Source: Candidatus Poribacteria bacterium (lineage in GTDB: Bacteria; Poribacteria; WGA-4E; WGA-3G). Taken from it: a stretch of DNA of 64,000 nucleotides. Below, in pieces: positions 1 to 64,000 of this stretch (positions are counted from its first letter, which is position 1; every line of letters starts with the position of its first letter). The stretch spans positions 25,782-89,781 of the forward strand of contig JAJECK010000015.1 in the NCBI GenBank assembly GCA_022822085.1, read 5' to 3'. A program made the position numbers and the translations under genes. The notes beneath the pieces were generated by a model. The model was given only the letters and a program-made list of their open reading frames with translations, ran no database searches and was not told where the DNA came from.

Positions 1-449
1 GGGCAATCATCGGTGGAGCCAGTACTGAAGAAGTTGATGTCTTCATAGAACTTGGGAAATCTTTGGGAGTTGCATTTCAAATTCAGGATGATGTCTTGAA
101 TCTCATTGGAGATGTTGGAAATTACGGTAAAGAAATTGCAGGAGACATTAGTGAGGGCAAACGGACGCTCGTACTTATCCACCTATTCAACGTATGCACT
201 CCAAAAGAAGCACAATCCGTAATTGACATTATGGCAAGACCCCGAACAGAAAAAACTGAGGCAGAGATACAAAGTGTCTTACAACTGATGCATAAATATA
301 ACTCTATTCAATATGCGCAGAAATGTTCTATCGAACTACTACAGGAAGCATCAGAACAATTTACTCATAAGTTTGCCCATCTCCCAAATAACAGGGCAAA
401 GCAACTATTTTTATCATTAATACATTTCTTTGTTGAACGCGAATATTAA
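1..449 (+). CDS. Polyprenyl (geranylgeranyl/farnesyl) diphosphate synthase, C-terminal part. The 5' end lies outside the window.
   Basis: The translation contains the second Asp-rich motif, FQIQDDVLN, followed by GKEIAGDISEGKRTLVLIH. This is characteristic of trans-isoprenyl diphosphate synthases. The frame is open to the window edge. Confidence 0.7.
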   Translation, partial: AIIGGASTEEVDVFIELGKSLGVAFQIQDDVLNLIGDVGNYGKEIAGDISEGKRTLVLIHLFNVCTPKEAQSVIDIMARPRTEKTEAEIQSVLQLMHKYNSIQYAQKCSIELLQEASEQFTHKFAHLPNNRAKQLFLSLIHFFVEREY

Positions 450-467
450 GAAGGAGAACACGTTTCA

Positions 468-1538
468 ATGGCTACTACGGCTATATCATCTGGAAAATTG
501 AGAGGCATAATGAAACTTGCGGATGCAAGTGGTAGATTTAAAATGATGGCGATTGACCAGCGAGGTTCTATGGTAACCGCTCTCGCTGATGTCCTTAGTA
601 TCGAAAAAACTGATGTAAAATACGATGATGTCGCATCCCTTAAGACCTTAATTACAAGGATACTTGCACCAAATGCCACCGCAATTCTTACTGACCCTAT
701 CTATGGACACCCATATTCTATCACTGAAATACCGCGTGATGTCGCACTACTTTTGGCTTACGAAGAATCTGGGTATGTAAGTGAGGGTGTTGCTGAAAAT
801 GAACGTCTTTCCAATCCAATTGAAAATTGGACAATTGCAAAGGCACAACGTGCGGGGGCAGATGCTATCAAACTTCTCGCTTATTACCATCCAGATGCTT
901 CAGAAGCAACCTTGAAACATCAACAAGCATTTGTCAAACATGTTGGAGACGAATGTGAAAAACAGGACATACCATTTCTGCTTGAACTTGTTAGTTATGC
1001 CTTTGAAGGAACGACAAAAAGCCTTGAGTTTGCTAAGCAGAAACCGGATTTGGTCATCCGTAGCGTACAAGAATTTACGGATCCATCCTATAAAGTTGAT
1101 ATTCTAAAGTTAGAATTTCCTGCGGATCTAAAATATACAGATGAATATAAGGACAGTGCATTTTATGCAGGTGCTTCAGCTTATGATTTAAGTGAGGTTA
1201 ATGACATCTGCGAGAAATTGGATGGGACTTCAACATTGCCGTGGGTTATTTTAAGTGCGGGTGTAGATATTGAGGAGTTTATTGAAAACGTCAAACTTGC
1301 TACCGCAGCAGGAGCAAGTGGATTCTTATGTGGACGTGCAATATGGAAAAAAGTTTTTGAATATTATCCTGATATTAGTGCTGTAACAGAATTCCTTGAG
1401 AATGAGGCGACGGCGAATTTTCATAATTCCAATGAAGCCGCAGGCATAGCATTACCTTGGTTTGAGCATCGTCAATTTGGAGGCGCGGAAAACATTCAAC
1501 TTGCGAAGCAATCTGAAAACTGGGTTCAAGATTATTAG
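468..1538 (+). CDS. Class I aldolase of the LacD/YihT family (tagatose-bisphosphate or sulfofructose-phosphate aldolase-like)
   Basis: The N-terminal ...KMMAIDQRGSM... matches the conserved AFDQRG motif of the LacD family. The size and lysine-rich TIM-barrel layout are plausible. A ribosome-binding site (RBS), aaggag, lies upstream. Confidence 0.55.
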   Translation: MATTAISSGKLRGIMKLADASGRFKMMAIDQRGSMVTALADVLSIEKTDVKYDDVASLKTLITRILAPNATAILTDPIYGHPYSITEIPRDVALLLAYEESGYVSEGVAENERLSNPIENWTIAKAQRAGADAIKLLAYYHPDASEATLKHQQAFVKHVGDECEKQDIPFLLELVSYAFEGTTKSLEFAKQKPDLVIRSVQEFTDPSYKVDILKLEFPADLKYTDEYKDSAFYAGASAYDLSEVNDICEKLDGTSTLPWVILSAGVDIEEFIENVKLATAAGASGFLCGRAIWKKVFEYYPDISAVTEFLENEATANFHNSNEAAGIALPWFEHRQFGGAENIQLAKQSENWVQDY

Positions 1539-1632
1539 AGTTGAGTATCAGAAATAATCAACTCTACTCAAATGAGAAATCTTGTGTTCCCGGTTTCTCG
1601 GCTTTTAATCTGGATATTTGATAGACTCAATG

Positions 1633-2112
1633 CTACTCAAGCAAGTTGTCGAGTTTATTTTTAACTTTGCGGGCAATTTCAAACGTGGTCTCTTCAGGTA
1701 TTTGTCCGCCAATTTCGGCAACTAAAACGACAACAGTTTCACGAACAAAAAGCCAATTCGCCCCAGCTTGCCACACTGAATCTCCAAGTTCGACTTGATC
1801 ACTGTCAACTGGTTGATAAACAGATTCACGTCCACCAAGTTTTAGCAAAGTTTGTGCGGATATCCGAAGACGACCTGAATCTGCTGCTGTATAAGCTTCA
1901 TCTGCTGTTTGATAAATCCAATAATGGAGAGCGATTTGCTCAGAAGGTACATGGTTTAACCACCATCGATCACGCCATCCCAATAGCGCAATCGGTTTAG
2001 CAGGGGCTGTCAGCGAATATAACTCTTGTTGAGAACTTAAACGTGCCGAATACTCTGACAAGTCCGATTCTGTTAACTGAATTGATTCCAGGGTAATGTT
2101 CATAATAAACAT
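1633..2112 (-). CDS. Hypothetical protein
   Basis: A 160-166 codon ORF on the minus strand with no recognisable motifs. The start is uncertain (several Met codons at 2133, 2112 and 2103). Confidence 0.35.
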   Translation of the reverse strand: MFIMNITLESIQLTESDLSEYSARLSSQQELYSLTAPAKPIALLGWRDRWWLNHVPSEQIALHYWIYQTADEAYTAADSGRLRISAQTLLKLGGRESVYQPVDSDQVELGDSVWQAGANWLFVRETVVVLVAEIGGQIPEETTFEIARKVKNKLDNLLE

Positions 2113-2351
2113 GATACCATGTTCACGGCACAAATTCTAATTAAAATAAATTTTTATAAACATTTTCTACAAAAATAACAACTAATAGATTAAGCATGTA
2201 GTATCTATATAAAATCTTGGTATTCTATTTAAAGGGGTTTCGGGACTATATCAAAGCATATATTTTGCATACTGAAACGCCAGGCTTTATAAGCATTTAG
2301 ATAAAATTCTCTAAATTGATACTATTGTAATCTAAGTAGTATCAAGTAATT

Positions 2352-3560
2352 ATGAAAATACTTTCACGTTATTGTCTTAAAGAGTTCATACCACCTTTTC
2401 TTATTGCCCTCTTATGTTTTACATGTATAATCCTTTTTGATGAACTTTTTCGACTTGTAAAACTCTTTGTTAAAAAAGGTGTAAATCCATTTTACTTAAT
2501 GGAATCGTTGTTGTATGTAATGCCAGCAACAGTTGTCTTATCTATTCCGATGGCTGCGTTAGTTGCTATCCTTCTGGCGTTAGGAAGATTCTCAACCGAT
2601 TCAGAAATTATGGCAATGCGTGCGCACGGGATAGCATTCCATCAACTTATGATACCGCTGATTAGTGCTACTGTTCTCTTGAGTGCAATTGACTTAGTTA
2701 TGATGGAATATGTTCTTCCAAAAGCAACTCTTGCATCCGTTTCTCTCAAACGCGACATCCAAAGACATAATCCTGCCCTCATTTTGGAAGAGGGTACCGT
2801 CATGAAAGAACTTCAGACTGAAGGTAAACTGTGGATGTACGAATCTACTGACCCAAAAACGGAACGTCTTCAAAATGTAAAAATCTGGGATCAAATATAT
2901 CCAGGACAACCTCGTCTTACGCTTGCCAAAACTGCTACTCTCGGATATGATAATGGGAATGCTAAATTAACACTTTACGATGGTGAAACTTATGAACCAC
3001 AGACAGATGGTTCAGAAGGTTTTAGAGTAACGCATTTTCAACAACAGCACATTTCACTTGACTTTACTAAGGACTTACAACGCGGTGAATATAAGTCGCA
3101 ACATCCGCAAACTATGCGTGTCGGTGAACTAAAAACCCATATTGAAAAATTAGAAAAATCTATAAATCTAAAACCGGATAGAATCTCCGAGTATACCGTT
3201 AATAAACTGCGGTATTCTAAAGTAGAATTTCACAAGAAGTTTGCACTCCCATTTGCCTGCTTAGCGTTTGGTATCATCGGTATCCCACTCGGGTTTATGG
3301 TCAAAAAGAACGGCAGAATGATTGGATTTGGTATTGGATTAGCTGTGATATTACTATATTATCTTCTGCTTCAGATAGGTCAAAATTCTGGTATCAACGG
3401 AAAATTACACCCCGCGTTTGCCATGTGGATTCCTAATATTGTAATTGGTGTAATTGGTATGGTACTCATTATGAGGATGTTCGGTGAAGGCAAACTCAAA
3501 GCTATGCAGAAAAAAGAACGCAAAATACCGTTGGTTGTTAACAGAAAAGCGGAATCTTAA
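2352..3560 (+). CDS. LPS export ABC transporter permease of the LptF/LptG (YjgP/YjgQ) family
   Basis: The N-terminus MKILSRYCLKEFIPPFLIALLCF is typical of YjgP/YjgQ permeases. It has multiple transmembrane segments, a periplasmic loop, and C-terminal transmembrane helices. It is paired with the next gene. Confidence 0.7.
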   Translation: MKILSRYCLKEFIPPFLIALLCFTCIILFDELFRLVKLFVKKGVNPFYLMESLLYVMPATVVLSIPMAALVAILLALGRFSTDSEIMAMRAHGIAFHQLMIPLISATVLLSAIDLVMMEYVLPKATLASVSLKRDIQRHNPALILEEGTVMKELQTEGKLWMYESTDPKTERLQNVKIWDQIYPGQPRLTLAKTATLGYDNGNAKLTLYDGETYEPQTDGSEGFRVTHFQQQHISLDFTKDLQRGEYKSQHPQTMRVGELKTHIEKLEKSINLKPDRISEYTVNKLRYSKVEFHKKFALPFACLAFGIIGIPLGFMVKKNGRMIGFGIGLAVILLYYLLLQIGQNSGINGKLHPAFAMWIPNIVIGVIGMVLIMRMFGEGKLKAMQKKERKIPLVVNRKAES

Positions 3561-3584
3561 TGTGTCATTAACAGGAATAATCAC

Positions 3585-4646
3585 TTGAACATTTTAGACA
3601 GGTATCTACTCAAGGACTACCTAAAGGCATTTTTTGTAGGTTTCCTATTCTTTAGCGCGCTCGTTGTCGTTGTCCGATTATTAGATAAGGACATAAAACA
3701 CTTTGAAGAAGGTATCTCTTACCTCACTGCGGTTAAAATAGTTTTGTACCAAGCACCACGACGGATAATGGAGATAGTCCCGGTTTCAGGTTTTGTCGCT
3801 ATTTTCTTCGTCCTCGGTCGCATGGTTCGCAACAACGAATTTGTTGCGATGAAAGCTGGTGGTATAAGTGTCTATAGAATACTGACACCTGTTATTATTG
3901 TTACGCTGTTACTATGTATAGTTTTCGCAGTATTCTATGATCGAGTTGCTTCTCCCATATTTCATCAGGCAAATCTATTGCAGAAAAAAGCAACACCGAA
4001 ACACGGAAGGTATCTTATATTTAAGGGGAAAGGCAACCGTGAATTTTACTTACATCAAATTAATTTGGTAGAGAAAAAAATTAATAAATTGACAATTTGG
4101 GAGTCAAATGAAGCAGGAGAGATTGATCGCATAATTTTTGCCAAAAATGCAACTTGGACACCGACACACTGGCAGATGAGTAATGGAGACATCCGCTATT
4201 TTGAGTATGGAGTGGAAATAGGGTATGAGACTTTTGATGAGAAGTCAATTGAGCGGCATGAGGATCCCGCTCGTTTCATAGGTAGTGATAAAGACCCGCG
4301 CGCCATGACCATTAAGGAATTAAAGGAACAGATTGCCTATAAAAAGGAAGCTGGACAAATCTCACGAATAGAACAGGTCAAGTTGCATCACAAAATCGCC
4401 TATCCTTTCGCTGCGGTTGTCGTTGTCATGTTAGGCTCACCAATTGCAATCCGGTTTGGAAAAGCAGGATTTTTTGCAGGATTAGTCATTGCATTCTTTC
4501 TGGTATTTATCTATTGGGCAATCTCCTTCGCAACACTTGAAGGATTAAGTGAAAACGGTAAACTTCATCCATTTTTAGCATGTTGGGGTGCAAACATCAT
4601 CTATGGAATTGTTGGTACTTTGCTAATATGGCAAACTCCAAGATAG
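3585..4646 (+). CDS. LPS export ABC transporter permease of the LptF/LptG (YjgP/YjgQ) family, second paralog
   Basis: The N-terminus MNILDRYLLKDYLKAFFVGFLFF is typical. Its architecture matches the upstream gene, giving a classic lptF-lptG tandem. Confidence 0.7.
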   Translation: MNILDRYLLKDYLKAFFVGFLFFSALVVVVRLLDKDIKHFEEGISYLTAVKIVLYQAPRRIMEIVPVSGFVAIFFVLGRMVRNNEFVAMKAGGISVYRILTPVIIVTLLLCIVFAVFYDRVASPIFHQANLLQKKATPKHGRYLIFKGKGNREFYLHQINLVEKKINKLTIWESNEAGEIDRIIFAKNATWTPTHWQMSNGDIRYFEYGVEIGYETFDEKSIERHEDPARFIGSDKDPRAMTIKELKEQIAYKKEAGQISRIEQVKLHHKIAYPFAAVVVVMLGSPIAIRFGKAGFFAGLVIAFFLVFIYWAISFATLEGLSENGKLHPFLACWGANIIYGIVGTLLIWQTPR

Positions 4647-4705
4647 TTATTGATATAAACTGCTTCTGTTACATTTCACAGAACGCAATTTTATCAGATT
4701 AGTCC

Positions 4706-5305
4706 TTGCCTTCGGAACCGAAAATACCTCTCATGATTTCACAAAAATTCGGTAATTTCTTCTTCAGAATCCGAAGTTTCACACCTATTCCATTTATCTT
4801 AGCACTTCTGTATTTCGCAAGACCTACTTGGCTCAGTGCGACTGTCAGTATTCCATTCATTACAGTAGGGGAATTGTTGCGAATTTGGGCAGTAGGTTAT
4901 GCTGGTGGAACGACACGTGCTACTGCTCTCGGTGCCGCACGCGACCTTGTAACCACTGGACCCTATAGTTATGTGCGCAACCCTCTGTATCTCGGAAATT
5001 TACTACTCAGTATCGGAATAACGTTGTTCACGAACATATATTTGCTAATTCCTATCTTAATTATTGGATTTTTCATTCAATATGTGCCTATCATTGCAGT
5101 TGAAGAGACATATTTGTTAGAATCTTGTAGACAAGTATATGAAGAATATCAATCAGAAGTGTCACGTTTTCTCCCGAATTTTCGTCCCTATACAAATCCA
5201 TCATCCCATGACTTTTCTTGGTCACGTGCCTTCAAAAGTGAAAGACGTACCTTGACTGCTATTATCACTGTTATGGCATTGATATTCGCCAGAGTATATG
5301 TATGA
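4706..5305 (+). CDS. Membrane methyltransferase of the isoprenylcysteine carboxyl / phospholipid methyltransferase family
   Basis: The motif GPYSYVRNPLYLGNLL (G-x-Y-x-x-R-[HN]-P-x-Y-x-G) is characteristic of the ICMT/PEMT family. It lies within a polytopic membrane protein. Confidence 0.55.
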   Translation: MPSEPKIPLMISQKFGNFFFRIRSFTPIPFILALLYFARPTWLSATVSIPFITVGELLRIWAVGYAGGTTRATALGAARDLVTTGPYSYVRNPLYLGNLLLSIGITLFTNIYLLIPILIIGFFIQYVPIIAVEETYLLESCRQVYEEYQSEVSRFLPNFRPYTNPSSHDFSWSRAFKSERRTLTAIITVMALIFARVYV

Positions 5306-5560
5306 GTTTATTGTTTATACATAGGGCATACATATTTTCATTGTTATGTAAGGATATGTCATGAAGAAGGATATGTCAGATTTACACTAAAAATTAGTAG
5401 GAACGTTCCGCGTTCCGTCCGCAAGTTCAAACTGCAATTGGACAACGGAGAATCACTTGAATTGCGTCTCTGTTTGTGTTGATAAACCAAATAATTAATG
5501 CACCCGCAGGATGAAACTATATTTACAACGCAATAGGTTGTTTTACAAATATTCACGGAA

Positions 5561-6412
5561 TTGATTTTAGGAGGTGCCACAGCTGTGAAAGGAAGCAAGA
5601 AGGTTAAAATAATCATAAGTATCCTTAGTGTACTAGTTGTTGGGCTCATTGGATGGCAAGTGTTGAAAACCCAAACGCCTGACGTAAAGAAAATCCAACG
5701 AATGAACAAGACAAGCGGGGTAAATGACCGGAGAATCACTAAATATCCGTTTGTTCAGAGTGCTACAGAAAGGGAAACAGAAACACAACAAGAAGAGGTA
5801 GACATTGGACATCCTAAAATAGAAATACTACCTGTTCCAGAGACCGTGCCTACCGCTCAAAGCAGCGATGCTGAAATCAAGGAGTTTCAAGCCTGGCTTT
5901 CCTCCATCGTTAAGGAGGACAATCAAAAGGAAACAGAACAAGAGGATTCAAGTGCAGAAGTGGAAGAGAATAACGAATTCAATTCTGATCTTGAGACATC
6001 ACGTATAAAAATCATGATTGAGGATCAATGGAAAAATAGTCTTGAAACTTACGATATTGAAGGGTATATGTCCGCGATATGGGAAGATAATTTCTTCTAT
6101 GTCAGCGACATGGGCACACCTGATAATCAAGATGACGATCTGATAATTCGGAGTGGTCAACAAGAACGCGAAGCGGCATTGAATATGTTCAATACATTAG
6201 ATAGTATTCAATTGAATCTCTATAGAAATAGAGAAATTGAATTTTTGAGTAGGACGCTCGCTATCGCTGACTACGATTACGAACTCAAACTTTTCTCTCC
6301 AATGCCAATCAAAACAAATCCATCAGGACGCATGATTTTTATCTTGGAACTTCGAGAAGGTACTGATTGGCGTATTCTCGAATGGTATGATTTTGCAAAC
6401 CCAGATCCATAA
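5561..6412 (+). CDS. Hypothetical membrane-anchored acidic protein
   Basis: It has an N-terminal transmembrane helix (IISILSVLVVGLIGW) followed by an E/D/Q-rich region. No motif was recognised. The start may be an internal GTG. Confidence 0.4.
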   Translation: MILGGATAVKGSKKVKIIISILSVLVVGLIGWQVLKTQTPDVKKIQRMNKTSGVNDRRITKYPFVQSATERETETQQEEVDIGHPKIEILPVPETVPTAQSSDAEIKEFQAWLSSIVKEDNQKETEQEDSSAEVEENNEFNSDLETSRIKIMIEDQWKNSLETYDIEGYMSAIWEDNFFYVSDMGTPDNQDDDLIIRSGQQEREAALNMFNTLDSIQLNLYRNREIEFLSRTLAIADYDYELKLFSPMPIKTNPSGRMIFILELREGTDWRILEWYDFANPDP

Positions 6413-6995
6413 GAATTCCTCACACCTAAAATTCGTTTCAATCCAGATTCCATCTCCGTTGGCTGTCCATTGCTTATCAACGTATAACGAGGTTATATAA
6501 TGGATTTTGGCAATCAGGTTTCCCTGTCAGTAGTCATACCAGTATATAATAACGTGAGTTTGATAATAGATATATGAACTTCATTTGTCCGAAATATAGC
6601 TCTCATAGACACGGAAGGTGCGGTTTCCTGACCACACCATTGATATATTAACATATCTCGCTACCCTCTTTAGTTCCATGGAGGACCTAAAACCCCATAC
6701 AAATTACTACCATTTAGCATTAACGGAACAATAAAGAACAGCGAAAATATCGAAAACAAAACAACCCTGTTCTTTATACAAAATTCACTTGACAGTCATA
6801 ACATTAAAGATATAAAATATAAGTAGCGTAATTTATAAGCATAGAATTACGGTGTCAAAGACCAACCTGCTCTGAACCTTTAAGATTACATAGACGAATT
6901 TGTTGACTAATGCACCAACTATGTAGAACCTCTTGAATGTTCGTGAGTGATGATTTAAAACACACCAAATATCCAAACAGAAGGAGAAAATTAAG

Positions 6996-7682
6996 ATGAA
7001 AAAGACATTTTACGCTCTTATCATACCCGCAATACTTACAATTCTGTTTACCCTTCCAGTAAATCTTGCTTTTTCACGTGCTTTTAACAATGATTTTGAA
7101 ACAGGTGACTTAACGGATTGGGAAAAAGAGGGTACAGCATTTGATTTCCAACCCACATGGGGCGACAACCCAACAGCACGCGGCAGAGGACAGCCTTCCC
7201 AACATCAAGGTGAATGGTGGCTCGGACTATTTGAAAAGTATCCGGGAGAAGACAAAGCAAAAGCTCTTGGTGTGAACCCAGGTGCCACACAAGGAGATGC
7301 ACCACAAGGCAAACTTACTTCAATTGAATTCAAAATAATCGGTGATTCCATGAATTTTCTCATCGGTGGTGGTAATCATCCTTGGGGAGGTAATACACCT
7401 TGTTGTGTCAACCTTGAAATTAACGGCGACGTAGAACGAACTGCAACCGGTAATGCCACTGAAACAATGAGTCGAAAAGAGTGGGATGTTTCCGACTTGA
7501 AAGGCCAAACCGCCAAACTTGTCGTTGTAGATCAAAACGGCGGTGGTTGGGGCCATCCAAACTTTGACGATGTACATCAAGCCGATGCAGACGGTGAAAA
7601 TATACCGTGGGATAGAGTCCTTGCCGTTGAAGCACAGGGGAAGTTAGCTGTGAGCTGGGCACAGATGAAAAAGTACTATTAG
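6996..7682 (+). CDS. Secreted protein carrying the conserved C-terminal KLxxxW..K tail
   Basis: An RBS (aaggagaaaattaag) precedes the ATG. It has a signal peptide (MKKTFYALIIPAILTILFTLPVNLAFS). It ends with ...VEAQGKLAVSWAQMKKYY, matching the tail shared by four other secreted proteins in the window. Confidence 0.6.
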   Translation: MKKTFYALIIPAILTILFTLPVNLAFSRAFNNDFETGDLTDWEKEGTAFDFQPTWGDNPTARGRGQPSQHQGEWWLGLFEKYPGEDKAKALGVNPGATQGDAPQGKLTSIEFKIIGDSMNFLIGGGNHPWGGNTPCCVNLEINGDVERTATGNATETMSRKEWDVSDLKGQTAKLVVVDQNGGGWGHPNFDDVHQADADGENIPWDRVLAVEAQGKLAVSWAQMKKYY

Positions 7683-7869
7683 GTGTTAGGTCATACTGTT
7701 ATTAACAACCATTATTACATTATATAATATAGTTTTTCAAAACAGAAGGAGATATTTCAGAGGAATAAATTCGCTTTTTCAATTATGATTTTTTTCCTCA
7801 TCGCTATCTTGTTCATTATGTCTGTTGACATCGCTTTTGCTCGAACATTTACTTGGTTGTAGTCTTAGT

Positions 7870-8382
7870 ATGCTCAGCGACGAAGGCAAGCGATGGATAC
7901 AAGATCAATTCACACATGAAAATAAGAAACTTGAAGAACGCGCTTCTCAGCTTACAAAAAAGAACACTGAACTTATAAAAGTCAATAGCGGTCTGAAGAA
8001 TGAGGATGATCTTCCTTTGCCACCCCAACAGATTCATAGTGAAGTCAAACCTGATAAGATTTTTCGTGTTGGAGATAAGCTTCCATCCTTTACTTTCAAT
8101 GATGTTACCGACTCGAGTATCAAAATGGCTATAGTCGGGCGCGACGCGACGTTCGGCTTCGGTTTCTTTGATGGAATATATTGGGTCGGCGGGATCCTGA
8201 CTGTGCAGGGTGTTAAGTATGGCCCCAGTGTAATAGCAATTTCAGATAAGAAGGCATGGATAGAACTAAAGGATGGAACTCGCTATGTCTGTCTAACTGA
8301 AGGAGGATGCATAATTCGTCAGGAAGATTATATCATCATTCGGGGGGACATAAAAGTTTCTTACAAAAATGGCAGTAAGTAG
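7870..8382 (+). CDS. Hypothetical protein
   Basis: ORF with a coiled-coil-like N-terminus. The ATG at 7870 (MLSDEGK) is preferred over the longer tracker start at 7825. No motif was recognised. Confidence 0.35.
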   Translation: MLSDEGKRWIQDQFTHENKKLEERASQLTKKNTELIKVNSGLKNEDDLPLPPQQIHSEVKPDKIFRVGDKLPSFTFNDVTDSSIKMAIVGRDATFGFGFFDGIYWVGGILTVQGVKYGPSVIAISDKKAWIELKDGTRYVCLTEGGCIIRQEDYIIIRGDIKVSYKNGSK

Positions 8383-8558
8383 GTTTTCACAATGGACTTA
8401 CCGCGATAAACGGACAGCTCAAAATTGAGTTGGATCAAATACGTTAAGCAAAAATCAAATCTCGATAACACGTTACCCTCCAAACCTCACCAAAGTTGCC
8501 ACCGATAAACCTGTCCGTGGCAACTTGATTTTTAACAGAGGTATTCAATGGTCGATAT

Positions 8559-8795
8559 TTATTCCGATAAGTTCAATTGCTTGTTTTGGATTTGCGGCAA
8601 ATAACGAAGTCCATAGGCTATTTCGGTCCATTCTGAAGTTCGTAACAAACTTATCACGGCATTGCGTAGTGCTGCCATGACTTGTGGAATGTTGCCACAT
8701 CGCACATGTGATGCGTCTTCACCAAATAACATATCTCGTGTCCGGAACAACTGCCAGTGAGCGGTCCTGAAAATGTCAAAACCTTTTTGTGATTG
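8559..8795 (-). pseudogene. IS4/ISAs1-type DDE transposase, C-terminal remnant only
   Basis: The minus-strand translation ...TAHWQLFRTRDMLFGEDASHVRCGNIPQVMAALRNAVISLLR matches the C-terminal HW...D..FGEDASR.R....N.A.LR..A.NLL signature of DDE_Tnp_1 transposases. Only about 78 residues are open before an upstream stop, and there are no catalytic-core ORFs. Confidence 0.5.
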
Positions 8796-8960
8796 TCAAT
8801 CGTCCTGCTACAAATTGCAATGTTAGTCAACTCAATCTACAACGGACCAAGTAGAGAAGTTTCAAGGATGAAGACCTTATTTCAATAGAAAATAAGAGGT
8901 GAATATTACTATTTTGTTATACAGGTTTATGCACATCCCTCAATTAAATCTAATACCCAA

Positions 8961-9048
8961 TGTCCGTTGGGTTGAGGGACGAAACCCAACATGGAGTGCT
9001 CTATAATGCGTAAAGATGTTGGGTTTCGCCCCTCAACCCAACCTACGA
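8961..9048. repeat. Hairpin-forming REP/MITE-like repeat (family CGTAGGTyGGGTwGAGG...CCTCwACCCrAC)
   Basis: It is an inverted repeat: gggttgagggacgaaacccaacat ... atgttgggtttcgcccctcaaccc. Other members are at 28440-28545, 44050-44140, 52560-52640 and 52650/52930-53015, with a half copy at 14748-14790. Confidence 0.7.
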
Positions 9049-9194
9049 AGATTTATCAAACTCACGTTCTATTTAGGTGATTGTATCTATAGTTGAAGTT
9101 TGTATACTTTTGCGAATGAGTTTAATAAATCCGTCCGTTTTTTCATGTGAATAGACTAATGCATAACTGATTATAGAAAATCTAATTTTATAAT

Positions 9195-9235
9195 TTAAAT
9201 TATCCTTGACAAAAAAATGAAATTATATTATACTA
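9195..9235 (+). promoter_or_regulatory. Sigma70-like promoter for the 9341 gene
   Basis: TTGACA-17 nt-TATACT (cttgacaaaaaaatgaaattatattatact) lies about 100 nt upstream of the start. Confidence 0.4.
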
Positions 9236-9340
9236 ATAACTTATATATCACAACTGTAATATGTTCATTGATACAATCAAGATGTAATGATATAGGAAGT
9301 AATTTATCCAATTAATTACATTTTCAGATATACATATATA

Positions 9341-10189
9341 ATGGAGGTTTATGTACAAATGAAATCTTGGAATTTGACATTACTTGCAACGATAATATCA
9401 ATAATACTAACTTTTAATATTTCTCTATATTCTTATGCTCAAGGCGAAGCTAATGTGAAAGGCGGCCCTTTGAAAGAAGCTGATTTTTTCACAAAACCAC
9501 CAGGGACAGTAGACGAAGACCATTCTGGCTTTAACACCTGGATCAGCAAGTGGTATGGACCTGATGGAAATTACACAAATACTGGTGGTCCAGGAAATGT
9601 TATAAGAAGAGATCTTATTGACGAAGGGACTGATGGCAAACTAACTCAGGTTACGCTATCTACCCTTGCCGGTTTGCAGAAAACAAAAAATATAGATGAG
9701 ATTGATTGGGAAGATGCAAACGGAGGTCCTCGACAATGGAATGTCTTTGAATTAGATCCTAACAGTGACAATAACATGAATAGGAATGGTCCTGCCGATA
9801 ACATTGACATCTACGGTATTCTTGTAATTGATGCACCGAAGGCGATGACATCTGTAATGTCACCCGCCCACGATAATAATGCACAAATCTGGATTAATGG
9901 CGAAAAATGGTATTATCACCCCGATTGGACCGGCGGCGCAAAAAAGGTTGACTACAACGTTGAAATCAAGCTTCAGAAAGGTGCTAACGTGCTGCTGTAC
10001 CGCGTAAGTGAAGGTGGAGGAGGTGCTTATATGAACCTCCATTTTGATGATGAAACACATGATACGGTCGATATCTATCCAGATGCAGCTACAAACAAAG
10101 ATGAATTCTTCAAAGAAATTGATGGAGTTCTATCTGTAGAACCAGTTGGTAAGTTAACAACTATTTGGGCAGATATTAAACGAGACTAA
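9341..10189 (+). CDS. Secreted protein carrying the conserved C-terminal KLTTIW..IK tail
   Basis: It has a signal peptide (LTLLATIISIILTFNISLYSYAQG). It ends ...VEPVGKLTTIWADIKRD. It is Gly-rich with no enzyme motif. Confidence 0.55.
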   Translation: MEVYVQMKSWNLTLLATIISIILTFNISLYSYAQGEANVKGGPLKEADFFTKPPGTVDEDHSGFNTWISKWYGPDGNYTNTGGPGNVIRRDLIDEGTDGKLTQVTLSTLAGLQKTKNIDEIDWEDANGGPRQWNVFELDPNSDNNMNRNGPADNIDIYGILVIDAPKAMTSVMSPAHDNNAQIWINGEKWYYHPDWTGGAKKVDYNVEIKLQKGANVLLYRVSEGGGGAYMNLHFDDETHDTVDIYPDAATNKDEFFKEIDGVLSVEPVGKLTTIWADIKRD

Positions 10190-10395
10190 TTTACAATACA
10201 TTCATCAGTGTTGATACTTCTTTATATAATTTGGTGGATAGGAATCATCTATACTTCCTATTCGCCATTTTTACTTAATTCCTTATCTTGAATGAAAAAA
10301 TATCGATAATTTGACAGCTACAAGATGGAGTAATGTCAAATATATATTTCTGACATATTCTTGATAATTGTGTCATTAATCGTTATAATTATTAT

Positions 10396-11022
10396 ATGGT
10401 CAACAGAATTTTCATAATTTTTCTTTTATTTTGCATTATACCTGTTTTTCTCGGTTTCATAGGACGTTGGACACAACAGATGAAAATCGGTTATGAAGCC
10501 TATGGTTATCAAGATTATGAGGCAGCTATATTGGTATTTCAAGAAGCTTCATTACAAAAGCCTCACAATCCAATTGCTCATTATAATCTGGGTACAGCAT
10601 ACTACAAACAAGGTAAATTCATGCAAGCTGCTTATGCATTTCAAACAACATTATTAAAAGCGAATGTTTATAATAAAGCTGCTGTCTATTACAACTTAGG
10701 TAATGCTCAGTTTAAGATGCATGACCTATCAGCTGCAGTTGAATCCTATAAGTCAGCATTGCGATTGAATCCAAATGATGTTGATGCTAAACATAATCTA
10801 AACTTGGCACTTGAACTATTAGCTGCAGAACAACAAAACATCACTCCACAACTAAAGAATAACATGCCAAAGCAAGATACTACTAAGCATGAACCTAAAG
10901 ATTTATCAAAATCCGAGACAAATAAACTCCTTGAACTTCTGAGTATGAATGAAAGTAGACGACGAAAAAAGATTCTCAAACAACAACTCAATACTGGAAT
11001 CAGGCGTGATAAAGATTGGTAA
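10396..11022 (+). CDS. TPR-repeat membrane-anchored protein (BatC-like)
   Basis: It has an N-terminal transmembrane segment and TPR motifs (YNLGTAYYKQGKFMQAAYAFQ; YYNLGNAQFKMHDLSAAVESYKSALRLNPND). The C-terminus is a basic coiled coil. Confidence 0.5.
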   Translation: MVNRIFIIFLLFCIIPVFLGFIGRWTQQMKIGYEAYGYQDYEAAILVFQEASLQKPHNPIAHYNLGTAYYKQGKFMQAAYAFQTTLLKANVYNKAAVYYNLGNAQFKMHDLSAAVESYKSALRLNPNDVDAKHNLNLALELLAAEQQNITPQLKNNMPKQDTTKHEPKDLSKSETNKLLELLSMNESRRRKKILKQQLNTGIRRDKDW

Positions 11023-12649
11023 TTTTCACTTCAAGCTGAGTACCTCGTTATTAGGATTTATTACTTTATGTATCTTTTTGATACTTTCACCCACCGTAAT
11101 TGAAAGTAAAGATATAGAAGTCACAGCCGTTGTCTCACCTCGACACATACAATATAACGAGAAAGCAACTATGGAACTCACCATTTCAGGTAAAACACAG
11201 ATAAAACATATCGGTGCACCACAATTCAATTTTTTTCCAAACTTCCTCACTGCCCCACTCGAATCTAAAACAATCCCAAGATTAATTGATGACAAAGTTG
11301 CTGTTTCAATGGTTTGGATCTATGAACTTATACCGCAGAAGATCGGAGAGATGGTTTTACCAGATATCAGTTTCTCTTATCAAGGTATTCCATATTTTGC
11401 TAATCCTGGAAAAATAATTGTAGGTGCAGCTGATACATATCAAAACATCCCAACTGGAGGATTACATAAAGTCGTAGCAAAAGTTGATAAGCATCAGCCC
11501 TACCATAATGAGAAAATTGAGTATAGGTTTCGTTACCTTTATACAACTGTTTTACCTACACCAAAACCTCCGACACCGATACTTCCAAACTTTTCTGGAT
11601 TTGTTGTTGAACGATTCCTAAATCAAAATAATACTACAACAATATTAGATGGCAAGAAATACCATGTGAAAGAAACTGTAGTACATTTGTATCCAAAAAA
11701 ATCTGGTCAAATCCTAATTCAACCTGCTGAGTTAATATTACATTTAGCAGGAAAACCTAAAACATTAAAAACAAGACCAATACCAATAACTGTACAACCA
11801 TTACCTGAACTCGGTAGACCAATAAATTTTAGTGGGGCAGTAGGAGAATATAAAATAACAGCACATGTTGACCGGAAAAGACTTAAAGTCCGAGATGGAC
11901 TGACACTTTCACTTCAAATAAATGGTACTGGAAACAACAATAATCTAATTCCTCCTAATTTGTCAATCAAGAACTTCCGAGTTGATTCGCCAAAACTTGT
12001 CCATGAGGATATTGAATCAAACACACTGTTTTCTTATGTTGTAATACCCTTAAAATCAGGAATATTACAGATACCCGCTATTGAACTTTCATTTTACAAT
12101 CCAACTATAAGGTCATATCAGACAACAAAAACAAACCCTATTCCAATTACAGTAATTCCCACAACACCAACTGCAGATGATGATGATTCCAATTTTCCTT
12201 ACTGGATTTTGTGGTTGGTGTTATTACTCTTGGCAATTGTTCTTGTTTTCATTGGATTTCTATTGTATCGATCAAAATGGCAATCAAACAGTGTTACATC
12301 ATCTTCAGGTGACCTGTCTAATTCCAATGTAGCAGAACACGTCACAATTGATGCATTAGATAATGTTGCTATTGATACGGATTCTGCTTCCTTTGGAGCG
12401 GGACTAATACGAATTCTACATCAAAATCTATGTAAAAAGATAGACGAACCTTATAGGCAACTGACTAATGCAGAAGTTCAAGAAATTTGTCATCAAGTAG
12501 GTGTTCCTATCACTATAGTGCAGGAAACTACTGACATCATCACAAAATGTGAACATCATCGGTTTGCCCCTATACCACTGTCTGTTGAAGAACGCGAAAC
12601 ATTAATTTCTCGCACAAAGGTAGTTATACAACATATTGAATCAACTTGA
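10949..12649 (+). CDS. BatD-like protein: large secreted protein with a C-terminal transmembrane anchor
   Basis: It has an N-terminal signal/TM and a long extracytoplasmic region. A single transmembrane helix (FPYWILWLVLLLLAIVLVFIGFLLY) sits near the C-terminus. This architecture and its position after a TPR protein resemble the Bat aerotolerance cluster. The start is uncertain because the tracker start overlaps the upstream gene by 74 nt. Confidence 0.35.
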   Translation: MKVDDEKRFSNNNSILESGVIKIGNFHFKLSTSLLGFITLCIFLILSPTVIESKDIEVTAVVSPRHIQYNEKATMELTISGKTQIKHIGAPQFNFFPNFLTAPLESKTIPRLIDDKVAVSMVWIYELIPQKIGEMVLPDISFSYQGIPYFANPGKIIVGAADTYQNIPTGGLHKVVAKVDKHQPYHNEKIEYRFRYLYTTVLPTPKPPTPILPNFSGFVVERFLNQNNTTTILDGKKYHVKETVVHLYPKKSGQILIQPAELILHLAGKPKTLKTRPIPITVQPLPELGRPINFSGAVGEYKITAHVDRKRLKVRDGLTLSLQINGTGNNNNLIPPNLSIKNFRVDSPKLVHEDIESNTLFSYVVIPLKSGILQIPAIELSFYNPTIRSYQTTKTNPIPITVIPTTPTADDDDSNFPYWILWLVLLLLAIVLVFIGFLLYRSKWQSNSVTSSSGDLSNSNVAEHVTIDALDNVAIDTDSASFGAGLIRILHQNLCKKIDEPYRQLTNAEVQEICHQVGVPITIVQETTDIITKCEHHRFAPIPLSVEERETLISRTKVVIQHIEST

Positions 12650-12707
12650 TAATTATTTTATGAGGTAATCCAAATTTATTAGTACATATCAACAAGGACA
12701 TCATAAT

Positions 12708-13223
12708 ATGCCAGATATATTAAATCTTTTACTTCGATGGATACACGTCATTGCGGCAGTTGTTTGGATCGGTGGAAACTTGATATTAGCAACGGTAATT
12801 GTTCCGTATTTTCGTCAAAACTTACCACCTGTCCAACGGATTAAACTCCTTACACAGATTGGAAAACGTTTTGAACCGATTGTATGGGGCTGTGTCGGGA
12901 TATTATTTTTTACTGGATTGATCAATGTAGTCAATGCAATTGGTTTTTCCGCAACTGCAGAATCAGCAATTAGTACAACTTTTATGAGAACATTATTTGT
13001 CAAATTGATATTATTTGTTATACTTGTAGTTCTTACAACACTACACAGTTTTGTGTTTGGACCAAAATTAGCGACAGCAATTGAAACATTGGACGAATCA
13101 TTAGAGGAATTGCCAGACGAAGTCAAACCAATCCGAAAACAAATGTCTATTGTGTCGAGTCTAATGGGTGTTGTTTCCGTACTAATATTACTTGCAGCCG
13201 TTGCATTAGGTATGGGTATTTAA
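12708..13223 (+). CDS. Hypothetical integral membrane protein (4 transmembrane segments)
   Basis: It has four hydrophobic helices. No motif was recognised. Confidence 0.45.
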   Translation: MPDILNLLLRWIHVIAAVVWIGGNLILATVIVPYFRQNLPPVQRIKLLTQIGKRFEPIVWGCVGILFFTGLINVVNAIGFSATAESAISTTFMRTLFVKLILFVILVVLTTLHSFVFGPKLATAIETLDESLEELPDEVKPIRKQMSIVSSLMGVVSVLILLAAVALGMGI

Positions 13224-13338
13224 CGAACAATTACTTGATATATCTGTCAAACATGATATAATATATTTATCAATAAATTTAATATACATATCGTTTTAAT
13301 TACGATCTAAAAACAAACACGATATATAGGAGAAATTA

Positions 13339-14025
13339 ATGTATTTTCGATTGAGTTTTTTGCCGTTATTTTTCTGTACAATATTATTCGTTGCCGGTTG
13401 TCATATTCTAATAACAGAACAGGAATGGAGCGACAACTATGCTTTATTGGAAGGCACACTTTCAACAAATCCTGAAATGATTGATGGTGATATTAAAACT
13501 GTTGGTGAAACAAGATCCTCCACAGGTCCGGGAAGACTTTACGGTTCAAGTAATGCAACAGAAGTTATTGTGACTTTACCAGAAAAGAAACTCATACGTA
13601 GGATAGTTATCCATTCTGATAATATCAATAAATTTGCCATATATGCTGATAGAGGAGGCACTTTACATTCAGACACGGATTGGCAATTGGTTAAGGAAGT
13701 TAAAATGGTGAAATCTTTACCAGTAGTTGTCCCGTATATGGATACAATACCAACTGCACGGTTTCGAATTGTTGTCTTAGACACAAAGGACGATGCTACA
13801 CTGGCACGACAAGCAAAAGCAGACTTGATCACTGAAATGGATAGATTTGATAGAGAACAGGAAAATTACAGATATAGCGATCGAGGAACTCGATTTCGTA
13901 CACGCTATCCAGCAAGAATTAGCGAAATTGAGTTTTATGGATATAAATCTGCAGAAGAAACAGCAACAATAAAATCAGATCCGAAACCAAAACATGAAAC
14001 TGAACTTGATCTGATTTTGCAGTAG
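13339..14025 (+). CDS. Hypothetical lipoprotein
   Basis: It has a lipoprotein signal peptide (LFFCTILFVAGC). An RBS (aggaga) lies upstream. Confidence 0.45.
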   Translation: MYFRLSFLPLFFCTILFVAGCHILITEQEWSDNYALLEGTLSTNPEMIDGDIKTVGETRSSTGPGRLYGSSNATEVIVTLPEKKLIRRIVIHSDNINKFAIYADRGGTLHSDTDWQLVKEVKMVKSLPVVVPYMDTIPTARFRIVVLDTKDDATLARQAKADLITEMDRFDREQENYRYSDRGTRFRTRYPARISEIEFYGYKSAEETATIKSDPKPKHETELDLILQ

Positions 14026-14193
14026 AATTTACATTCATAGTATACTCCATATTCAATATCTTGTTGAACAAAGAATGGTGTGGTCTAATACCACACCATT
14101 TTACTATTAATCACGACTTGTGCTAAATAACCGTATGTAAAATATCATTTCACATAAGCAGGATTTTTGTCCGTGTTTTCATTTGTCCATAGG

Positions 14194-14690
14194 TTCTTTA
14201 GTCCCGTAGGGACGATATGTTTATAGTAGCACGTGCTATCCCTATGCTCTTAGTCCTGTCCGAAAATTAAAAAATAATTTAGGTCCTGTGGCGAGGTTAG
14301 GAAGAAATCAACGGGACCAATGCCATTTAGGCATTCCCCGCCTCGCCAGCAGGAGTACAACTGCCCTCACCCAGAAGGAAAAGATCATAAGTTAATCTTC
14401 ATCCAGTTTGCGCTCTTTGACGCACAAACTGGAAGTTTATGCTACAGACACACAAGGTTCCCCTCCTTCTGCTGGCGTGGTTTCCTAACCTCGCCACAGG
14501 ACCCGATTAAATTCTTAATCTTCATTAGAGACTATGTTTATAGCAAAACGTTGAACACAAGTTCTTTAGTCCCGTAGGGACGATATCTGTGTGCCAATGA
14601 AATAATTTTAATTAACATATCGTCCCTACGGGACTAAAGAGGTTTGAGTGACGTTTTTCTATAAACATATCGTCCCTACGGGACTGAAGA
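14194..14690. repeat. Cluster of four copies of a 30-bp interspersed repeat (CTTTAGTCCCGTmGGGACGATATGTTTATAG), including an inverted pair
   Basis: Copies lie at 14194-14226 and 14561-14590 in direct orientation, and at 14613-14640 and 14658-14690 in reverse complement. The same ~30-mer recurs at 29817, 33441, 44166/44213, 56316, 56606 and 62603/62651. The region also holds a copy of the tggcgaggttagga..cctcgcca palindrome (14290-14350, 14455-14500). Confidence 0.75.
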
Positions 14691-14827
14691 AGGACACTCA
14701 AAATCAAAATTCCTTAAGTTGACACCCGCTGAATGCCAAAAAGGCATTCATAGCGTTGATTTACGGGTTTCGTTCCTCAACCCAACGGACAAATTTGTTT
14801 TGTACAAAAACTTACATACCCCCATTT

Positions 14828-14868
14828 TCAAACACTCTTGACATTATCAGATGATTTTGGTATCATAT
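14828..14868 (+). promoter_or_regulatory. Sigma70-like promoter for the 14905 gene
   Basis: TTGACA-17 nt-TATCAT (cttgacattatcagatgattttggtatcat) lies about 40 nt upstream of an RBS (aggtaagg). Confidence 0.4.
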
Positions 14869-14904
14869 CTATAAACCTATCAACTGAATATAGGTAAGGA
14901 TTTT

Positions 14905-16839
14905 ATGTATTATTCATACCACAGAAGAACCACTGTTTACATCATAGGATTGGTCTTCCTTTTTATAACATTCGCACATTCAGAACAGTACGTTACCGTT
15001 GATCGTTCAAATGGTGATAGACTCACAGGACGTTGGATAAAAGCAACAGATACACATTTTGAAATTGAATATAATGGACAGATGTTAAAGTTTCCATTAG
15101 AAGGTAATACGCTTAGTTTTTTTACAAATCTTGAAAATATACCTGATAAACTGGCAACGAAGTATTTTAGGAATGGACTTGATCTGTTAGATATAGAACT
15201 CCCTGACTCAGCAAAGAGTGCATTTGAATTAGCAATACAAGAATCACCCAAATATGCAGATGCACATTATCAACTCGGTTTAATAAATAACAAAGAAGGA
15301 CACATACAAAAAGCATTAACCCATTTTAAATCTGTACTACTGGTAGATGCACAGAAATATGACCTTGTACCTCTACTTGAGGAAATTGCAGAAAATGCAA
15401 TTGTCGCAAAAGATTATACACAAGCAGTCAATGCCAACCAACTCATCATCAGACACTATCCAGAACACCAATCAATTGCAAAGATAAGTTATCAAACAGG
15501 ATTCCTACTTGTAGAAGAATTAGACGATCCTGCAGCTGCACTTGACCTACTTGTTAATACTGTTAATACATCACAACTTTCAGATTCACCTGAATTTGAA
15601 AAGGCTGTATACCTAATCGGTGTATTACAAGCAGATTCTGGTGATCTTGAAACTGCACTTCATACCTTACAACAATTCGTCCGTATTTATCAGGATAGTG
15701 TCTGGGTGAACAGCGCGCTATTAAAACAAGCAACAATCTATCTTAAACTTGAAAATAGGAAAAACGCTGTAAATATTGCCAACTTACTCCTACGACAGAA
15801 TCCAGATGATGCTTCATTGGTCGAACAAGCTAAAGATATAATTAGTGGAAGTGCCTGGACTATCTATACAAAAGATCTTCCTGATCCGAGTATTCAAGCA
15901 ATCGCAGTTGATGGAACTTCTTTATGGGTTGGGACACCGAAAGGAATAGCACAATTTGAAACAGGTGGAAAGGGTGGATGGAAAGTTGTTGAAGGTGTCG
16001 CTTGGATGATCAACACACATGTCACTGTTCCGGATGTCAGAGCAATTGCAGTTAACCCGTCTGGTGTTTGGGTGGGAACCAGAAACCAAGGTGTCGTCCG
16101 ATATAATAAAATTACAAACAAAGTTGAGAGTTATCCTATTGCCGGTGCTCCGAAGTGGATCAGAGATATAGAAATGGATACTGAAGAGATTTGGTTCGCT
16201 TCAGATAAAGGTATTGTACGGCAGATAATAGAAACAGGTGAACAATTCCCATACTATGGTATTGATTCAGTTCCCGATGATATTCATTCAATGGCACTTA
16301 CACCTGATACAGTATGGGTGGGCACATCTGGTGATGACATTGCTGCGTTCAATCGTGAAGAACAACTATGGAATCCACAATATTATATTGACATCACAGA
16401 GGAATCTCAGATTGTTAGGTTTGATGTAATTGAAGGAAAAATGTTGTTTTCATGGTATAACGAAGTAGATAGAACTAATGGGATTTTTTATGTCAATTGG
16501 GATGGAACAGACAATCGCTCGTCCCCAATATATGAGGGTAAAGAATCAAATGATGAGTTAGTCAATATCTTTGTAACAGGTTATGTTGACAAAAGTCTCT
16601 TAGAAGTAGATGACGTAGAACCACTGGACTATCAAGTTTTATGGATTGCTGACAATAGATATGTATATATATACAACCCGTCTAATGATGAATATCCAGG
16701 TGTCATAGGATATCCTAATATAATTCTGGAAGATTTATCAGTACAATGCATTATAGTTGATAAGAATCGGGCATGGATAGGTACAACTAAAGGTATGCTG
16801 ATGATTGAAAAAGATAGGGTTTTACAACTCAGTGAATAA
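14905..16839 (+). CDS. Secreted TPR + beta-propeller (two-component-regulator-propeller / Reg_prop-like) protein
   Basis: It has a signal/TM. N-terminal TPR repeats are present (AKSAFELAIQESPKYADAHYQLG...). The C-terminal half has repeated IxAIAVD..S.WVGT..GI..F units typical of Reg_prop/Y_Y_Y beta-propellers. Confidence 0.5.
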   Translation: MYYSYHRRTTVYIIGLVFLFITFAHSEQYVTVDRSNGDRLTGRWIKATDTHFEIEYNGQMLKFPLEGNTLSFFTNLENIPDKLATKYFRNGLDLLDIELPDSAKSAFELAIQESPKYADAHYQLGLINNKEGHIQKALTHFKSVLLVDAQKYDLVPLLEEIAENAIVAKDYTQAVNANQLIIRHYPEHQSIAKISYQTGFLLVEELDDPAAALDLLVNTVNTSQLSDSPEFEKAVYLIGVLQADSGDLETALHTLQQFVRIYQDSVWVNSALLKQATIYLKLENRKNAVNIANLLLRQNPDDASLVEQAKDIISGSAWTIYTKDLPDPSIQAIAVDGTSLWVGTPKGIAQFETGGKGGWKVVEGVAWMINTHVTVPDVRAIAVNPSGVWVGTRNQGVVRYNKITNKVESYPIAGAPKWIRDIEMDTEEIWFASDKGIVRQIIETGEQFPYYGIDSVPDDIHSMALTPDTVWVGTSGDDIAAFNREEQLWNPQYYIDITEESQIVRFDVIEGKMLFSWYNEVDRTNGIFYVNWDGTDNRSSPIYEGKESNDELVNIFVTGYVDKSLLEVDDVEPLDYQVLWIADNRYVYIYNPSNDEYPGVIGYPNIILEDLSVQCIIVDKNRAWIGTTKGMLMIEKDRVLQLSE

Positions 16840-16866
16840 CAGTTTAAGCAATTATCCGATTGAATC

Positions 16867-17712
16867 ATGCAACAAACAAGTACGAAACAGGTCGTCCGTT
16901 GGAATCTGTCTGAAACAACACAGATAGAAGATGAATTGGTTATTGAAGAACCGCTTGAAATTCGGGTAGGACAGCAGAGTCTTATTGTAGTCATGCGGAC
17001 ACCTGGGCATGATTTTGAACTCGCTGCTGGATTTCTATTTACAGAAAACCTAATTCAATCAGAAGACGACATTGAAATCATTGCCTATTGTGAAGATGAC
17101 AACACAGAATCAGATACTGATAATCTATACACTGGCAGGTCATCATTTCAGAACATTTTAAATGTTCATCTAAAGGATAAGTTGGTACTTGAAGAGGCAG
17201 GATGGCAACGAAATTTCCATGCAAATGCAAGCTGCGGACTCTGTGGGAAAATGACGATTGATTCGGTTAAACATCAAGTAGACCCGTTAGAGCTCGGTGG
17301 ACGATTAAATCATAATGTGTTATATCAACTGAATAATCAACTTAGGGCAGCACAAACTGTCTTTGATAAAACAGGTGGATTACACGCAGCAGGACTTTTC
17401 AATGAGATGGGTGAACCCCTAATTATCAGAGAGGATATCGGTAGACACAATGCAGTTGATAAAGTTATTGGACAAGCATTACTATCAGATATGATTCCGT
17501 TAGATAATCACATTCTGATGGTAAGCGGTCGTGCAAGTTTTGAGATAGTTCAGAAAGCACTTTTTGCCCGTATTCCTATTGTTGTCGCAGTATCCGCAGC
17601 TTCTACACTTGCAGTTGATTTAGCTGAAGAAGGAAACATTACTTTAATAGGTTTTATGCGAGATAAACGCATGGCAGTTTACTGCCATCCTAAGCGAATA
17701 CATAACGAATAG
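16867..17712 (+). CDS. fdhD: Formate dehydrogenase accessory sulfurtransferase FdhD
   Basis: Conserved FdhD motifs are present: ASCGLCGK (active-site Cys), TGGLHAAGLF and VSGRASFEIVQKA. Its length of 281 aa is typical. Confidence 0.8.
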   Translation: MQQTSTKQVVRWNLSETTQIEDELVIEEPLEIRVGQQSLIVVMRTPGHDFELAAGFLFTENLIQSEDDIEIIAYCEDDNTESDTDNLYTGRSSFQNILNVHLKDKLVLEEAGWQRNFHANASCGLCGKMTIDSVKHQVDPLELGGRLNHNVLYQLNNQLRAAQTVFDKTGGLHAAGLFNEMGEPLIIREDIGRHNAVDKVIGQALLSDMIPLDNHILMVSGRASFEIVQKALFARIPIVVAVSAASTLAVDLAEEGNITLIGFMRDKRMAVYCHPKRIHNE

Positions 17713-17838
17713 ACACAAATCTATTAGTACCACCAAGAAATGCTATCTTTTACAGTCCTAGCGTCTCTATATAAGCAAACACAATAAAAAGAGTCTGCGT
17801 TATGAAATACGGAGATTCTGAATATATAGGAGTAACTT

Positions 17839-18126
17839 ATGTTAAATTTCATTTTTGAGAGCATACAAGGAACAGTAAATTTACTTTTTTTTGTTGTCGT
17901 AGTTGGTACAGTTGTTGTTTCATTCGTATACGCTGATAGATTACGAAAACGTCATAGTGCCGATTTTCCTTGGAATAAGGCATTAGCAATAATCGCAATT
18001 GAAGTCGGTTTATGGATAGCATTTAACATATTTTTTGAGATTTTCCAAGCATATTGGGTGTGGATTACAATCGGTACAATAATTGTACTGTATATTATCT
18101 CAAAGAAGAAACGAAGATACAGTTGA
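17839..18126 (+). CDS. Small hypothetical membrane protein (2-3 transmembrane segments)
   Basis: It is hydrophobic. An RBS (ggagtaactt) lies upstream. No motif was recognised. Confidence 0.35.
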   Translation: MLNFIFESIQGTVNLLFFVVVVGTVVVSFVYADRLRKRHSADFPWNKALAIIAIEVGLWIAFNIFFEIFQAYWVWITIGTIIVLYIISKKKRRYS

Positions 18127-18190
18127 TAGAATAGTATGTGAGGTTACAGTCGTTTCGGTAACTTCCCTCACAGTCACATAGGAGAAAACA

Positions 18191-19243
18191 ATGCCGCGAA
18201 CAGGTAGAGCAGTTGTTGCTTATGGAAAGGATTTTGAGATACGTGAATATCCTGTTCCTGACCCCGAACCCAATACGGTCCTACTCCGACAGGAACTTGC
18301 AGGTATATGCGGAACAGACCTTCATAATTGGCAAAATGGTTTTCAAACCGAGATTCTATTAGGACATGAAAACGTTGGAATAGTAGAAGCAATAGGTCCT
18401 GGTGTGAAAACTGATTATGTCGGTAACCCTATCAAAGAGGGAGATAGGGTTATCTTTGCCCCCGGCACTGACTATGGCGGGTACGGATTTCAATGGAATC
18501 CAGATGAAGCACCTCATTTTCGTGGCGGATTTGCTGATTACATGTATCTCTCCTATCCAAATACCTGTTTTATGAGAACTGATATTTCACCAGAGGTAGC
18601 AGTTCTTACAGAACCTTTCACAGTCGGTGTCCACGCAGTTATGCGAGGCAAAATCAAATTTGGTGATACTGTGGTTGTACAGGGTTCTGGAGCAATCGGC
18701 TTGGTAACACTTGCGTGTGCAAAGATGAGCGGTGCAGGTAAAATAATCATGGTAGGTGGGCCCGCAGGACGGTTGGAACTCGCGAAACGGTTTGGAGCAG
18801 ATGTTACGATTGACATTGAGGAAGTTACCACTGCCGAAGAACGGACCGAACTCGTCCAAGCTGAAACACCACGAAATGAAGGTGCAGATGTAGTCTTTGA
18901 ATGTGCAGGGTTTCTCCCTGCCACTCCAGAGGGGTTAGGGTATACAAGACGGAGTGGAACATTTGTAGAAGTTGGGCACTTTGTGGATATGGGTTCAATT
19001 GACTTCAACATCAATCAACTGCTGATGCGAAAAAATCTTCGACTTGAAGCAATATGGGGTAGCCAATACGAGCACTTTATCCGAGGGCTACCCCTGCTTG
19101 AAAAAAGTGATCTACCATTCGCTGATATGATCAGTCATCAGTTACCTCTATCTCAAGTAGAAGATGGATTTAAGGCACTTGATGGCGGATACAGAATTAA
19201 TGGAGAAACTGCAATTAAGATTGCAATTCGTGCACAAGAATAA
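18191..19243 (+). CDS. Zinc-dependent alcohol/polyol dehydrogenase (medium-chain dehydrogenase/reductase (MDR) family)
   Basis: It has the zinc-ligand motif GICGTDLH and a Rossmann motif (VVQGSGAIGL). The length is 350 aa and the RBS is ggagaaaac. Confidence 0.75.
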   Translation: MPRTGRAVVAYGKDFEIREYPVPDPEPNTVLLRQELAGICGTDLHNWQNGFQTEILLGHENVGIVEAIGPGVKTDYVGNPIKEGDRVIFAPGTDYGGYGFQWNPDEAPHFRGGFADYMYLSYPNTCFMRTDISPEVAVLTEPFTVGVHAVMRGKIKFGDTVVVQGSGAIGLVTLACAKMSGAGKIIMVGGPAGRLELAKRFGADVTIDIEEVTTAEERTELVQAETPRNEGADVVFECAGFLPATPEGLGYTRRSGTFVEVGHFVDMGSIDFNINQLLMRKNLRLEAIWGSQYEHFIRGLPLLEKSDLPFADMISHQLPLSQVEDGFKALDGGYRINGETAIKIAIRAQE

Positions 19244-19276
19244 CTAACAGACTAATTTAGACAGGAGATACAGATT

Positions 19277-20296
19277 ATGTCAAAAACCTATCGCGTTGGC
19301 TTTGCTTCGTTAGTCCACGATCATGTTTGGGGTGAACTCAACCGTTGGAAAGCACATCCTCAAGTTGAGATCGTTGCTGCGGGAGATGTCAACGCGGAAT
19401 TGCGCGACCAATTCATATCGGAGACAGATGTTGAAAACGTATACGATTCATGGCAAGAGATGATAGATAAAGAGGAATTAGATTTCGTTCAAGCTTGTGC
19501 TGAGAATAATGCAGGACCAGAGATCGTTGATGCTGCAGCGGCGAAAGGAATTCACGTCGTATCTGAAAAACCGATGGCAGCAAGACTGGCACAAGCCGAT
19601 CAGATGCTGAAATCTGCTGACGATGCAAACATATTACTAATGATCAATTGGCCTACTGCTTGGAGTCCTGCCTTAAATACAGCAATGCAACTTATCAAAG
19701 ATGGCGCGATCGGTGATGTTTTCTATTTCAAATGGCGTTCTGCACATAACGGTCCAATGGAAATTGGTTGTTCCAAGTACTTCTATGAATGGTTATATGA
19801 CGAGGAGAAAAATGGTGCTGGAGCATTGATGGATTACTGTTGTTATTGTGCCGATATGTGTGCGTATCTGCTTGGAAAACCGGAACAAGTAACAGCCTTC
19901 CGTGGCACATTTGTCAAAGACTATCCTGTTCCTGACGACAACGCTGTCATATTGATGAAATACGGTAACGCTTTCGGTATCACTGAAGCATCTTGGACAC
20001 AAAAGACTGGTTATGTTACACCTAATCCTGTGGTCTACGGCACTGAAGGAGCGTTAACTGTAACTGGCAATCAAGTAAATCTGAATCCTGCCGATGGTGA
20101 TGTCCAAGTCATAGACTCTGACCCACTCCCAGAAGGCAAGCGGAACGCTCCAGAATACTTAATTCACTGCTTGGAAACAGGTGAACATATTGATGGGTTA
20201 TGTTGTCCATACATAAGCCGAGACGCACAAGAAATCTTGGAAGCAGGCTTAGTTTCTGCTGATAGTGGAAAAGCTATAAACTTACCAATGACATAA
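19277..20296 (+). CDS. Gfo/Idh/MocA-family NAD(P)-dependent oxidoreductase
   Basis: It has an N-terminal Rossmann fold and the family EKP motif (VVSEKPMAARLAQAD). Confidence 0.75.
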   Translation: MSKTYRVGFASLVHDHVWGELNRWKAHPQVEIVAAGDVNAELRDQFISETDVENVYDSWQEMIDKEELDFVQACAENNAGPEIVDAAAAKGIHVVSEKPMAARLAQADQMLKSADDANILLMINWPTAWSPALNTAMQLIKDGAIGDVFYFKWRSAHNGPMEIGCSKYFYEWLYDEEKNGAGALMDYCCYCADMCAYLLGKPEQVTAFRGTFVKDYPVPDDNAVILMKYGNAFGITEASWTQKTGYVTPNPVVYGTEGALTVTGNQVNLNPADGDVQVIDSDPLPEGKRNAPEYLIHCLETGEHIDGLCCPYISRDAQEILEAGLVSADSGKAINLPMT

Positions 20297-20317
20297 TGTA
20301 AAACAAGGAGAATCTAA

Positions 20318-21076
20318 TTGAGCGAAAGAATACCAATTGCATTACAATTATATTCTGTCAGAGATGACTGTGCAAAAGACCTATCACTCACCCTACAAGC
20401 AGTAGCACAGATGGGATATGAAGGCGTAGAATTTGCTGGATATTACGACAGAAGTGCAGAAGAATTACGTGGTATGTGTGATGACCTTGAACTAAAAATA
20501 GTGGGAACACATACTGGGTTGAACACACTTCTTGGGGATGAACTTGATAAAACTGTTGAGTTCAATAAAACACTCGGTAATCCATATCTAATTGTTCCAG
20601 GATTGGGAGGACAATATACCAATTCACAAGATGCTTGGAAAGAAACTGCTACAATTTTCAACGATATAGCAGAAAAAATCTCCGACCAAGGTCTGTCTAC
20701 TGGCTACCATAACCATGCAAGTGAGTTCATGCCGTTGGAGGGAGAAATCCCTTGGGACACTTTTGCCAGCAATACCCGCGACGATGTCGTCCTACAGATC
20801 GATACGGGGCATGTCCTACGAGCAGGTCAAGACAACGTCCCATTCATTGAACGTTACCCCGGAAGATACAAGATCGTGCACATCAAAGAGTTCTCTGCAA
20901 CCAATGACAAAGCACTCATTGGTGAGGGTGACTTGGCATGGGAAGAATTATTCAACGCATTTGAAACGGTCGGGGGAACTGAATGGTATATCGTTGAGCA
21001 AGAAAGTTATCCGTACCCACCACTTGAATGTGCGAAACGTTGTCTTGATGCACTTAGAAAAATGGGAAAAATATAG
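20318..21076 (+). CDS. Sugar phosphate isomerase/epimerase (xylose-isomerase-like TIM barrel)
   Basis: The layout is typical of AP_endonuc_2/xylose-isomerase-like barrels (IALQLYSVRD...GYEGVEF...HNHASEF...IDTGH...EQESYP). It uses a TTG start. Confidence 0.6.
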   Translation: MSERIPIALQLYSVRDDCAKDLSLTLQAVAQMGYEGVEFAGYYDRSAEELRGMCDDLELKIVGTHTGLNTLLGDELDKTVEFNKTLGNPYLIVPGLGGQYTNSQDAWKETATIFNDIAEKISDQGLSTGYHNHASEFMPLEGEIPWDTFASNTRDDVVLQIDTGHVLRAGQDNVPFIERYPGRYKIVHIKEFSATNDKALIGEGDLAWEELFNAFETVGGTEWYIVEQESYPYPPLECAKRCLDALRKMGKI

Positions 21077-21078
21077 GT

Positions 21079-21822
21079 GTGAGTGAACCCGATGCATCAC
21101 GACCGGATGGTCATTCATACGATGTTGAGACAGAACTTTTACTTTGGTGGGAGGATTATTATTTACCTGTTTTTGAATATGTCCTCCCCAAAATGGGTGA
21201 TCTGCCAGGTAAACGTGTACTTGAGTTAGGCACTGGCACAGGTGGCACAGCAACACTTCTTGCCAAAAAAGGTGCCTCTGTTGTTGGAATTGATCTGTTG
21301 CCCTTTCGGTTAGATGAAGCGAAGGATAGGGTGAAACATCACAATGTCTCTGATTCGGTTGACTTTTCGCTCATGGATGCCACGCATCTTGCATTTCCAG
21401 ATAATACCTTTGATTTTGTAATCTCAAAATCCGTGTTAGTGTTTACTGAACACTCACTTACTGCAAAAGAGTGCTACCGTGTGTTAAAACCGGGTGGTAA
21501 GGCTATTTTCGTAGAGAATATGCAACATCACCCAGCAGTAAAACTGTACCGTAAGTTTTTCTTGAAATATTCTCAAGAATTGCATTACTTTTCACTATCC
21601 GATATTGAAGCGATTACCGTAGAATTTGATGGGATGGAACACAGAGAATTCCATCTTCTCTCTTTAGGTGCGCTATTTTGGCAAAAAGTTATCCCAATCT
21701 CTATCTTCTATCGGTGGACACTCCAAACTCTCAAATCTGTTGATAGATACTTACTACGTCTGTTTCCTTTCCTAAAACGAATCTGTTGGATCACAGCAAT
21801 GATCTGTAATAAAGAGGTCTAA
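21079..21822 (+). CDS. Class I SAM-dependent methyltransferase
   Basis: Motif I is VLELGTGTGGTATLLAKKGASVVGIDL. Motif II/III are spaced appropriately (VISKSVLVF... LKPGGKAIF). It uses a GTG start. Confidence 0.65.
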   Translation: MSEPDASRPDGHSYDVETELLLWWEDYYLPVFEYVLPKMGDLPGKRVLELGTGTGGTATLLAKKGASVVGIDLLPFRLDEAKDRVKHHNVSDSVDFSLMDATHLAFPDNTFDFVISKSVLVFTEHSLTAKECYRVLKPGGKAIFVENMQHHPAVKLYRKFFLKYSQELHYFSLSDIEAITVEFDGMEHREFHLLSLGALFWQKVIPISIFYRWTLQTLKSVDRYLLRLFPFLKRICWITAMICNKEV

Positions 21823-21885
21823 ACACTTGTGCCTTTTTGATTCCATATTAGAGACTAAGATCGTTTCAATAATTTAGAGGCGAGC

Positions 21886-23883
21886 ATGAAAACAACAATT
21901 CCCATAATCACATTTATTCTTGTATTAGTAGGACACGCTTCTCTTGTTTTTGCACAAGATAACACACAAGTTGGTCTACCTGATGGTGCTATTGCGCGAC
22001 TTGGTAAAGGCGGGATCAACATAATGCGATTCTCACCAGATGGCAGCAAACTGGCAGTGGGTACGGATGTCGGAGTGTGGCTTTACGATGTGTCAGATGG
22101 AAATGCAACTGCCCTGTTCACAGATAAACCTGGTCAGGTCAACGCACTTGCATTTTCAAGTGATGAAAAAATACTTGCAAGTGGTGGACACGGAAACCCA
22201 TTCATACAACTGTGGAGCTTGGAGAACGGTACTAAACATTCTACACTGTTTTTTAAAAGCGAATTTAGATATGTTGTTGCCTTGGGATTTATTGGTAATA
22301 CACTTATAAGTTATGATAATAGTGGGAGAATTATTTATTGGAATATAAGCAATGGTGATATTTTAACAGAATTGGAAAAGGTGAATCCAAACCAAGCAGT
22401 TACATTTTCACCTACTACTAATCTTATTGCTGTAGCAGATAATTTACACAAAATACATATATATGATACTTCCTTAAGTGATAAGCATATTGTGTTTCAT
22501 GATGATGGATTAGATGAATTAAAAAAGGATATTTTTGCCTTAGCAATTACATCAAATAACAAAAAACTTGTAAGTGGCAGTGAGGACAAAGCAATTAGAA
22601 TTTGGGATATTGAAAAAAGGAAACTAACAACTTCTCTTAATGTCCATAAATCCACAATCACTTCTGTTGCCATATCACCTGATGACAAAATCCTTGCAAG
22701 TGGAGATGCCAGCAAAGAAATCATCCTTTGGGATGTTGATAATCCTAAAGAACTTAGGACATTATTAGGACACAAAAACACCGTTACTGCATTAGCATTC
22801 TCACCTGATGGTGCTGGCAAATATAGTGGTTGTCTTGCAAGTGGTAGCCATGATGGTACGATCCGGTTTTGGAACCCTGACACAGGTGAGAAACTTGTTA
22901 CTTTTGCTACGGGACATGCCAAATGGATTAAAACTATCGCCTTTTCTGAGAACGGGTCAACACTTGTGAGTGCTAACATGACTGGGAATGCAGTTGTTTG
23001 GAGTTTGAATAGCTATCAAGAAATTGGTAGTTTTACAAATGGAGAAAGCGACTATGCGGCTACAGTTGGATTCACCTCTGATGCTAAGCATTTTGTCTGT
23101 CAGGGGTTAAACGGATGGCAGTTTACGTTTAAGCCTTACGGTTTTGGGTATACCTCAAAAGACGGTGAAAATTATGAAGCACTTCCCCTAAGAATGTGGG
23201 ACATAACCACTCGTGAAGAAGTACAAGGTCCTTGGAATGAAAATTCATGTGATATACTTACATTTTCTGCTGATAACAAAATACTTGCTATCTATGGATC
23301 AGATAATGTATTGGGATGGAACATTGATTCTGCAGAAGAATTGTTTGATCTATCAACTGAGGATATATGGTTCATTGAACACATGGTAATATCGTCTGAC
23401 AATAAATACCTTGCTGTGTATGAATCCTCTGAGAAACTGTATATATGGAATTTAGAAAAACCAGAGGATCCGCCTGTCCAAACTAAATCGGATATTGACT
23501 CGTTGGCATTCTCTCCAGATGGTAATAGTATAGCAATATTGAGGAGTGGGAATATTTTCCTTCATGATATAGAGTCGTTCCCAGATGGTGAACCTGAAGA
23601 AATTCTTACAGACCTACACGGTCATGTAGCAAGAATGATCTTTTCTCCCGATAGTAAAATCCTGATATGCGCTGGATTTTCTGGTGTTATATCAAAAATT
23701 AGTATAAAGTTGTTGGATATGGAAACAGGTCAAGAAATTGGAAACCTTTCAGGACACTCGGAACTGATAGAGACACTCGCATTTTCTCATGATGGGAAAA
23801 TACTTGCCAGTGGCAGTTTTGATGGGACAATATTGCTATGGGATTGGGAAAAAATATCTAAAAGACAAGAAATGGTCAAATAG
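21886..23883 (+). CDS. Secreted WD40-repeat beta-propeller protein (paralog 1)
   Basis: It has a signal peptide. Multiple WD40 units have LASGS.D..I..W motifs. The N-terminal QVGLPDGAIARLGKGGIN block is shared with paralogs at 24393 and 44359. Confidence 0.75.
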   Translation: MKTTIPIITFILVLVGHASLVFAQDNTQVGLPDGAIARLGKGGINIMRFSPDGSKLAVGTDVGVWLYDVSDGNATALFTDKPGQVNALAFSSDEKILASGGHGNPFIQLWSLENGTKHSTLFFKSEFRYVVALGFIGNTLISYDNSGRIIYWNISNGDILTELEKVNPNQAVTFSPTTNLIAVADNLHKIHIYDTSLSDKHIVFHDDGLDELKKDIFALAITSNNKKLVSGSEDKAIRIWDIEKRKLTTSLNVHKSTITSVAISPDDKILASGDASKEIILWDVDNPKELRTLLGHKNTVTALAFSPDGAGKYSGCLASGSHDGTIRFWNPDTGEKLVTFATGHAKWIKTIAFSENGSTLVSANMTGNAVVWSLNSYQEIGSFTNGESDYAATVGFTSDAKHFVCQGLNGWQFTFKPYGFGYTSKDGENYEALPLRMWDITTREEVQGPWNENSCDILTFSADNKILAIYGSDNVLGWNIDSAEELFDLSTEDIWFIEHMVISSDNKYLAVYESSEKLYIWNLEKPEDPPVQTKSDIDSLAFSPDGNSIAILRSGNIFLHDIESFPDGEPEEILTDLHGHVARMIFSPDSKILICAGFSGVISKISIKLLDMETGQEIGNLSGHSELIETLAFSHDGKILASGSFDGTILLWDWEKISKRQEMVK

Positions 23884-24039
23884 AAAGTCTCAATAGATAA
23901 TACATGGGTGTGTAAAGTTTTTGTCACTTATCTGTCTGAACCCGGATTATTGCCAAATCAAAGGTCCGCATCATGGCGTATGCTGCTTTAGGCATTCCCG
24001 GATTTTACCGATTGCTCGGCTTATATGCCTGGAGATGCC

Positions 24040-24215
24040 AAGTTGTTTTGCGTCTGGGCGATAGTCCGTCTTTGTCCCGTCCGCTTCCAGATTGCGATTT
24101 TTTGTACCGTAATCTTCCAGATTGTGCAGTAGTGTGTGCGCAAACTGGAAGTGGACGGGACAAATGTGTGCAAGTAATTATAGATTCCACTATAATGGAA
24201 GGTGACTGAGTTTCA
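24040..24215. repeat. Composite ~170-bp structured repeat element (copy A) with a long imperfect hairpin and a conserved 3' tail
   Basis: It contains gtcccgtccgcttccag...ctggaagtggacgggac, a ~17-bp stem with one mismatch. It also has cttccagattg x2 and the tail acaaatgtgtgcaagtaattatagattccactataa. Homologous copies are at 35925-36110 and 62640-62830. Confidence 0.65.
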
Positions 24216-24392
24216 TGTGAAGACTCATCTATTTATTGAAGGCCGACGTTAATAAAAATTTAAAGCGACTATTTCCTTACTTAGTAGGTTCCTGTTGGAT
24301 TTCAGCAAACATCTATTCCAAATAGATTGAACTCCTGCATCATACCATATAAAATATTAGTAACACATAACATTTCAAATAAAATATCAACC

Positions 24393-26402
24393 ATGAAAAC
24401 ATCGTATTCTTTTTTCACCTTTATTCCTGTGTTAGTAGCAATAGTATCATCTGTTTTGGCAAGAGACAACACACAAGTTGGTCTACCTGATGGTGCTATT
24501 GCACGTCTTGGTAAAGGCGGAATCAATATAATGCAATTCTCACCTGATGGCAGCAAACTGGCAGTGGGAACAGATGTTAGTGTATGGCTATACGATGTGC
24601 CTGATGGAAATGCAACTGCTTTGTTCTCAGATAGTCCAGCGCAGGTTAACGCTCTTGCTTTTTCGAATGATGGAAAAATACTTGCAAGCGGAGGATATGG
24701 AAATCCTACCATACAACTGTGGAATTTGGAGGATGATACACTCCATTCTGACTTTATTCTTACAAGTAAGTCCAATTATGTAAATGCCCTTGTTTTTCAA
24801 GGGCAAATGCTCATTAGCTATGATAGAGTGGGTAACGTATCACGTTGGAATACCGATACTGGAATTATTTCTTCAGAATTGGTGAAAATACCAGCATTTC
24901 CAGCAATATTCTCACAAACAGGTAAAATTCTAACGGCTACAGACAGTTTAGGAAGAATTCACATATATGATACAATTACAAAAGAGAAATATTCAATACT
25001 TGCAGATGTTGAACTAAAAAAAGAATTGCAGTGTTTGAGTATAGCACCTAACGGTAAAACAATTGCATGCGGAGGCAGGGATAATATAATTAGATTATTG
25101 GAAATCGATAATGACAATAAGGTCCAATCATTAATTGGCCAAACAGCAGGAATAATTTCCATTGCTTTCTCCACTGATGGCAAAATTCTTGCAAGTGGTG
25201 ATTCAAATAAAGAAATTACAATCTGGGATGCTGAGAATACCAAGAAACTTAGAAAAATAAGTGGACACACAGGCACTGTAAATGCATTAGCATTTTCACC
25301 TGATGGGGCAGGTAAATATAGCGGTTGTCTTGCCAGTGGTAGCCTTGATGGAACAATCCGATTTTGGAATCCTAACACAGGTGAGGAACTTGTCAGCTTT
25401 GCTACAGGACATACGAAATGGATTAAAACTATCGCCTTTTCTGAGAACGGGTCAACACTTGTGAGTGCTAACATGACTGGAAATGTAGATGTGTGGAGTT
25501 TAAATGGTTATCAAGAAATAGCTACATTCGCGGATGGTGAATGTGATTATGCAGCTTCAGTTGCATTTACCAATGATGCTAAGTATTTTGTCTGCCAAGG
25601 GCTTAACGGCTATACGGTTACATTTGACTCCTACGGTTTTGGATATAAAACAAGAAGAAGTGATAATCTTGAAATACTACCTGTGCAAATGTGGGACATA
25701 ACCACTGGTGAAGAACATTACGGTCCTTGGAATAAGACATCAGGTAATTTATTGGCATTTTCACACGACAATAAAAATCTTGCCATCTATGGTTCTAAAA
25801 TATTGTTGGTTTGGAACACAGAAACTAAAGATGAATTGTTCAATACTGACACTGAGAAAATGTTTCGCATTGATGAGATGGTTTTCTCATCTGACAATAA
25901 AATGATTGCTTTATATGAAACATCAAGGAATGCTAAAATTTGGGATTTAGATAAACCAGATGAGCCATATATTCAAACCAAACATACAACAGATGCATTA
26001 GGGTTCTCTCCATGTGGAAGGTTTTTCGCTACATTAAAAGTAGGTGGTTTTTCATATCCTAAACCGGGAAAAATATTTATTCATATTTTAGATAGGTTTC
26101 CTGATGGCGAACCAATAGAAATTAGTGCCAATATCCACGGTTTTGAAAATAGATTAATCTTTTCTCCTGATAGCAAAACAATTGTTTGGGCAGGGACGTT
26201 AAATATGAGATCAAATGTTCGCATAAAATTATGGGATGTGGAAACTGGTGAAGAAATAAGAACATTATCTGGGCACACTGAACCTATAGAATCGCTTGCA
26301 TTTTCTCATGATGGGAAAATACTTGCCAGTGGCAGTTTTGATGGGACAATATTGCTATGGGATTGGGAAAAAATATCTAAAAGACAAGAAATGGTAAAAT
26401 AG
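24393..26402 (+). CDS. Secreted WD40-repeat beta-propeller protein (paralog 2, tandem duplicate)
   Basis: Architecture matches 21886..23883. The last ~130 nt, including the stop and ~25 nt of 3' flank, are nearly identical to paralog 1. A 50-nt internal block is identical (25430-25490 vs 22930-22990). The ATG at 24393 with a signal peptide is preferred over the tracker start at 24327. Confidence 0.75.
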   Translation: MKTSYSFFTFIPVLVAIVSSVLARDNTQVGLPDGAIARLGKGGINIMQFSPDGSKLAVGTDVSVWLYDVPDGNATALFSDSPAQVNALAFSNDGKILASGGYGNPTIQLWNLEDDTLHSDFILTSKSNYVNALVFQGQMLISYDRVGNVSRWNTDTGIISSELVKIPAFPAIFSQTGKILTATDSLGRIHIYDTITKEKYSILADVELKKELQCLSIAPNGKTIACGGRDNIIRLLEIDNDNKVQSLIGQTAGIISIAFSTDGKILASGDSNKEITIWDAENTKKLRKISGHTGTVNALAFSPDGAGKYSGCLASGSLDGTIRFWNPNTGEELVSFATGHTKWIKTIAFSENGSTLVSANMTGNVDVWSLNGYQEIATFADGECDYAASVAFTNDAKYFVCQGLNGYTVTFDSYGFGYKTRRSDNLEILPVQMWDITTGEEHYGPWNKTSGNLLAFSHDNKNLAIYGSKILLVWNTETKDELFNTDTEKMFRIDEMVFSSDNKMIALYETSRNAKIWDLDKPDEPYIQTKHTTDALGFSPCGRFFATLKVGGFSYPKPGKIFIHILDRFPDGEPIEISANIHGFENRLIFSPDSKTIVWAGTLNMRSNVRIKLWDVETGEEIRTLSGHTEPIESLAFSHDGKILASGSFDGTILLWDWEKISKRQEMVK

Positions 26403-26408
26403 AAAGGC

Positions 26409-26651
26409 TCAATAGATAATACATGCCCCACCGACACAGACACTTCCTGCTTTCTGCGTAACATCCCCTGCTACACTGTTTTCTTCTCCTGTTTCAAATT
26501 CTGAAATTAGAGATTCAGTTCTCTCAGTAGGTTTAGTAAGATTTATCTGTAAAGAGCCGTTTGTAGTCAGAGTAAATGTGCAGCCAGAGAATAGTATAGA
26601 AAATAAAAATACACACAGTAGTGTGATAGTAGGTATGTATTTGGATTTCAC
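26409..26651 (-). CDS. Small hypothetical lipoprotein
   Basis: It has a lipoprotein signal (LCVFLFSILFSGC). It is the last gene of the minus-strand selenoprotein cluster. The short length makes the call tentative. Confidence 0.3.
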   Translation of the reverse strand: MKSKYIPTITLLCVFLFSILFSGCTFTLTTNGSLQINLTKPTERTESLISEFETGEENSVAGDVTQKAGSVCVGGACIIY

Positions 26652-26655
26652 TAAA

Positions 26656-27768
26656 TTATACCTCTATTTTTTGAAGGTTCACTTGGTCAAGCGAGTTATT
26701 TCCTAATTCAAGTCCACTTGCTGATGTAATATGGTTTGCATATTTAGACATAGAACTTAATCCCATCTCCTCGCGTTTCTGATTGACAGTTTGAAGGATT
26801 AATACATCAAGGATAACCGGATCAGCACTTACAAACATTCCGCCAAATTGCCATGCACTTTCTGCGTGGTATGTCGGTCCGTGGTCAAACGAAGCCAACA
26901 ACCCATCAACGATATTCAGAACGACCTTATCCTTTATCACCTTATTTTCATAAATCTCGGCGATAGCAGGATTGCAGTAGAGCGGTCTGCCGTGGAATCT
27001 CCTCGTATTATCCACACTACCAAAAGCCATGTTCTTCAAACATCCGCTAACACCAGACATATCGTGATGCTTCAAGACAGGGACATTAATAACAACATCC
27101 ACCATTTCAGTAATGATACGAGAATAAAGGGAGCGAGTGCTTTCGTTTTCACGTCTTGTGATACTGTCCTTTTCGGTTTCATAGAAAACTTTATCGTCAT
27201 AACCTATGTCTTGTAAATTGGAAGCTAATGTTCGGACATCTCCTTCCTCGGTTCTAATAGGGAATCCTGCACTCAATAGGTGGTCTTCAAACCGGTCCCA
27301 AATGATAATTTGCTTTCTGAGAACACCTGCACTAAATAAAGCATCTACAATTTTATTTACAATGACAGAATGCGTGCTTAACTTTGGGCCAGCAAGTGGA
27401 TTGACTTTTATGCCTACTATATGATCAGGCAAAACAAAGTCTCTCCATGCTTCTTTTGCTGTTTCACGACCGGTAAGTTTAACCATAGCCTGATCCAGCA
27501 TATACGCTACAGCCTCTTCATTAAGTCTATCATCTTCCCACACCTGTTTCCCAAGAACTTCTACGACAGGAGTTAAATTCTCTTTCTGTGTTGGAGGTGT
27601 GAGAACCCGTCCCCCGATTTGTGCAATAGCGGGAAGTGTGGATAGTGCAGCACCACTAACAACCCCAATCGTCGTGAGGAATTCACGACGATTGAACTTG
27701 TTTCGTTGGGACACTGTCTCTTCACAGTCTGACAAGATGTTCGCTATAACCTTATCGTGAGGCTTCAT
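26656..27768 (-). CDS. Tat-signal periplasmic protein, DUF362-like
   Basis: It has a twin-arginine signal (NRREFLTTIGVVSGAALSTLPAIAQ). It is 370 aa. Its ATG overlaps the TAA of the upstream selenoprotein gene by 1 nt (TAATG), implying translational coupling. The family assignment is from memory of overall features and is low confidence. Confidence 0.45.
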   Translation of the reverse strand: MKPHDKVIANILSDCEETVSQRNKFNRREFLTTIGVVSGAALSTLPAIAQIGGRVLTPPTQKENLTPVVEVLGKQVWEDDRLNEEAVAYMLDQAMVKLTGRETAKEAWRDFVLPDHIVGIKVNPLAGPKLSTHSVIVNKIVDALFSAGVLRKQIIIWDRFEDHLLSAGFPIRTEEGDVRTLASNLQDIGYDDKVFYETEKDSITRRENESTRSLYSRIITEMVDVVINVPVLKHHDMSGVSGCLKNMAFGSVDNTRRFHGRPLYCNPAIAEIYENKVIKDKVVLNIVDGLLASFDHGPTYHAESAWQFGGMFVSADPVILDVLILQTVNQKREEMGLSSMSKYANHITSASGLELGNNSLDQVNLQKIEV

Positions 27769-28370
27769 TAGAGTTTACCTAATTCTGATAGGATGGTTGC
27801 AGTAGGTACACGTGAAGCAAAAGAATCTAACGACTTCCATGCAACTGTCCCATCCTGAGCAATAATATACGCTGATGGTCTTGCTATTGTTTCGTCAGTT
27901 TGATCAAGGACATTATATGCGTTAATTACATCTTTGTTAGTGTCTGCAAGTACGGGATACGTGAGTCCTTCTTTCTCAGTAGTGTTCTTTGTAAGACTTA
28001 CATTTTCAGAACTTATTGCGAATAGTTCTGTCCCAGTGTCTTTTATGTTTTCGTAATTTTGTTGCAACTCAACGAGTTGCGAGGTGCAAAGTCCTCAGCC
28101 GCCTGTTCGGTAGAAAACGATTACTACATTTTTTCCATTATCAAGATGTTCGGATAGTGTGTGTAAATTCTCAAACCCATCAGACAGTTCAAAATCTGGA
28201 GCATGTGTGCCAATCACTAAACCCTCACCTAATTCAGTTTCGGATTCGGTTATAGGCGTTGTCACTGTTTCTGTATCTTTAGTTTCATTTATCGGATCAT
28301 CTGATGTCCCACAACCAAATACGCCTATAAGTAACAATGCTAATGTAAGGAAAGTTAATTTTTTATTCAT
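27768..28370 (-). CDS. Selenoprotein: TlpA/ResA-like thiol:disulfide oxidoreductase lipoprotein (thioredoxin fold, redoxin family) with a UxxC active site. The Sec codon is the TGA at 28095-28097.
   Basis: Two tracker ORFs (28095..28451 and 27768..28067) share a frame and are separated only by TGA. Read-through gives ...VVIVFYRTGG-U-GLCTSQLVELQQNYENIK... U aligns with the first Cys of the WCxPC/CxxC motif of TlpA/ResA/Prx-like proteins. Downstream similarity to ResA (..YPVLADTNKDVINAYNV) supports this. A lipoprotein signal (LLLIGVFGCG) starts at the ATG at 28370, with an RBS (aaaggaa). A hairpin sits 14 nt 3' of the UGA. Confidence 0.7.
28064..28080 (-). promoter_or_regulatory. Putative bacterial SECIS stem-loop for selenoprotein 1
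   Basis: The mRNA reads GCAACUC-GUU-GAGUUGC, a 7-bp perfect stem with a G/U loop. It starts 14 nt after the UGA and lies within the codons for SQLVELQ. Confidence 0.6.
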
Positions 28371-28439
28371 ATCATGTATTCCTTTCAAGGATTTTAGTAA
28401 TCCTTGCCTTAATATTTTAACGTGAGTTTGATAATAAAA

Positions 28440-28545
28440 TCCAATAACCACGTAGGTTGGGTTGAGGAACGAAACCCAACATGGAGTGATCTAAAGTGAG
28501 TAAAGATGTTGGGTTCCGTTCCTCAACCCAACGGACACAGACTTA
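28440..28545. repeat. Hairpin-forming REP/MITE-like repeat (same family as 8961-9048) between selenoprotein genes 1 and 2
   Basis: The inverted repeat is acgtaggttgggttgaggaacgaaacccaacat...atgttgggttccgttcctcaacccaacggac. Confidence 0.7.
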
Positions 28546-28575
28546 TGTTTAGAATTATCAAACTCACATTAGGAG

Positions 28576-29706
28576 TTACCAAAGCTTACTCAACTCCTTC
28601 ATAATTCGTGTTGTTGGTACTCGTTTGTCAAATGTATCTATTGATTTCCATACGACTGTGCCATCAGATTCAAGAAGAAATGTAGACGGATTGAGTGCAC
28701 CTGTATCTACTGGAACTTCTACATTGAAAGGTTTGACTGCATCAAGGTTTGTATCAGAAAGGACAGGAAATTCAAGATTTTCTCTATTGACTGTTATTCT
28801 TGTTGCTGGTACATCTTGTATACTAATAGCAAATATTTCAGCATTATCTGCTTTTATTCTATCATAATTATCTTGCAACTCACCGAGTTGCGTTACGCAT
28901 GCAGCTCAGGCACCACCTATGTAAAAGACGACGATAGCATTTTTCCCTTCATCAAGTGTATCGTAAAGTGAATGTAGTTTTCCATTCCCATCAGGCAACT
29001 CAAATTCTGGTGCTTTAGAAAATATTGGTAAACCTTCCCCTGGTTCCTCGGGTTCAACTTCTCTATCACCGATCCCAATTGGTGATAACTTTACATTTAA
29101 TTTCTCAGTCTCATTTGCATCTAAAGGCTTCACTGAGAGATCGTAGACTTCATAATCGGCAGCTTCTATTGTCAAGGTAAACTTCTGTTGAGTCGGAAGA
29201 TTATCAAAATTGAAGATACCCTCATCGGAGGTAATAGTCTCGTCCTGTTTTCCATCTTGATCAGTAAGTTGTACGCGTATCTCAGGTAGTCGTATTCCAG
29301 TTCTGTTGTTCCGAACAAGTCCTATAATATGTGAAACAGGATATGACAATTCTTCAAGTGTGATAGTATCCAACGTAACTGTTTCACCAGCAATAACATT
29401 CACGTTGAATTCCATCTCCTGAAATCCTCGTGCTGAAATACGTAACGTGTAATTTCCTGCTTCAATTTTTCTGAGTGTGAAACCTCCAGTACTTTCCATC
29501 TGCGCGACAACTTTACCGTCTTTTAATAAACGGACCTTGATTGTCCCATCAACGTTTGGTTGTACTTTACCGTGTATAACACCAGTTGTGGTCTCTATTT
29601 CCGGTATTTCACTGACAGGATTTTCTACTGTCTCACATCCAAAGGCAGTTAGGAGTAGTAAGGGAATTGTGAGGAATGTAAATAATCGTCTCATTTTTTT
29701 CTCCAA
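28576..29706 (-). CDS. Selenoprotein: CarboxypepD_reg-like domain + TlpA/ResA-like thioredoxin-fold lipoprotein with a UxxC site. The Sec codon is the TGA at 28906-28908.
   Basis: Tracker ORFs 28906..29706 and 28576..28878 are in frame across a single TGA. The read-through is ...NAIVVFYIGGA-U-AACVTQLGELQDNYDRIK... It has a lipoprotein signal (LLLLTAFGC). The N-terminal ~150 aa resemble a carboxypeptidase-regulatory-like beta-sandwich (GVIHGKV...G.YTLRISARGF). A hairpin sits 14 nt after the UGA. Confidence 0.7.
28875..28891 (-). promoter_or_regulatory. Putative bacterial SECIS stem-loop for selenoprotein 2
   Basis: The mRNA reads GCAACUC-GGU-GAGUUGC, starting 14 nt after the UGA and lying within the TQLGELQ codons. 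Confidence 0.6.
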
Positions 29707-30107
29707 TTGTATATTAATTATTAATATAGTAACGTCTTATGCTAAATAATTATTTGTAAAACATTGTTATACATAAAGAGGAGGATTTGACCGTATATCT
29801 TTGCTTTGGATGATCTTTAGTCCCATCCGGACGATATGTTTATATGTTAAATCCATTTTATGCGAATACAATACAAACAAATAGTTAACTGACACAAGTC
29901 GTTATAGTAAATTTATTTTATCGAGTTACATTTGACATAGTTCAATTTAAGTGATTTATAGCAGTTTTTAGAATTGATTGGACATTAGGGAATTGTCGGA
30001 GGGAACTCCGATTCCCAACTATCATTGAGTTAAGTCTCGATTCGGAGACCGCTCCTACAGAATATGAAAAGTCATGAAAATAAAACACAACATCAATACA
30101 TCTCACA

Positions 30108-31214
30108 TTATAACTTCCCTAACTGGTCAATAATATCTTCATTTGGAACACGATGCCCTAAACGTTCATCAAGGAATGTCCATGCCACTATACCATTCCG
30201 ATTTAGTATAAAAGTGGCAGGACGTGCGATATGTTTGTTGTTTGGATCAACGACATTATAATCGGCGATCATCTTCTTTTCACTATCAGCGAGTACAGTG
30301 AACTTTAGTCCTTCTTTATCAACTGTTTGCTTTGATGAAGCCACGGTATCAGAACTAATTGCTATGAGTTCTGCACCTTTAGCTTTGATTTTTGCGTAGT
30401 CATCTTGCAACTCTCCGAGTTGCGAAACACAGAAAGGTCACCACCCTCCACGATAAAAGACTATGACTAACTTGGTGTCTCCGATAAATTCATCAAGCGA
30501 ACGTACTTGGTTGTTGCTGTCTGACAGTTCAAACCCTGGAGCTTGACTGCAGTCGATTAGTCCATTACCCGGATCTAAATCCACATTTTCACGAATCATT
30601 GATGTAAGTTTTACATCTATTTCAAAAGTGTTGCCAGCTTCAATTGCATCCACTGTTTGATCATACATCTCGTAACAAGTATGGGTGATTGATAGTGTGA
30701 AAGCATTATCAGCAGGTAGATTTTCAAAAATAAAGGTTCCGTCATCAGAAGTCAAGGTTTCATATTCTTGACCCGATGTTTCTGTAAGTTTAATTAGGAT
30801 ATTGGATAACGGATTGCCTGTTTCTTCATCAGTTAATTGACCATTCAAATGTGCAATAGGTTCTTCTAATGGTGAGAGTGTTACTTTATCAAGCACATAA
30901 GTTTCACCTGCAACAATATCGACTTTAAGTTCTGTTGTTTCATAACCTTTTGCGGATATTTCTACAGTATATTCGCCCTTTTCTATCTCACCCAGATCAT
31001 AATTTCCTACAGAATCAGCTTGTGCGATGAGTTGACCATCTTTCAGAAGACGAACATGAATTGTAACTCCTTCGATCTCTTCAACCTGTACCTGAAGTTT
31101 ACCTGATTCTAACTGAACTTCGTCAATTTTATCAATCGGATCTTCAGTTGATCCACAATTCAGTCCAACCAATATTAACAAAGCCAATGCAATGAGTGCC
31201 ATTGTCTGTTTCAT
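30108..31214 (-). CDS. Selenoprotein: CarboxypepD_reg-like domain + TlpA/ResA-like thioredoxin-fold lipoprotein with a W-U-P-F-C site. The Sec codon is the TGA at 30438-30440.
   Basis: Tracker ORFs 30438..31271 and 30108..30410 are in frame across a single TGA. The read-through is ...KLVIVFYRGGW-U-PFCVSQLGELQDDYAKIK... WUPFC mirrors the thioredoxin WCGPC motif. The probable start is the ATG at 31214 (MKQTMALIALALLILVGLNC lipoprotein signal) with an RBS (aaggaaa). A hairpin sits 14 nt after the UGA. Confidence 0.7.
30407..30423 (-). promoter_or_regulatory. Putative bacterial SECIS stem-loop for selenoprotein 3
   Basis: The mRNA reads GCAACUC-GGA-GAGUUGC, starting 14 nt after the UGA. The flanking uuuc/aaga can extend the stem with one mismatch. 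Confidence 0.6.
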
Positions 31215-31288
31215 GATTATATGTTTCCTTAATCTTATCTTTACTTCACTGTTTTTCAATACCTTCGCCAATAATTAACGGACTTCCA

Positions 31289-31362
31289 GATTGTGCATAT
31301 TGTAGCACATTCATCCTTGATTGTGCATATTATAGCACATTCATCCTTGATTGTGCATATAA
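31289..31362. repeat. Tandem direct repeat, 30-bp unit x ~2.5 (gattgtgcatattgtagcacattcatcctt)
   Basis: Exact tandem copies lie immediately upstream of the selenoprotein-3 start. The unit shares the cttccagattgtgca motif with the composite repeat element at 24040. Confidence 0.7.
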
Positions 31363-31625
31363 CCTTTATTGTCAGTCTGCTGAAAAGTCATTTCTATTGT
31401 CAAATCAGGATCTATGACAATTAAAAACGCTTCAGCAAAAATCTCAAACTATTAATAATCATGTAATCCTACAATATCACAAATCAATGGAAGAACAACA
31501 CTGTATTCTCATTATGCTGAAGCATTAAAAAATGGCGAAGGTATTGATTTTTATAAAGAGATACTATTTTGTAAATTGATATTATTTTGTAGGTAGGTGA
31601 GACAAATCACCTACAACAATGAAAC

Positions 31626-32432
31626 CTAATGGGACGCACGTTGTTTAATAGTTCCCCAAGTCGTGGTCAATTTATCTTGTGCTTCAACAGAAGTTATATT
31701 CACAAGACCGTCAGACATAATAGAATTTATATCGTCTTCAGTCAAGGCGACGTTATAGAGTGCAACTTCATCAATGATCCCATTTGTATATCGGTCAAAA
31801 TGTCTTCCGATATGAAACACACCTTCAGCCGTTCCGTATCCATCATCGGTATTGAAATCGACTGCAGCTTCCATTTTGCCATCAATCCAAATAGATGCTT
31901 TACCGGTATCGGTATTCGCTACACCAGCAACAAAATGCCAATTGTCATCACCAATTTCTGTTGTGCTCTGAGGTCTGAAACTGGTATTACCACTATCGCG
32001 TAAGAAGAAAGTTACCTTGTTATCGCCACCACCGTTCCAAATCATGTACCACGGTGTTGCTTGAGATTTATCTTCATAATTCTTTCCTGCAAGTGAACCA
32101 CCGACCTTCGTTCCTTTGAAATGTGCAGTGAGAGAAAAGGATGTTCCAGACTCAAATGCTACGGTATCGGAATGTGCAACTTCAACCCAATCGTCTGTTC
32201 CATCAAATTGAAGTGCTTTCCCAAATTTTCCATCAACCCAGGTTGCCCCGTGTATTTGACCTTCATTATCTTGACTTGATGAATCACCTGCTACTGTGCC
32301 TGCACCTTCATCAAAAAGCCATAATCCAGTGATATTCTCATATCCATATTCAGCAAAACTTGGATATGCTATTAGTAAAGCGAGACCTATAAACAAAGTT
32401 AACGTAAATCCAAAATATTTCATATTGTCCAT
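31626..32432 (-). CDS. Secreted LamG/concanavalin-A-like lectin-fold protein carrying the conserved C-terminal tail
   Basis: It has a signal peptide (FTLTLFIGLALLIAYPSFA). It is a paralog of 32441..33238 (shared WLFDEGAG..DSS..N.G...GA.WVDG.FGKAL.F.GTDDWVEV.HSDTV.F..GTSFS...H.KG). It ends ...VEAQDKLTTTWGTIKQRASH. Confidence 0.6.
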   Translation of the reverse strand: MDNMKYFGFTLTLFIGLALLIAYPSFAEYGYENITGLWLFDEGAGTVAGDSSSQDNEGQIHGATWVDGKFGKALQFDGTDDWVEVAHSDTVAFESGTSFSLTAHFKGTKVGGSLAGKNYEDKSQATPWYMIWNGGGDNKVTFFLRDSGNTSFRPQSTTEIGDDNWHFVAGVANTDTGKASIWIDGKMEAAVDFNTDDGYGTAEGVFHIGRHFDRYTNGIIDEVALYNVALTEDDINSIMSDGLVNITSVEAQDKLTTTWGTIKQRASH

Positions 32433-32440
32433 ATCCTTTC

Positions 32441-33238
32441 TTATTGTAATTGTCGTTTAATCTTACCCCATGTTGTTGTAAGTTTACCAACAGCAGCGAC
32501 TGCTGCTGCTTCTTCCAAACCATTATTCATAATCGTATCCATTTCATCTTCACTCAAGGCAACATTAAATAGTCCAACATCATCAATGATTCCTTTAGTA
32601 TAACGGTCAAAGTGCCTTGCGATGTGAAAGACACTATCATTCGTACCGTAACCTTCAGAAACATCTAATGTGTCTTCCTGATTCTTTTTACCATCTATCC
32701 ACAAGGATATTTTTTTTGCATCTGCATCTGCAACTGCAGCGATAAAATGCCATTTTTCATCTGAGACAGGCACGGTACTATCTATTTTTGAATTCTTATC
32801 TGCTGAGGTGCGAAGATAGAAAGAAACATTTTGGTCTTGACCACCGTTCCAAAGCAGATACCAAGGTTTGACCTGTGATGTATCTTCATAGCCTTTGCCA
32901 ACAAGTGAACCTCCTACTGCTGAACCTTTGTAATGAAGTGTAATAGAAAAGGAAGTTCCCTTCTTAAACCCAACAGTATCTGAATGTTGAACTTCTACCC
33001 ACCCATCAGTACCATTAAATTCAAGTGCTTTGCCAAATTGACCGTCTACCCATTTTGCTCCGCCTATAACTTTTCCATCATTGCCATTACCAGATGAATC
33101 ATTTGCTTTATCACCGTTCCCTTCGTTAAAAAGCCACATCCCCATAATGTTGTCTGCATTTAAGGCAGCTTGTGACGGAAGGATAAGGAAACAGAATGTA
33201 ATTAGACAGAGTACAAAAATAAATAATATTCTCATCAA
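32441..33238 (-). CDS. Secreted LamG/concanavalin-A-like lectin-fold protein carrying the conserved C-terminal tail
   Basis: It has a signal peptide. It is paralogous to the downstream gene. It ends ...AAVGKLTTTWGKIKRQLQ. Confidence 0.6.
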   Translation of the reverse strand: MMRILFIFVLCLITFCFLILPSQAALNADNIMGMWLFNEGNGDKANDSSGNGNDGKVIGGAKWVDGQFGKALEFNGTDGWVEVQHSDTVGFKKGTSFSITLHYKGSAVGGSLVGKGYEDTSQVKPWYLLWNGGQDQNVSFYLRTSADKNSKIDSTVPVSDEKWHFIAAVADADAKKISLWIDGKKNQEDTLDVSEGYGTNDSVFHIARHFDRYTKGIIDDVGLFNVALSEDEMDTIMNNGLEEAAAVAAVGKLTTTWGKIKRQLQ

Positions 33239-33580
33239 ATTCTCCTTATGTTTTTTATCTAATTTCTTATCAACATTTTCTCATGCTCATAGATTGAAAC
33301 CAACTGATAAAGTATAACATTAATATGGCGTTGCGTCAAGCATATTTGATTATGAAGCAGGGTTATTTAGTTTTATGAATATTCATTGAATGAGTGTAAC
33401 AAGGTGTTTATATCATATAAAGGAATTTCATTTAAGCACCCTCTTCAGTCCCGTCCGAAAACTCTTTTAAATACGGTGTTTTTGTAAATTGACATCTATG
33501 AGATATTGCGTAAATGCGACCAACATTAAGCCATAACTCTGAGCCATGCACATCAACGAAAGATTCTTACGAACTAAATA

Positions 33581-33623
33581 ACCCTGAAATCAACTTGATA
33601 TTATTGGAAAAATATGTCATAAT
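33581..33623 (+). promoter_or_regulatory. Sigma70-like promoter with the upstream AAATAACCCTG element
   Basis: The sequence is aaataaccctg-9 nt-TTGATA-17 nt-(TG)tCATAAT, which includes an extended -10. It lies about 70 nt upstream of the 33692 start. Confidence 0.5.
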
Positions 33624-33691
33624 GATTATACACAGTTACATTATATCTCGTGTGTTTATATCGCACAAAAAATAAGGAATGGAAACAAAAT

Positions 33692-34864
33692 ATGCCACTT
33701 AGTAGGAAAATACGTTATGGAATGGTGGGTGGTGGTCCGGATGCATTCATTGGAGCTGTGCATCGGAAAGCTGCGGCACTTGATGGGGAAATTGATCTGG
33801 TCGCTGGTGCCTTTTCTTCTTCGCCTGAAAAATCAAAACAACAAGGAACAGAACTATTTCTTGATGATGACCGTGTCTACGGTTCATATAAGGAGATGGC
33901 TGAAAAGGAAAGTCAACTTCCTGAGGGAAAAAGGATTGACTTTGTTTCAATTGTTACCCCCAATCACGTTCACTTTGATGTAGCAAAAACCTTTATTGAA
34001 GCCGGTTTCCATGTTGTCTGTGATAAACCCATGACAACGACAGTGGAAGATGCAGAAACCCTATGTAATCTTGTAAAATCACACGATGTTATATTTGCAT
34101 TGACCCACAACTACACTGGTTACCCTATGGTTAAGCAAGCACGTGAACTTGTTAAAGAGGGTAAACTTGGGACACTACGTAAAATAGTTGTGGAATATCC
34201 GCAAGGATGGCTTTCTACTTTTCTTGAAAACGAAGGTGCGAAGCAAGCAGTCTGGCGGACAGATCCAAAACAGGCTGGCGCATCTTCTTGTATAGGGGAC
34301 ATCGGTTCACATGCCGAGAATTTGGCACACTATATTACTGGACTTGAAATGGAAGAGGTGTGTGCTGATATGACCACCTTTGTTGAGGGACGTTTGTTAG
34401 AGGATGATGGAAATCTCTTGGTACATTATGAAAACGGAGTTCGTGGCGTGCTTTTCGCTTCACAAATCTCTGTAGGGGAAGAAAACAACCTCCGAATCAG
34501 AGTATATGGTACAGATGCGTCGCTTGAATGGCATCAAGAAAATCCGAATTACCTGTCTGTCCGTTATCCTGATGGTCCAGAACAGGTATATAAACGTGGG
34601 AATGATTATCTTGCAGAGATTACACAACACAATTCAAGAATACCTTTTGGACACCCAGAGGCGTTTATAGAAGCCTTTGCCAATATTTATGTCAATGCTT
34701 CACGGACAATGGCATCGAAAATTGCAGGAGAATCCCCAGATGAATTTGACACCGATTTCCCAACAGTGCAAGATGGCGCGCGCGGTGTCCACTTCATAAA
34801 TACCGCGGTGGAGAGCGGCAAACAACGTGGATGGGTGGATGCAGCCTATACGCCTCCAGAGTAA
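33692..34864 (+). CDS. Gfo/Idh/MocA-family oxidoreductase
   Basis: The N-terminus has IRYGMVGGGPDAFIG (Rossmann) and ...CDKPMTTTVEDAE (EKP-like motif). The ATG at 33692 with an RBS (aaggaatgg) is preferred over the tracker start at 33650. Confidence 0.75.
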   Translation: MPLSRKIRYGMVGGGPDAFIGAVHRKAAALDGEIDLVAGAFSSSPEKSKQQGTELFLDDDRVYGSYKEMAEKESQLPEGKRIDFVSIVTPNHVHFDVAKTFIEAGFHVVCDKPMTTTVEDAETLCNLVKSHDVIFALTHNYTGYPMVKQARELVKEGKLGTLRKIVVEYPQGWLSTFLENEGAKQAVWRTDPKQAGASSCIGDIGSHAENLAHYITGLEMEEVCADMTTFVEGRLLEDDGNLLVHYENGVRGVLFASQISVGEENNLRIRVYGTDASLEWHQENPNYLSVRYPDGPEQVYKRGNDYLAEITQHNSRIPFGHPEAFIEAFANIYVNASRTMASKIAGESPDEFDTDFPTVQDGARGVHFINTAVESGKQRGWVDAAYTPPE

Positions 34865-34923
34865 CTACAAGGCTAAGGTATTGATCAGATATTGTTACAA
34901 ATGATGTAAAAAGGAGAAAAAAT

Positions 34924-35922
34924 ATGGCAAGACCTGTTACTTTATTTACAGGACAATGGGCAGATTTGACACTTGAAGATTTAGCAAAGAAAGCCAGCGA
35001 GTGGGGATATGACGGATTAGAACTTGCTTGCTGGGGAGATCATTTTGAGACTGATAAAGCACTTTCAGATGATAGTTATTGTCAAGGTAGGCATGACTTA
35101 CTTGAAAAATATGGGTTGAAAGTTTGGTCAATAAGTAATCACCTCGTTGGTCAAGCAGTATGCGATAATATTGATGGACGACATCAAGCAATTTTGTCAG
35201 AACAAATTTGGGGTGATGGAGATCCTGAAGGTGTGCAAAACCGCGCAGCTGAAGAGATGAAAAACACTGCCCGCGCTGCAGCAGCACTCGGCGTTGATGT
35301 TGTTAACGGATTTACGGGGAGTTCAATTTGGCATTTACTCTATTCGTTTCCACCAGTAGACCCTTCACAAATTGATGCTGGATTTAAAGATTTCGCAGAC
35401 AAATGGAATCCTATATTCGATGTTTTTGATGAAGTAGGCGTTAAATTTGGACTTGAAGTCCATCCAACTGAAATAGCATTTGACATCGTAACGGCTGAGC
35501 GTGCAATTGAAGCACTTGACGGTAGAGAAACCTTTGGTTTCAACTACGACCCCAGTCATCTCGGTTATCAAGGAGTTGACTATGTAGCATTTATTGAACG
35601 ATTAGGGGATCGTATCTATCACGTACACATGAAGGATGTCTGGTGGGCGGACACGCCACGGTTGTCCGGTGTATTCGGTGGACATTTGAACTTTGGCGAT
35701 TCAAAACGCTTCTGGGATTTTCGTTCTATCGGTCGTGGCAGTATCAATTTTGAGGAGATTATCCGTGCACTCAACAATATAGGATATGAGGGTCCACTCT
35801 CTATTGAATGGGAAGACAGTGGAATGGACAGAGAACATGGCGCAAGCGAAGCATGTGTTGCTGTAAAAAGTTACGATTTTGAACCTTCAGCTGTCGCCTT
35901 TGATGCTGCATTTGAAGAATAG
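34924..35922 (+). CDS. Sugar phosphate isomerase/epimerase (xylose-isomerase-like TIM barrel)
   Basis: It has the typical layout ([14 protein letters not shown]...FGLEVHPTE...YDPSHL...VHMKD...IEWED). The RBS is aaaggaga. Confidence 0.65.
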
Positions 35923-35924
35923 TC

Positions 35925-36110
35925 CTATACGATTGTTATTATCTTATAGTAGAATCCAAAAATATATACACACTTTTGGTACGTTAAACCTAAACCGCTG
36001 GACTGTGCCGTAGCACAAACTTTCCAGTTTGTGCAGTAGTGTCTGCGCAAACTGGAAAGTTTGCGGTACAAATGTGTGCAAGTAATTATAGATTCCACTA
36101 TAATATCTAC
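35925..36110. repeat. Composite ~170-bp structured repeat element (copy B)
   Basis: It shares atagtagaatccaaaaatatatacacacttttgg..cgttaaacctaaaccg, then the long hairpin caaactttccagtttg..(16-nt loop)..caaactggaaagtttg, then the tail acaaatgtgtgcaagtaattatagattccactataat. It aligns with 62640-62830 and 24040-24215. Confidence 0.7.
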
Positions 36111-36140
36111 AAATTTACACCGCATAGATGGCTTTAATGA

Positions 36141-37235
36141 ATGGGAAAAGGTACTGTTTATACATCTGAATCGCGTTCATTTTACGATAGGCGAACTGGA
36201 ACGCATATTCGTCAGATAACGACTGCTTCCGCACATCACCATCATCCGTTCTTTATTATTCCAGCGTATGATGATAACATGAAGCGTCTGATATTTGTGT
36301 CACATCGGACAGGTACACCGCAGATTTTTGCTGAAGAACGTAGCACAGGACAGCTCAGACAACTCACTGACAGGACTGAATTTAGCGAATGGTCAGTTCA
36401 TCCTTCTCACGATGGAGGTGCTGTGTTTTTTACCGCGGGTACAAGTGGATGGCGACTTGACTTGGAAACGTTGGAAGAACGCGAATTAGTGAACTTCTCT
36501 GCAACAGAAATGCAAGATGAAGGTATGGTCGCTGCAGCGATGGGAACAACAGCGTTAAGTCACGATGACAAATGGTGGGCAGTGCGTTATAGAGTTGGCG
36601 ATGAGTCAGTTCTGAAAATTGTCAGTACGGAGACTGGTGAGTCTGAAATTATTCTACGCAGGGACAGTATCGCGCATCTCCAATTTTGTCCTGATGATTC
36701 CAACTTACTCTATTATGCCGGTCCGCTAACTGACCGAGTTTGGGTTATACACCGTGATGGCACAGGCAACAGAAGATTGTATGCGCGTAATACTGAAAAA
36801 AATGAGTGGATTACACACGAAACTTGGATACCGGGCACACGTGAGTTAGCATTCGTTGATTGGCAACGTGGTGTTCGGTGTATCAATGTTGATACCGATG
36901 AAGAACGACAAGTTACGTCATTCAATGCTTGGCACGCAATATGCAATCCGGAGGGCACTTTAATGGTGGCAGACACGAATTTTCCCGATATCGGTATCCA
37001 AACTTTTAATCCGAGAGATGGAATAGGTGAACCAATTCCCCTTTGTTATCCGAATGCTTCATCATTAGGAGAACATTGGGACGGACAATTTCCTTATGCT
37101 GATGGTCCGGTCCAGGTATATGCTCCGCAGCATACGCATCCACATCCTTCATTTAGTCCTGATGGAAAATATGTTGTATTTACTTCAGATAGAAGCGGAT
37201 TCGCACAAATTTATGAAGCGACTTATACAACCTAA
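36141..37235 (+). CDS. TolB-like/PD40 beta-propeller protein (oligogalacturonate-lyase-like family is possible)
   Basis: Repeated ..SPDG..V.F.S.R.G..QI.. PD40-like units are present (HPSFSPDGKYVVFTSDRSGFAQIYEA). There is no signal peptide. The family call is tentative. Confidence 0.4.
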   Translation: MGKGTVYTSESRSFYDRRTGTHIRQITTASAHHHHPFFIIPAYDDNMKRLIFVSHRTGTPQIFAEERSTGQLRQLTDRTEFSEWSVHPSHDGGAVFFTAGTSGWRLDLETLEERELVNFSATEMQDEGMVAAAMGTTALSHDDKWWAVRYRVGDESVLKIVSTETGESEIILRRDSIAHLQFCPDDSNLLYYAGPLTDRVWVIHRDGTGNRRLYARNTEKNEWITHETWIPGTRELAFVDWQRGVRCINVDTDEERQVTSFNAWHAICNPEGTLMVADTNFPDIGIQTFNPRDGIGEPIPLCYPNASSLGEHWDGQFPYADGPVQVYAPQHTHPHPSFSPDGKYVVFTSDRSGFAQIYEATYTT

Positions 37236-37514
37236 AGTTATTACAGAATTCCATAAGCAGTTAGTTATAGGTAAAGTATGAAAGAACTAATCAGTCAGAA
37301 AAATTTAAGGACATTGATAGATATACCAGAACCATGATACAATTATCAATTATTAACAGTTGCTATACGTAACGAAATAATGCCTTAAATCAAATAACAT
37401 TATGTTCAAATTCTCATGAACCAGATTTCATGCATAGATTCTTTGAGTATTATTGAAGAAATGTAAGCAAAATCCTATAGTGATTTTGACTTATTATAAT
37501 AAGTCAAAATCTTA

Positions 37515-38168
37515 TTGAAGACCTTCATGAACATAAGAGGACTGTACTACATCACACATATTGACAACTTGTCATCTATTTTAAAGAGAGGAATCTTATG
37601 TCATGAAAGAATTGATGCTCTACAAATTCAGAACACGCCAATCTATGATATTGATCTTGTTAATAGACGGAAGGAAAGAAACACTCCGGATGGCAAGAAT
37701 CTCTGGCATTATGTAAACCTATTTTTTCAACCTCGTAACTCAATGCTCTATGGAGTTATAAAGTCAAATGGCATGAAGAACATCGCGGTGTTGGGAATAT
37801 CCAGAAATGTGTTGGACAGACAAGGAATCTTCATAACCAATGGAATTGCATGGAAAAGTTGTACTCAAATTTATCGAAAATCAATGGGAATGCAGTTCCT
37901 TGAGAAACAACAGGAAATACTCCAAAATGACGATTGGATTGACTGGCTCCATTCATCTAAAGTTAAAAATCAACTAATGGCTGAATGTTTGGTTCCTAAA
38001 CAAGTTGAGACAGAGTATATAAGAAAATTTATTGTTGCAGATAAGAGTGTAGCAGATTCAATAAAATGTAACCTTTCCAATGATAATATTCAGAAATTAG
38101 TTGTTGCAGCTAATAACGAAAACAACATATTCACTCCATTCAGCAAAAAAACTGTGATTTCAGCCTAA
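37515..38168 (+). CDS. DarT-like DNA ADP-ribosyltransferase (DUF4433)
   Basis: The N-terminus LYYITHIDNLSSILKRGIL matches the DarT/DUF4433 signature. A conserved ...MAECLVP... block (putative catalytic Glu) is present. It is 217 aa. Confidence 0.6.
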   Translation: MKTFMNIRGLYYITHIDNLSSILKRGILCHERIDALQIQNTPIYDIDLVNRRKERNTPDGKNLWHYVNLFFQPRNSMLYGVIKSNGMKNIAVLGISRNVLDRQGIFITNGIAWKSCTQIYRKSMGMQFLEKQQEILQNDDWIDWLHSSKVKNQLMAECLVPKQVETEYIRKFIVADKSVADSIKCNLSNDNIQKLVVAANNENNIFTPFSKKTVISA

Positions 38169-38239
38169 TACGGAACATATATGTCATAAGTAGGTACCGA
38201 ATGTTTATAATGACAAAATAACGTGATAAAAAATACAAT

Positions 38240-39451
38240 ATGAAGGGTCGTACAATGCAGAATAATAGTCTTTACTATATTACTCATTTAGACAACTTAC
38301 AATCAATTTTTGCAAACGGGATTCTATCCTTTGATAGATTGAAGTCAGAAAATAGAAATGTCATCTCAATATTTAAGGGAAAGACTAAGGCAAAGGATGA
38401 TATTAGTCTTAGATCCTCAATCGTTCCACAATTTTGCAAAGACAATTTATTGAGTTACGTCAGTCTCTATTTTCAACCACGTAACCCATTGTTGTATCGC
38501 GCTATTCTGGAAATTGGTCTCGAAAATCTTGTCATTCTTGAAGTTGCAAACACAGTCCTTAGTAACCCTGGAGTAGTCATTACCGATGGCAAATCCACTG
38601 AAGAGCTAACACAGTTCTATCCATGTCCTCAGGGTTTAAAAAGAATTAAGCAGTTGGACAAAACAATTCGGAGCGATTGGTGGAAAAAATGTGACGGATC
38701 AAAACGACAAATCATGGCAGAATGTTTAGTACCGGAGTCTGTCATTCCTGAGTACATTCGTTCAATTATCATGGCAGACGAAATAGAGACTTTACTTGGA
38801 AAGATAATGTTAGATAATATTAAATTACCCATTGTTTGTCAACCTGAGAAATTCTTCCAACCAAAACGGAGGATTGCTGTAAGTGAAAATATTACACTCA
38901 TTGATGGTGGTGATATGTTTTTCTCTGAGATGCAGACATTTACAATAACAGTCAACCTTCAAGGAATAATGGGTAAAGGTTTGGCTTTACGTGCTAGAGA
39001 ACAATTTTCTGACGTTTATGTTGAATATGAGAAAGCATGTAGAACTAAGAAAATCACTGCTGATCGTCCTTACATTTACAAGCGCGAGGAATCCGTTCTC
39101 CATGAGTTAGTGGATATAGAACCATACCGTAACAAGATTAGGACTCCCTACAGATGGTTTCTGCTTTTTGCAACAAAACGACATTGGAAAACAAACTCAC
39201 GTATTGAGGATATTGAGAATGGTTTGAAATGGGTACAGGAATACGCCAAAACGGAAGGTATGCGATCACTTGCCATGCCTGCTCTAGGTTGTGCTTTAGG
39301 AGGCTTAAATTGGAAAGATGTCGCACCTTTGATGTGCAAATATCTTGATGTAATTGGAATACCTATTGAGATCTATCTTCCCCGAGAATACCCAATTGAA
39401 TCTAGATATCTATCAGAATCACATTTATTTGCACATCAGGCAGTTAGTTAG
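38240..39451 (+). CDS. Fusion protein: N-terminal DarT-like (DUF4433) domain + C-terminal macrodomain (DarG-like ADP-ribose glycohydrolase)
   Basis: The N-terminus LYYITHLDNLQSIFANGIL and ...IMAECLVPESVIPEYI parallel the upstream gene. The C-terminal half has macrodomain motifs: NLQGIMGKGLALRAREQF, ATKRHWKTNSRIEDIENGL and AMPALGCALGGLNWKDVAPLM. Confidence 0.6.
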   Translation: MKGRTMQNNSLYYITHLDNLQSIFANGILSFDRLKSENRNVISIFKGKTKAKDDISLRSSIVPQFCKDNLLSYVSLYFQPRNPLLYRAILEIGLENLVILEVANTVLSNPGVVITDGKSTEELTQFYPCPQGLKRIKQLDKTIRSDWWKKCDGSKRQIMAECLVPESVIPEYIRSIIMADEIETLLGKIMLDNIKLPIVCQPEKFFQPKRRIAVSENITLIDGGDMFFSEMQTFTITVNLQGIMGKGLALRAREQFSDVYVEYEKACRTKKITADRPYIYKREESVLHELVDIEPYRNKIRTPYRWFLLFATKRHWKTNSRIEDIENGLKWVQEYAKTEGMRSLAMPALGCALGGLNWKDVAPLMCKYLDVIGIPIEIYLPREYPIESRYLSESHLFAHQAVS

Positions 39452-39686
39452 ACTACAGTTACTTTCGTTAGGACAAGTGAGAACACTTAGACAATTTAGG
39501 TAATGACACATTCATATCGTATATAATAGTCGGCAAACATTTTTTTGTTGAACAACGGACGAATATTAATGGTAAAACATTACTTAAAATTGAATCGCTC
39601 TAAATGATCCCTTGAATCTCTAGATTAAACAGAGTTATTAAACGAATTCAAATTCTTATAAAAATTTACAATAACAGGAGAAAAAA

Positions 39687-41078
39687 ATGCCAGTAGTAAT
39701 TCCCCGCCTAATAGTAGAGGTGTTTCAACACACCAATTTTCGTGGTAGAATGGGGTATGTATTAGAACCTGTTCCGCACACCGGACATATAGGTTTTCAA
39801 GACAATATCTCTTCACTTAGAGTTTATAAAGGACCAAACTTTTCTGGTAGTCCCAATTACAAAGTAATCTTACATCAACATGTCAACTATAAAGGGAAAA
39901 AACTCCCACTCGGTCCCGGTTTTTACCCTAATTTACACGATGTAGCATTCAATTTTGCTGATAGAGTATCATCCATAAGTTTCGGTTCAACAATTGATGT
40001 CGTCGGACCTGAATGGGGCACTATTCCGATGATTGTGGATTGCTATGAACACGTTGAATTTAAAGGCAAGAAAATCACAATCCTACGTGATATTGCAAAC
40101 CTACGAACACCTCAAGGTGGTACTTGGTTTGAAGATAGAATCTCGTCAATACGCATCTTCAAAGGTCCTAACTTTCCACCGGATGGTGCAGAAGTTGTAT
40201 TCTATGAACATCCTGATTTTGAAGGGGCAAAGTTATCTATACGAATGGAGCCTTCCGAATTCAAAAAAGAATTTCCCAACCTTCATTTACTTCCACAAAG
40301 TTTCGGAGATTCAATATCCGCTATAAAGATTGAAGGATGGGCATCGTCAGGTGAGTTCTCAGAAATGGTGTTTGAAGACGAATTTATTGGAAACGATATG
40401 CGACCAGAATGGAAATGGGTAGACCCGCAGGGCGGAGGCGGTTGGACAGAACGACAAGGGTATTTGGAAATGCGTACTGACCCGGGTCAAGATTTATGGC
40501 ACGGCCCAAATGGGCGCGACGGAGATATGACGGCACCCAGGCTCCTCATGGAAGTATCTGAGGACTTTTCTATTGAAACACGGATGCGTATCTCACCACA
40601 ATTGAGGGAACACGGTGGATTAATAGTATGGAAAAATGAAAATCAGTTCGTCCGATTAGAAAAGACATCCGGACCCCATGCATTTCGGGGTGATGTCCGT
40701 TTTGAAAGACATGTAAATAGACGTTTCCATCTCGTTGGACGTGGCGGCATGCGGAATGTCCGGGAACTTTTCCTACGGTTAGAAAGACGTGGAAATCAAT
40801 TCTCTTCTTTTGCAAGCCAAGATGGAATCCATTGGAAAGGTGTTGGCATCACACGGGTTGCAATGGGACCGAGAGTACAAGTCGGTTTGCATGCACTCTG
40901 TCCCGGCAACATACCGCCGACAATGACACGTTTCGATTATTTCCGTATCTTCAAACGTAAAGGTGAAGCATCACAATATGTATCCATTTTTGCTGAACAA
41001 CCTGATGAACAGTCCGATGCTGAAACTGAACGTGAACGTGCAGATGATCGTCGTCGTGCTATGCGTGACTTAACGTAG
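39687..41078 (+). CDS. Beta/gamma-crystallin-repeat + DUF1349-like (ConA-like jelly-roll) domain protein
   Basis: Four Greek-key-like units are present (VEVFQHTNFRG...ISSLRV; VILHQHVNYKG...VSSISF; CYEHVEFKG...ISSIRIF; VVFYEHPDFEG...ISAIKI). A C-terminal region (WKWVDPQGGGGWTERQGYLEMRTDPGQDLWHGPN..APRLL) resembles the DUF1349/ConA-like fold. The acidic tail is low complexity. There is no signal peptide. Confidence 0.4.
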   Translation: MPVVIPRLIVEVFQHTNFRGRMGYVLEPVPHTGHIGFQDNISSLRVYKGPNFSGSPNYKVILHQHVNYKGKKLPLGPGFYPNLHDVAFNFADRVSSISFGSTIDVVGPEWGTIPMIVDCYEHVEFKGKKITILRDIANLRTPQGGTWFEDRISSIRIFKGPNFPPDGAEVVFYEHPDFEGAKLSIRMEPSEFKKEFPNLHLLPQSFGDSISAIKIEGWASSGEFSEMVFEDEFIGNDMRPEWKWVDPQGGGGWTERQGYLEMRTDPGQDLWHGPNGRDGDMTAPRLLMEVSEDFSIETRMRISPQLREHGGLIVWKNENQFVRLEKTSGPHAFRGDVRFERHVNRRFHLVGRGGMRNVRELFLRLERRGNQFSSFASQDGIHWKGVGITRVAMGPRVQVGLHALCPGNIPPTMTRFDYFRIFKRKGEASQYVSIFAEQPDEQSDAETERERADDRRRAMRDLT

Positions 41079-41220
41079 TTGAATAAACACCAAGATTATT
41101 TGTACGATATGGTGTTTGAATTTCAATGTTGTAAATCTTAACGTCCAGTATTCAATTCTAAACAAGGCTTGTTAGATACATATTAAATATTTAGCAAGTC
41201 TTTCCTTAAAAGGAGACATC

Positions 41221-42057
41221 ATGTTTGACAAAACTTATTTATTCACAACAACCTTGATTTTAGTTATATTTTCCACGGTGATTATGATACCAACTTATGC
41301 AGCAAAGGGGGCAGTCGTGAATGGTTTAGTTGCATATTGGTCGTTTGATAGAGATACAGTGCAAATCGCTAAACATGCAGAGGATGTATTATCAGGACTA
41401 AAGGCAATAGTTGATGGCGATCCTGAACTTGCACCTGCAGCTGATTGTATAGTAGGAGAATGTGTGTTACTTGATGGTATTGATGATTACTTCCTTGTAG
41501 ATGATTCAGATCCTCCGAAGATTGACAGAGATTGGGATGAAATTACCTTGGAGTGTTGGGTCAAAATTAATGCATTAGACGACAGTTGGAATCGTATCAT
41601 CTCACTTGACGACCAACCCACTAATACAAAAGTTGTAACCTTGTATTACGATGATGATGACAACCAACATGGCTTTTTTGTTAAGGCAGGCGGAAAAAAT
41701 TCAGATCCAGCACAACATAATGTACTTGAGGATATCCCGCTGAATGAATGGTTGCATCTTGTGGGTACTTATGATGGTTCGGATGCACATTACTATGTCA
41801 ATGGAAAGCTGGAAAAACAGCATGCAATGGCAGGTGGAAAAATATCAAAAGGTGGTCTTCTGTTAGGCATTGGAGATAGATCGGATGGAATCAATGCAGA
41901 TGCTATTCAGGGTTATCTTGATGAATTCCGTGTTTATGATCGCGCATTGACAGCCGCTGAAGTAAAAAACAATATGAATGCTGAAGGGCTTGATGTGAGT
42001 CCCTCATCAAATCATCTGAGTGTAACTTGGGGACAAATTAAAGCGAGACGGAGGTAA
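41221..42057 (+). CDS. Secreted LamG-like protein carrying the conserved C-terminal tail
   Basis: It has a signal peptide (LFTTTLILVIFSTVIMIPTYAA). It has a LamG_3-like core (VAYWSFD...LDGIDDYFLV...ITLECWVK...GTYDG...YVNGKL). It ends ...HLSVTWGQIKARRR. Confidence 0.55.
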   Translation: MFDKTYLFTTTLILVIFSTVIMIPTYAAKGAVVNGLVAYWSFDRDTVQIAKHAEDVLSGLKAIVDGDPELAPAADCIVGECVLLDGIDDYFLVDDSDPPKIDRDWDEITLECWVKINALDDSWNRIISLDDQPTNTKVVTLYYDDDDNQHGFFVKAGGKNSDPAQHNVLEDIPLNEWLHLVGTYDGSDAHYYVNGKLEKQHAMAGGKISKGGLLLGIGDRSDGINADAIQGYLDEFRVYDRALTAAEVKNNMNAEGLDVSPSSNHLSVTWGQIKARRR

Positions 42058-42061
42058 AAGC

Positions 42062-43090
42062 TTGGAAAATGATGGTGCACAATCTTTAGAGACAATTGGT
42101 ATTGGCGTTATCGGATGCGGGGGTATGGGGAGAAGCCTGGCAAATGGGGCAAACGCTGTTGAAGGCATTGATGTCGTTTGTGTGAGTGATCTTCAAGAGG
42201 AATTGGCTAAAGCACTTGCAGAGAATCTCGGCACAGAATATACAACGGATTATCATCAACTACTTGCGAATGACAATATCCGTGCAGTACTTATTGCATC
42301 ACCACCATTCTTACATGCACAGATGGCAGTCGATGCAGCAAATGCAGGAAAACATGTTTTCTCTGAAAAACCGATGGCACCGACATTAGAAGATTGTGAT
42401 GCGATGCTGAGTGCTGCGTCAGAAAATAATGTGTCCTTAACAATCGGTTTGGTTTGTAGATATCATGCAACACATTCTAAAGTCAGAGAGATAGTGCATA
42501 GCGGTGAACTCGGTGCACCTGTCAATATGATGGTACATCGCATCGGCGGTCCGTGGCGAGGAGGAAATCGCACACCGTGGCGGTTGGAACGAGCAAAATC
42601 CGGTGGAAGTCTCATGGAAATTAATGCACATGAGATTGATTTTATGCGGTGGACATGTGGAGAAGTAATCTCTGTATTTGGTGCAGGTGGTAAATATGTG
42701 CAAAAGGATACAGACTATCCAGATGTCGTGCTGGCTTCGCTGAAATTTGAAAATGGATCAGTAGGTTTGCTGCATTCAAGTCATGCTGCAGCTGTTGGAG
42801 GTTATGGCGGTCGTGTTGACTGTGAAAAAGGCACCATCTATTTTCCACAAATATGGGGTGGGGATGCATCTATTCAGATAAAACCGTTTGAGGAAGAAGA
42901 AAGAAGGATCCGAATTGGGGATATAATCGTACCGCCCCCCGTTCAACAGGAGATACGTGTGTTTGTAGATGCAGTTCGCAACGGTACAACGCCTCCAATT
43001 ACTGGTGTTGATGGTCGTGCTGCTGTCGAAATTGCTCTCGCAGCATATCAATCCGTAGAAACTGGACAACCGGTGTCATTGCCATTGTAG
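42062..43090 (+). CDS. Gfo/Idh/MocA-family oxidoreductase
   Basis: It has IGIGVIGCGGMGRSLA (Rossmann) and FSEKPMAPTLEDCD (EKP motif). It uses a TTG start. Confidence 0.75.
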   Translation: MENDGAQSLETIGIGVIGCGGMGRSLANGANAVEGIDVVCVSDLQEELAKALAENLGTEYTTDYHQLLANDNIRAVLIASPPFLHAQMAVDAANAGKHVFSEKPMAPTLEDCDAMLSAASENNVSLTIGLVCRYHATHSKVREIVHSGELGAPVNMMVHRIGGPWRGGNRTPWRLERAKSGGSLMEINAHEIDFMRWTCGEVISVFGAGGKYVQKDTDYPDVVLASLKFENGSVGLLHSSHAAAVGGYGGRVDCEKGTIYFPQIWGGDASIQIKPFEEEERRIRIGDIIVPPPVQQEIRVFVDAVRNGTTPPITGVDGRAAVEIALAAYQSVETGQPVSLPL

Positions 43091-43100
43091 AGGAGAACAA

Positions 43101-44039
43101 ATGAAAATTTCTGTATGGGACGGTGGTCTTTCAGATACTTATATGAAACAAGTTACACAGCTCGGTGCAGATTACATAGATTTTGGAAACGGTGGGTCTT
43201 TCCCAGGGGTAAAAGAACAAGGATACCCCGATTTAGACGAACTGTTGAAAATGAAAAAACAGATTCGCTCTTACGGTTTGGACATCAACCGCGTGACACT
43301 ACCGAACATCACTGAGAAGTTTATGAAAGGCCAAACAGGCTGTGAAATAGAACTTGAGAATACATGTAATGCGTTAAAGGTGTTTGCTGAAGCTGGTGTT
43401 CCTATTGCACGGCAAAGGTTCTGGGGAGATACTTTTGACTATTTGATGACCCGTTATTCTGCGGTGCACCGAGGCGGTTATATCTCCCGTGGAGAGAGCC
43501 GCGCAGCCACGAAAAACCCGCCAGATACACCGACAAGAGAAGAACTTGATGAATGGTGGAAAAGGTTTTGTGAGGTATACGGAGCATTAGTTCCAATCGC
43601 AGATGAATATGGCATAAAGTTGGCTATCCATCCATCTGATGTCCCGAACCCAGATACACCTCTTGGTAGTCTTGGGTTTCACCGAGTAATAGACGCGTTC
43701 CCAAGCAGAAATGTAGGTTATCTATACTGTTGTGGTACGCGTGCGGAAGCTGGTGGTAGTGCAATTGTACTTGATGAAATTAACAATTATGGACGAAAAG
43801 GACGTATATTTATGGTACACCTCCGGAATGTGCGTGGTAGTCTGGCAACCGCAGGGGCATTTGAGGAGTCACTCCTTGATGACGGTGATATGAACATGGT
43901 CAAAATTGTTCGAGAACTACAGAAGGTTGGATTTGATGGATGTATCAATGCTGACCATATACCAAGGTTGGAAGGGAATGTTGGATTAGCATACTCTGTT
44001 GGTTACATTAAGGCAATATTCGCTGCATTAGCAGCATAG
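43101..44039 (+). CDS. Mannonate dehydratase (UxuA)-family TIM-barrel protein, short form
   Basis: Blocks similar to UxuA are present: KLAIHPSDVPNPDTPLGSLGFHRVI (cf. MAVHPDDPP..ILGLPRIV), RIFMVHLRNVRGS (cf. IYFTHLRSTMRE) and ADHIPRLEG. Length is 312 aa versus ~390 for E. coli UxuA. Confidence 0.5.
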   Translation: MKISVWDGGLSDTYMKQVTQLGADYIDFGNGGSFPGVKEQGYPDLDELLKMKKQIRSYGLDINRVTLPNITEKFMKGQTGCEIELENTCNALKVFAEAGVPIARQRFWGDTFDYLMTRYSAVHRGGYISRGESRAATKNPPDTPTREELDEWWKRFCEVYGALVPIADEYGIKLAIHPSDVPNPDTPLGSLGFHRVIDAFPSRNVGYLYCCGTRAEAGGSAIVLDEINNYGRKGRIFMVHLRNVRGSLATAGAFEESLLDDGDMNMVKIVRELQKVGFDGCINADHIPRLEGNVGLAYSVGYIKAIFAALAA

Positions 44040-44049
44040 TGGAGTGTCC

Positions 44050-44240
44050 AGACTAAACTTGTAGGTCGGGTAGAGGCACGAAACCCGACACGTGATGATT
44101 ATGTCTATCATGTCGGGTTTCGTGCCTCTACCCGACGGACTTATTTAGTCAGGCTATCCACTATTTCTTTAGTCCTGTCCGGACGATATGTTAATATTAT
44201 TTCATCGGCACACAGATATCGTCCGGACGGGACTAAAGAC
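44050..44240. repeat. REP/MITE-like hairpin repeat (44050-44140) followed by an inverted pair of the 30-bp interspersed repeat (44166-44196 and 44213-44240)
   Basis: The hairpin is gtaggtcgggtagaggcacgaaacccgacacg...catgtcgggtttcgtgcctctacccgacggac. The inverted pair is ctttagtcctgtccggacgatatgtt / cagatatcgtccggacgggactaaag. Confidence 0.7.
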
Positions 44241-44358
44241 ACGGACAATATACAGAAATTTAACATTAACGTAATAGTACAAAACCGTAGAAAATATTGA
44301 AAACAAAAAACCCTGTTAGAAATGGTATAAGCATTGCCAGCTGTGTCGTACTCATGCC

Positions 44359-46431
44359 TTAAGGGTTTAACTTCTGTTTGATAGATTCCCAATCCCACAG
44401 GATGACAGTACCATCTCTACTTGCAGTGGCTAAAGTCTTTCTATCTGGAAAGAACGCTAAATCGTTGACCAAATCGGTATGTCCTTTGAGGATATTCGAG
44501 ACGTTGAATGTACGTGTTTCCCGCACTTGTATTGTCCCGTTAGATCCACCACTAACAATGCTTGTATCATCAGGAGAAAACCGTAGACATCTACAGACTT
44601 CATTAGTACGACCTGAAGATATTCGCTCACCTGATGACACATCCCAGATATAAATTTCATCATAACTCATACTTGCCAATGTTTTTCCACTTGGTGAGAA
44701 TACTAACCTACGTATTGCATTTTTCTGTCCAGTTAGTGTAAGCCGTTTAGTCCCCTTTTCTATGTCCCAAAGGTGAATTATCTTGTCTTTGCCACCACTC
44801 GCTAATAGGTCTCCATTCGGTGATAGTGCCAATGTACTAAGAGAACCTGTAGAGCCATTAAGAGTGTAGACCGGTGCTATCGTCTTGACATTAGTCAACA
44901 GTCTTTTCAATATAGGTTTTGTCTGGATCGGAATGTTCCATATATGAAACTTACCGATTTGTTCATTCTGAGTTGCAGTTGCTAATCTATTCCCTACATT
45001 AGAGAATACAAAAGTTGGTATCTTATATGGGGGAACTTCAATCCCAGTTATAGTCAATCTCTTCCTTTTTTCGGAGGTGTCCCACAGTTCATAAGTATTT
45101 TCAGGACTCCAATCCTTTATTACAACATACTTTGCATCTGATGAAATTGCAAGAGGGGTTTCCCAGTTGAAGAAAGTTCCTGTCAAGTGATGGCCGACAT
45201 TGGTGTCCCAATTCTGTATTTGATAATTCATAAAATGCCCAGTTATTAGAGCATTATTCTCCTCCGAAATGGCTAAATTAACGACTTCTGATGCATGTCC
45301 CGAACAAGCAAGTTGCTGTCGACCAGTGTTAGCATCCCAAACCCGAATTGTACCATCTTTGCTGCCTGTAAGAAGTCTATTTCCATCAGGTGAATATGTT
45401 ATGTCTGAGATTGTGTATTTATGTCGAGTGAGTCTTTGCTTGGGAAAGAAACGTCTTATTTTTCCAAGCCAACCTTGTTGTTTTGCTGTGGCATCCCATA
45501 GATATATACTCCCATCGTGCCCACCACTAACAAGGGTTTTGCCATTCGGTGAAAATGCAAGCGCGGAAAAACTTATAGGTGCTTTGAACGATACCTGTGA
45601 TTCCTGTGTATCCATATTCCATAACTTGATAGTCCGAAAGTTATCACCACTTGCAAGTGTCTTACTATCTGGCGAAAAAGCTAAGGATTGAATAGACCGT
45701 TCATGTCCCGATAGTGTGAACAGAAGCTTAGAATTAGCCGTGTCCCATAAATGGATTGGAGTTTTTCTCTTTGAGCGGTGTTTTGACACTGCTAAGGCAA
45801 GAAAGCGTCCATCAGGTGAAAGTCCAATTACTGGACTATGTGTATCCTCAAAATCGAAATTTATACTCTTTATTTCGATCGGTTTTGGTGCTGACCGTTC
45901 ATTAAAACGCAAATGGACTATTTTATTCTGCGCCCTGCTTACACCTACCATCTCAGGACGATCTGCAGATAAGAGAACTGATGAATACTTGCTTTTTTCA
46001 ATAACAATAATGGTTTGGAGTTCACCAGTATCTGCATCCCATTGTACTATCTTTCCTCCTGAAACTGCTCCAATCAGTGTACTGCCATCCACTGAAAACA
46101 TTACTCCCTTAACATTCTGTCTATCTCCTTTTAATAGTGAAATCTCTGTTCCAGTCTTTGCATCATACATCCAGATGCCAATCGTGGTTGCCACTGCAAA
46201 CCAATTACCGTCGGGTGAAAATTTGATGTCATTTATACTGCCTTTACCTAAACGTGCTTTTGCACCTTCAGGTAACTGCCATCGGGAGTAGTTTACATTT
46301 GATGTAGGGAATGTCAATTCTATTGTATCACGATTCATCAACCTTCTGACGAATAATATCGAAGCAAGAACTGCAAGTATAGATATAAGAATCACTATGA
46401 GTATAGCAAAAGAGCGACGAGATAATTTCAT
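44359..46431 (-). CDS. Secreted WD40-repeat beta-propeller protein (paralog 3)
   Basis: It has an N-terminal TM/signal. WQLPEGAKARLGKGSINDIKFSPDGNWFAVATTIGIWMYDAKTG parallels the N-termini of paralogs 1 and 2. Many WD40 units are present (LASGS.D.TI.LWD). Confidence 0.7.
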   Translation of the reverse strand: MKLSRRSFAILIVILISILAVLASILFVRRLMNRDTIELTFPTSNVNYSRWQLPEGAKARLGKGSINDIKFSPDGNWFAVATTIGIWMYDAKTGTEISLLKGDRQNVKGVMFSVDGSTLIGAVSGGKIVQWDADTGELQTIIVIEKSKYSSVLLSADRPEMVGVSRAQNKIVHLRFNERSAPKPIEIKSINFDFEDTHSPVIGLSPDGRFLALAVSKHRSKRKTPIHLWDTANSKLLFTLSGHERSIQSLAFSPDSKTLASGDNFRTIKLWNMDTQESQVSFKAPISFSALAFSPNGKTLVSGGHDGSIYLWDATAKQQGWLGKIRRFFPKQRLTRHKYTISDITYSPDGNRLLTGSKDGTIRVWDANTGRQQLACSGHASEVVNLAISEENNALITGHFMNYQIQNWDTNVGHHLTGTFFNWETPLAISSDAKYVVIKDWSPENTYELWDTSEKRKRLTITGIEVPPYKIPTFVFSNVGNRLATATQNEQIGKFHIWNIPIQTKPILKRLLTNVKTIAPVYTLNGSTGSLSTLALSPNGDLLASGGKDKIIHLWDIEKGTKRLTLTGQKNAIRRLVFSPSGKTLASMSYDEIYIWDVSSGERISSGRTNEVCRCLRFSPDDTSIVSGGSNGTIQVRETRTFNVSNILKGHTDLVNDLAFFPDRKTLATASRDGTVILWDWESIKQKLNP

Positions 46432-46435
46432 GTGC

Positions 46436-47059
46436 TTATTTCCTTGTTGAGTTTAGTAGATGCTCATAGATAGATTGCGCATGAATATAGTCCTCTGGTG
46501 TGTTGATATTGAAGAAGGAAAGTCCATCGGGATCGTACAATTTCCATTTCTCTGGATGGATAGACAAGACATTTGCATGTTCCTGCAACGCATGGACGCG
46601 TAATTCAGATTGCTGCAACATCTCCTCAATTATCGGAATGCATTGTTTAGAATACACTGTACATAGGGTTTGGAGGGTTTTCTGTGTATCGCTTACCTTT
46701 TTGGTTGTAGGCATTACTGCATCATAGTTTCCTAATACAGAAACAAGATAATTGAGTAGATTTGGGTTCAAAAATGGACTATCGCAACCGACACAGATTA
46801 CCGTTTGATGTGATGCGTTTTTCAAACCAGAATGAATGCCCCCTAATGTGCCTACATTCTGTATAATATCGTGATGCATTTCAATATCCAGATGTGCATA
46901 TTCATCTGGCTTATTTGTGATAAGGAGCAGTTCATCAGCGATTGACTTCATGCCCTTGATGACATGACCGATGAGTGTGTCGCTTCCCAGACGCAGAAAA
47001 GCCTTATTTTGTCCCATCCGACGGCTTTTTCCGCCTGCTAAGATTACTCCTGTTACCAT
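46436..47059 (-). CDS. mobA: Molybdenum cofactor guanylyltransferase MobA
   Basis: The N-terminus MVTGVILAGGKSRRMGQNKAFL is the canonical MobA nucleotide-binding motif. It is 207 aa. Confidence 0.75.
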   Translation of the reverse strand: MVTGVILAGGKSRRMGQNKAFLRLGSDTLIGHVIKGMKSIADELLLITNKPDEYAHLDIEMHHDIIQNVGTLGGIHSGLKNASHQTVICVGCDSPFLNPNLLNYLVSVLGNYDAVMPTTKKVSDTQKTLQTLCTVYSKQCIPIIEEMLQQSELRVHALQEHANVLSIHPEKWKLYDPDGLSFFNINTPEDYIHAQSIYEHLLNSTRK

Positions 47060-48456
47060 TTCATTGGGTCTCTATTGTTTTCAACAAGCCTCGGGCCAAA
47101 TCGGCTTTCCATCGTTGCGCGTAATTCTTGAACCAATTCCTTATTAGATTCAGCAATATTGTGCAATTCTTCTGGATCGTCTTCAAGATTATACAGTTCA
47201 ATGAAACCTTCTCGGTTTTCTATTAATTTATGTGTATGTGTCCGAATACAAGTGAAGTTTATCAGTCTGCTGACCGCCTCACTTCGGTGTGTATCTGTTT
47301 CTCCGTGAAGTACTGGTGCAATTGATTTTGCATCAATATTTTCCAACACTGGAACACCCGCCATATCACAAATAGTCGGATTTAAGTCATTTAATTCAAC
47401 CAATGTATTTGAGATGCGATGTGGTTCTATTCTTGGTCCTGCTACAATAAGAGGGACTCTTAGCGATGCTTCATACGCCAAACTCTTTGTGTATAGTCCG
47501 TGGTCACCGAGCATTTCACCGTGGTCGCTTGAATAGATAATATAGGTGTTTTCAAGCATGCCGCGTTCTTCCAATGCATTTAGCATGTTGCCGATTTGAC
47601 TGTCTATGAGTTCAGTGGCAGCGCAATACTGTTGTCGTGTGATTTTAATTTCTTCAGGACTTATATTGACGACACGTTTTTTTACCCAATTTGGTTTTCC
47701 GTCCATATTGTCTTTGATGGGTTCTGGCATATCGGACTGACGGTACTTGTCACCATATTCCGTAGGTGGATCGAAGGGATCGTGCGGTCCAACAAAACTG
47801 ACAAACATATGCCAAGGAAAATCATCAGGGACAGTTTGAATGAATTCGGTTGCGCGTCTGCCGATATATGAATCTTCAAAATCCTCTGTTGGCAGTACAG
47901 AATCGTAAGAACCGTTTTTTATCCATCCACCGGATGAACTTCTATTCCGGTAATCTTGATGAAATTTTTCTAACAGCCCCTTTTCCTGTAGATAATGTGT
48001 ATAGGGACCGATGGGTGTTGGTGATTTGCCGGCATGCATTTTTCCTTCACACTCTTCTGGATGTGTGAATCCCCAACCATACGCGCGAGGTCGGTCTCCG
48101 TAACGACCGTTGTATCCGTCAGGTTTTGCAAGGTCCAGTTTTCCTACACATCCAACACGATACCCGTAATTGCGAAGTTGTTGGTAGTAGGTTGGCACGG
48201 TGGCAGGTAGGAAACTTCCATTTGCGAGCGATCCGAGACGCGAAGGTTGGACACCTGAAGCTAAACCGATTCTGGATGGTGCACAGACGGGCGCGTTCAC
48301 GGTGCAATTTGGAAAATTTACACCCATTTCTGTTAATCTGCGTAGGTTCGGTGTGTTAAGTGCATTGGGAGCATTTTCATCTGTTTCTACATAGTCATAT
48401 CTGTGTTGATCAGACATTATGAATAGTACGTTTGGTCTATCTGTTTTTCTGTTCAT
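47053..48456 (-). CDS. Sulfatase (formylglycine-dependent arylsulfatase family)
   Basis: It has the N-terminal PNVLFIMSDQHRYD and the C-x-P-x-R formylglycine motif in NAPVCAPSRIGLASG. It is 467 aa. Its start overlaps the mobA stop by 7 nt. Confidence 0.8.
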   Translation of the reverse strand: MNRKTDRPNVLFIMSDQHRYDYVETDENAPNALNTPNLRRLTEMGVNFPNCTVNAPVCAPSRIGLASGVQPSRLGSLANGSFLPATVPTYYQQLRNYGYRVGCVGKLDLAKPDGYNGRYGDRPRAYGWGFTHPEECEGKMHAGKSPTPIGPYTHYLQEKGLLEKFHQDYRNRSSSGGWIKNGSYDSVLPTEDFEDSYIGRRATEFIQTVPDDFPWHMFVSFVGPHDPFDPPTEYGDKYRQSDMPEPIKDNMDGKPNWVKKRVVNISPEEIKITRQQYCAATELIDSQIGNMLNALEERGMLENTYIIYSSDHGEMLGDHGLYTKSLAYEASLRVPLIVAGPRIEPHRISNTLVELNDLNPTICDMAGVPVLENIDAKSIAPVLHGETDTHRSEAVSRLINFTCIRTHTHKLIENREGFIELYNLEDDPEELHNIAESNKELVQELRATMESRFGPRLVENNRDPMKW

Positions 48457-48575
48457 ATTCCTCCGTTCTTTTCCGTTGTATGGAAAATTATAGGTGTTAG
48501 AAACTAATGCAGCGGTTTTTCTACCTTAAAGCGATTATATCATAGTTTTGTTGTCCGGTCAATATATTGAAAACA

Positions 48576-48621
48576 AAATAACCCTGAATAATTTGACCGA
48601 AACTTGTGTTTATGCTAAAAT
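48576..48621 (+). promoter_or_regulatory. Sigma70-like promoter with the upstream AAATAACCCTG element
   Basis: The sequence is aaataaccctg-6 nt-TTGACC-17 nt-TAAAAT. It lies about 120 nt upstream of the TPR gene at 48746. Confidence 0.5.
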
Positions 48622-48745
48622 CCATTTTACACTATAAATGATTACAAAAATTACATTCTGGTTAACTTTATGTATGTCAATATTACAAAATTTTAACTTC
48701 AATTTATACCTTACCACATTATTCCTATAATGAAGGAGGTAAAAG

Positions 48746-49885
48746 ATGAAAGAGAAACAATCTGGTGAGTCTATACAAGAATCTGAAGAACAAATAGACG
48801 CAGAGACAGACGGTGCAGATGAGAAACCGGATATATATGCATCAATACAACATAGATTTAATGATTTACGGAGTGAATATCTTGATGCCCGGTCAAAATC
48901 TATCAACAGATGGTTAGCATTTATATGCATTGTGCTACTATTTTTTACTATACTCATTCCGATTATAACAGGTATTGCTGCGTATTTTATCTATGATCGG
49001 TTTGGCGACCTCCAGGAACAGATGTTGATACATGTGAAAACGGCAGAAAAACATTCATCGGATTCTGCTAAAAATGCCGCTGAAGCTGCGAAATTCCTTA
49101 AGGAAATTAAGGGACATAATAGGACAGTCAAGGGAATAGTAACTAAATTAACGAGTAAGGATTTCACAAATCCGAATAAAGTAGAGATTTTACAATCTAC
49201 TATAGAAGATATATTAAGAAATCCAGCAATTTCTCTTGAAGACAAGGCAATCATTGAAGCGTATAGACTGCAGAGAGCAGGGAATATAGCAGAGGCTATC
49301 GAGAAATGGCGTTCTATCGCTAACACTGCTAAAGGTGTAAATAATGAATTGGTTGCCCGTGCGTTCTTTTCAATGGGTTATCTCCATTCGCAGCAAGACG
49401 AAAAGGATCAGGCTATTTCCGCTTTTGACAAAGCAATTGAGATGATGCCAACTTTTGCGGATGCTTATACCAGTCGTGGTGTTGTAAGGAGTTCACTCGG
49501 TAATCTTGAGGAGGCTATTGCTGACCACAGTGAAGCAATACGCTTGAATCCGAATTTGGTTGAGGCGTATATCAATCGTGGCACGGCTAAACGCTCTCTA
49601 AATCAGCATGAGGCAGCGATTTCAGATTTTGATGAAGCGATACGATTGGATGCAAATTCGGCTGTGGCTTGGACATTACGCGGTGTGTCTAAGGGTGCAC
49701 TTGGACGACACCAGGAGGCAGTTGCTGACCATAATGAGGCAATTCGACTCAAACCCAATTATGTTGATGCCTATATCAATCGTGGATCAGCGAAACGTGC
49801 GCTTGGTGACCATGAGGGTGGGAAGAAGGATATGGATAAGGCTTTGGATTTGGCTCAGGAGTTGAAGGTGAGTGGCGGAGAGTGA
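48746..49885 (+). CDS. TPR-repeat protein with an N-terminal transmembrane anchor
   Basis: The TM is WLAFICIVLLFFTILIPIITGIAAYFI. At least five canonical TPR units follow (AYTSRGVVRSSLGNLEEAIADHSEAIRLNPN; AYINRGTAKRSLNQHEAAISDFDEAIRLDAN; ...). Confidence 0.6.
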   Translation: MKEKQSGESIQESEEQIDAETDGADEKPDIYASIQHRFNDLRSEYLDARSKSINRWLAFICIVLLFFTILIPIITGIAAYFIYDRFGDLQEQMLIHVKTAEKHSSDSAKNAAEAAKFLKEIKGHNRTVKGIVTKLTSKDFTNPNKVEILQSTIEDILRNPAISLEDKAIIEAYRLQRAGNIAEAIEKWRSIANTAKGVNNELVARAFFSMGYLHSQQDEKDQAISAFDKAIEMMPTFADAYTSRGVVRSSLGNLEEAIADHSEAIRLNPNLVEAYINRGTAKRSLNQHEAAISDFDEAIRLDANSAVAWTLRGVSKGALGRHQEAVADHNEAIRLKPNYVDAYINRGSAKRALGDHEGGKKDMDKALDLAQELKVSGGE

Positions 49886-49899
49886 TAGGACCACATATT

Positions 49900-49976
49900 A
49901 AATTATAACGGCTTTGCGAAGCACAACACATAACCATCATGATCCTTCAACTCAAAAGCACGCAAATCATATAAAA
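49900..49976 (-). pseudogene. Duplicated 3'-terminal fragment of the VOC/glyoxalase gene
   Basis: About 75 nt closely match 52017-52090 (acggctttgcgaa.ca.a.cataaccatcatgatcctt.aactcaaaagc.cgca), which is the stop codon and last ~20 codons of 52020..52415. No upstream coding continuation exists. Confidence 0.35.
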
Positions 49977-50518
49977 CTACAGTTGATATTCTATTTTTCT
50001 TTGAATTCCATTACATATTGATGTATAATTCTTGAAGTACTTCACACTATAGTAAATTGGAGGTATAGATAACTGTACATAATCGTTCCTATCAGAATAA
50101 TCAAATTTACTTGTGATATCGTCTTCTGGGTAGTAGTTGGTTATTCTAACGATTCCCTTGTTAGACAAGTTAAGAATGCAGATTATTTCTGAACATAAAC
50201 TCACTGAATTTGCAGTTAGACATTCAACCCAGACCGGGCATTATACGTTGGATCAATTTGGTACGACAAAGAAATTTCAAGTCGGTAAATGAGTTACGTG
50301 AAATTTTTCCTCACGCCGATCTTGTGAAAAAGGAAAATCCTATCCAACAAAAGCAACGGGTTCCTTACAGTAAGTAATCAACTACATACACAATTTTCAA
50401 TATTGGTGGGAACAAAGCGCGACTTATTACAATTTTGCGGTATGATTCACGACAAGTCGTAATTCATAAAGTACTGACACATGCCGAGTACGATGTATGG
50501 AACAAAAAGAGGTGACAT

Positions 50519-51088
50519 GTGATATTAACTGAAATACCAAATCCACAAAATATATTATCAACATTTACACCTTTTGGATCATCTGCATTGCGTGCACACA
50601 TCATGTCAAATCAAGCGTTACTTGGCTCAACATTACCTTACACAAAAGGATTTGTTGATATTTCACCTTACCCTGAAACTACAACACAGTGGCTAATAAG
50701 TTTGCTGGAACTGTTCACAAGTATCGTAAATCGTAATGAAGATCTGAGTCAGGTTGTAGTGACGGAAACCGAGTACCAACAGCTTTTAGAATTCCTGGAT
50801 GATTTCATACATATTGTCGGTGAAGACGAAAACCACCCTTTAACCGCAACAATGACATTGATCGGTGGACTAATTAAAGCGTATGAGGATCAACATTTTC
50901 CAAAACTAAATACTCTCTTCCCCGAACTTACAGAAGGGCATCTGTTGAAACTAATGGCAACGATAGTGATGCGCCTGCTACGCTTTCAGGACAGATTAAC
51001 ACAGATTTCGTCATCGTATTATATTCCATCGGTTGTCTCCTTTGGAATGGTGGTCCGTCAGATCGAGCTATTTCTGCATCCGACTTAG
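50519..51088 (+). CDS. Hypothetical protein
   Basis: It is 189 aa with no motif recognised. It uses a GTG/ATG start. Confidence 0.3.
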   Translation: MILTEIPNPQNILSTFTPFGSSALRAHIMSNQALLGSTLPYTKGFVDISPYPETTTQWLISLLELFTSIVNRNEDLSQVVVTETEYQQLLEFLDDFIHIVGEDENHPLTATMTLIGGLIKAYEDQHFPKLNTLFPELTEGHLLKLMATIVMRLLRFQDRLTQISSSYYIPSVVSFGMVVRQIELFLHPT

Positions 51089-51192
51089 CAATTTCTATAA
51101 ACCCGGATTATGCCAGCATCCACACATGTCGTGGTGAAGTAAAGTCCGGACTTAATGATATTAAGGGGGCAAAGACAGATCACCAGTCCGCC

Positions 51193-51612
51193 TTGAAACT
51201 TGCAGAAAAACAGGGAGAAGATGATTTTAGTGATATTATAAAGGAACGACTAAAGGAGCTTGATATCGTAGAGGCTACTTTTGCTTATCTCTCTGACTCT
51301 AAATTCTCGGAATTTTCCATTATCAGAGAGTGTGGTATTCAGATAGGCACAATCCATAGCAGTGCTGACTTTGTGCTTTGCGATACAAAAGGAAACTATA
51401 TCACTATAGCAGAATGCAAATATACCACAAGTTTTGATAATGATGCGTATAGCCATGGACCACTGAAGAGTTACCTCTGTGCAACTGACACACTGTTTGG
51501 TATATTTGCCTCCAGCATAAATCCAGATTCATGGATTTTCTATGAAAATTTGCGACACAATCGGTTTCAACAAATTAAGCGTTCCGATTTTGAAAAGCAA
51601 GTCCTTGTGTAG
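51193..51612 (+). CDS. Hypothetical protein, possibly a PD-(D/E)xK-like nuclease fold, with a start-codon-less TPR-like extension upstream
   Basis: VLCDTKGNYITIAECKYT fits a D...E.K nuclease-like motif only weakly. The same frame is open back to 50887 and encodes a TPR-like segment (AISINPDYASIHTCRGEVKSGLNDIKGAKTDHQSALKL) with no ATG/GTG/TTG. It may be a truncated gene remnant. Confidence 0.3.
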   Translation: MKLAEKQGEDDFSDIIKERLKELDIVEATFAYLSDSKFSEFSIIRECGIQIGTIHSSADFVLCDTKGNYITIAECKYTTSFDNDAYSHGPLKSYLCATDTLFGIFASSINPDSWIFYENLRHNRFQQIKRSDFEKQVLV

Positions 51613-51699
51613 AATAGAGAATCAACAAGTGAGTAGGCATTATAAATTAGCAAGATGTTGCTATTTTCGTGAATTATAGTAAAAACTACAATTACCTGG

Positions 51700-51940
51700 A
51701 CAGTGGCGAGGTTAGGAAACCTCGCCAGCGTGAATGTGCAAGGACCTGGACAGTGGCGAGGTTAGGAAACCTCGCCAGCGTGAGTGTGCTGGCGAGGTTA
51801 GGAAGAAATCAACGGTATGAATCATGGAGCATGCCATACGCGCATGCTTCTTTAGGCATTCCCCGCCTCGCCAGCGAGCGTGTGCAATTACCTGGACAGT
51901 GGCGAGGTTAGGAAACCTCGCCAGCGTTATGGTGTGGGGA
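51700..51940. repeat. Cluster of palindromic hairpin repeats (TGGCGAGGTTAGGAAACCTCGCCA core). The 41-bp unit occurs three times with an embedded related element.
   Basis: The unit acctggacagtggcgaggttaggaaacctcgccagcgtgartgtgca is at 51703, 51744 and 51888. An inserted segment (ctggcgaggttaggaagaaatcaacgg...gcattccccgcctcgccagc) is also at 14290-14350. Each unit has a 10-bp perfect stem and a 4-nt loop. Confidence 0.7.
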
Positions 51941-52019
51941 TTGTTGTTCATTGAAATGTGAACATATTATCGGATTTTACTATAATACAATTAGAGAAAC
52001 TAAGATTTAAGTTCTCCTC

Positions 52020-52415
52020 TCACAACGGCTTTGCGAAACATAAGACATAACCATCATGATCCTTTAACTCAAAAGCGCGCAGACCGTCATCCGTATCTTC
52101 AAGCGGCTCGTGAAATTCTAATCCACGAGACTGAAATTCAGCATAGAGACCGTCGGGATTTGGTGTATAAATAAATGCATCCCATCGTGCCCACTCATGC
52201 CGCGTGTGGTTTGGTACTGGATGGATATATTCTGTTATCTCTTTCAGCAGAACCTTGACGTTATCACGAGCCACGATACCGAAATACGGATCGTCTTCTG
52301 GTACAAGTAAATCAGTTTTAAAACCGAGTTGATTGTTATAGAAGTCAATTGACTCGGCAAGATTGTCAACAATGAAAAAGGGATAGATTCTCTCAAGTCT
52401 CAAATTGTTTGCCAT
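52020..52415 (-). CDS. VOC-family (glyoxalase/bleomycin-resistance/dioxygenase fold) protein
   Basis: It has the betaalphabetabetabeta module signature (IYPFFIVDNLAESIDFYNNQLGF ...). It is 131 aa. Confidence 0.6.
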   Translation of the reverse strand: MANNLRLERIYPFFIVDNLAESIDFYNNQLGFKTDLLVPEDDPYFGIVARDNVKVLLKEITEYIHPVPNHTRHEWARWDAFIYTPNPDGLYAEFQSRGLEFHEPLEDTDDGLRAFELKDHDGYVLCFAKPL

Positions 52416-52559
52416 CGTCTATCCTCCCGTTTCTTTCCAATATCCTAACAGGTTTCTCTTTTGCATTCAACGTAAAAAGTTGGACATACTTTCGCGCCTT
52501 CAGCCTTGACAAGGTTATTTAGTTTTAAGTATTCCTGTTGATGTGTGTTACTTAGAGTT

Positions 52560-53015
52560 TATCTTGTCCGTTGAGTTCGTGAACCCCAACACATATCGAT
52601 AAATGTTGGGTTTCGTTCCTCAACCTAACCTACGATACTAATATAACGAAAGGGGCGTAGGTCGGGTAGAGCGTGAGCGAAACCTATAAGCGTCAATTTA
52701 GTGAGTAAAGTGCATCTGGAACACCTGTCGCCCCTCTGGGCTTTGGCCACACACAGGCATCATCTGCTATACACCTGTCGCCTCTCTGGGGCTATCTTCA
52801 ATCATATATCAGCACCAGCGGTGCGAAAGGTATATAGAATTCACAGGCCAAAAGAAACCAAGCACCAGCGGTGCGAAAGGGTGTCCGATAAAATTGGATT
52901 TCCAACTATAAAACAAGAGACAGGCTCTTAAATTGATGCCTATGGGTAGAGCGTGAGCGAAACCTGACATTCACGGCACGTGTCGGGTTTCGCTCACGCT
53001 CTACCCGACCTACGA
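52560..53015. repeat. MITE-like composite bounded by REP/MITE hairpin-repeat arms, with internal direct repeats
   Basis: There is a complete hairpin at 52560-52640 and arms cgtaggtcgggtagagcgtgagcgaaacct (52650) ... aggtttcgctcacgctctacccgacctacg (53015). The interior holds direct repeats cacctgtcgccyctctggg x2 and agcaccagcggtgcgaaagg x2. The tracker ORF 52701..52931 is probably non-coding. Confidence 0.55.
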
Positions 53016-53058
53016 TATAACTACCAGTAATAATCATAAACTGAATATTCTTAAAACT

Positions 53059-53115
53059 AAATAACCCTGCGTCCTTGAAGAAGCAGTTGAAAATTTCAGC
53101 GTTTTACGGTATACT
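53059..53115 (+). promoter_or_regulatory. Sigma70-like promoter with the upstream AAATAACCCTG element
   Basis: The sequence is aaataaccctg ... TTGAAA-17 nt-TATACT. This places the TSS near 53122, so the TPR gene likely starts at 53165. Confidence 0.45.
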
Positions 53116-53164
53116 CATTGTGATCGCCTCACAGGCTATAAAACAAAAAAGCGGGAGAGACAGA

Positions 53165-53893
53165 ATGGCACAACAAAGACGAAGGAAAAATCGAACAAAA
53201 ACCAAAGCGGTATACCTGAAACGCGGCGATATGTATAACAGGCAACGGGAGTTTACTAAAGCGAAAGCAGCTTTTTTGAAAGTGCTCGCGATAGATGCAG
53301 ATGACGCGGACGCGCATCACAATATCGGCATAACCTACATGGCACTTGAGGCACCTGAAACAGCGATGTCCCACTTCAAGAAGGCACTCGCTCTGAATCC
53401 TAAAATGTCTGAAGTGTATTACAAACTGGGGTACGTTTACGTAGAATTGAAAAGATTTGAAGATGCAATGGAGATGGGCACTGCCGCACTCGCAGCTGAT
53501 AGAGATGAAGAAAAGGAAAAGGCACACTACGTTCTCGGACGCGCCTACATCGGACTGGACGCTTACGAAAAGGCACTCTATCATTTTCAGCAGGCACGCG
53601 AGCTTGGACTGGATTCCATAGAGCTTGATTTCTATATCGGGAACACTTACGCTTTCTTGGGCGAATATGATCTGGCATTAGAGCATTTGCAGCAGTCACT
53701 TACCCAGAATCCAGAAATTCCCTTGGTACACAATAGCATTGCATTGGTTTATATGAGGCAGGGTAAGTTTGAAGAGGCAGAAGAATATATTACTGACGCG
53801 CTTTTGCTCGATCCTAGCTGTGAGGCCACTCACGAAGTTTTGGAACTGTTTGAAAAAGAGCAAAAGGCACAAAAACAGGAGGAAAATACTTGA
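53165..53893 (+). CDS. TPR-repeat protein
   Basis: The basic N-terminus (MAQQRRRKNRTK) is followed by at least six TPR units (AHHNIGITYMALEAPETAMSHFKKALALNPKMSEVYYKLGYVY...). The start was moved to the ATG at 53165, downstream of the predicted promoter. Confidence 0.55.
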   Translation: MAQQRRRKNRTKTKAVYLKRGDMYNRQREFTKAKAAFLKVLAIDADDADAHHNIGITYMALEAPETAMSHFKKALALNPKMSEVYYKLGYVYVELKRFEDAMEMGTAALAADRDEEKEKAHYVLGRAYIGLDAYEKALYHFQQARELGLDSIELDFYIGNTYAFLGEYDLALEHLQQSLTQNPEIPLVHNSIALVYMRQGKFEEAEEYITDALLLDPSCEATHEVLELFEKEQKAQKQEENT

Positions 53894-54861
53894 CAGCAAC
53901 ACTCAGATGGGGTGTCCTCGGATGCGGAAATGTCGCAGAACATAAAGGGGGTCCACCACTCTATTCCGTTGATGATTCAGAACTGATTGCAGTGATGCGA
54001 CGGGACCAAGCAAAAGCAGAAGACTTCGCTGAAAGACATGGAGCAAAACGCGCCTATACAGATGTAGATAAACTCCTGTCAGACGATGAAATAAATGCGA
54101 TATACATTGCAACCCCGCCAAATCTTCACTGTGAACAGACTATCCAGGCTGCACACGCAGGTAAGCATATCCTCTGTGAGAAACCGATGGCTATGTCGGT
54201 GAATGAGTGTCAACAGATGGTGGATGCATGCCGTGAAGCTGGTGTCACCTTAATGCTTGCCTACTACCGAAATCACTATCCGAATATAGAGAAGTTGAAA
54301 GCATTGATGACTGATGGAGCGATTGGTGATGTTGTGCTGGCACGTATCAACTGTACTGGTTACTATAACCCAAATCGTCAAGACTTGAAGAATTGGCGTA
54401 TCAATCCTGAGATAAGCGGTGGCGGTGTTTTAATGGATATCGGTAGTCATCGCATTAGTCTGTTGCAGTATCTAATGGGAGATGTAGCGTCTGTCAGAGG
54501 ATATGCAGAGACTGTACATTTAGATGCTGAAGTTGACGATTCTGCTGTGTTTTCCCTCCGTTTTGAAAGTGGTGCGCATGCCGTTGCGAATATCAATTGG
54601 AATGTGGGTGTTGGCGTTGACGATGTTGAGGTATATGGCACAAAGGGTTGTCTTAGGTGTTCACCTTTGAATTCCGGGAATCTGACACTTGAAACAAAAT
54701 CTGCTGGAGTAAATGAGTTTTCTCAAACACCTTTACCATATACGCATACTGGACTTGTCCAAAATTTTGTAAATCACATTAGAACAGGTGAACCGATCCG
54801 ATGTACGGGTGAATTGGGTTTGCAAACAAACGCTATAATTGCAAAGATAATGCAAGATTAA
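53890..54861 (+). CDS. Gfo/Idh/MocA-family oxidoreductase
   Basis: It has WGVLGCGNVAEHKGG (Rossmann) and ILCEKPMAMSVNECQ (EKP motif). It uses a TTG start overlapping the upstream stop. Confidence 0.7.
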   Translation: MTATLRWGVLGCGNVAEHKGGPPLYSVDDSELIAVMRRDQAKAEDFAERHGAKRAYTDVDKLLSDDEINAIYIATPPNLHCEQTIQAAHAGKHILCEKPMAMSVNECQQMVDACREAGVTLMLAYYRNHYPNIEKLKALMTDGAIGDVVLARINCTGYYNPNRQDLKNWRINPEISGGGVLMDIGSHRISLLQYLMGDVASVRGYAETVHLDAEVDDSAVFSLRFESGAHAVANINWNVGVGVDDVEVYGTKGCLRCSPLNSGNLTLETKSAGVNEFSQTPLPYTHTGLVQNFVNHIRTGEPIRCTGELGLQTNAIIAKIMQD

Positions 54862-54862
54862 G

Positions 54863-56017
54863 TTAACCGATCCGCTTGGATTCTTGTGTTAACCATTCAC
54901 CGTATCCGCGCGGCATATCAGCGGGAGGAGGTAATCCTGACTCCTCGCGCCACCGTAGCAACGGATGTGTACGATCAGCCTGTGGTAAATTTACCCGCTT
55001 GCCATAAGCAGCAGATTCAAAAATGCCCATCATCATCTCAATGACATGTCTTCCCTCATACCCACTGCACACGTGCGGTCTACCTTCATCCAAAGCATTG
55101 ACATAATCTTCAACAAACCAGTAATCCATTTCAGATGCACTGCTTTTGGAATCGTAATGTTCGGGGTAAATTAATTCTAACGATTCCCATTTGTCATTGT
55201 TGCCATCAGGTAGATAATGTGGTGTGGGTAAGAAATGTGCACCCCCCAGTTTCCAGAAGAGTCTTCCTTCTGTCCCGAAGAGTTCCATAGTATAGGCGTT
55301 TGTATCCATTTTATTAAAGCGGTGTTGTAATAATGTGCCGGTAACGTTACCTTCATATTGCATTGTGGCTGTGATATATTCACCTGCGATAGTTCCCATA
55401 CCACTTGGTGATGGGGCAACGTCTTCAGGGGTAATCGGTTTTCCACCCGTTGTAAGATGTGCAACAACACTCTTACAACGTTTCCCAAAATGAAGCATGT
55501 TGTTGAGCATGTGTGTACCGATATTCATCAAGCCGTATCCACCATAATAGCCTTTACCACTACCGTAAATATATCGTAAATTACCGATCTTCCCGGCATT
55601 GTAAGCGTGCGCAATCGCTTGCATTGACGCACCGACTCTTCCTTGATGGTGTACAGCAACCTGAACACCCTTTTCTTCTGCTTTTGCGATCACATCATCT
55701 GCTTGATCAAGATCAACACACATCGGCTTTTCAACTTCAATATTGACACCGTGCTCTAAAACACGCATACATAAATCGTAGTGTAACTCTGTTGCTGTTG
55801 GAATTGCTACGATGTCTGGTGAAGTTTGTTTTATCATCTCATCAAGATCAGAAAAACGAGCAGAGACCTTGAGTTCATCGCCCAATGTGTTGGACCGCTC
55901 TTCGAGTAGGTCGCAGAGTCCCACTATTTCTGTTCGTGGGTGTGCGTGATATGCCCGCGCTGCAGCAGAACCTCGGCCCCTACAACCTAATATTGCTACC
56001 CGATATGTTTTCATAGA
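54863..56017 (-). CDS. Gfo/Idh/MocA-family oxidoreductase
   Basis: It has MKTYRVAILGCRGRGSAAARAYH (Rossmann) and NIEVEKPMCVDLDQAD (EKP motif). The ATG at 56017 with an RBS (aaggaaatg) is preferred over the tracker start at 56053. Confidence 0.75.
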   Translation of the reverse strand, partial: SMKTYRVAILGCRGRGSAAARAYHAHPRTEIVGLCDLLEERSNTLGDELKVSARFSDLDEMIKQTSPDIVAIPTATELHYDLCMRVLEHGVNIEVEKPMCVDLDQADDVIAKAEEKGVQVAVHHQGRVGASMQAIAHAYNAGKIGNLRYIYGSGKGYYGGYGLMNIGTHMLNNMLHFGKRCKSVVAHLTTGGKPITPEDVAPSPSGMGTIAGEYITATMQYEGNVTGTLLQHRFNKMDTNAYTMELFGTEGRLFWKLGGAHFLPTPHYLPDGNNDKWESLELIYPEHYDSKSSASEMDYWFVEDYVNALDEGRPHVCSGYEGRHVIEMMMGIFESAAYGKRVNLPQADRTHPLLRWREESGLPPPADMPRGYGEWLTQESKRIG

Positions 56018-56695
56018 CATTTCCTTATAGTTCAGGACGGACGCATTCCGCATGATATAGTAAAACTTATACCATTTCTATTTAAGAAACTGTCATAAAG
56101 GCTTCCTTAAAGTCCCACTGATAAGGGGAATTTAGGAGGTTCTTCCAATTAGCGATGAGACTTTATTATTTAGAAATGGTATTACAATTAATGGTGCACT
56201 ACTGTAGCGCACACTGTTAGGTTGCGTCGTTTAATACAATACACAAACTAAATGAAGATTAAGAAATTAAATCGGTCCTTTTCATTATACATATTCGGTA
56301 CATTTCAAGTGCTCTTCAGTCGCGTCCAGACGATATGTTTATAGAATACCGCTTGACAACACAAACATAAACTCATAGCAGTTTGTGTACGCGTTGCTTC
56401 GCATAAAGGGCATATTTTTTATTTAATTCTTTCTTAATCGTCGCTGTTCCCCTTAAAACTAGTCAGAATAGTATATCAAAAATGAAACAATGTTGCAAAA
56501 AGAATTATCCAATTAATCACGAGTTGTGCAAAATAACTAATCGCAATATATATACTTACATAAACAGAATGCCTTGTCCATATTTCACTTTTGTTGGCAC
56601 CTTCTTTAGTCCCGTCCGGACGATATGTTTATAGCAGAATAATGCTAATAGTCATAAACAAATTAATACAAAACCCTTACACACCCATTTTTTAA

Positions 56696-56737
56696 TATTT
56701 TCTTGACATTTCTACAAAAATAGTGTATCCTTATATG
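56696..56737 (+). promoter_or_regulatory. Candidate leader promoter for the CRISPR array
   Basis: TTGACA-17 nt-TATCCT (cttgacatttctacaaaaatagtgtatcct) lies in the AT-rich region about 250 nt upstream of the first repeat. Confidence 0.35.
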
Positions 56738-56970
56738 CATAATCCCAAACGCGATTCGTCACTGCTCAAAAAAATCAGTCCAAATTGCTTATCAACCCAG
56801 ACAGTGACTTGATCAGCAGCGTGTTCATTCAAAAAATCGTGTTTGGTGTAGTGTTCATGCGGATTCTTCGGCAATTTTTCAAAATTTTTATCCGAAAAAA
56901 TCCCGAAATTCTGTCGCGTTTGGTTTTGGCAATTTTAGCCCGCACTGTGACTGGGTTCGCAGGGGGTGCT

Positions 56971-57428
56971 GTTCGGAAACACCTTCCCGTTTGAAGGGAA
57001 TTGAAACTTGACTACTCCGTCGTCTCCCGGTCCACCAACTGCTACTGTTCGGAAACACCTTCCCGTTTGAAGGGAATTGAAACAGGTCGAAAGTAATGAT
57101 CAGTTCGTCGTCATCGGTTAGGACGTTCGGAAACACCTTCCCGTTTGAAGGGAATTGAAACATAATGCCTTTTGAAGATTTTGTTGATGAAGATTTTGAG
57201 TTCGGAAACACTTTCCGTTTGAAGGGAATTGAAACAAAAAAAGGGTGGAAGATTGGAAGGATTCTGAAAGTCCTTACTGTTTGAAGGGAACCGAAGCAAA
57301 AAGGGTGGAAGGGTGGAAGATTAGAAGGAGTTCGGAAACCCCTTACTGTTTGAAGGGAATTGCAACTCTTCCAATCTTCCATCCTTCTTTCGTTCTGAAA
57401 GTCCATACTGTTTGAAGGGAACCGAAAC
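56971..57428 (+). CRISPR. CRISPR array: 37-bp repeat GTTCGGAAACACCTTCCCGTTTGAAGGGAATTGAAAC, four well-conserved plus three degenerate repeats
   Basis: Repeats are at 56971-57007, 57047-57083, 57125-57161 and 57199-57234 (the last has a 1-nt deletion), with unique spacers of 39, 41 and 37 bp. Degenerate repeats follow at ~57262-57297, 57330-57366 and ~57391-57428. The repeat ends in ATTGAAAC, the typical Cas6-type 8-nt 5' handle. It contains the internal palindrome cccgtttgaaggg. No cas genes lie within the window. Confidence 0.8.
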
Positions 57429-57496
57429 TCTTCCACCCTTCCACCCTTCTTCCACTGTCAGTTCAAAGTTTTTCCACAATAATAAGAGGCGGCTCT

Positions 57497-58069
57497 ATGA
57501 AATGCTTTACGTGGGAATATGGCCAGTTAACCACAGGTATACAGGTTGAGAGAGATGGCAGCCTTGGCATTATCGTGTCTCTCGGTCAAGATGGAAGAGG
57601 AGCGGGGAACTATCAGGAAAAAGTTGAATTGCTTCGAAAAAACCCGCCTGAAATAAAGGAGGGGGCTATCTTTGATGCACACCCTGTTAAGATTACCGCA
57701 AACTTAGAGCAAGACAGGTACTTTTATATGCTCGCAAAACCCACCGAACCTGACCCCCGCTTTATCGTGAGAATTCTCACAAGATGGGTATACGCCTACC
57801 GAACACACGGCAAATGGAGAACCATAAAAGGCAATCCTGAAGACCTTGTCGTTGGATGCGGTACCGACGATATAGTCATTAGACAAAATCCCACTTGGTA
57901 TGATGGCATCGTGCTGTTCTCCCCCGGTGATGCAGTTCGTGTGAAGCCGGAGGGTGCTCACGAAAATGAAAAATACGCTCTGGTTTGTGATGAGGACGGT
58001 ATGCATGACCTATTCTTTGGCGAATACAAAAACAAGTTTGCTACCGTGATCAAAGAGGAGTTCATCTAA
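57497..58069 (+). CDS. Hypothetical protein immediately downstream of the CRISPR array
   Basis: It is 190 aa. An RBS (aagaggcgg) lies upstream. No motif was recognised. Confidence 0.4.
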   Translation: MKCFTWEYGQLTTGIQVERDGSLGIIVSLGQDGRGAGNYQEKVELLRKNPPEIKEGAIFDAHPVKITANLEQDRYFYMLAKPTEPDPRFIVRILTRWVYAYRTHGKWRTIKGNPEDLVVGCGTDDIVIRQNPTWYDGIVLFSPGDAVRVKPEGAHENEKYALVCDEDGMHDLFFGEYKNKFATVIKEEFI

Positions 58070-58514
58070 TACATCGTAACGGCGAGTTCTCAAAACTCCC
58101 TCTCCCAATGTACACTTTAAAAATTTTGTTCTGTCTGTTCTATGGCTGGAATATACTGTGCGGGACGGCTCATTCAACATCAGAATAGTAAATCGTAAGT
58201 AAAATTGTATGTTAACAAATCTTGACATTCACCGAAATTTAATGGTACCCTTAAATGAAGGAGGCGAATATCATGAGAAAATTATTAAGTTGGATGAAGA
58301 AAGCGTTTATATTTCTTTTGAAAAATCGGCGCGGCAATATTTATCGGTGACATCAATGATTTAGCAAGGTGTTCGTCAACACCTTTACAGGCAGGTAACG
58401 CTAATCGTTATTTGCCTATTTTGTTTGCATAAATGGCATTCATAGCGTTCGGACAGAACTCAGGAAATCTCGGTTGAAAACCACGCCTACAATGTCCGAG
58501 GGGGCAAATCCTGG

Positions 58515-59222
58515 TCATCTTGATTCACGTGCTGCTTCTATTCTCTCCAACATTTCTTCTACGCTCACATCTTCGCCCTCGTCTAAATCTTCCATTATTC
58601 TATCAGCTTCCCTCTCTTGTGCTAATAATGCATCGAGTTTATCGGATGCTTGTTTAGAATATTCGGAGAGTATTTCAAGTGATTCTTTACGCTGATCATT
58701 TAGTTTTTTCAATTTTTCAGCTCCCACACCGATAGCGTCAAAGTCTATAGGTTTCGCTTTGTATAGGACTTTTAATTCCTCAGTTAATTTAGAAGATGCT
58801 AATTGTCCCTCATCATACAGTTTTAAGGCTGTGGCTGCTTTGGGCGGTAGATTTTGGACGACTATATCGGTGAAAACTGGGTGAACAGTCAATTCACCTG
58901 TATTATCCGTTTCTTCGGGTGTGGTACTATCGTCAGTAGGTTGTGCCGTTTCACGAGGTTCTAATGCTATATCCGTGTCATTACTTTGGACAGACGTGTC
59001 TTCAGGTGATGTATCAGGTTGTTCTGGTGTGCTTTTATCCACTTTTACCTGTTTTACCGTTCTATCTTTCGGTATTGTGCCTTGTTGTTCTGGCGCGTCT
59101 TTATAGATTTTTACCGGTTCTGCATTCTTTATTCTGAGATAATGATTGCGCCAAAGTCCGATACCGACACCAACAATAACAACACAAATGAGAATAATAA
59201 CTAAACGCACTGTTCTTTTCAT
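58515..59222 (-). CDS. Hypothetical membrane-anchored acidic coiled-coil protein
   Basis: It has an N-terminal transmembrane helix (LVIILICVVIVGVGIGLW). There is a Pro/Thr/Glu-rich linker and a C-terminal coiled coil (ELKVLYKAKPIDFDAIGVGAEKLKKLNDQRKESLEILSEYSKQ). Confidence 0.4.
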   Translation of the reverse strand: MKRTVRLVIILICVVIVGVGIGLWRNHYLRIKNAEPVKIYKDAPEQQGTIPKDRTVKQVKVDKSTPEQPDTSPEDTSVQSNDTDIALEPRETAQPTDDSTTPEETDNTGELTVHPVFTDIVVQNLPPKAATALKLYDEGQLASSKLTEELKVLYKAKPIDFDAIGVGAEKLKKLNDQRKESLEILSEYSKQASDKLDALLAQEREADRIMEDLDEGEDVSVEEMLERIEAARESR

Positions 59223-59512
59223 TTTATGCCTACCTTTTTAGGTGTTGAGATATTATATCTATATATGTATTAGACAGAAATTTGACCTTTTACGTTCAAG
59301 TTTTTTTGCTGGTGTTGAATACAGGCATGGTTGGGAAACCGCCTACAATGCTTTCATGTAATTATTGCTTGATTGTGAGCAGTGCTTTCATGTGGACATC
59401 TCATCTCAAATACAATCAAATCAAAACTATATATAGAAACATGAATAGACGATTATCTTCAGCCCAGCGATGAAACAGGTATCCAGCATAAGTTTGGGGT
59501 TTTCGACGTCAA

Positions 59513-60668
59513 TCAATGCGTATGCAAAGTAATAGGCACACGCTGTGTGCCGTCAATATCAAAAGACTGTAAACTCGACGGCACGCGGAAGGGCCTGCTA
59601 CTATGCATGGTCAATCTGTATATCCCTTCTTGATTTCTGCCCAACGCACTGTTTGCTTGCCATTGGGGATGATAGGCAATGCGCCACCATTCCAATGTGC
59701 CTTTGATCCTTCCGTCAAGAATGTAATCCCATATCTGTAGCGAGATCATACTTGTAAATCTTTGATATACCAGCACGCTTGTTCTCTCTATCATATTCGG
59801 ACGCACTGAATAGCACAAAACGCTGCTCATCCATCCATTCAACAGAATTCGGACTCCAATTCTCAGGTATTTTCAAAGTTCGGGTGGTGTCGTCGTCTAT
59901 GGTGTGGATGATACAACGAAATGTTCCAAGTGCTTGAATTTGAAGAAAGAAACCCCCATCTTTACCTTCAATTCTTTTAACCCCAATATCCATTTCAGCA
60001 TATTATATCTGTTTGCCATCAGGTGACCAACGGGGTTGAAAACGATGCATTTCACCTTTTTCATGATCGGGGTGTGTCCATTGACGCGGGTTGTCTCCAT
60101 TTGCATCGACTATCCAAAGGTTTTTCTCAATAACATCATGGTCGTCATTGATAAAGACAATTTGCTTTCCATCTGGCGACCAGTCGCAGTGATACACATG
60201 ATTTCTGAGTATCTGATTTATCTCACGAGTATCAATATCTATTGTGTAGAGACCTAACAGCGAATCGTGGTAGAGAAGTTCTCTACCATCGGGAGAATAC
60301 CTCAAGTCTATTACTGAACCTAACTTGTCCGTGAGCTGCCGGGCATTCGATCCATTTGTATTCATGATGAAAATATCAGGATGAGTGCTGTAGTCATTCG
60401 GTGTTGTGTCCCGCATTAACGCTATCCGTCTACCGTTAGGCGACCATATCGGCATCCATTCGGAGTATGGATTTTCGTTTATGGGTGTGATGTTTCTACC
60501 GTTGTCATCCATCACATAGATTTGAGATACTCCGTTTTTGCTTTTACTAAATATGATTTTGGCGTTGGCTGTTGCTACACATAGCAGCAGTATGAGACTG
60601 ATACATAACGTTGTTCGTAGTGTGTGCATGGTTTTCTCCTTCGGTTTGTTCTGTTGATATGTTAGCAA
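59513..60668 (-). pseudogene. PD40/TolB-like beta-propeller gene disrupted by an in-frame TAA and a downstream frameshift
   Basis: ORF 60003..60668 has a signal peptide and PD40 repeats (WMPIWSPNGRRIAL; RYSPDGRELLY; CDWSPDGKQIVF; RWSPDGKQI). It stops mid-motif at a TAA at 60003-60005. The same frame continues (YAEMDIGVKRIEGKDGGFF...) to 59715. A further overlapping ORF at 59513..59842 is in another frame. Confidence 0.5.
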
Positions 60669-60877
60669 TTTATGTGCCAGATATAGTCAGTGAATTTGTG
60701 CGTGGTGCTGCACGACTATGGGCAGATGTTGGTGTTGTTTACACGTATTAGTGCAGGACATTGTAGCGGTTTCTAACTGCGATCAAGATATTTGTTTAAA
60801 CTTTTCTAATTAAATAGCGTTATATAATCAAGGTTATACAACGCTATCGCTGTTTTAAAAGAGGGCACATCTGAACA

Positions 60878-61547
60878 ATGGCTGCTATCCGTATTTTCAT
60901 CAGTAGTGTCCAAAATGAATTTGCTCAAGAACGCAAAGCAATGCGCGACTATTTGCTGAACGATGCATTGCTCAGTAGATTCTTTGATGTGTTTCTATTT
61001 GAGGACGTTCCTGCATCTACATTGTATCTGGATGAACTAACACAATCCGAACTCTATGTGGGGATTTTCTAATTTAACATTGGAGCAATTAAGGGTTGCG
61101 CACACGTCAATTCCTACTAATCCACTGCTTGCTGAACCTTTATACCTTGTAAAGTACATTGAACGGATGGGAACAGGAACATTAGACATGATACGCCGTT
61201 GCGGGGATGCAGGATTGCCTGAACCCGAATTTGACGATAGTAGTGGATTTAAGGTGACGATATGGCGTGCCAATCCAAAAGGGCAGCCAGAGACGCAAGC
61301 ACATAACTTAACATCAAAGGCACTCAATCTAATTGCAGACGGACCGAGGCAGAAATCAGAATTGTCTAAAAGTTTAGGACAGAAACGGATATCGGGGCGA
61401 CTCAACAAAGTTGTCCAACACCTGCTGAGTGATGAGATGATTGAATATACACTGCCAGATAAACCGACGAGTCGCCTGCAGAAATATCGCTTGACAGAAA
61501 AGGGAAGAACTGAACTATTGAATATGAAATCAATGAAAGAGGATTAA
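60878..61547 (+). pseudogene. Remnant of a DUF4062 + ATPase + HATPase_c_4 (RecG-C-terminal-like / Schlafen-AlbA-type) gene, internally deleted or frameshifted
   Basis: ORF 60878..61072 encodes a DUF4062-like N-terminus (MAAIRIFISSVQNEFAQERKAMRDYL). The overlapping out-of-frame ORF 61056..61547 encodes the typical C-terminal ...YIERMGTGTLDMIRRCGDAGLPEPEFDD.. block. The central ATPase portion is absent. Confidence 0.4.
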
Positions 61548-61626
61548 GTTAACCCGAGTTTGCTAATAAAAAACAGTAACCACTGTCCGTTAGGAACCCA
61601 CCTACAATATAAAATATGGAGAATTT

Positions 61627-62553
61627 ATGGAAAACGCTCTTGAGAAACAACGAACATCAATTTCTGAACTGCGTCCGCAGATCGAAAACCTTATCCAGTC
61701 GAGTATTTCTGCTAATACGAAAAAGGCATATCAACGCGCTTTACAAGGGATCGAAAATTGGCTGCCCGCAGGTGAGCCGTTGTCGGATCACTTGCTGGCT
61801 GCGTATTTGACAGAACTGCACGAGAAAGGAAAATCCCCATCAACCATCTCGCAGGTTGTGGCTGCAGTGAAATGGCAGATGAAACATCAACCCGGAGCCG
61901 ACTTTCCGTTGCCGACTACCTACGCGACTTTGGCGGGTATCCGGCGTGATGGTAAGGCACGAGGACGTGGACAGGTGGACGGTATGATTTGGCAAGATGT
62001 AGAACGGGTCTGTATTCTGGCAGAAACCGATGGCACACTCGCGGGGTTACGAGATTCCGCTATGATACGGTTGATGAGCGATTGCCTGCTGCGTATCAGT
62101 GAAGTGGTTGCAGTGAACGCTGGCGATTTGAAGGAGCGGACGCTGTCGGTACAGGCTTCAAAATCTGACCAGGAGGGGCGCGGGGAAAGTCTTTATGTGT
62201 GTGATAGAACTCGCGATATCTTGACGAAATATAAAGAGATGGGCAGTATTCAGGAAGGCCCGATGTTCCGACAGATTCGCCGTGGTGGACATATTCAGGA
62301 GAACAGACTGCACGATCATTCTGCTCGGAGAATCGTCCAGAAACGTGCATCGGATGCGGGTGTAGTCGGGTTTATCTCTGGGCATTCGTTGCGTGTTGGT
62401 TCTGCAATGTCGCTGGCTTCCGCTGGTGCGACTGTAGTTGATATGCAGGTTGCGGGACGGTGGAAGTCGTCTCAGATGCCGGCGCATTATGCGAAGGCGG
62501 AATTGGCAGAACGCGGTGCTATTGCGCGGTTTAAGGATGGAAAAATGCAATGA
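61627..62553 (+). CDS. Tyrosine-type site-specific recombinase (phage-integrase family)
   Basis: It has a SAM-like N-terminal domain. The C-terminal catalytic region has ...GLRDSAMIRLMSDCLLRISEVVAV... and HSLRVGSAMSLASAGATVVDMQVAGRWKSSQMPAHYAK, with the conserved HxxR and a C-terminal Tyr. The RBS is tggagaatttatg. Confidence 0.75.
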   Translation: MENALEKQRTSISELRPQIENLIQSSISANTKKAYQRALQGIENWLPAGEPLSDHLLAAYLTELHEKGKSPSTISQVVAAVKWQMKHQPGADFPLPTTYATLAGIRRDGKARGRGQVDGMIWQDVERVCILAETDGTLAGLRDSAMIRLMSDCLLRISEVVAVNAGDLKERTLSVQASKSDQEGRGESLYVCDRTRDILTKYKEMGSIQEGPMFRQIRRGGHIQENRLHDHSARRIVQKRASDAGVVGFISGHSLRVGSAMSLASAGATVVDMQVAGRWKSSQMPAHYAKAELAERGAIARFKDGKMQ

Positions 62554-62594
62554 ATGTGTCAACCGTGCAATGTTAATAGAAATGTGATGAACCA

Positions 62595-62830
62595 ACCATC
62601 CTTAGGCCCGTCCGGACGATATGTTTATAGATCGCGCATGTACACGGTCCCTTTAGTCCCGTCCGGACGATATGTTATAGTATAATCCAAAAATATATAC
62701 ACACTTTTGATTCGTTAAACCTAAACCGTAGGACTGTGCTGTACCATAAACTTCCAGTTTGTGCAGTAGTGTGTGTGCAAACTGGAAAGTTCACGTTACA
62801 TAGGTGTGCAATTAATTATAGATTCCACTA
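62595..62830. repeat. Two copies of the 30-bp interspersed repeat followed by the composite ~170-bp structured element (copy C)
   Basis: The repeat copies ccttaggcccgtccggacgatatgtttatag and cctttagtcccgtccggacgatatgttatag are at 62603 and 62651. The element follows at 62682-62830 and aligns with 35940-36110. Confidence 0.7.
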
Positions 62831-62847
62831 TAAAACTAAATACCCTG

Positions 62848-62903
62848 CTAAACGTTGAATACACTTGCAATTGTAAGATATTTCTGATAAAATACACAAA
62901 AAG
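62848..62903 (+). promoter_or_regulatory. Sigma70-like promoter with the upstream AAATACCCTG element
   Basis: The sequence is aaataccctg ... TTGCAA-17 nt-TAAAAT. It lies about 25 nt upstream of an RBS (aaggatggaaag) and the ATG at 62926. Confidence 0.45.
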
Positions 62904-62925
62904 TCATTGTCAAAGGATGGAAAGA

Positions 62926-64000
62926 ATGGCATTACCTAAGATGGCACGAGTCAGACAACATTTTGATACACCAGTTCTCACTGATTTACACGCAGCAATC
63001 CACACAGAATTAGATAGAATTGAAACCAAAGCGATTATTAACCCAGGCGAAACCGTCGCAATAACTGCAGGCAGCCGAGGTGTAGCAAATATCGCGATAG
63101 CAGTGAAGGCAATCGTTGACTATCTCAAGAAGATTGAGGCAAAACCTTTTATTGTCCCCGCAATGGGGAGCCACGGTGGTGCTACTGCAGAAGGACAACG
63201 CACGGTATTAGAACATTACGGTATCACTGAAAAAACCGTTGGGGCACCAGTCAAATCGTCAATGGATGTTGTTAAACTTGGAACATTACCACAAGCAGGA
63301 ACAGACGATTTACCTGTTTACATGGATAAATGTGCAGCTGAAGCAGATCATATTGTACCGCTCAATCGTATCAAAGCACATACTGATTTCAACGGATCTA
63401 TTGAGAGTGGTTTGATGAAGATGATGGTCATTGGTCTCGGAAAACAGCAGGGGGCAAACTACTATCACCGTGCTTTCTTTCAATTCGGGTTTGAACATGT
63501 CATAACTGCTGTCGGTGGGTTCATACTTGACACTGGAAAGATCGCATTCGGTGTTGGACTCATTGAAAATGCACACGAAGATACTGCAAAGGTTGTTGCT
63601 ATACCTGCCAATCAATTGCTACAGACTGAACGCGAACTGCTTGTGCAATCAAAATCAATGATGGGTAAACTACCTTTTGATGAACTTGATCTGCTGATTG
63701 TAGATTGGGCAGGGAAAAATATCAGTGGAACAGGTATGGATACAAATGTTATTGGCAGGATGATGCAAAATTTTGAACCTGAACCGCTCAAACCTGCAAT
63801 ACTACGCATCTTTGTCCGTGATCTTACTGAGGAGAGTGATGGCAACGCAACTGGAATCGGACTCGCAGATTTCACAACCACACGACTTGTTGAACAGATT
63901 GACCGACACGCAACTTACATGAACGGAATCACTGCCCTCGGTCCACAAAAATCAAAGGTCCCATTTTATTACGATACTGATCAAGAAGCAATTGAAGTAG
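62926..64000 (+). CDS. LarA-like (DUF2088 / lactate-racemase N-terminal domain) protein. The 3' end lies outside the window.
   Basis: The frame is open from the ATG at 62926 to the window end and encodes ...IINPGETVAITAGSRGVANIA...VPAMGSHGGAT... This resembles the LarA-family N-terminal domain. Overlapping minus-strand ORFs are judged spurious. The family assignment is tentative. Confidence 0.4.
   Translation, partial: MALPKMARVRQHFDTPVLTDLHAAIHTELDRIETKAIINPGETVAITAGSRGVANIAIAVKAIVDYLKKIEAKPFIVPAMGSHGGATAEGQRTVLEHYGITEKTVGAPVKSSMDVVKLGTLPQAGTDDLPVYMDKCAAEADHIVPLNRIKAHTDFNGSIESGLMKMMVIGLGKQQGANYYHRAFFQFGFEHVITAVGGFILDTGKIAFGVGLIENAHEDTAKVVAIPANQLLQTERELLVQSKSMMGKLPFDELDLLIVDWAGKNISGTGMDTNVIGRMMQNFEPEPLKPAILRIFVRDLTEESDGNATGIGLADFTTTRLVEQIDRHATYMNGITALGPQKSKVPFYYDTDQEAIEV

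Follow-up and report, generated by a model that had tools for sequence, protein, structure and literature searches.

Predicted bacterial SECIS hairpins in tandem Prx-like selenoprotein genes of Poribacteria

Three tandem redoxin genes with in-frame UGA codons

The window considered here, i.e. the whole 64-kb stretch of DNA that was analyzed, comes from a genome of the sponge-associated phylum Poribacteria and carries three tandem minus-strand genes for lipoprotein-like AhpC/TSA redoxins, each with an in-frame UGA. Gene A (27768..28370, minus strand) comprises 200 codons from an ATG at 28370, its translation and start codon having been checked, and encodes a lipoprotein-like signal (…VFGC, a putative lipobox) followed by an AhpC/TSA domain with the motif GG-U-GLC; its UGA, the predicted selenocysteine (Sec) codon (28095..28097, minus strand), aligns with the Cys of Cys-form homologues. 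Gene B (28576..29694, minus strand; 372 codons from an ATG at 29694, in an ORF that opens at a TTG, 29706) and gene C (30108..31214, minus strand; 368 codons from an ATG at 31214, in an ORF that opens at a TTG, 31271) both encode a lipoprotein-like signal, two CarboxypepD_reg domains and an AhpC/TSA domain, the latter with the motif GA-U-AAC in gene B (UGA at 28906..28908, minus strand) and GW-U-PFC in gene C (UGA at 30438..30440, minus strand). The Pfam E-values for PF00578 are 2.5e-28 for the gene A protein and 3.8e-23 and 5.7e-30 for the other two, and the UGA stands in each for the first Cys of a CxxC motif, giving U-GL-C, U-AA-C and U-PF-C. A DUF362 gene with a twin-arginine-like N-terminus (26656..27768, minus strand) follows, its ATG overlapping the gene A stop codon (TAATG); because such a gene lies directly downstream of the Sec-redoxin gene or genes in 25/25 Poribacteria loci, it probably shares one operon with them.

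How is UGA read in this genome? Genome-wide reassignment of UGA (code 4 or 25) is ruled out by the window itself, where TGA is the stop codon of 6/46 long ORFs, and a scan of the window for ORF pairs joined by TGA returned only these three genes as convincing read-through candidates. No tRNA of any kind, tRNA-Sec included, was found by ARAGORN in the 64-kb window, and Pfam searches of the 40 of 46 long ORFs lying outside the Sec genes, up to about 54.9 kb, revealed no SelA, SelB or SelD. As a hint at the level of the phylum only, Poribacteria are among the phyla listed with Sec-type [NiFeSe] hydrogenases (PMC13582414).

Relation to the Prx-like 1 family

Redoxins of this kind are not without precedent, as 'Prx-like 1, pfam00578, UxxC' is an established family of predicted selenoproteins (PMC2398784; PMC1794560), for which the names 'Prx-like 1' and 'Prx-like thiol:disulfide oxidoreductase' are used here (Kryukov and Gladyshev 2004; PMC1794560; PMC2398784). 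The window genes share with it the PF00578 AhpC/TSA domain, the UxxC redox motif and the existence of CxxC Cys-form homologues, and are unannotated members of this known family with a standard bacterial SECIS; they differ from it in the two N-terminal CarboxypepD_reg domains of genes B and C, in their lipoprotein-type signals and in their tandem arrangement. Among the NCBIfam models (SelL-related, TUGYCR, PrxU, WAxxUGC) the best-scoring match of the window proteins reached 45 bits, its cut-off being 120, and the metagenomic relatives described below likewise fell under the cut-off of every NCBIfam model. Every public protein database splits the Sec-redoxin genes into two pieces, one of 99 aa and one of about 258 aa, and the JGI pipelines already translate their UGAs as Trp. 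Our literature search found no paper describing a Prx-like selenoprotein family in Poribacteria and none on the peptide strings QLVELQ or QLGELQ.

A 17-nt hairpin at a fixed distance from each UGA

An earlier note on this DNA had claimed that each UGA is followed, after 14 nt, by GCAACUC-NNN-GAGUUGC, a perfect 7-bp stem capped by the loops GUU, GGU and GGA, and all of this holds for the three genes: the mRNA reads GCAACUC-GUU-GAGUUGC in gene A (28064..28080, minus strand; codons S-Q-L-V-E-L-Q), GCAACUC-GGU-GAGUUGC in gene B (28875..28891, minus strand) and GCAACUC-GGA-GAGUUGC in gene C (30407..30423, minus strand), invariably starting 14 nt past the UGA and embedded in the codons (x)-Q-L-(V/G)-E-L-Q. 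At the DNA level, GCAACTC-NNN-GAGTTGC occurs exactly three times in the window, compared with 0 in 100 dinucleotide-preserving shuffles. The note's further contention that the flanks of the paralogues diverge around a conserved stem also stands, the redoxin domains sharing a mutual identity of only 48% and the 17 nt being identical outside the loop, as does its placing of a G-containing loop about 20 nt beyond the UGA (the loop G is the 22nd nucleotide after it).

Folding the mRNA context, which had been proposed as a check, places the 7-bp hairpin in the RNAfold minimum free energy (MFE) structure of all three 63-nt stretches, at -14.1, -12.7 and -12.2 kcal/mol, and each window 17-mer alone folds at -7.7 kcal/mol. 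Relative to shuffled sequences the first stretch has z = -3.1 and the others -1.0 and -0.8; since only the first is clearly better than its shuffles, the significance of the hairpin rests on its conservation and not on its energy.

Comparison with known SECIS elements

The bacterial SECIS (bSECIS) consensus (Zhang and Gladyshev, bSECISearch; via PMC13188914) prescribes a loop of 3-9 nt, a stem of 4-16 bp, a G within the first two loop positions, usually as G[G/U], a distance from UGA to loop of 16-37 nt, and an MFE of -7.5 kcal/mol or lower (PMC13188914). The window hairpins, which belong to the coding sequence and follow immediately 3' of the predicted Sec-UGA, agree with this published model on every point, as the earlier note had surmised in calling them bSECIS-like: they have a 7-bp stem, a 3-nt loop of the form G-[G/U]-N, and a UGA-to-loop distance of 14 + 7 = 21 nt, and they fold at -7.7 kcal/mol as isolated 17-mers and at -12.2 to -14.1 kcal/mol within the 63-nt contexts. 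Hairpin copies that lack the outer G-C pair reach just -4.8 kcal/mol in isolation. The window hairpins depart from the typical case in their loop, which is about as short as the model permits, and in that the primary sequence is conserved with unusual strictness within one gene family. Among the window-type hairpins compared there is no conserved lower stem in which the UGA takes part. The Rfam SECIS models gave no match at gathering scores, nor at E up to 10, across 27700-31300. As a separate matter, the only Rfam matches were chance, miRNA-like ones to a long intergenic palindrome.

The SECIS of Escherichia coli fdhF has a bulged U in its upper stem and a GGUC-type apical loop, and its loop G is G23 when the U of UGA is counted as 1; on the same count the loop G of the window elements is position 25, a similar distance. 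The minimal E. coli element is said, after work by Liu and colleagues in 1998, to start 11 nt after the UGA, compared with 14 nt for the window hairpins. The window stem, by contrast with that of fdhF, is perfect and without a bulged U, it is closed by a triloop instead of a GGUC tetraloop, and its sequence is unrelated, although the metagenomic variant CAGCUG-GUC-GAGCUG gives a GGUCG loop that contains the GGUC of fdhF. The minimal functional SECIS of E. coli is a 17-nt stem-loop that binds SelB (PMC11431864), and the window element is likewise a 17-nt stem-loop when set beside those of fdhF and fdnG. In its operation the predicted element would resemble the fdhF SECIS, without belonging to the fdhF type.

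Invariance within Poribacteria

Do orthologues preserve the stem, as the earlier note had proposed to ask? Together with the window, 25 loci from at least 22 other Poribacteria genomes provide 41 copies, and in 41/41 of these Sec forms the TGA is followed by CA(A/G)CUC-NNN-GAGUUG with a stem of 6-7 bp. The codons of the stem are virtually frozen: Leu+7 is CUC, Glu+9 is GAG and Leu+10 is UUG, each in 41/41, and Gln+6 is CAA in 39 and CAG, which creates a G.U pair, in 2. Over the whole window, by comparison, CUC and UUG make up 12% and 18% of Leu codons and GAG 26% of Glu codons. Outside the stem, the same alignment shows the conserved Leu+24 in five different codons and Glu+23 as GAA in 36/38, so that the comparison of synonymous sites suggested at the outset returns frozen sites inside the stem and nearly saturated ones flanking it. 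The loop G occupies the first position in 40/41 copies and the second in the remaining one (AGU). No compensatory change was seen at any pair among the 41 copies, and the support that Poribacteria lend to the hairpin rests on invariance.

These copies bear directly on the suspicion, nourished by the fragmentary state of the genes in the protein databases, that they are pseudogenes or that the TGAs are assembly errors, the hairpin being a chance palindrome of codon choice. The TGA is found at the same codon in 41/41 copies from independent assemblies and in at least 120 metagenomic contigs, both halves of the genes remain open reading frames whose protein sequence is conserved while synonymous changes abound, and the four stem codons have a probability of 0.004 per copy under window codon usage. 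Recurrent TGA and conserved open halves thus effectively refute this reading, to which we assign a negligible probability.

Metagenomic relatives and compensatory change

Beyond the phylum, a scan of metagenomes with the CTR subset of the pattern TGA-N6-TGY-N6-CAR-CTN-NNN-GAG-YTG yielded at least 120 matches, and the 120 listed are all redoxin genes of the Sec-redoxin kind. In U-x-x-C-x-x-QL[GV]ELQ genes with CUG at Leu+10, Gln+6 is CAG in 119/120 of the matches listed, which are GC-rich; in the same listed sequences Gln+11 is CAG in only 47/120, and the ORF background is 73% CAG, so that the excess at Gln+6 has a binomial p of about 1e-15, a figure that ignores shared ancestry among the sequences. 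Across 148 distinct sequences the pair formed by columns 21 and 31 is GC in 108, AU in 37, GU in 2 and unpaired in 1; for this pair, the main one to covary, genomic GC content partly confounds the change from A-U to G-C, and one side of the pair was fixed by the metagenome search pattern itself. Another compensated change is found in the Sec form L201 (QLGKLK), which reads CAG-CUU-GGG-AAG-CUG with an outer pair U-A: here the replacement of Glu by Lys is matched by a change of CUC to CUU, turning the loop-closing pair from C-G into U-A (CUU...AAG). The earlier note had asserted that changes of the protein were tolerated only where pairing was kept, which could not have been derived from the three window copies but is borne out by the 41 and the at least 120 further ones.

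Could the conserved 6-3-6 palindrome instead be a DNA-level site within the coding sequence, for instance an operator bound by a dimeric regulator, or a target of recombination or methylation? Its perfection as a DNA palindrome and its invariance within the phylum would suit such a site. Against this, all 41 occurrences of the motif in about 210 kb of Poribacteria DNA fall inside these genes, always in one frame and with 14 nt between UGA and motif; the distant members carry RNA-compatible compensatory changes, G.U pairs included, which would be meaningless in DNA; and the hairpin is missing from most Cys forms (see below). We consider a DNA site extremely improbable.

Cys forms and Sec forms compared

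All 80 full-length Cys-form homologues have their Cys exactly at the UGA position, in the context ...W-C-P-[YF]-C-x-x-Q-L..., and 0/80 contain QL[GV]ELQ, with QLKELR, QLKEMR or QLAGMR found instead. Cys forms that do encode an identical QLGEL use mixed codons for it and keep the full hairpin in 2/7 cases, compared with 44/45 for Sec forms found without any condition on codons (Fisher p = 4.7e-5). Because two of the seven Cys forms keep it, the hairpin alone is no proof of Sec decoding. A complementary comparison is afforded by the Sec forms of Acidobacteriaceae (L026-L028), which share the domain and carry their UGA at the corresponding site (YRGHW-U-PFC), followed immediately by a hairpin whose second loop nucleotide is G; this hairpin, however, is a different one, UCCGCC-AGUU-GGCGGA, beginning 10 nt after the UGA, and the downstream peptide is LRQLAEYR. 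The structure thus goes with the UGA and not with the peptide.

It is against this background that other roles of the RNA need to be weighed, namely pausing for folding or export, mRNA stability or near-cognate read-through, with the UGA being read without SelB. Sequence conservation without covariation within Poribacteria, the retention of the hairpin in two of seven Cys forms and the rendering of these UGAs as Trp by JGI pipelines are all compatible with such roles. On the other hand, the UGA coincides precisely with the redox-active Cys, a position at which Trp would put an end to catalysis, the hairpin geometry and G-containing loop match the bSECIS model, the stem has decayed in most of the Cys forms with the same peptide (5/7), and in a Sec form that encodes another peptide the same place is taken by another hairpin. 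Such roles therefore appear quite unlikely, and we hold it highly probable that each 17-nt hairpin is the bSECIS of a tandem, exported, lipoprotein-type 'Prx-like' AhpC/TSA thiol-disulfide oxidoreductase of the UxxC type.

Predicted decoding of the UGA

With the UGA in the ribosomal A site, the hairpin would start 14 nt further on, immediately in front of the mRNA entry channel, where SelB loaded with GTP and Sec-tRNASec could bind its G-(G/U)-N apical loop through the C-terminal winged-helix domain; SelB would thereby bring selenocysteine to the UGA in competition with RF2. That SelB binds, that the residue inserted is Sec and no other, that the proteins are exported and act in redox chemistry, and that selA, selB, selC and selD are present in this genome is what we infer. 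Because the element lies inside the coding sequence, the codons CAA-CUC-GNN-GAG-UUG-C are frozen, and the hairpin is probably one reason why the peptide Q-L-(G/V)-E-L-Q is fixed as well.

A variant of this scheme would retain SECIS-type recoding but have Cys inserted by SelB together with a tRNA-ReC (SelC*)-like tRNA, the products then being CxxC enzymes. tRNA-ReC inserts Cys at UGA given a downstream SECIS and occurs in several MAG-rich phyla (PMC13582414), and the data examined here fit Sec and Cys at the UGA alike. Yet tRNA-ReC is uncommon, about 2.3%, in Sec-type genomes outside those with UXXU-type hydrogenase (PMC13582414), no tRNA of any kind lies within the 64-kb window, and the UGA is kept in 41/41 copies even though a single change to UGC or UGU would give Cys, which argues for a benefit beyond that of Cys. 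Insertion of Cys is accordingly given little credence here, and selenocysteine remains the favored residue.

A wider clade and its annotation

The Prx-like Sec clade is seen in Poribacteria as well as in metagenomes from soil, peat and marine sites (at least 120 metagenome matches), and its genes are at present either split into two ORFs or translated with Trp for the UGA, and NCBIfam offers no model that would correct this. On balance, we lean towards the view that the QL(G/V)EL(Q/K) hairpin, G-CA(A/G)-CUC-GNN-GAG-(U/C)UG-C, may be one sequence-conserved SECIS class of a very large, multi-phylum Prx-like clade, in which the RNA element and not protein function would fix six codons in the helix that follows the active site, gene and SECIS would travel together between phyla, and the whole clade would be mis-annotated. 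What, then, would change? Existing knowledge of Sec decoding would not be altered. For annotation, six 'hypothetical/redoxin fragment' ORFs of the window would become three full-length selenoproteins, and the same error would affect the orthologues in every Poribacteria genome examined and at least 120 metagenomic relatives, with TGA-N6-TGY-N6-CAR-CTN-NNN-GAG-YTG serving as a search signature that finds this clade. The genes would also provide an example of overlapping codes, in which an RNA signal freezes codon choice, and probably amino-acid choice, in a protein helix, and reporters could be designed directly on the compensated variants that occur in nature, A-U to G-C and C-G to U-A.

Hairpins downstream of in-frame UGA codons

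The motif GCAACTC-NNN-GAGTTGC occurs three times in the 64-kb window (28064-28080, 28875-28891 and 30407-30423) and had no match in 100 dinucleotide-preserving shuffles of it. The matches fall in three tandem genes on the minus strand, designated here A (27768..28370), B (28576..29694) and C (30108..31214), and translation shows a single TGA interrupting each ORF, at 28095-28097 in A (...VFYRTGG-*-GLCTSQLVELQ...), 28906-28908 in B (...VFYIGGA-*-AACVTQLGELQ...) and 30438-30440 in C (...VFYRGGW-*-PFCVSQLGELQ...). In all three mRNAs 14 nt separate the UGA from a downstream 17-nt hairpin, with the loops GUU, GGU and GGA, respectively; pattern search and translation thus confirm the arrangement described in the earlier note. 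Its expectation of a stem-loop in the mRNA context is likewise borne out, as the 7-bp stem is part of the MFE structure predicted by RNAfold for all three 63-nt contexts (-14.1, -12.7 and -12.2 kcal/mol). The first of these contexts alone clearly beats its own shuffles and the isolated 17-mers reach -7.7 kcal/mol each; folding energy on its own is not the argument for the hairpin. Could UGA simply have been reassigned throughout the genome? This can be ruled out, because TGA still terminates 6 of the 46 long ORFs in the window. When the window was searched for pairs of ORFs with just one TGA between them, only A, B and C emerged as convincing cases.

The encoded redoxins and their annotation

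All three proteins carry an AhpC/TSA (PF00578) redoxin domain, preceded in B and C by two N-terminal CarboxypepD_reg domains; these redoxin domains share only 48% mutual identity, and no NCBIfam model scored at or above its cut-off for A, B or C. In each of them the UGA stands for the first Cys of a CxxC, which becomes UxxC, and the N-terminus reads as a hydrophobic signal ending in a putative lipobox-like G/N-C motif. The proteins are predicted to be exported and to have a redox function. A genome scan recovered orthologues at 25 loci of other Poribacteria assemblies (47-83% identity), which assigns the window to Candidatus Poribacteria. In all 25, LamG-like protein(s) come first, then one to three Sec-redoxin genes and then DUF362; the counterpart of this series in the window spans 26656-33238 on the minus strand. 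In most of these loci DUF362 is followed by a WD40 gene of opposite orientation. The DUF362 start overlaps the stop of the preceding gene, and its product bears a TAT-like signal and is 68-88% identical over the 24 loci holding the complete gene.

Among 5.8 billion database proteins, the close homologues are without exception fragments, either of 99 aa beginning at TTG or of ~258 aa ending in ...FYRGGW, and the Sec-redoxin genes are therefore mis-annotated everywhere. The false start of the 99-aa C-terminal fragment is the hairpin's own UUG, which encodes Leu+10 (codons being counted from the UGA); in the window the TTG codons inside the hairpins that serve gene callers as starts lie at 28065-28067, 28876-28878 and 30408-30410 on the minus strand. 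In related genes, JGI pipelines read the UGA as Trp (...YRGHW-W-PYC...).

Conservation of the stem among Poribacteria

The three window copies and 38 from the other loci make up a Poribacteria set of 41, in every one of which TGA occupies the same codon and CA(A/G)CUC-NNN-GAGUUG comes after it. Within the stem, Leu+7, Glu+9 and Leu+10 are CUC, GAG and UUG in 41/41 copies, and Gln+6 is CAA in 39 and CAG, which gives a G.U pair, in two. Outside the stem, Leu+24 makes use of five different codons and conserved Val, Arg, Gly, Thr and Ala positions of the same alignment approach synonymous saturation, Glu+23 being GAA in 36/38. Given that CUC and UUG account for 12% and 18% of the Leu codons in the window and GAG for 26% of its Glu codons, the joint probability of the four stem codons is ~0.004 per copy. 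What had been noticed in three paralogues, namely a fixed stem amid diverging codons, hence extends to the synonymous sites of the orthologues in related genomes. Beyond this, only the loop codon varies (GGU 16, GUU 8, GGA 6, GGC 6, GUG 4, AGU 1), with a G in the first loop position of 40 copies and in the second of the remaining one; 33/41 have the outermost G-C pair. Neither RNAalifold nor a pair count detected any compensatory change among the 41 copies, which is partly expected, because the genetic code, once Q, L, E and L are given, permits only three pair-preserving alternatives (CAG.UUG, CAG-CUG and CUU.G).

Covariation in metagenomic relatives

Metagenomes were scanned with the pattern TGA-N6-TGY-N6-CAR-CTN-NNN-GAR-CTR-CAR, in which Leu+10 is fixed as CUR and Gln+6 is free between CAA and CAG. 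At least 120 matches were obtained, and all 120 listed, from soil, peat, marine and other samples (median GC 63%), are redoxin genes encoding U-x-x-C-x-x-Q-L-[GV]-E-L-Q. Gln+6 is CAG in 119 of the 120 listed, as against just 47 for Gln+11 of the same sequences and an ORF background of 73% CAG; the binomial probability of at most one CAA at Gln+6 is ~1e-15 if the sequences are taken as independent despite their shared ancestry. Glu+9 is GAG in all 120 listed, although the pattern admitted GAA (background 64% GAG), and Leu+7 is CUC in 93 of them versus a background of 32%. Where Leu+7 is CUG and the loop-closing pair is lost (22 listed cases), the loop codon is invariably GUC (22/22), leaving 6 bp of stem and a GGUCG loop, within which lies the GGUC known from the apical loop of E. 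coli fdhF. Columns 21-31 form a GC pair in 108 of 148 distinct sequences, an AU pair in 37 and a GU pair in two, and are unpaired in one. This A-U to G-C change parallels GC content, for which Gln+11 is the internal control, and the metagenome pattern had fixed one side of the pair; the observed covariation score was reached by none of 500 shuffles, and 95% of cells are paired versus 13-48% with the partner slid.

Gln+11, the codon next to the stem on its 3' side, reads CAA in 73 of the 120 listed sequences against 27% CAA in the background of the same ORFs, a preference for A two nt 3' of the stem. Many soil members (for instance L093, L119, L152 and L082) have a C-terminal extension of ~200 aa containing ...YQACDDKVCF..., which by eye seems similar to the DsbD N-terminal domain; a DsbD gene often adjoins the Cys-form relatives, those with a Cys codon in place of the UGA.

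Sec forms versus Cys forms

Does the hairpin follow the peptide or the UGA? A protein search started from a metagenomic member, with C substituted for U, gave 80 full-length Cys forms of 43-52% identity, all with ...W-C-P-[YF]-C-x-x-Q-L... at the active site and continuing after Q-L with KELR, KEMR, AGMR, GELR, etc.; the QL[GV]ELQ peptide is found in none of the 80. DNA was compared for seven Cys forms encoding the identical QLGEL peptide, in which Leu+7 is CUG (4), CUC (2) or UUG (1), Glu+9 is GAG (6) or GAA (1), Leu+10 is CUG (2), CUC (2), UUG (2) or CUU (1), and the full hairpin occurs twice. Among sequences found without a codon condition, the full stem is present in 44/45 Sec forms (those bearing the UGA) versus 2/7 Cys forms (Fisher p = 4.7e-5).

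Individual relatives are instructive in this respect. Two Sec forms (L211 and L212) have CAGCUC-GGN-GAGCUG, and a third with the peptide QLGKLK (L201) has CAG-CUU-GGG-AAG-CUG, where the Glu-to-Lys change (GAG to AAG) is matched by a synonymous CUC to CUU, turning the loop-closing pair from C-G into U-A; its outer pair is U-A as well. In the Sec form L202 (QLGTLK) the stem is still 5 bp long, with a loop of 7 nt. In a close relative TCA (Ser) replaces TGA (L203:301-819), perhaps through derivation from a Sec form or as a sequencing variant, and CUC...AAG is uncompensated. In three Acidobacteriaceae Sec forms (YRGHW-U-PFCLRQLAEYR) the hairpin is another one, UCCGCC-AGUU-GGCGGA, and lies 10 nt past the UGA, so that the UGA has a hairpin after it even with another peptide.

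bSECIS assignment and the probable route of decoding

The published model of the bacterial selenocysteine insertion sequence (bSECIS) comprises a loop of 3-9 nt with a G in its first two positions (typically G[G/U]), a stem of 4-16 bp, a UGA-to-loop distance of 16-37 nt and an MFE of -7.5 kcal/mol or lower (PMC13188914). The window hairpins agree with it on all four counts, the UGA-to-loop distance being 21 nt, and, with conservation, covariation and the Sec/Cys contrast pointing the same way, the bSECIS-like reading of the earlier note is upheld: they are very probably bSECIS elements for Sec insertion. The minimal E. coli SECIS, which binds SelB, is a 17-nt upper stem-loop (PMC11431864). The window hairpins are 17-nt stem-loops too, and this likeness, taken together with the match to the model, makes the standard SelB route the most likely one for A, B and C. 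The minimal E. coli element is reportedly located 11 nt after the UGA (Liu et al., 1998, are said to have placed it there). With the UGA in the A site, SelB carrying GTP and Sec-tRNASec would engage the G-containing loop, situated at the mRNA entrance, and insert Sec in competition with RF2.

No sel gene was detected by a Pfam scan of 40 of the 46 long ORFs outside the Sec genes (to ~54.9 kb), nor any tRNA gene by ARAGORN in the 64-kb window. An FdhD/NarQ family gene for a formate dehydrogenase sulfurtransferase accessory protein (16867-17712, plus strand) raises the possibility of a formate dehydrogenase gene at another site of the genome. Formate dehydrogenase itself is often a selenoprotein. 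Poribacteria are among the phyla listed with Sec-type hydrogenases, and the same source describes tRNA-ReC, by which UGA plus SECIS is read as Cys (PMC13582414). Were that route to operate on these genes, the same two signals would yield Cys rather than Sec, which we regard as highly improbable.

Family membership

As predicted Sec proteins, A, B and C share both defining features, the pfam00578 domain and UxxC, with the 'Prx-like thiol:disulfide oxidoreductase' or 'Prx-like 1', an established predicted selenoprotein family that is abundant in ocean metagenomes (PMC1794560, PMC2398784, PMC13188914). They extend a known family by members that are new and systematically mis-annotated, and their recoding signal is of the standard sort. 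The SECIS of E. coli fdhF has a bulged U in its upper stem and a GGUC-type apical loop. The window hairpin, by contrast, has a triloop and no bulged U and is therefore not of the fdhF type; by the definition of the consensus model it belongs to the bSECIS class. It matched no Rfam model, either at gathering scores or with E up to 10 over 27700-31300, and a literature search found no paper on such selenoproteins in Poribacteria or with the QL(G/V)ELQ peptide motif. Ordinary in kind as the finding is, three points make it modestly interesting: across phyla the hairpin keeps its sequence, the comparisons suggest that the hairpin dictates the QL(G/V)ELQ peptide, and it yields a specific search signature.

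Other features of the window

A dispersed intergenic repeat, GTTGGGTTGAGGAACGAAACCCAAC, is present in six copies versus none expected (8966-8990(+)/9018-9042(-), 14762-14786(-), 28456-28482(+)/28506-28532(-) and 52605-52629(-)) and looks like a REP- or MITE-like element. Two pairs of copies form long inverted repeats; the one between genes A and B has 27-nt arms of 96% complementarity and a 23-nt spacer, and the inverted repeat is the source of chance miRNA-like Rfam matches. Two adjacent plus-strand genes (37515-38168 and 38240-39451) encode DarT domains (ssDNA thymidine ADP-ribosyltransferase), the second fused to a Macro domain, and may represent an unusual DarT/DarG-like toxin-antitoxin arrangement. 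Three large WD40 beta-propeller proteins of 665-691 aa are encoded at 21886-23883 (+), 24327-26402 (+) and 44359-46431 (-).

What the first reader, a model, noticed from the sequence alone, without database searches (positions are those of the whole stretch)
37515..39451. DarT-like toxin gene followed by a DarT-like::macrodomain fusion gene, an atypical DarTG-like arrangement
Both genes open with the DUF4433/DarT signature (LYYITH[IL]DNL.SI...GIL) and share the ...IMAECLVP... block that should contain the catalytic Glu. The second gene adds a C-terminal macrodomain with GKG...LR and G-C-x-x-G-G motifs, like the DarG antitoxin. Canonical DarTG has DarT followed by DarG, where the macro domain is N-terminal. 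Here an apparently intact ADP-ribosyltransferase domain is fused in cis to its eraser and preceded by a standalone copy. This could be a self-neutralising toxin/antitoxin or a defence module. It sits in accessory context next to the repeat elements and a beta/gamma-crystallin protein.
Basis: partly seen in the sequence, partly recalled or inferred. Interest (0 to 1): 0.75.

Follow-up and report, generated by a model that had tools for sequence, protein, structure and literature searches.

The report
Extra DarT toxin beside DarT–macrodomain fusion
Two adjacent genes in an uncultured sponge-associated bacterium (Poribacteria) encode a DNA ADP-ribosylating toxin and a second copy of that toxin fused to the enzyme that removes the modification; the fusion is a known, structurally solved type, but the added free-standing toxin copy is a lineage-specific variant I found no description of.

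Summary
Gene 2 (38240/38255..39451) is an N-terminal DarT domain fused to a C-terminal DarG/TARG1-type macrodomain. Both DarT copies keep the catalytic Glu and NAD-site His, and the macrodomain keeps its catalytic Lys.

The fusion itself is not new. It aligns end to end with PDB 7OMU, "Thermosipho africanus DarTG" (E=9e-97), and has over 1,600 homologues. Solo fusions are the common form in many phyla.

The distinctive part is the standalone DarT (S) directly upstream of the fusion (F). S was seen only in Poribacteria-type contigs and was followed by F in every locus inspected. It is polymorphic at two syntenic loci. It forms one clade (95% bootstrap) that groups with the fusion DarT domains. 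One genome carries an S/F recombinant.

S and the paired fused domains have diverged faster than solo fusions, in substrate-contacting regions. The module also diverges faster than its flanks, and related copies lie in defence islands.

Best reading: a DarTG2-type toxin–antitoxin or defence module with a free toxin and a self-neutralised toxin–eraser fusion that supplies the antitoxin in trans. The mechanism is inferred, not shown.

The parts
37453..37481 (+). Promoter-like site (TTGAAG-17-TATAGT) upstream of gene 1
   Evidence: Consensus scan, 9 of 12 matches. The number of such sites in the region is no higher than in shuffles, so this is weak evidence.
37482..37511 (.). Perfect 30-bp palindrome GATTTTGACTTATTA|TAATAAGTCAAAATC, ending 15 nt before the ATG of gene 1. 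It is a candidate operator or 5'-UTR hairpin.
   Evidence: It is unique in the window: 0 expected by chance, and it is the only perfect 15+15 palindrome. It is not conserved upstream of the orthologous gene in L001, L005, L006, L007 or L010, so it is not a defining part of the module.
37527..38168 (+). Standalone DarT paralogue 'S', 213 aa. The catalytic Glu E153 is at 37983-37985 and the invariant loop Arg R48 is at 37668-37670.
   Evidence: Pfam DarT E=3.9e-39. PDB 7OMU DarT domain E=1e-37. AF2 model pLDDT 88, with top fold hits 7OMU (TM 0.80), Mtb DarT and Thermus DarT. Identical to P0121. In 35 orthologues H11 is at least 90% conserved, and R48, Y62, F66, Q68-P69-R70-N71 and M151-A152-E153-C154-L155 are invariant.
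38169..38254 (+). S-F intergenic spacer, with a promoter-like site at 38210-38239 and AAGGG at 38243-38247 ahead of ATG 38255
   Evidence: The S-F spacer is 61-250 nt in nine loci.
38240..38854 (+). Gene 2 ('F'), N-terminal DarT domain, aa 1-205. Key residues are His16, loop Arg58 and catalytic Glu161 (38720-38722). Relative to S and to solo fusions there is a Lys-rich 6-aa insertion (KGKTKAKDD region, aa 47-55) and a W-to-L change at aa 71.
   Evidence: Pfam DarT E=1.7e-26. Alignments. The Glu is kept in 99% and the His in 97% of 117 fusion homologues.
38852..38887 (+). Conserved inter-domain linker (FFQPKRR..., aa 205-216)
   Evidence: FFQP is 97-99% conserved in fusions. The equivalent in 7OMU is FFFLPNRE.
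38888..39451 (+). Gene 2 ('F'), C-terminal DarG/TARG1-type macrodomain with a short tail and the stop codon. Key features are GIMGKG (aa 242-247), catalytic Lys313 in ATKRHW (39176-39178) and LGCALGGL (aa 349-356).
   Evidence: PADLOC DarG 5.9e-41 and NCBIfam antitoxin_DarG 1.1e-39, matching model positions 5-156 only. PDB DarG macrodomains 5M31 and 5M3I, E=2e-18 and 4e-16. Lys313 aligns with the first Lys of DarG PTKKHW and is invariant in 117 fusions. Fold hits are 7OMU, 5M3E and TARG1.

Best explanation
This is a DarTG2-class (macrodomain-associated) reversible DNA ADP-ribosylation module in a two-gene variant.

Gene 2 (F) belongs to the known DarT::macrodomain fusion family (Thermosipho africanus DarTG type). 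It carries an ssDNA ADP-ribosyltransferase domain covalently linked to the DarG-type glycohydrolase that erases the mark. It has no canonical DarG C-terminal toxin-binding domain.

Gene 1 (S) is a free-standing DarT that arose within Poribacteria from the transferase domain of such a fusion.

Proposed working:
- S is a separable toxin or effector that ADP-ribosylates ssDNA.
- The macrodomain of F neutralises it in trans by removing the adducts (enzymatic, type-IV-like antitoxin).
- The same macrodomain also holds F's own, still catalytically equipped, transferase domain in check in cis.
- S and the fused domain differ in their DNA-contacting elements, so they probably have different target preferences.
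- By its genomic behaviour the module is a toxin-antitoxin or anti-phage defence cassette.

Shown here: domain identities, retention of catalytic residues, dependence of S on F in gene order, origin of S among the fusion-type domains, accelerated divergence, and defence-island contexts.

Inferred: enzymatic activities, trans-neutralisation, different specificities, and a defence role.
For: Identity:
- Profile and structure matches for both genes.
- g2 aligns to 7OMU over residues 10-394, E=9e-97, 44.7% identity.
- The family is closer to DarT2 (Thermus 7OMV, E=1e-14) than to DarT1 (8BAQ, E=2e-6, N-terminus only).

Catalytic equipment:
- Glu of MAECLVP: S 100%, F 99%. ITH His: 99% and 97%.
- Macrodomain Lys313, GxMGKG and LGxxxGGL are invariant.

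S depends on F, but F does not depend on S:
- F follows S in the window and in L001-L007, L010, L018, L023, L025, L027 and L028.
- Solo F occurs at loci syntenic with S+F loci: L019 against L018 (flanks about 80% nt identical) and L011 against L010.
- Solo fusions dominate elsewhere: 37 clear fusions plus 3 same-frame overlapping cases among 52 metagenome loci, with one S+F locus.

Origin of S:
- S is monophyletic in 95.5% of bootstraps.
- S groups with the Poribacterial fused domains in 58% of bootstraps. It falls outside all fusions in only 4.5%.
- L009 carries a hybrid gene. Its first ~70 alignment columns are 93-95% identical to an S gene and the rest is 95-100% identical to clade-A fusions. 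This is the expected product of recombination between tandem paralogues.

Divergence after duplication:
- Identity to distant solo fusions is S 0.39, paired clades A 0.38 and B 0.40, and solo clade C 0.47.
- S has Ile/Leu where fusions and Mtb DarT have Asn and Thermus DarT has the thymine-contacting His119.
- S has a WISW insertion and lacks the DGSKR motif, which is invariant in fusions, just before the catalytic Glu (role of His119 from PMC11281641).

No tight S:F co-divergence:
- The clade A/B label of the partner costs 7-8 steps on the S tree (random 11), against 1 on the fused-domain tree and 2-3 on the macrodomain tree.
- This fits generic enzymatic neutralisation better than a co-evolving protein-protein interface.

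Defence-like behaviour:
- Neighbours in related loci are type III and type ISP restriction-modification genes, an AAA_35 ATPase with a weak sub-threshold PD-(D/E)XK match, HNH-WYL and IetS.
- Between the window and syntenic L005, flank proteins are 88-95% identical but S is 58% and F 68%.
- G+C is 0.343 for the islet against 0.429 for the flanks.
Against: - No activity was or could be measured.
- The register of the catalytic Arg (Thermus R51) in g2's remodelled loop is ambiguous. A single Arg58 sits next to a 6-aa insertion, so F's transferase domain might be impaired or altered.
- Both DarT copies score below NCBIfam's equivalog cut-off (88 and 70 against 150). The macrodomain part scores below the DarG cut-off (137 against 250).
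- DarG macrodomains are known for thymidine-linked ADP-ribose. If S has changed base specificity, the macrodomain might not reverse its product.
- In this window the neighbours are metabolic genes, not defence genes.
- The pairing statistics for 39 cluster pairs rest on a proxy (identical longest-contig length). Every case checked directly agreed.
- The trees are neighbour-joining on about 196 columns, and the deep branching among the four Poribacterial clades is unresolved.
Confidence: 0.6

Rival explanations
1. The DarT domain of F in paired systems is a pseudo-enzyme. It has become the antitoxin's targeting or toxin-binding module. It would bind S directly, or compete for the same ssDNA sites and position the macrodomain there, and so functionally replace the missing DarG C-terminal domain.
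For: - The canonical DarG C-terminal DarT-binding domain is absent.
- The fused domain of g2's clade has a remodelled loop around the catalytic Arg: a 6-aa Lys-rich insertion and the W-to-L change.
- Paired fused domains evolve faster than solo ones.
- S has a very conserved but low-confidence C-terminal tail, NIFTPF, that could be a docking motif.
Against: - The catalytic Glu is kept in 99% and the NAD-site His in 97% of fusions. The FQPRN, TDG, WW and DGSKR motifs are invariant or nearly so in paired clades A and B, which is not expected of a dead domain.
- Clade B paired fusions keep the ancestral loop length and the Trp.
- S phylogeny does not track the partner's fused-domain type, which argues against a specific co-evolving S:F interface.
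- The L009 hybrid shows that S and F halves are interchangeable within one fold.
Confidence: 0.15
2. S and F are two independently acting, self-sufficient units that merely sit together. F is a complete cis-autoinhibited fused toxin-antitoxin (CapRel-like logic) triggered by a phage factor. S is controlled by something else, or is a non-toxic DNA-modifying enzyme with a housekeeping or regulatory role, as proposed for M. tuberculosis DarT at oriC.
For: - Solo F is clearly viable and widespread.
- The fused TA precedent is cited in 10.1101/2023.12.14.571748.
- S and F differ in DNA-contacting elements.
- S trees are discordant with F type.
Against: - S was never seen without F immediately downstream on the same strand, 61-250 nt away, in any locus inspected.
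- No other candidate antitoxin is conserved next to S, and neighbours differ between locus types.
Confidence: 0.15
3. S is a decaying remnant of a partial tandem duplication with no function of its own.
For: - S groups with the fusion-type DarT domains.
- S is gained or lost at syntenic loci.
- S recombines with F.
Against: - About 110 distinct 90%-identity clusters of full-length S exist (about 205-220 aa), with 34 invariant positions including the catalytic Glu and loop Arg and a conserved C-terminal tail.
- Mean pairwise identity is about 62%, with no truncation pattern.
- The AF2 model is confident, pLDDT 88.
Confidence: 0.03

Closest known systems
Thermosipho africanus DarTG fusion protein (PDB 7OMU, released 2021; from memory, deposited with Schuller et al., Nature 2021, a paper I could not open)
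   Same: Same single-chain architecture as gene 2: N-terminal DarT, a conserved FF-x-P linker, then a C-terminal DarG-type macrodomain. The full-length alignment gives E=9e-97 and 44.7% identity. The fold match is TM 0.68-0.71. The catalytic Glu position is the one mutated to Ala in the crystal.
   Different: All distant fusions inspected are solo. The genomic context of the T. africanus gene itself was not available to me. In the window, a separate DarT paralogue precedes the fusion. Also, g2's DarT domain carries a 6-aa Lys-rich insertion and a W-to-L change that 7OMU lacks.
Canonical DarTG2 toxin-antitoxin / anti-phage system (Thermus, M. tuberculosis, EPEC; DarT + DarG)
   Same: A DarT-family transferase with the catalytic Glu, followed on the same strand by a TARG1-like macrodomain with the catalytic Lys. 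It is often found beside restriction-modification genes (PMC5179494). Gene order is toxin first.
   Different: DarG has an N-terminal macrodomain plus a C-terminal DarT-binding domain. Here the macrodomain is C-terminal to a second DarT domain and the DarT-binding domain is absent. NCBIfam equivalog cut-offs are not reached. There are two transferase domains per eraser.
DarTG1 (DarT1 + NADAR; guanosine ADP-ribosylation)
   Same: The same DarT fold (8BAQ, TM 0.62) and the same toxin/eraser logic (PMC11543638).
   Different: The eraser here is a macrodomain, not NADAR. Sequence similarity to DarT1 is limited to the N-terminal NAD-binding motif.
Fused toxin-antitoxin defence proteins such as CapRel (analogy of logic only)
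   Same: Toxin and antitoxin domains lie in one polypeptide, a design in which a phage factor can release the toxin (as summarised in 10.1101/2023.12.14.571748).
   Different: The folds and chemistry are unrelated. No trigger is known here, and an extra free toxin gene is present.

Membership tests
DarT (Pfam PF14487 / DUF4433 ssDNA ADP-ribosyltransferase) | Profile match above the curated threshold | tested here: met
   g1 scores 134.9 bits and the g2 N-terminal domain 93.7 bits, against a cut-off of 22.5.
DarT (Pfam PF14487 / DUF4433 ssDNA ADP-ribosyltransferase) | Catalytic Glu equivalent to Thermus E160 and NAD-site His of the N-terminal ITH motif | tested here: met
   g1 has E153/H11 (ATG numbering) and g2 has E161/H16. 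The Glu aligns with the E-to-A position of 7OMV and 7OMU. Conservation is 97-100% in both groups.
DarT (Pfam PF14487 / DUF4433 ssDNA ADP-ribosyltransferase) | Loop Arg equivalent to Thermus R51 (proton abstraction from thymine N3, per PMC11281641) | tested here: inconclusive
   g1 R48 is invariant (98-100%) and aligns with an Arg of the Thermus ERRNR and Mtb LRRHK segments. The exact register differs by 1-2 residues between alignments. g2 has one Arg (R58) next to a 6-aa insertion, and the register is ambiguous.
DarT (Pfam PF14487 / DUF4433 ssDNA ADP-ribosyltransferase) | DarT fold | tested here: met
   AF2 model of g1 (pLDDT 88): 7OMU TM 0.80, 7YK3 0.69, 7OMV 0.70. AF2 model of g2 (pLDDT 69): 7OMU over 390 columns.
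DarT (Pfam PF14487 / DUF4433 ssDNA ADP-ribosyltransferase) | NAD-dependent ADP-ribosylation of thymidine in ssDNA; toxicity | not testable with these tools
   Requires biochemistry and expression assays.
NCBIfam toxin_DarT equivalog (NF048013) | Score at or above the equivalog cut-off of 150 bits | tested here: not met
   88.3 bits (g1) and 69.9 bits (g2). These are divergent subfamily members, not equivalogs of the canonical toxin.
DarG antitoxin (NCBIfam NF048014; canonical type II/IV antitoxin) | TARG1-like macrodomain with catalytic Lys (DarG K80) and Gly-rich ADP-ribose-binding loops | tested here: met
   g2 K313 aligns with the first Lys of PTKKHW in 5M31 and 5M3I. GxMGKG and LGxxxGGL are present and invariant in 117 homologues.
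DarG antitoxin (NCBIfam NF048014; canonical type II/IV antitoxin) | C-terminal DarT-binding domain, macrodomain at the N-terminus, equivalog score at or above 250 | tested here: not met
   The match covers model positions 5-156 of 338 only and scores 136.7 against 250. In g2 the macrodomain is C-terminal and the protein ends about 15 residues after it.
DarT::macrodomain fusion family (T. africanus DarTG, PDB 7OMU) | Single polypeptide with DarT, linker and macrodomain, homologous over the full length | tested here: met
   g2 residues 10-394 align to 7OMU 25-401, E=9e-97, 44.7% identity. Foldseek E=5e-35, TM 0.68/0.71. More than 1,670 homologues have PF14487+PF01661.
Anti-phage defence system DarTG (PADLOC) | DarT and DarG profile hits in adjacent genes | tested here: met
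   PADLOC DarT hits in both genes and a DarG hit in g2. The gene and domain arrangement differs from the PADLOC model, which expects separate DarT and DarG.
Anti-phage defence system DarTG (PADLOC) | Protection against phage (abortive infection) | not testable with these tools
   Only indirect evidence: defence-island neighbours in related loci and fast divergence relative to flanks.

The most novel reading that the evidence does not exclude
Adding a free-standing copy of its own transferase domain converts a cis-locked writer-eraser fusion into a true two-component system. In a solo fusion, toxin and antitoxin cannot be separated. Here the effector (S) is separable and survives loss or inhibition of the fusion. 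The fused transferase domain is then freed to diversify (types A and B, the Lys-rich loop insertion) as a sensor, decoy or second-specificity enzyme in an arms race with phages. The conserved C-terminal tail of S would mediate the S-F relationship. This would be a previously undescribed way of building a toxin-antitoxin or defence system: partial duplication of a fused TA gene.
Probability: 0.25. Interest if true: 0.7.

Novelty: new variant of a known kind. Interest (0 to 1): 0.45.

Why it matters
DarTG is one of the few systems that reversibly ADP-ribosylates DNA. It is studied as a phage defence, a growth regulator in M. tuberculosis and a genome-editing tool.

How natural DarT::macrodomain fusions work is not covered in any open paper I could find, even though one has been crystallised. 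The Poribacterial S+F pairs offer natural experiments on that question:
- presence/absence of S at syntenic loci;
- two deeply divergent fused-domain types;
- an S/F recombinant.

These could show whether neutralisation is purely enzymatic, whether two DarT paralogues have different DNA target motifs or bases, and how a fused toxin-antitoxin can be made triggerable. New DarT specificities would also be useful for DNA-modification tools.

If the proteins behave like ordinary DarT and DarG, the finding is simply a divergent DarTG2 member in an uncultured sponge symbiont.

Tried and rejected
1. Is the 30-bp palindrome upstream of gene 1 a conserved operator? It is absent upstream of the orthologues in five related loci. 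It is kept only as a local curiosity.

2. Is the conserved C-terminal tail of S (D-I-G-S-N-I-F-T-P-F) the relic of the first macrodomain strand of F (I-G-K-N-I-S-L)? MAFFT suggested this. An HMM of the tail found nothing significant at that position in fusions, and my tail extraction was partly contaminated. Not claimed.

3. Is the module on phages? No viral-contig match. Phage-record hits are macrodomain-only, apart from one unannotated 7.5-kb 'Bacteriophage sp.' record that matched 92% of g2 and was not followed up.

4. Plasmid hits are canonical DarT+DarG pairs at about 30% identity, for example on B. thuringiensis plasmids. They are not this arrangement.

5. Literature on the fusion or the pair: seven searches and several full-text look-ups found no open paper describing a DarT + DarT::macro pair or discussing the T. 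africanus fusion. The Nature 2021 paper and LeRoux 2022 are not held.

6. A first bootstrap script timed out. It was redone with a faster distance calculation.

8. Rfam, tRNA and tandem-repeat scans of the window found nothing connected to the module.

9. dN/dS was not attempted. Divergence is about 60% amino-acid identity, so synonymous sites would be saturated.
Full report
**What is there**

The two ORFs exist as described.

Gene 1 is a DarT-family protein:
- Pfam PF14487, E=3.9e-39.
- PADLOC DarT, E=2.5e-33.
- PDB 7OMU DarT domain, E=1e-37.

Its public gene call (P0121, 100% identical, 213 aa) and about 110 orthologous clusters start at the ATG at 37527, not at the TTG at 37515.

Gene 2 has an N-terminal DarT domain (E=1.7e-26) and a C-terminal macrodomain. 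The macrodomain matches DarG models only over their macrodomain part: PADLOC DarG 5.9e-41, and NCBIfam antitoxin_DarG model positions 5-156 of 338. ATG 38255 is an alternative start, preceded by AAGGG.

An AlphaFold model of gene 1 (pLDDT 88) matches:
- the DarT half of 7OMU (TM 0.80),
- M. tuberculosis DarT and Thermus DarT (TM about 0.70),
- E. coli DarT1 (TM 0.62).

A weaker model of gene 2 (pLDDT 69) matches 7OMU over 390 columns, then DarG and TARG1 macrodomains.

**Catalytic residues**

A profile alignment to the crystallised Thermus DarT places the Glu of MAECLVP on E160. The construct reads Q-A-A there, and SEQRES numbering is literature numbering +1. The 7OMU construct likewise reads MAACLVP. 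In g1 this is E153 (ATG numbering) and in g2 it is E161.

| Feature | Standalone copies (S) | Fusions (F) |
|---|---|---|
| Catalytic Glu | 100% of ~110 | 99% of ~117 |
| His of the ITH motif | 99% | 97% |

An invariant Arg in the preceding loop (g1 R48) aligns with the Arg cluster that contains Thermus R51. The register is uncertain by one or two residues. In g2 a single Arg58 follows a 6-residue Lys-rich insertion, so equivalence is probable but not proven.

In the macrodomain, Lys313 (ATKRHW) aligns with the first Lys of PTKKHW in the DarG macrodomains. From memory this is the catalytic K80, offset by the expression tag in the PDB numbering. Lys313 and both Gly-rich loops are invariant in 117 homologues.

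By sequence, then, all three catalytic domains look competent.

**The fusion is a known kind**

- Gene 2 aligns end to end with PDB 7OMU, titled "Thermosipho africanus DarTG in complex with ADP-ribose", released June 2021. The match is E=9e-97 and 44.7% identity.
- More than 1,670 proteins with the same two Pfam domains were found.
- Solo fusions occur in Nitrospirales, Chloroflexota, Bdellovibrionales and Planctomycetota genomes.
- Among 52 metagenome loci from sediments, sludge and other habitats, 37 are clear fusions and 3 more are same-frame overlapping cases. A few are split into two genes. Only one carries the tandem arrangement.
- Canonical two-gene DarT+DarG pairs, for example on B. 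thuringiensis plasmids, are only about 30% identical.

**The standalone copy is the distinctive feature**

The nearest relatives of both genes are annotated Candidatus Poribacteria.

In those genomes a ~210-aa DarT (S) lies 61-250 nt upstream of the fusion (F) on the same strand. This holds for the window and for L001-L007, L010, L018, L023, L025, L027 and L028. Thirty-nine further cluster pairs share a contig by a length proxy. Three S clusters that the proxy left unpaired all proved to have F downstream.

The converse does not hold:
- L019 carries a solo fusion at a locus syntenic with the S+F locus L018. Flanks are about 80% identical at the nucleotide level.
- L011 is a solo counterpart of L010.

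**Origin and evolution of S**

With Thermus and M. tuberculosis DarT as outgroups:
- S sequences form one clade (95.5% of 200 bootstraps).
- S groups with the Poribacterial fused domains in 58% of bootstraps.
- S falls outside all fusion-type domains in only 4.5%.

S therefore most likely derives from the transferase domain of a fusion.

The fused domains of Poribacteria split into three well-supported types:
- Type A includes g2. It has the loop insertion and a W-to-L change.
- Type B.
- Type C has the ancestral-looking loop and was solo in all cases seen.

Type C is the slowest evolving. Its identity to distant fusions is 0.47, against 0.38-0.40 for S, A and B. Both copies therefore accelerated where the gene is duplicated.

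S differs systematically from all fused domains in regions that contact DNA in Thermus DarT:
- It has Ile/Leu where fusions and Mtb DarT have Asn and Thermus has His119. His119 is a thymine contact according to PMC11281641.
- It has a W-I-S-W insertion.
- It lacks the DGSKR motif, invariant in fusions, in front of the catalytic Glu.

Among paired systems, mean identity by partner type is as follows:

| Comparison | S | Macrodomain | Fused DarT domain |
|---|---|---|---|
| A-A | 0.62 | 0.80 | 0.63 |
| A-B | 0.61 | 0.78 | 0.47 |
| B-B | 0.66 | 0.83 | 0.71 |

S and the macrodomain barely distinguish A-type from B-type partners. The fused DarT domain does. The partner's A/B label needs 7-8 changes on the S tree, against 1 on the fused-domain tree.

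One complete Poribacteria chromosome (L009) carries a single hybrid gene. Its first ~70 alignment columns are 93-95% identical to an S gene. The remainder is 95-100% identical to type-A fusions. The switch lies at the shared NLFFQPRN motif. This looks like a collapse of the tandem pair by homologous recombination.

**Context**

In the window the pair lies between genes for Gfo/Idh/MocA oxidoreductases, sugar-phosphate isomerase/epimerase-like proteins, a PD40/oligogalacturonate-lyase-like protein, a beta/gamma-crystallin-DUF1349 protein and a LamG protein.

The same arrangement exists in another Poribacteria chromosome (L005). There the flanking proteins are 88-95% identical but S is only 58% and F 68% identical. 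The islet has 34.3% G+C against 42.9% in the flanking genes.

Elsewhere the module sits next to:
- type III or type ISP restriction-modification genes,
- an AAA_35 ATPase with a weak, sub-threshold PD-(D/E)XK match,
- an HNH-WYL protein,
- in a Bdellovibrionales solo fusion, an IetS-like subtilase.

Lower G+C, different contexts and faster divergence than the neighbours are what one expects of a defence or addiction cassette.

**How it most likely works**

Shown:
- a free DarT and a DarT-eraser fusion are co-oriented and always together;
- all catalytic motifs are retained;
- S depends on F but not the reverse.

Inferred:
- S is a toxin that ADP-ribosylates ssDNA. Thymidine is the most likely base, given the DarT2/macrodomain affiliation (PMC11543638).
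- F's macrodomain removes the adducts in trans and so acts as the antitoxin.
- F's own transferase domain is kept harmless in cis.
- The canonical second layer of control, DarG's C-terminal DarT-binding domain (described in 10.1101/2023.12.14.571748), is missing.
- The lack of S-F co-divergence favours enzymatic over steric neutralisation.
- A solo fusion cannot separate toxin from antitoxin. A free S could persist if F is lost or inhibited. That may be the advantage of the duplication, but it is speculation.

The main rival is that the fused domain has become a non-catalytic targeting or binding module. Near-perfect retention of the catalytic Glu, His and the core motifs disfavours this, but it is not excluded. 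The Arg loop of type A is remodelled, and S has a conserved, probably disordered C-terminal tail (NIFTPF, pLDDT about 58) that could be a docking motif.

**Novelty and verdict**

The fusion is a known, crystallised architecture. The part I could not find described is the conserved "DarT + DarT::macro" pair, apparently confined to Poribacteria. I found no description of it in the searchable literature. Two key papers could not be opened.

I rate it a new variant of a known kind, of moderate interest. It is not a new enzymatic principle. It is a tidy natural system for asking how fused writer-eraser modules are controlled and whether DarT paralogues have diverged in DNA target.

Noticed in passing
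window 37482-37511: A perfect 30-bp palindrome (GATTTTGACTTATTA|TAATAAGTCAAAATC) lies immediately after a promoter-like site and 15 nt before the ATG of gene 1. It is the only perfect palindrome of this size in the 64-kb window, and it is absent from the orthologous upstream regions of five related loci.
   Followed up: partly
L009 4004-5179 (OZ241845.1, Poribacteria chromosome): A single hybrid gene. The N-terminal ~70 alignment columns are 93-95% identical to a standalone DarT, and the rest is 95-100% identical to clade-A DarT::macro fusions. The breakpoint is at the shared NLFFQPRN motif. It is an apparent recombinational collapse of an S+F tandem.
   Followed up: yes
L018 vs L019; L010 vs L011: Presence/absence polymorphism of the standalone DarT at syntenic loci in related genomes. 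The flanks of L018 and L019 are about 80% identical at the nucleotide level.
   Followed up: yes
L018 1667-4056, L019 2343-4829, L023 1-2006, L025/L027 upstream genes: A 536-aa AAA_35/AAA_16 ATPase recurs directly upstream of the DarT module in Poribacteria. It has a weak C-terminal PD-(D/E)XK match (below the Pfam cut-off) and faint LmuA/PDC-S hits. In L018, L019 and L023 it is followed by a 253-aa HNH-WYL protein, which L025 and L027 lack. In L018 and L019 a type ISP restriction enzyme lies next to it. This may be a separate, undescribed defence gene pair.
   Followed up: partly
window 38124-38141 (g1 residues 200-205, NIFTPF) and orthologues: The C-terminal tail of the standalone DarT (consensus D-I-G-S-N-I-F-T-P-F) is conserved at over 90% at I-F-T-P, yet it is predicted with low confidence. 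It may be a short interaction or degradation motif. The suggested homology to the first macrodomain strand of the fusion was not statistically supported.
   Followed up: partly
L068, L069, L071 (3001-3510 and 3678-4205): Relatives in sediment metagenomes have the DarT and macrodomain parts as two separate genes in different frames, 168 nt apart. These are split versions of the fusion.
   Followed up: no
P0231, P0233 (database proteins): Two 'standalone-length' DarT proteins cluster with the fused-domain clades B and C rather than with the S clade. They may be truncated or frameshifted fusions.
   Followed up: no
window 39687-41078: A 463-aa protein combines two beta/gamma-crystallin repeats with a DUF1349/GH43_C2 concanavalin-like domain. 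It is conserved at 92% in the syntenic Poribacteria chromosome and is not related to the DarT module.
   Followed up: no
window 31289-31360, 51694-51789, 57330-57451: Short tandem repeats with periods of 30, 50 and 62 nt and about 2 copies each, elsewhere in the window. None is adjacent to the module.
   Followed up: no
phage records H16-H30: Many E. coli, Erwinia and Pseudomonas phages encode macrodomain-only homologues of the fusion's eraser (about 31% identity). This is consistent with known phage anti-DarT counter-defence. One unannotated 7.5-kb 'Bacteriophage sp.' record (MT837167.1) matches 92% of the fusion.
   Followed up: no

Follow-up and report, generated by a model that had tools for sequence, protein, structure and literature searches.

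A small CRISPR array with a predicted trailer hairpin beside an array-associated gene family in Candidatus Poribacteria

A short array and its genomic setting

The locus lies on a 64,000-nucleotide stretch of contig JAJECK010000015.1 of a Candidatus Poribacteria bacterium; this whole stretch is referred to below as the window. A repeat finder applied to the window returned a 37-nt repeat, GTTCGGAAACACCTTCCCGTTTGAAGGGAATTGAAAC, with exact copies starting at positions 56971, 57047 and 57125 (R1–R3), and exact matches to it were found in none of 100 shuffles of the window. The first-pass annotation had described four clean repeats; three are indeed exact, while the fourth, R4 (57200–57235), is 36 nt long and carries one substitution and a 1-nt deletion relative to GTTCGGAAACACCTTCCCGTTTGAAGGGAATTGAAAC. 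The spacers between them are unique, as had been reported, and similar in length (S1–S3; 39, 41 and 38 nt at 57008–57046, 57084–57124 and 57162–57199), so that the locus contains three exact and one near-exact copies of a 37-nt repeat separated by unique sequence of near-constant size. The canonical repeat is predicted to form a weak 5-bp stem and ends in an 8-nt 3' tag, ATTGAAAC. On the basis of repeats, spacers and folding, the part of the array predicted to be processable comprises R1–R3, which are perfect, R4, which keeps the stem through a G-U pair, and S1–S3 (56971–57235, plus strand).

The 300 nt upstream of R1 (56671–56970, plus strand) constitute an AT-rich CRISPR leader, which resembles the leaders of at least 24 Candidatus Poribacteria loci and is 92.6% and 94.4% identical, respectively, to those of two orthologous loci, L101 and L102. 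It contains a predicted promoter, TTGACA-17-TATCCT (56703–56731, plus strand), which matches the consensus at 10 of 12 positions; a TTGACA..TATACT/TATCCT block is also present in the leaders of L039, L065, L008, L101 and L102. A leader identity of 92.6–94.4%, set against 76% at four-fold degenerate sites of the neighbouring gene, suggests that the conservation of leader and promoter well exceeds the neutral level. A 31- to 39-nt segment upstream of the leader (56600–56641) recurs with 87–94% identity in L043, L058, L060, L065, L066, L079 and L081, and is another dispersed short repeat of the Poribacteria.

The exact repeats, together with the conserved leader and promoter and the existence of relatives adjacent to cas genes (see below), lead us to identify the feature as a genuine but small CRISPR array that is read on the plus strand. 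A minus-strand open reading frame (56888–57436, 182 aa) spans the array, and the public record places a 172-aa gene there (L001 9392–9910). We considered whether the locus might contain no CRISPR at all, but rather a coding tandem repeat on the minus strand, as this frame and its annotation in the source record would imply. Such a reading is scarcely credible beside the exact repeats, the unique spacers, the conserved leader and the cas-adjacent relatives, and the frame merely reads through the repeats; the gene call over the array is an annotation artefact of those repeats.

Searches for the origin of the spacers were negative within their scope. S1–S3, which had been proposed as queries against viral and plasmid metagenomes, had no match within the window or in related loci, and their 22-mers had no exact match among viral contigs in a search restricted to exact matching. 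The 22-mers of GTTCGGAAACACCTTCCCGTTTGAAGGGAATTGAAAC likewise had no exact match there. No Rfam model matched the window at gathering thresholds; when the limit was relaxed to E ≤ 1, CRISPR-DR54 was returned below threshold (24 bits relative to a 39-bit cutoff), as were generic miRNA-hairpin models over the segments in the fifth and sixth spacer positions and the sixth repeat between them, which reflect hairpin shape only.

The array is flanked, as the first-pass annotation stated, by a GFO/IDH/MocA oxidoreductase gene and by a gene for a 190-aa protein without a Pfam match. The latter, which we call p190 (57497–58069), lies on the array strand (plus) and belongs to an uncharacterised family. 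It is preceded by a predicted promoter, CTGTCA-17-AATAAT (57455–57483, plus strand), with a 9/12 consensus match; this block is conserved in L102, with TTGTCA in place of CTGTCA. The reported absence of Cas proteins from the 64 kb held, as 0 of 58 window open reading frames matched a PADLOC Cas model, and no cas gene was found in the 4 kb beyond the window in L001. PADLOC did return other defence functions from the window. A DarT homologue (37515–38165, plus) is followed by a gene (38240–39448, plus) whose product has an N-terminal DarT-like domain and a C-terminal region resembling the DarG macrodomain (E = 2.5e-33, 1.6e-26 and 5.9e-41 for the DarT/DarG matches); this pair (37515–39448), about 18 kb from the array, is a DarTG-type defence module. 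A further gene at 21079–21819 (plus), matched by PADLOC to mad2 of the MADS system (E = 3.5e-25), may be a fragment of a different defence system.

The repeat family and the orthologous loci

The repeat core was found in 99 stretches of genomic DNA, almost all from Poribacteria metagenome-assembled genomes, in arrays of up to 76 matches. When the flanking open reading frames of these 99 loci were clustered and the representatives scanned against protein families, the neighbours of the arrays proved to include Cas1 (24 loci), Cas6 (12 loci) and a reverse transcriptase of the group II intron type (18 loci), as well as Cas10/Cmr2-like, Csx10, Csx7, TIGR03986 RAMP and CARF proteins. Together, these genes make up a III-D-like system whose adaptation module is of the RT-Cas1 kind, and the window array is a further member of this known repeat family. 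The tag ATTGAAAC and the presence of Cas6 genes near family arrays fit that assignment and suggest processing by Cas6. The window array resembles other type III-D/RT-Cas1 arrays in repeat length, in its 8-nt tag and weak 5-bp stem, in its AT-rich, promoter-bearing leader and in its spacers of 38–41 nt; unlike them, it has no cas gene within 64 kb, only three real spacers, and a trailer that consists of a low-complexity element rather than decayed spacers. The description of the array as an orphan is therefore accurate for the window but not for the repeat family, which adjoins type III-D cas and RT-Cas1 genes in other genomes.

Orthologous loci were reached through homologues of p190. In L101, where p190 is 72–73.5% identical, the same leader is present and a 42-repeat array lies upstream of the gene. 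L104, a 6.2-Mb contig, has an identical repeat in at least 59 copies and an array interrupted by an insertion sequence, the DDE transposase of which lies mid-array (2720–4039); this locus also has a deletion, which has taken the trailer module and left p190 without its N-terminal half. In L102, which derives from a second strain in the same metagenome, the leader is retained with only two degenerate repeats. The orthologous site thus holds 2 (L102), 7 (window), 42 (L101) or at least 59 (L104) repeats, and no unique spacer is common to any of these loci, which marks it as an active array site in the lineage, of which the window carries a short version. Given the repeat family, the conserved leader and promoter, and the large orthologous arrays of 42 and at least 59 repeats, we consider it more likely that the window array is remote from its cas genes and served in trans than that it is a relic.

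Two further observations concern the surroundings of these arrays. About 3.5 kb 3' of the window array (61056–62553, plus) are genes for a Fic-like/HATPase_c_4 protein and for a tyrosine recombinase, and the same pair stands beside the orthologous array in L101 (637–1950); its proximity to both arrays suggests that the array may lie at the boundary of an integrated element. In addition, the ends of several family arrays carry GGGTGTGTAAAG...TTTGTCAGAATCGCGG (L082 ~4000, L008 ~3990, L013 ~4800, L060 ~3670 and L104 5849–5880), which is the reverse complement of sequence located upstream of leaders (..CGCGATTCTGACAAA..CTTTACACACCC), so that some arrays look bracketed by inverted repeats.

The trailer module

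Beyond R4, the plus strand reads as an alternation of short segments and three degenerate repeats, the latter as previously reported. Purine arm 1 (AAAAAAAGGGTGGAAGATTGGAAGG, in the position of a fourth spacer; 57236–57260), recognised by complementarity and by similarity to L014, is followed by R5 (ATTCTGAAAGTCCTTACTGTTTGAAGGGAACCGAAGC; 57261–57297), which is 97% identical to R7; by purine arm 2 (fifth position, recognised by complementarity; 57298–57329); by R6 (57330–57366; repeat finder and folding), the apical loop of the predicted hairpin; by pyrimidine arm 1 (sixth position; 57367–57391); and by R7 (57392–57428; repeat finder and folding), for which no stable stem is predicted. The three intervening segments are 25, 32 and 25 nt long. 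An additional 25-nt segment, pyrimidine arm 2 (57429–57453), lies 3' of R7 and, like pyrimidine arm 1, was recognised by complementarity and folding; the feature therefore extends about 25 nt past 57428, where the first-pass annotation had ended it.

That annotation had noted near reverse complements among these segments, and two were confirmed: 57233–57259 is 89% complementary to 57368–57394 over 27 nt, and 57298–57320 is 96% complementary to 57429–57451 over 23 nt. The alternative, nested pairings are of purine arm 1 with 57430–57451 (22 nt, 86%) and of purine arm 2 with 57368–57387 (20 nt, 90%); the best pairings are thus interleaved and not nested (89–96% versus 86–90%). Folding of the RNA from 57225 to 57465 predicted a nested hairpin of −88.3 kcal/mol (z = −4.07), and none of 200 shuffles was as stable, consistent with the earlier suggestion that a long hairpin could form. 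The purine segments are built of GGTGGAAG-type octamers and the pyrimidine segments of their complement. As the arms are the two orientations of one element, their complementarity is automatic, and their low complexity, with an 8-nt period, inflates the complementarity as well as the apparent conservation. We rejected a role for the trailer as an intrinsic terminator: the hairpin lacks a U-tract, no terminator was predicted in 57200–57500, and the nearest one predicted on the plus strand lies at 58389–58417.

The degenerate repeats had been presumed to reflect decay, and in this respect our results differ. R5–R7 carry a common signature, namely a GTTCTGAAAGTCC 5' end, a GGGAACCGAAAC 3' end and a TCCCG-to-TACTG change in the stem, and folding predicts that this change removes the canonical 5-bp repeat stem. 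The GTTCTGAAAGTCC...GGGAACCGAAAC and TACTG signature is also found in the terminal repeats of L101 and L104, so that R5–R7 are old terminal repeats rather than products of fresh, random decay.

Neither do the arms appear to be decayed spacers. A (GGTGGAAG)n/(CTTCCAYC)n element adjoins arrays in 12 of 77 related loci, and across the 77 loci the 700 nt preceding the first repeat contain its tracts at about eight times the density of the remaining flanking DNA. In the chromosomal DNA beside arrays, the element forms runs of 200–700 nt. At the terminus of the L087 array are three identical units of a degenerate repeat plus a pyrimidine segment, and L014 has three units of a repeat plus a purine segment, which are 87–90% identical to R4 and purine arm 1 of the window; further downstream in L014 is (CTTCCATC)x10, a pyrimidine run several hundred nucleotides from the purine units. 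The gene 3' of the L014 trailer is an unrelated 429-aa open reading frame, indicating that the low-complexity trailer is not tied to that gene. A switch from purine to pyrimidine within about 100 nt was found in the window and L101 only; tracts other than those of the window, L101 and L014 keep a single orientation over hundreds of nucleotides. From these comparisons, we take the window trailer segments to be copies of a lineage-specific low-complexity element that does not derive from an invader. Intergenic simple repeats of the REP or MITE kind offer a parallel, as runs of the element recur beside arrays with other Poribacteria-specific short repeats; the window element differs in being cut into spacer-sized pieces and in switching strand within about 100 nt.

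An alternative is that the segments are genuine spacers of old date, taken from a mobile element with (CTTCCACC)n tracts and inserted in both orientations. They do stand in spacer positions, and type III systems with RT-Cas1 can take up spacers in either orientation (PMC5576922). At 25–32 nt, however, they do not fit the 38–41 nt of real spacers, being too short to have come from the same adaptation machinery; the 20-nt core of the element had no exact match in any viral contig; tracts of the same element run for 200–700 nt in chromosomal DNA beside arrays; and if the segments were old trailer spacers, it would be surprising for them alone to be shared with L101 and L014. Taken together, this makes a spacer origin very unlikely.

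Around the arrays themselves, tracts 5' of the first repeat are always in the pyrimidine orientation, in the array sense. In L008, L039, L041, L056, L065 and L069, (CTTCCAYC)n lies just 5' of the leader promoter, about 300–700 nt before the first repeat, and the C-rich, G-poor RNA of such tracts might serve as a Rho-loading insulator. The idea that complementary low-complexity arms are present in every Poribacteria trailer was rejected: an inverted-repeat search of 60 related trailers found long inverted repeats to be rare (median score 8.5, close to the 10 on the leader side). In most family arrays, the final repeat merely has a truncated 3' tag. A metagenome scan for the repeat joined to the purine spacer found nothing.

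At the orthologous position in L101, the order is the last tagged repeat, a purine arm, a truncated degenerate repeat, a pyrimidine arm and the p190 ribosome-binding site, and this simpler module is also predicted to fold stably (−63.8 kcal/mol, z = −4.6). We suggest that the ancestral unit persists in L101 and that the window carries what looks like a duplicated version; the most likely origin of the window trailer is a local duplication of such a unit (purine arm, degenerate repeat, pyrimidine arm). The two loci are well diverged (dS ~0.39, with 76% identity at four-fold sites). Between them the module is 83–89.5% identical; the corresponding figures are 76% for four-fold sites and about 71% for the downstream intergenic DNA, and low complexity inflates that of the module.

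For the function of this architecture, we propose that, at the leader-distal end of this array of the III-D/RT-Cas1 family, a duplicated trailer hairpin yields no crRNAs and closes the array; we hold this closing role to be about evenly balanced between true and false. The leader promoter would transcribe the array on the plus strand into a pre-crRNA, and Cas6 supplied from elsewhere in the genome would cut at R1–R4 to release three normal crRNAs. The RNA 3' of the R4 cut would possess a 5' tag, but its guide would be locked in the purine:pyrimidine hairpin, and R5–R7 would be poor Cas6 substrates; with the guide locked and the repeats poorly cut, no "extraneous" crRNAs should arise from the trailer. 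The structured trailer RNA would then close the array transcript just 5' of the predicted −35 box of p190. Stable structures are predicted at the array edge both in the window (z = −4.07) and in L101 (z = −4.6).

There is precedent for such an arrangement. Mutation of the terminal repeat suppresses extraneous crRNA in type V-A arrays (PMC6610086), and in types VI and II, hairpins between leader and repeat have the same effect (PMC13187072). As in those cases, the repeat belonging to a non-spacer guide would be disabled at the array edge by mutation, by a hairpin, or by both. They differ in that the systems are of class 2 and the repeat itself is sequestered (in the hairpins, by pairing with the leader), whereas in this type III array the pseudo-spacer arms would pair and the repeats would form loops. 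Nothing comparable has been reported for type III. A conserved hairpin around disabled terminal repeats would extend the suppression of edge crRNAs, shown so far for class 2 only, to type III systems.

Several results weigh against such a closing function: the module is absent from L102 and L104 (two of the four orthologous loci), inverted repeats are rare among trailers, and a simple cis hairpin does not explain why the best pairs are interleaved. These absences and the rarity of inverted repeats, together with the prevalence of truncated-tag endings and of duplicated terminal units, make a neutral origin a serious rival, although on balance we find it somewhat doubtful. Under that explanation, the module is a by-product of slippage or unequal recombination of terminal repeats in simple-sequence DNA of both orientations, at an array end that is decaying. 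The identical or near-identical terminal units of L087 and L014 would be similar products; the module is missing from L104, which retains the array, and from L102, which retains the gene; low-complexity tracts occur elsewhere around arrays in either orientation; and Shmakov et al. judged degenerate repeats near type III arrays to be probably non-functional (PMC10120712). Against it, the order of purine arm, degenerate repeat and pyrimidine arm has been kept in L101 at a dS of ~0.39, module identity exceeds that of four-fold sites, and the strand switch within ~100 nt is restricted to these two loci, other tracts being unidirectional.

The p190 family and array-embedded genes

The p190 protein had no Pfam, PHROG or PADLOC match. 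Its family has 338 representatives in a library of 1.84 billion proteins, many of which are 500–950 aa long with two matched stretches each; the four long homologues examined have a conserved C-terminal region in common, and no Pfam domain was found in the long homologues. The dN/dS of p190 is 0.35–0.39. An AlphaFold model built from a 22-sequence alignment was confidently all-beta (pLDDT 83.4, pTM 0.83), while one from an 8-sequence alignment was unusable (pLDDT 41.5). The all-beta model had no meaningful structural neighbour, and the sequence had no relative in the PDB.

The position of these genes is recurrent. A homologue follows CRISPR repeats directly, or stands between them, in each of L101, L104, L105, L106, L107, L110 and L111, and in contigs of the Poribacteria type the gene is on the array strand, directly 3' of the last repeat. 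In L105 (p190 homologue at 5971–6621) and L106 (5905–6620), the order is reverse transcriptase, Cas1, leader, array and p190; the same order is present in L110 (4858–5610), with Cas2, Cas6 and Csm6 nearby. In L111 (4943–6470), the p190 ATG lies 38 nt past the last repeat, and the gene is followed by a further repeat and then a second p190 copy. All of these copies, and that of L107 (1–450), lie on the array strand in type III-D/RT-Cas1 loci. A significant repeat was found 3' of the p190 stop codon in six cases (L105, L106, L107, L110 and both L111 copies); a candidate repeat relic after the stop codon of the window p190 was rejected as not significant (shuffle p = 0.75). The homologues in L103, L109 and L112 have no array, and L108 is a high-GC outlier. 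No p190 homologue was found within the 99 repeat-core genome loci, and a metagenome scan with the p190 alignment returned one unrelated high-GC locus, in which repeats are absent.

This linkage raises the question of whether the trailer acts on p190. In CreTA, mini-arrays and CRISIS (PMC9458426, PMC10120712, 10.1101/2024.12.27.630466), as here, short pseudo-spacers between degenerate repeats are complementary to a site just 5' of an adjacent non-cas gene, and the window might accordingly encode a type III regulator of that kind, in which crRNA-like RNAs from R4-S4-R5 and R5-S5-R6 (S4 and S5 being the two purine arms) pair with the pyrimidine segments 5' of p190. The gene would then be expressed according to the state of the CRISPR machinery. 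Both candidate mini-arrays do consist of a pseudo-spacer flanked by degenerate repeats, and 2 nt separate the complementary sites from the predicted −35 element of p190, a geometry akin to that of crlRNA targets, which lie 37–46 bp upstream of the transcription start (10.1101/2024.12.27.630466). The interleaving of the best complementarity is as expected of trans-acting pairs, and p190 genes are closely associated with arrays.

Other results lead us to regard regulation of p190 in this manner as improbable. The effectors associated with the family are of type III-D, which target RNA and are PAM-less, whereas known regulators use DNA-binding type I or V-A effectors that require a PAM, have only partial complementarity to their sites and repress promoters; complementarity in the window is near-complete. 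The stems of R5–R7 are broken, and nothing points to p190 being toxic or defensive. The window module is also contiguous with its array, unlike those systems, and is missing at most p190 loci: it was found in L101 only and is absent from L102, L105, L106, L110 and L111, all of which keep the gene. For type III mini-arrays, the survey of Shmakov et al. turned up no targets, and the authors took such arrays to be degraded repeats (PMC10120712).

The closing hairpin is our preferred reading of the trailer, and the genes embedded in arrays are considered separately. A second family, of ~95–100 aa with the motif (E/D)HPY(S/T)VF..RL, occurs just after or between the repeats of Poribacteria arrays; its members lie 3' of array trailers in L020 (4859–5137) and L048 (1824–2093), and homologues are present in the array loci L082 (3545–3844) and L060 (2541–2810 and 3297–3596). 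The arrangement of both families suggests that p190 and the ~100-aa genes are cassettes co-transcribed with arrays, and the recurrent position of p190 after or between repeats suggests transcripts defined by Cas6 processing. No description of array-embedded gene cassettes was found in the literature searched. Whereas the array alone is a member of a known family and the origin of its trailer is mundane, the hairpin architecture and the embedded genes go beyond that.

It is conceivable, though rather unlikely, that the cassette mRNAs originate at the array promoter and are excised by Cas6, and that the window module is a crRNA-like or processing-sensing switch of type III, with guide and target on one transcript. 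If so, expression of the embedded genes would be tied to the condition of the CRISPR RNA machinery. The cassette arrangement would then be a novelty, as would a type III crRNA-like regulator whose target can be identified.
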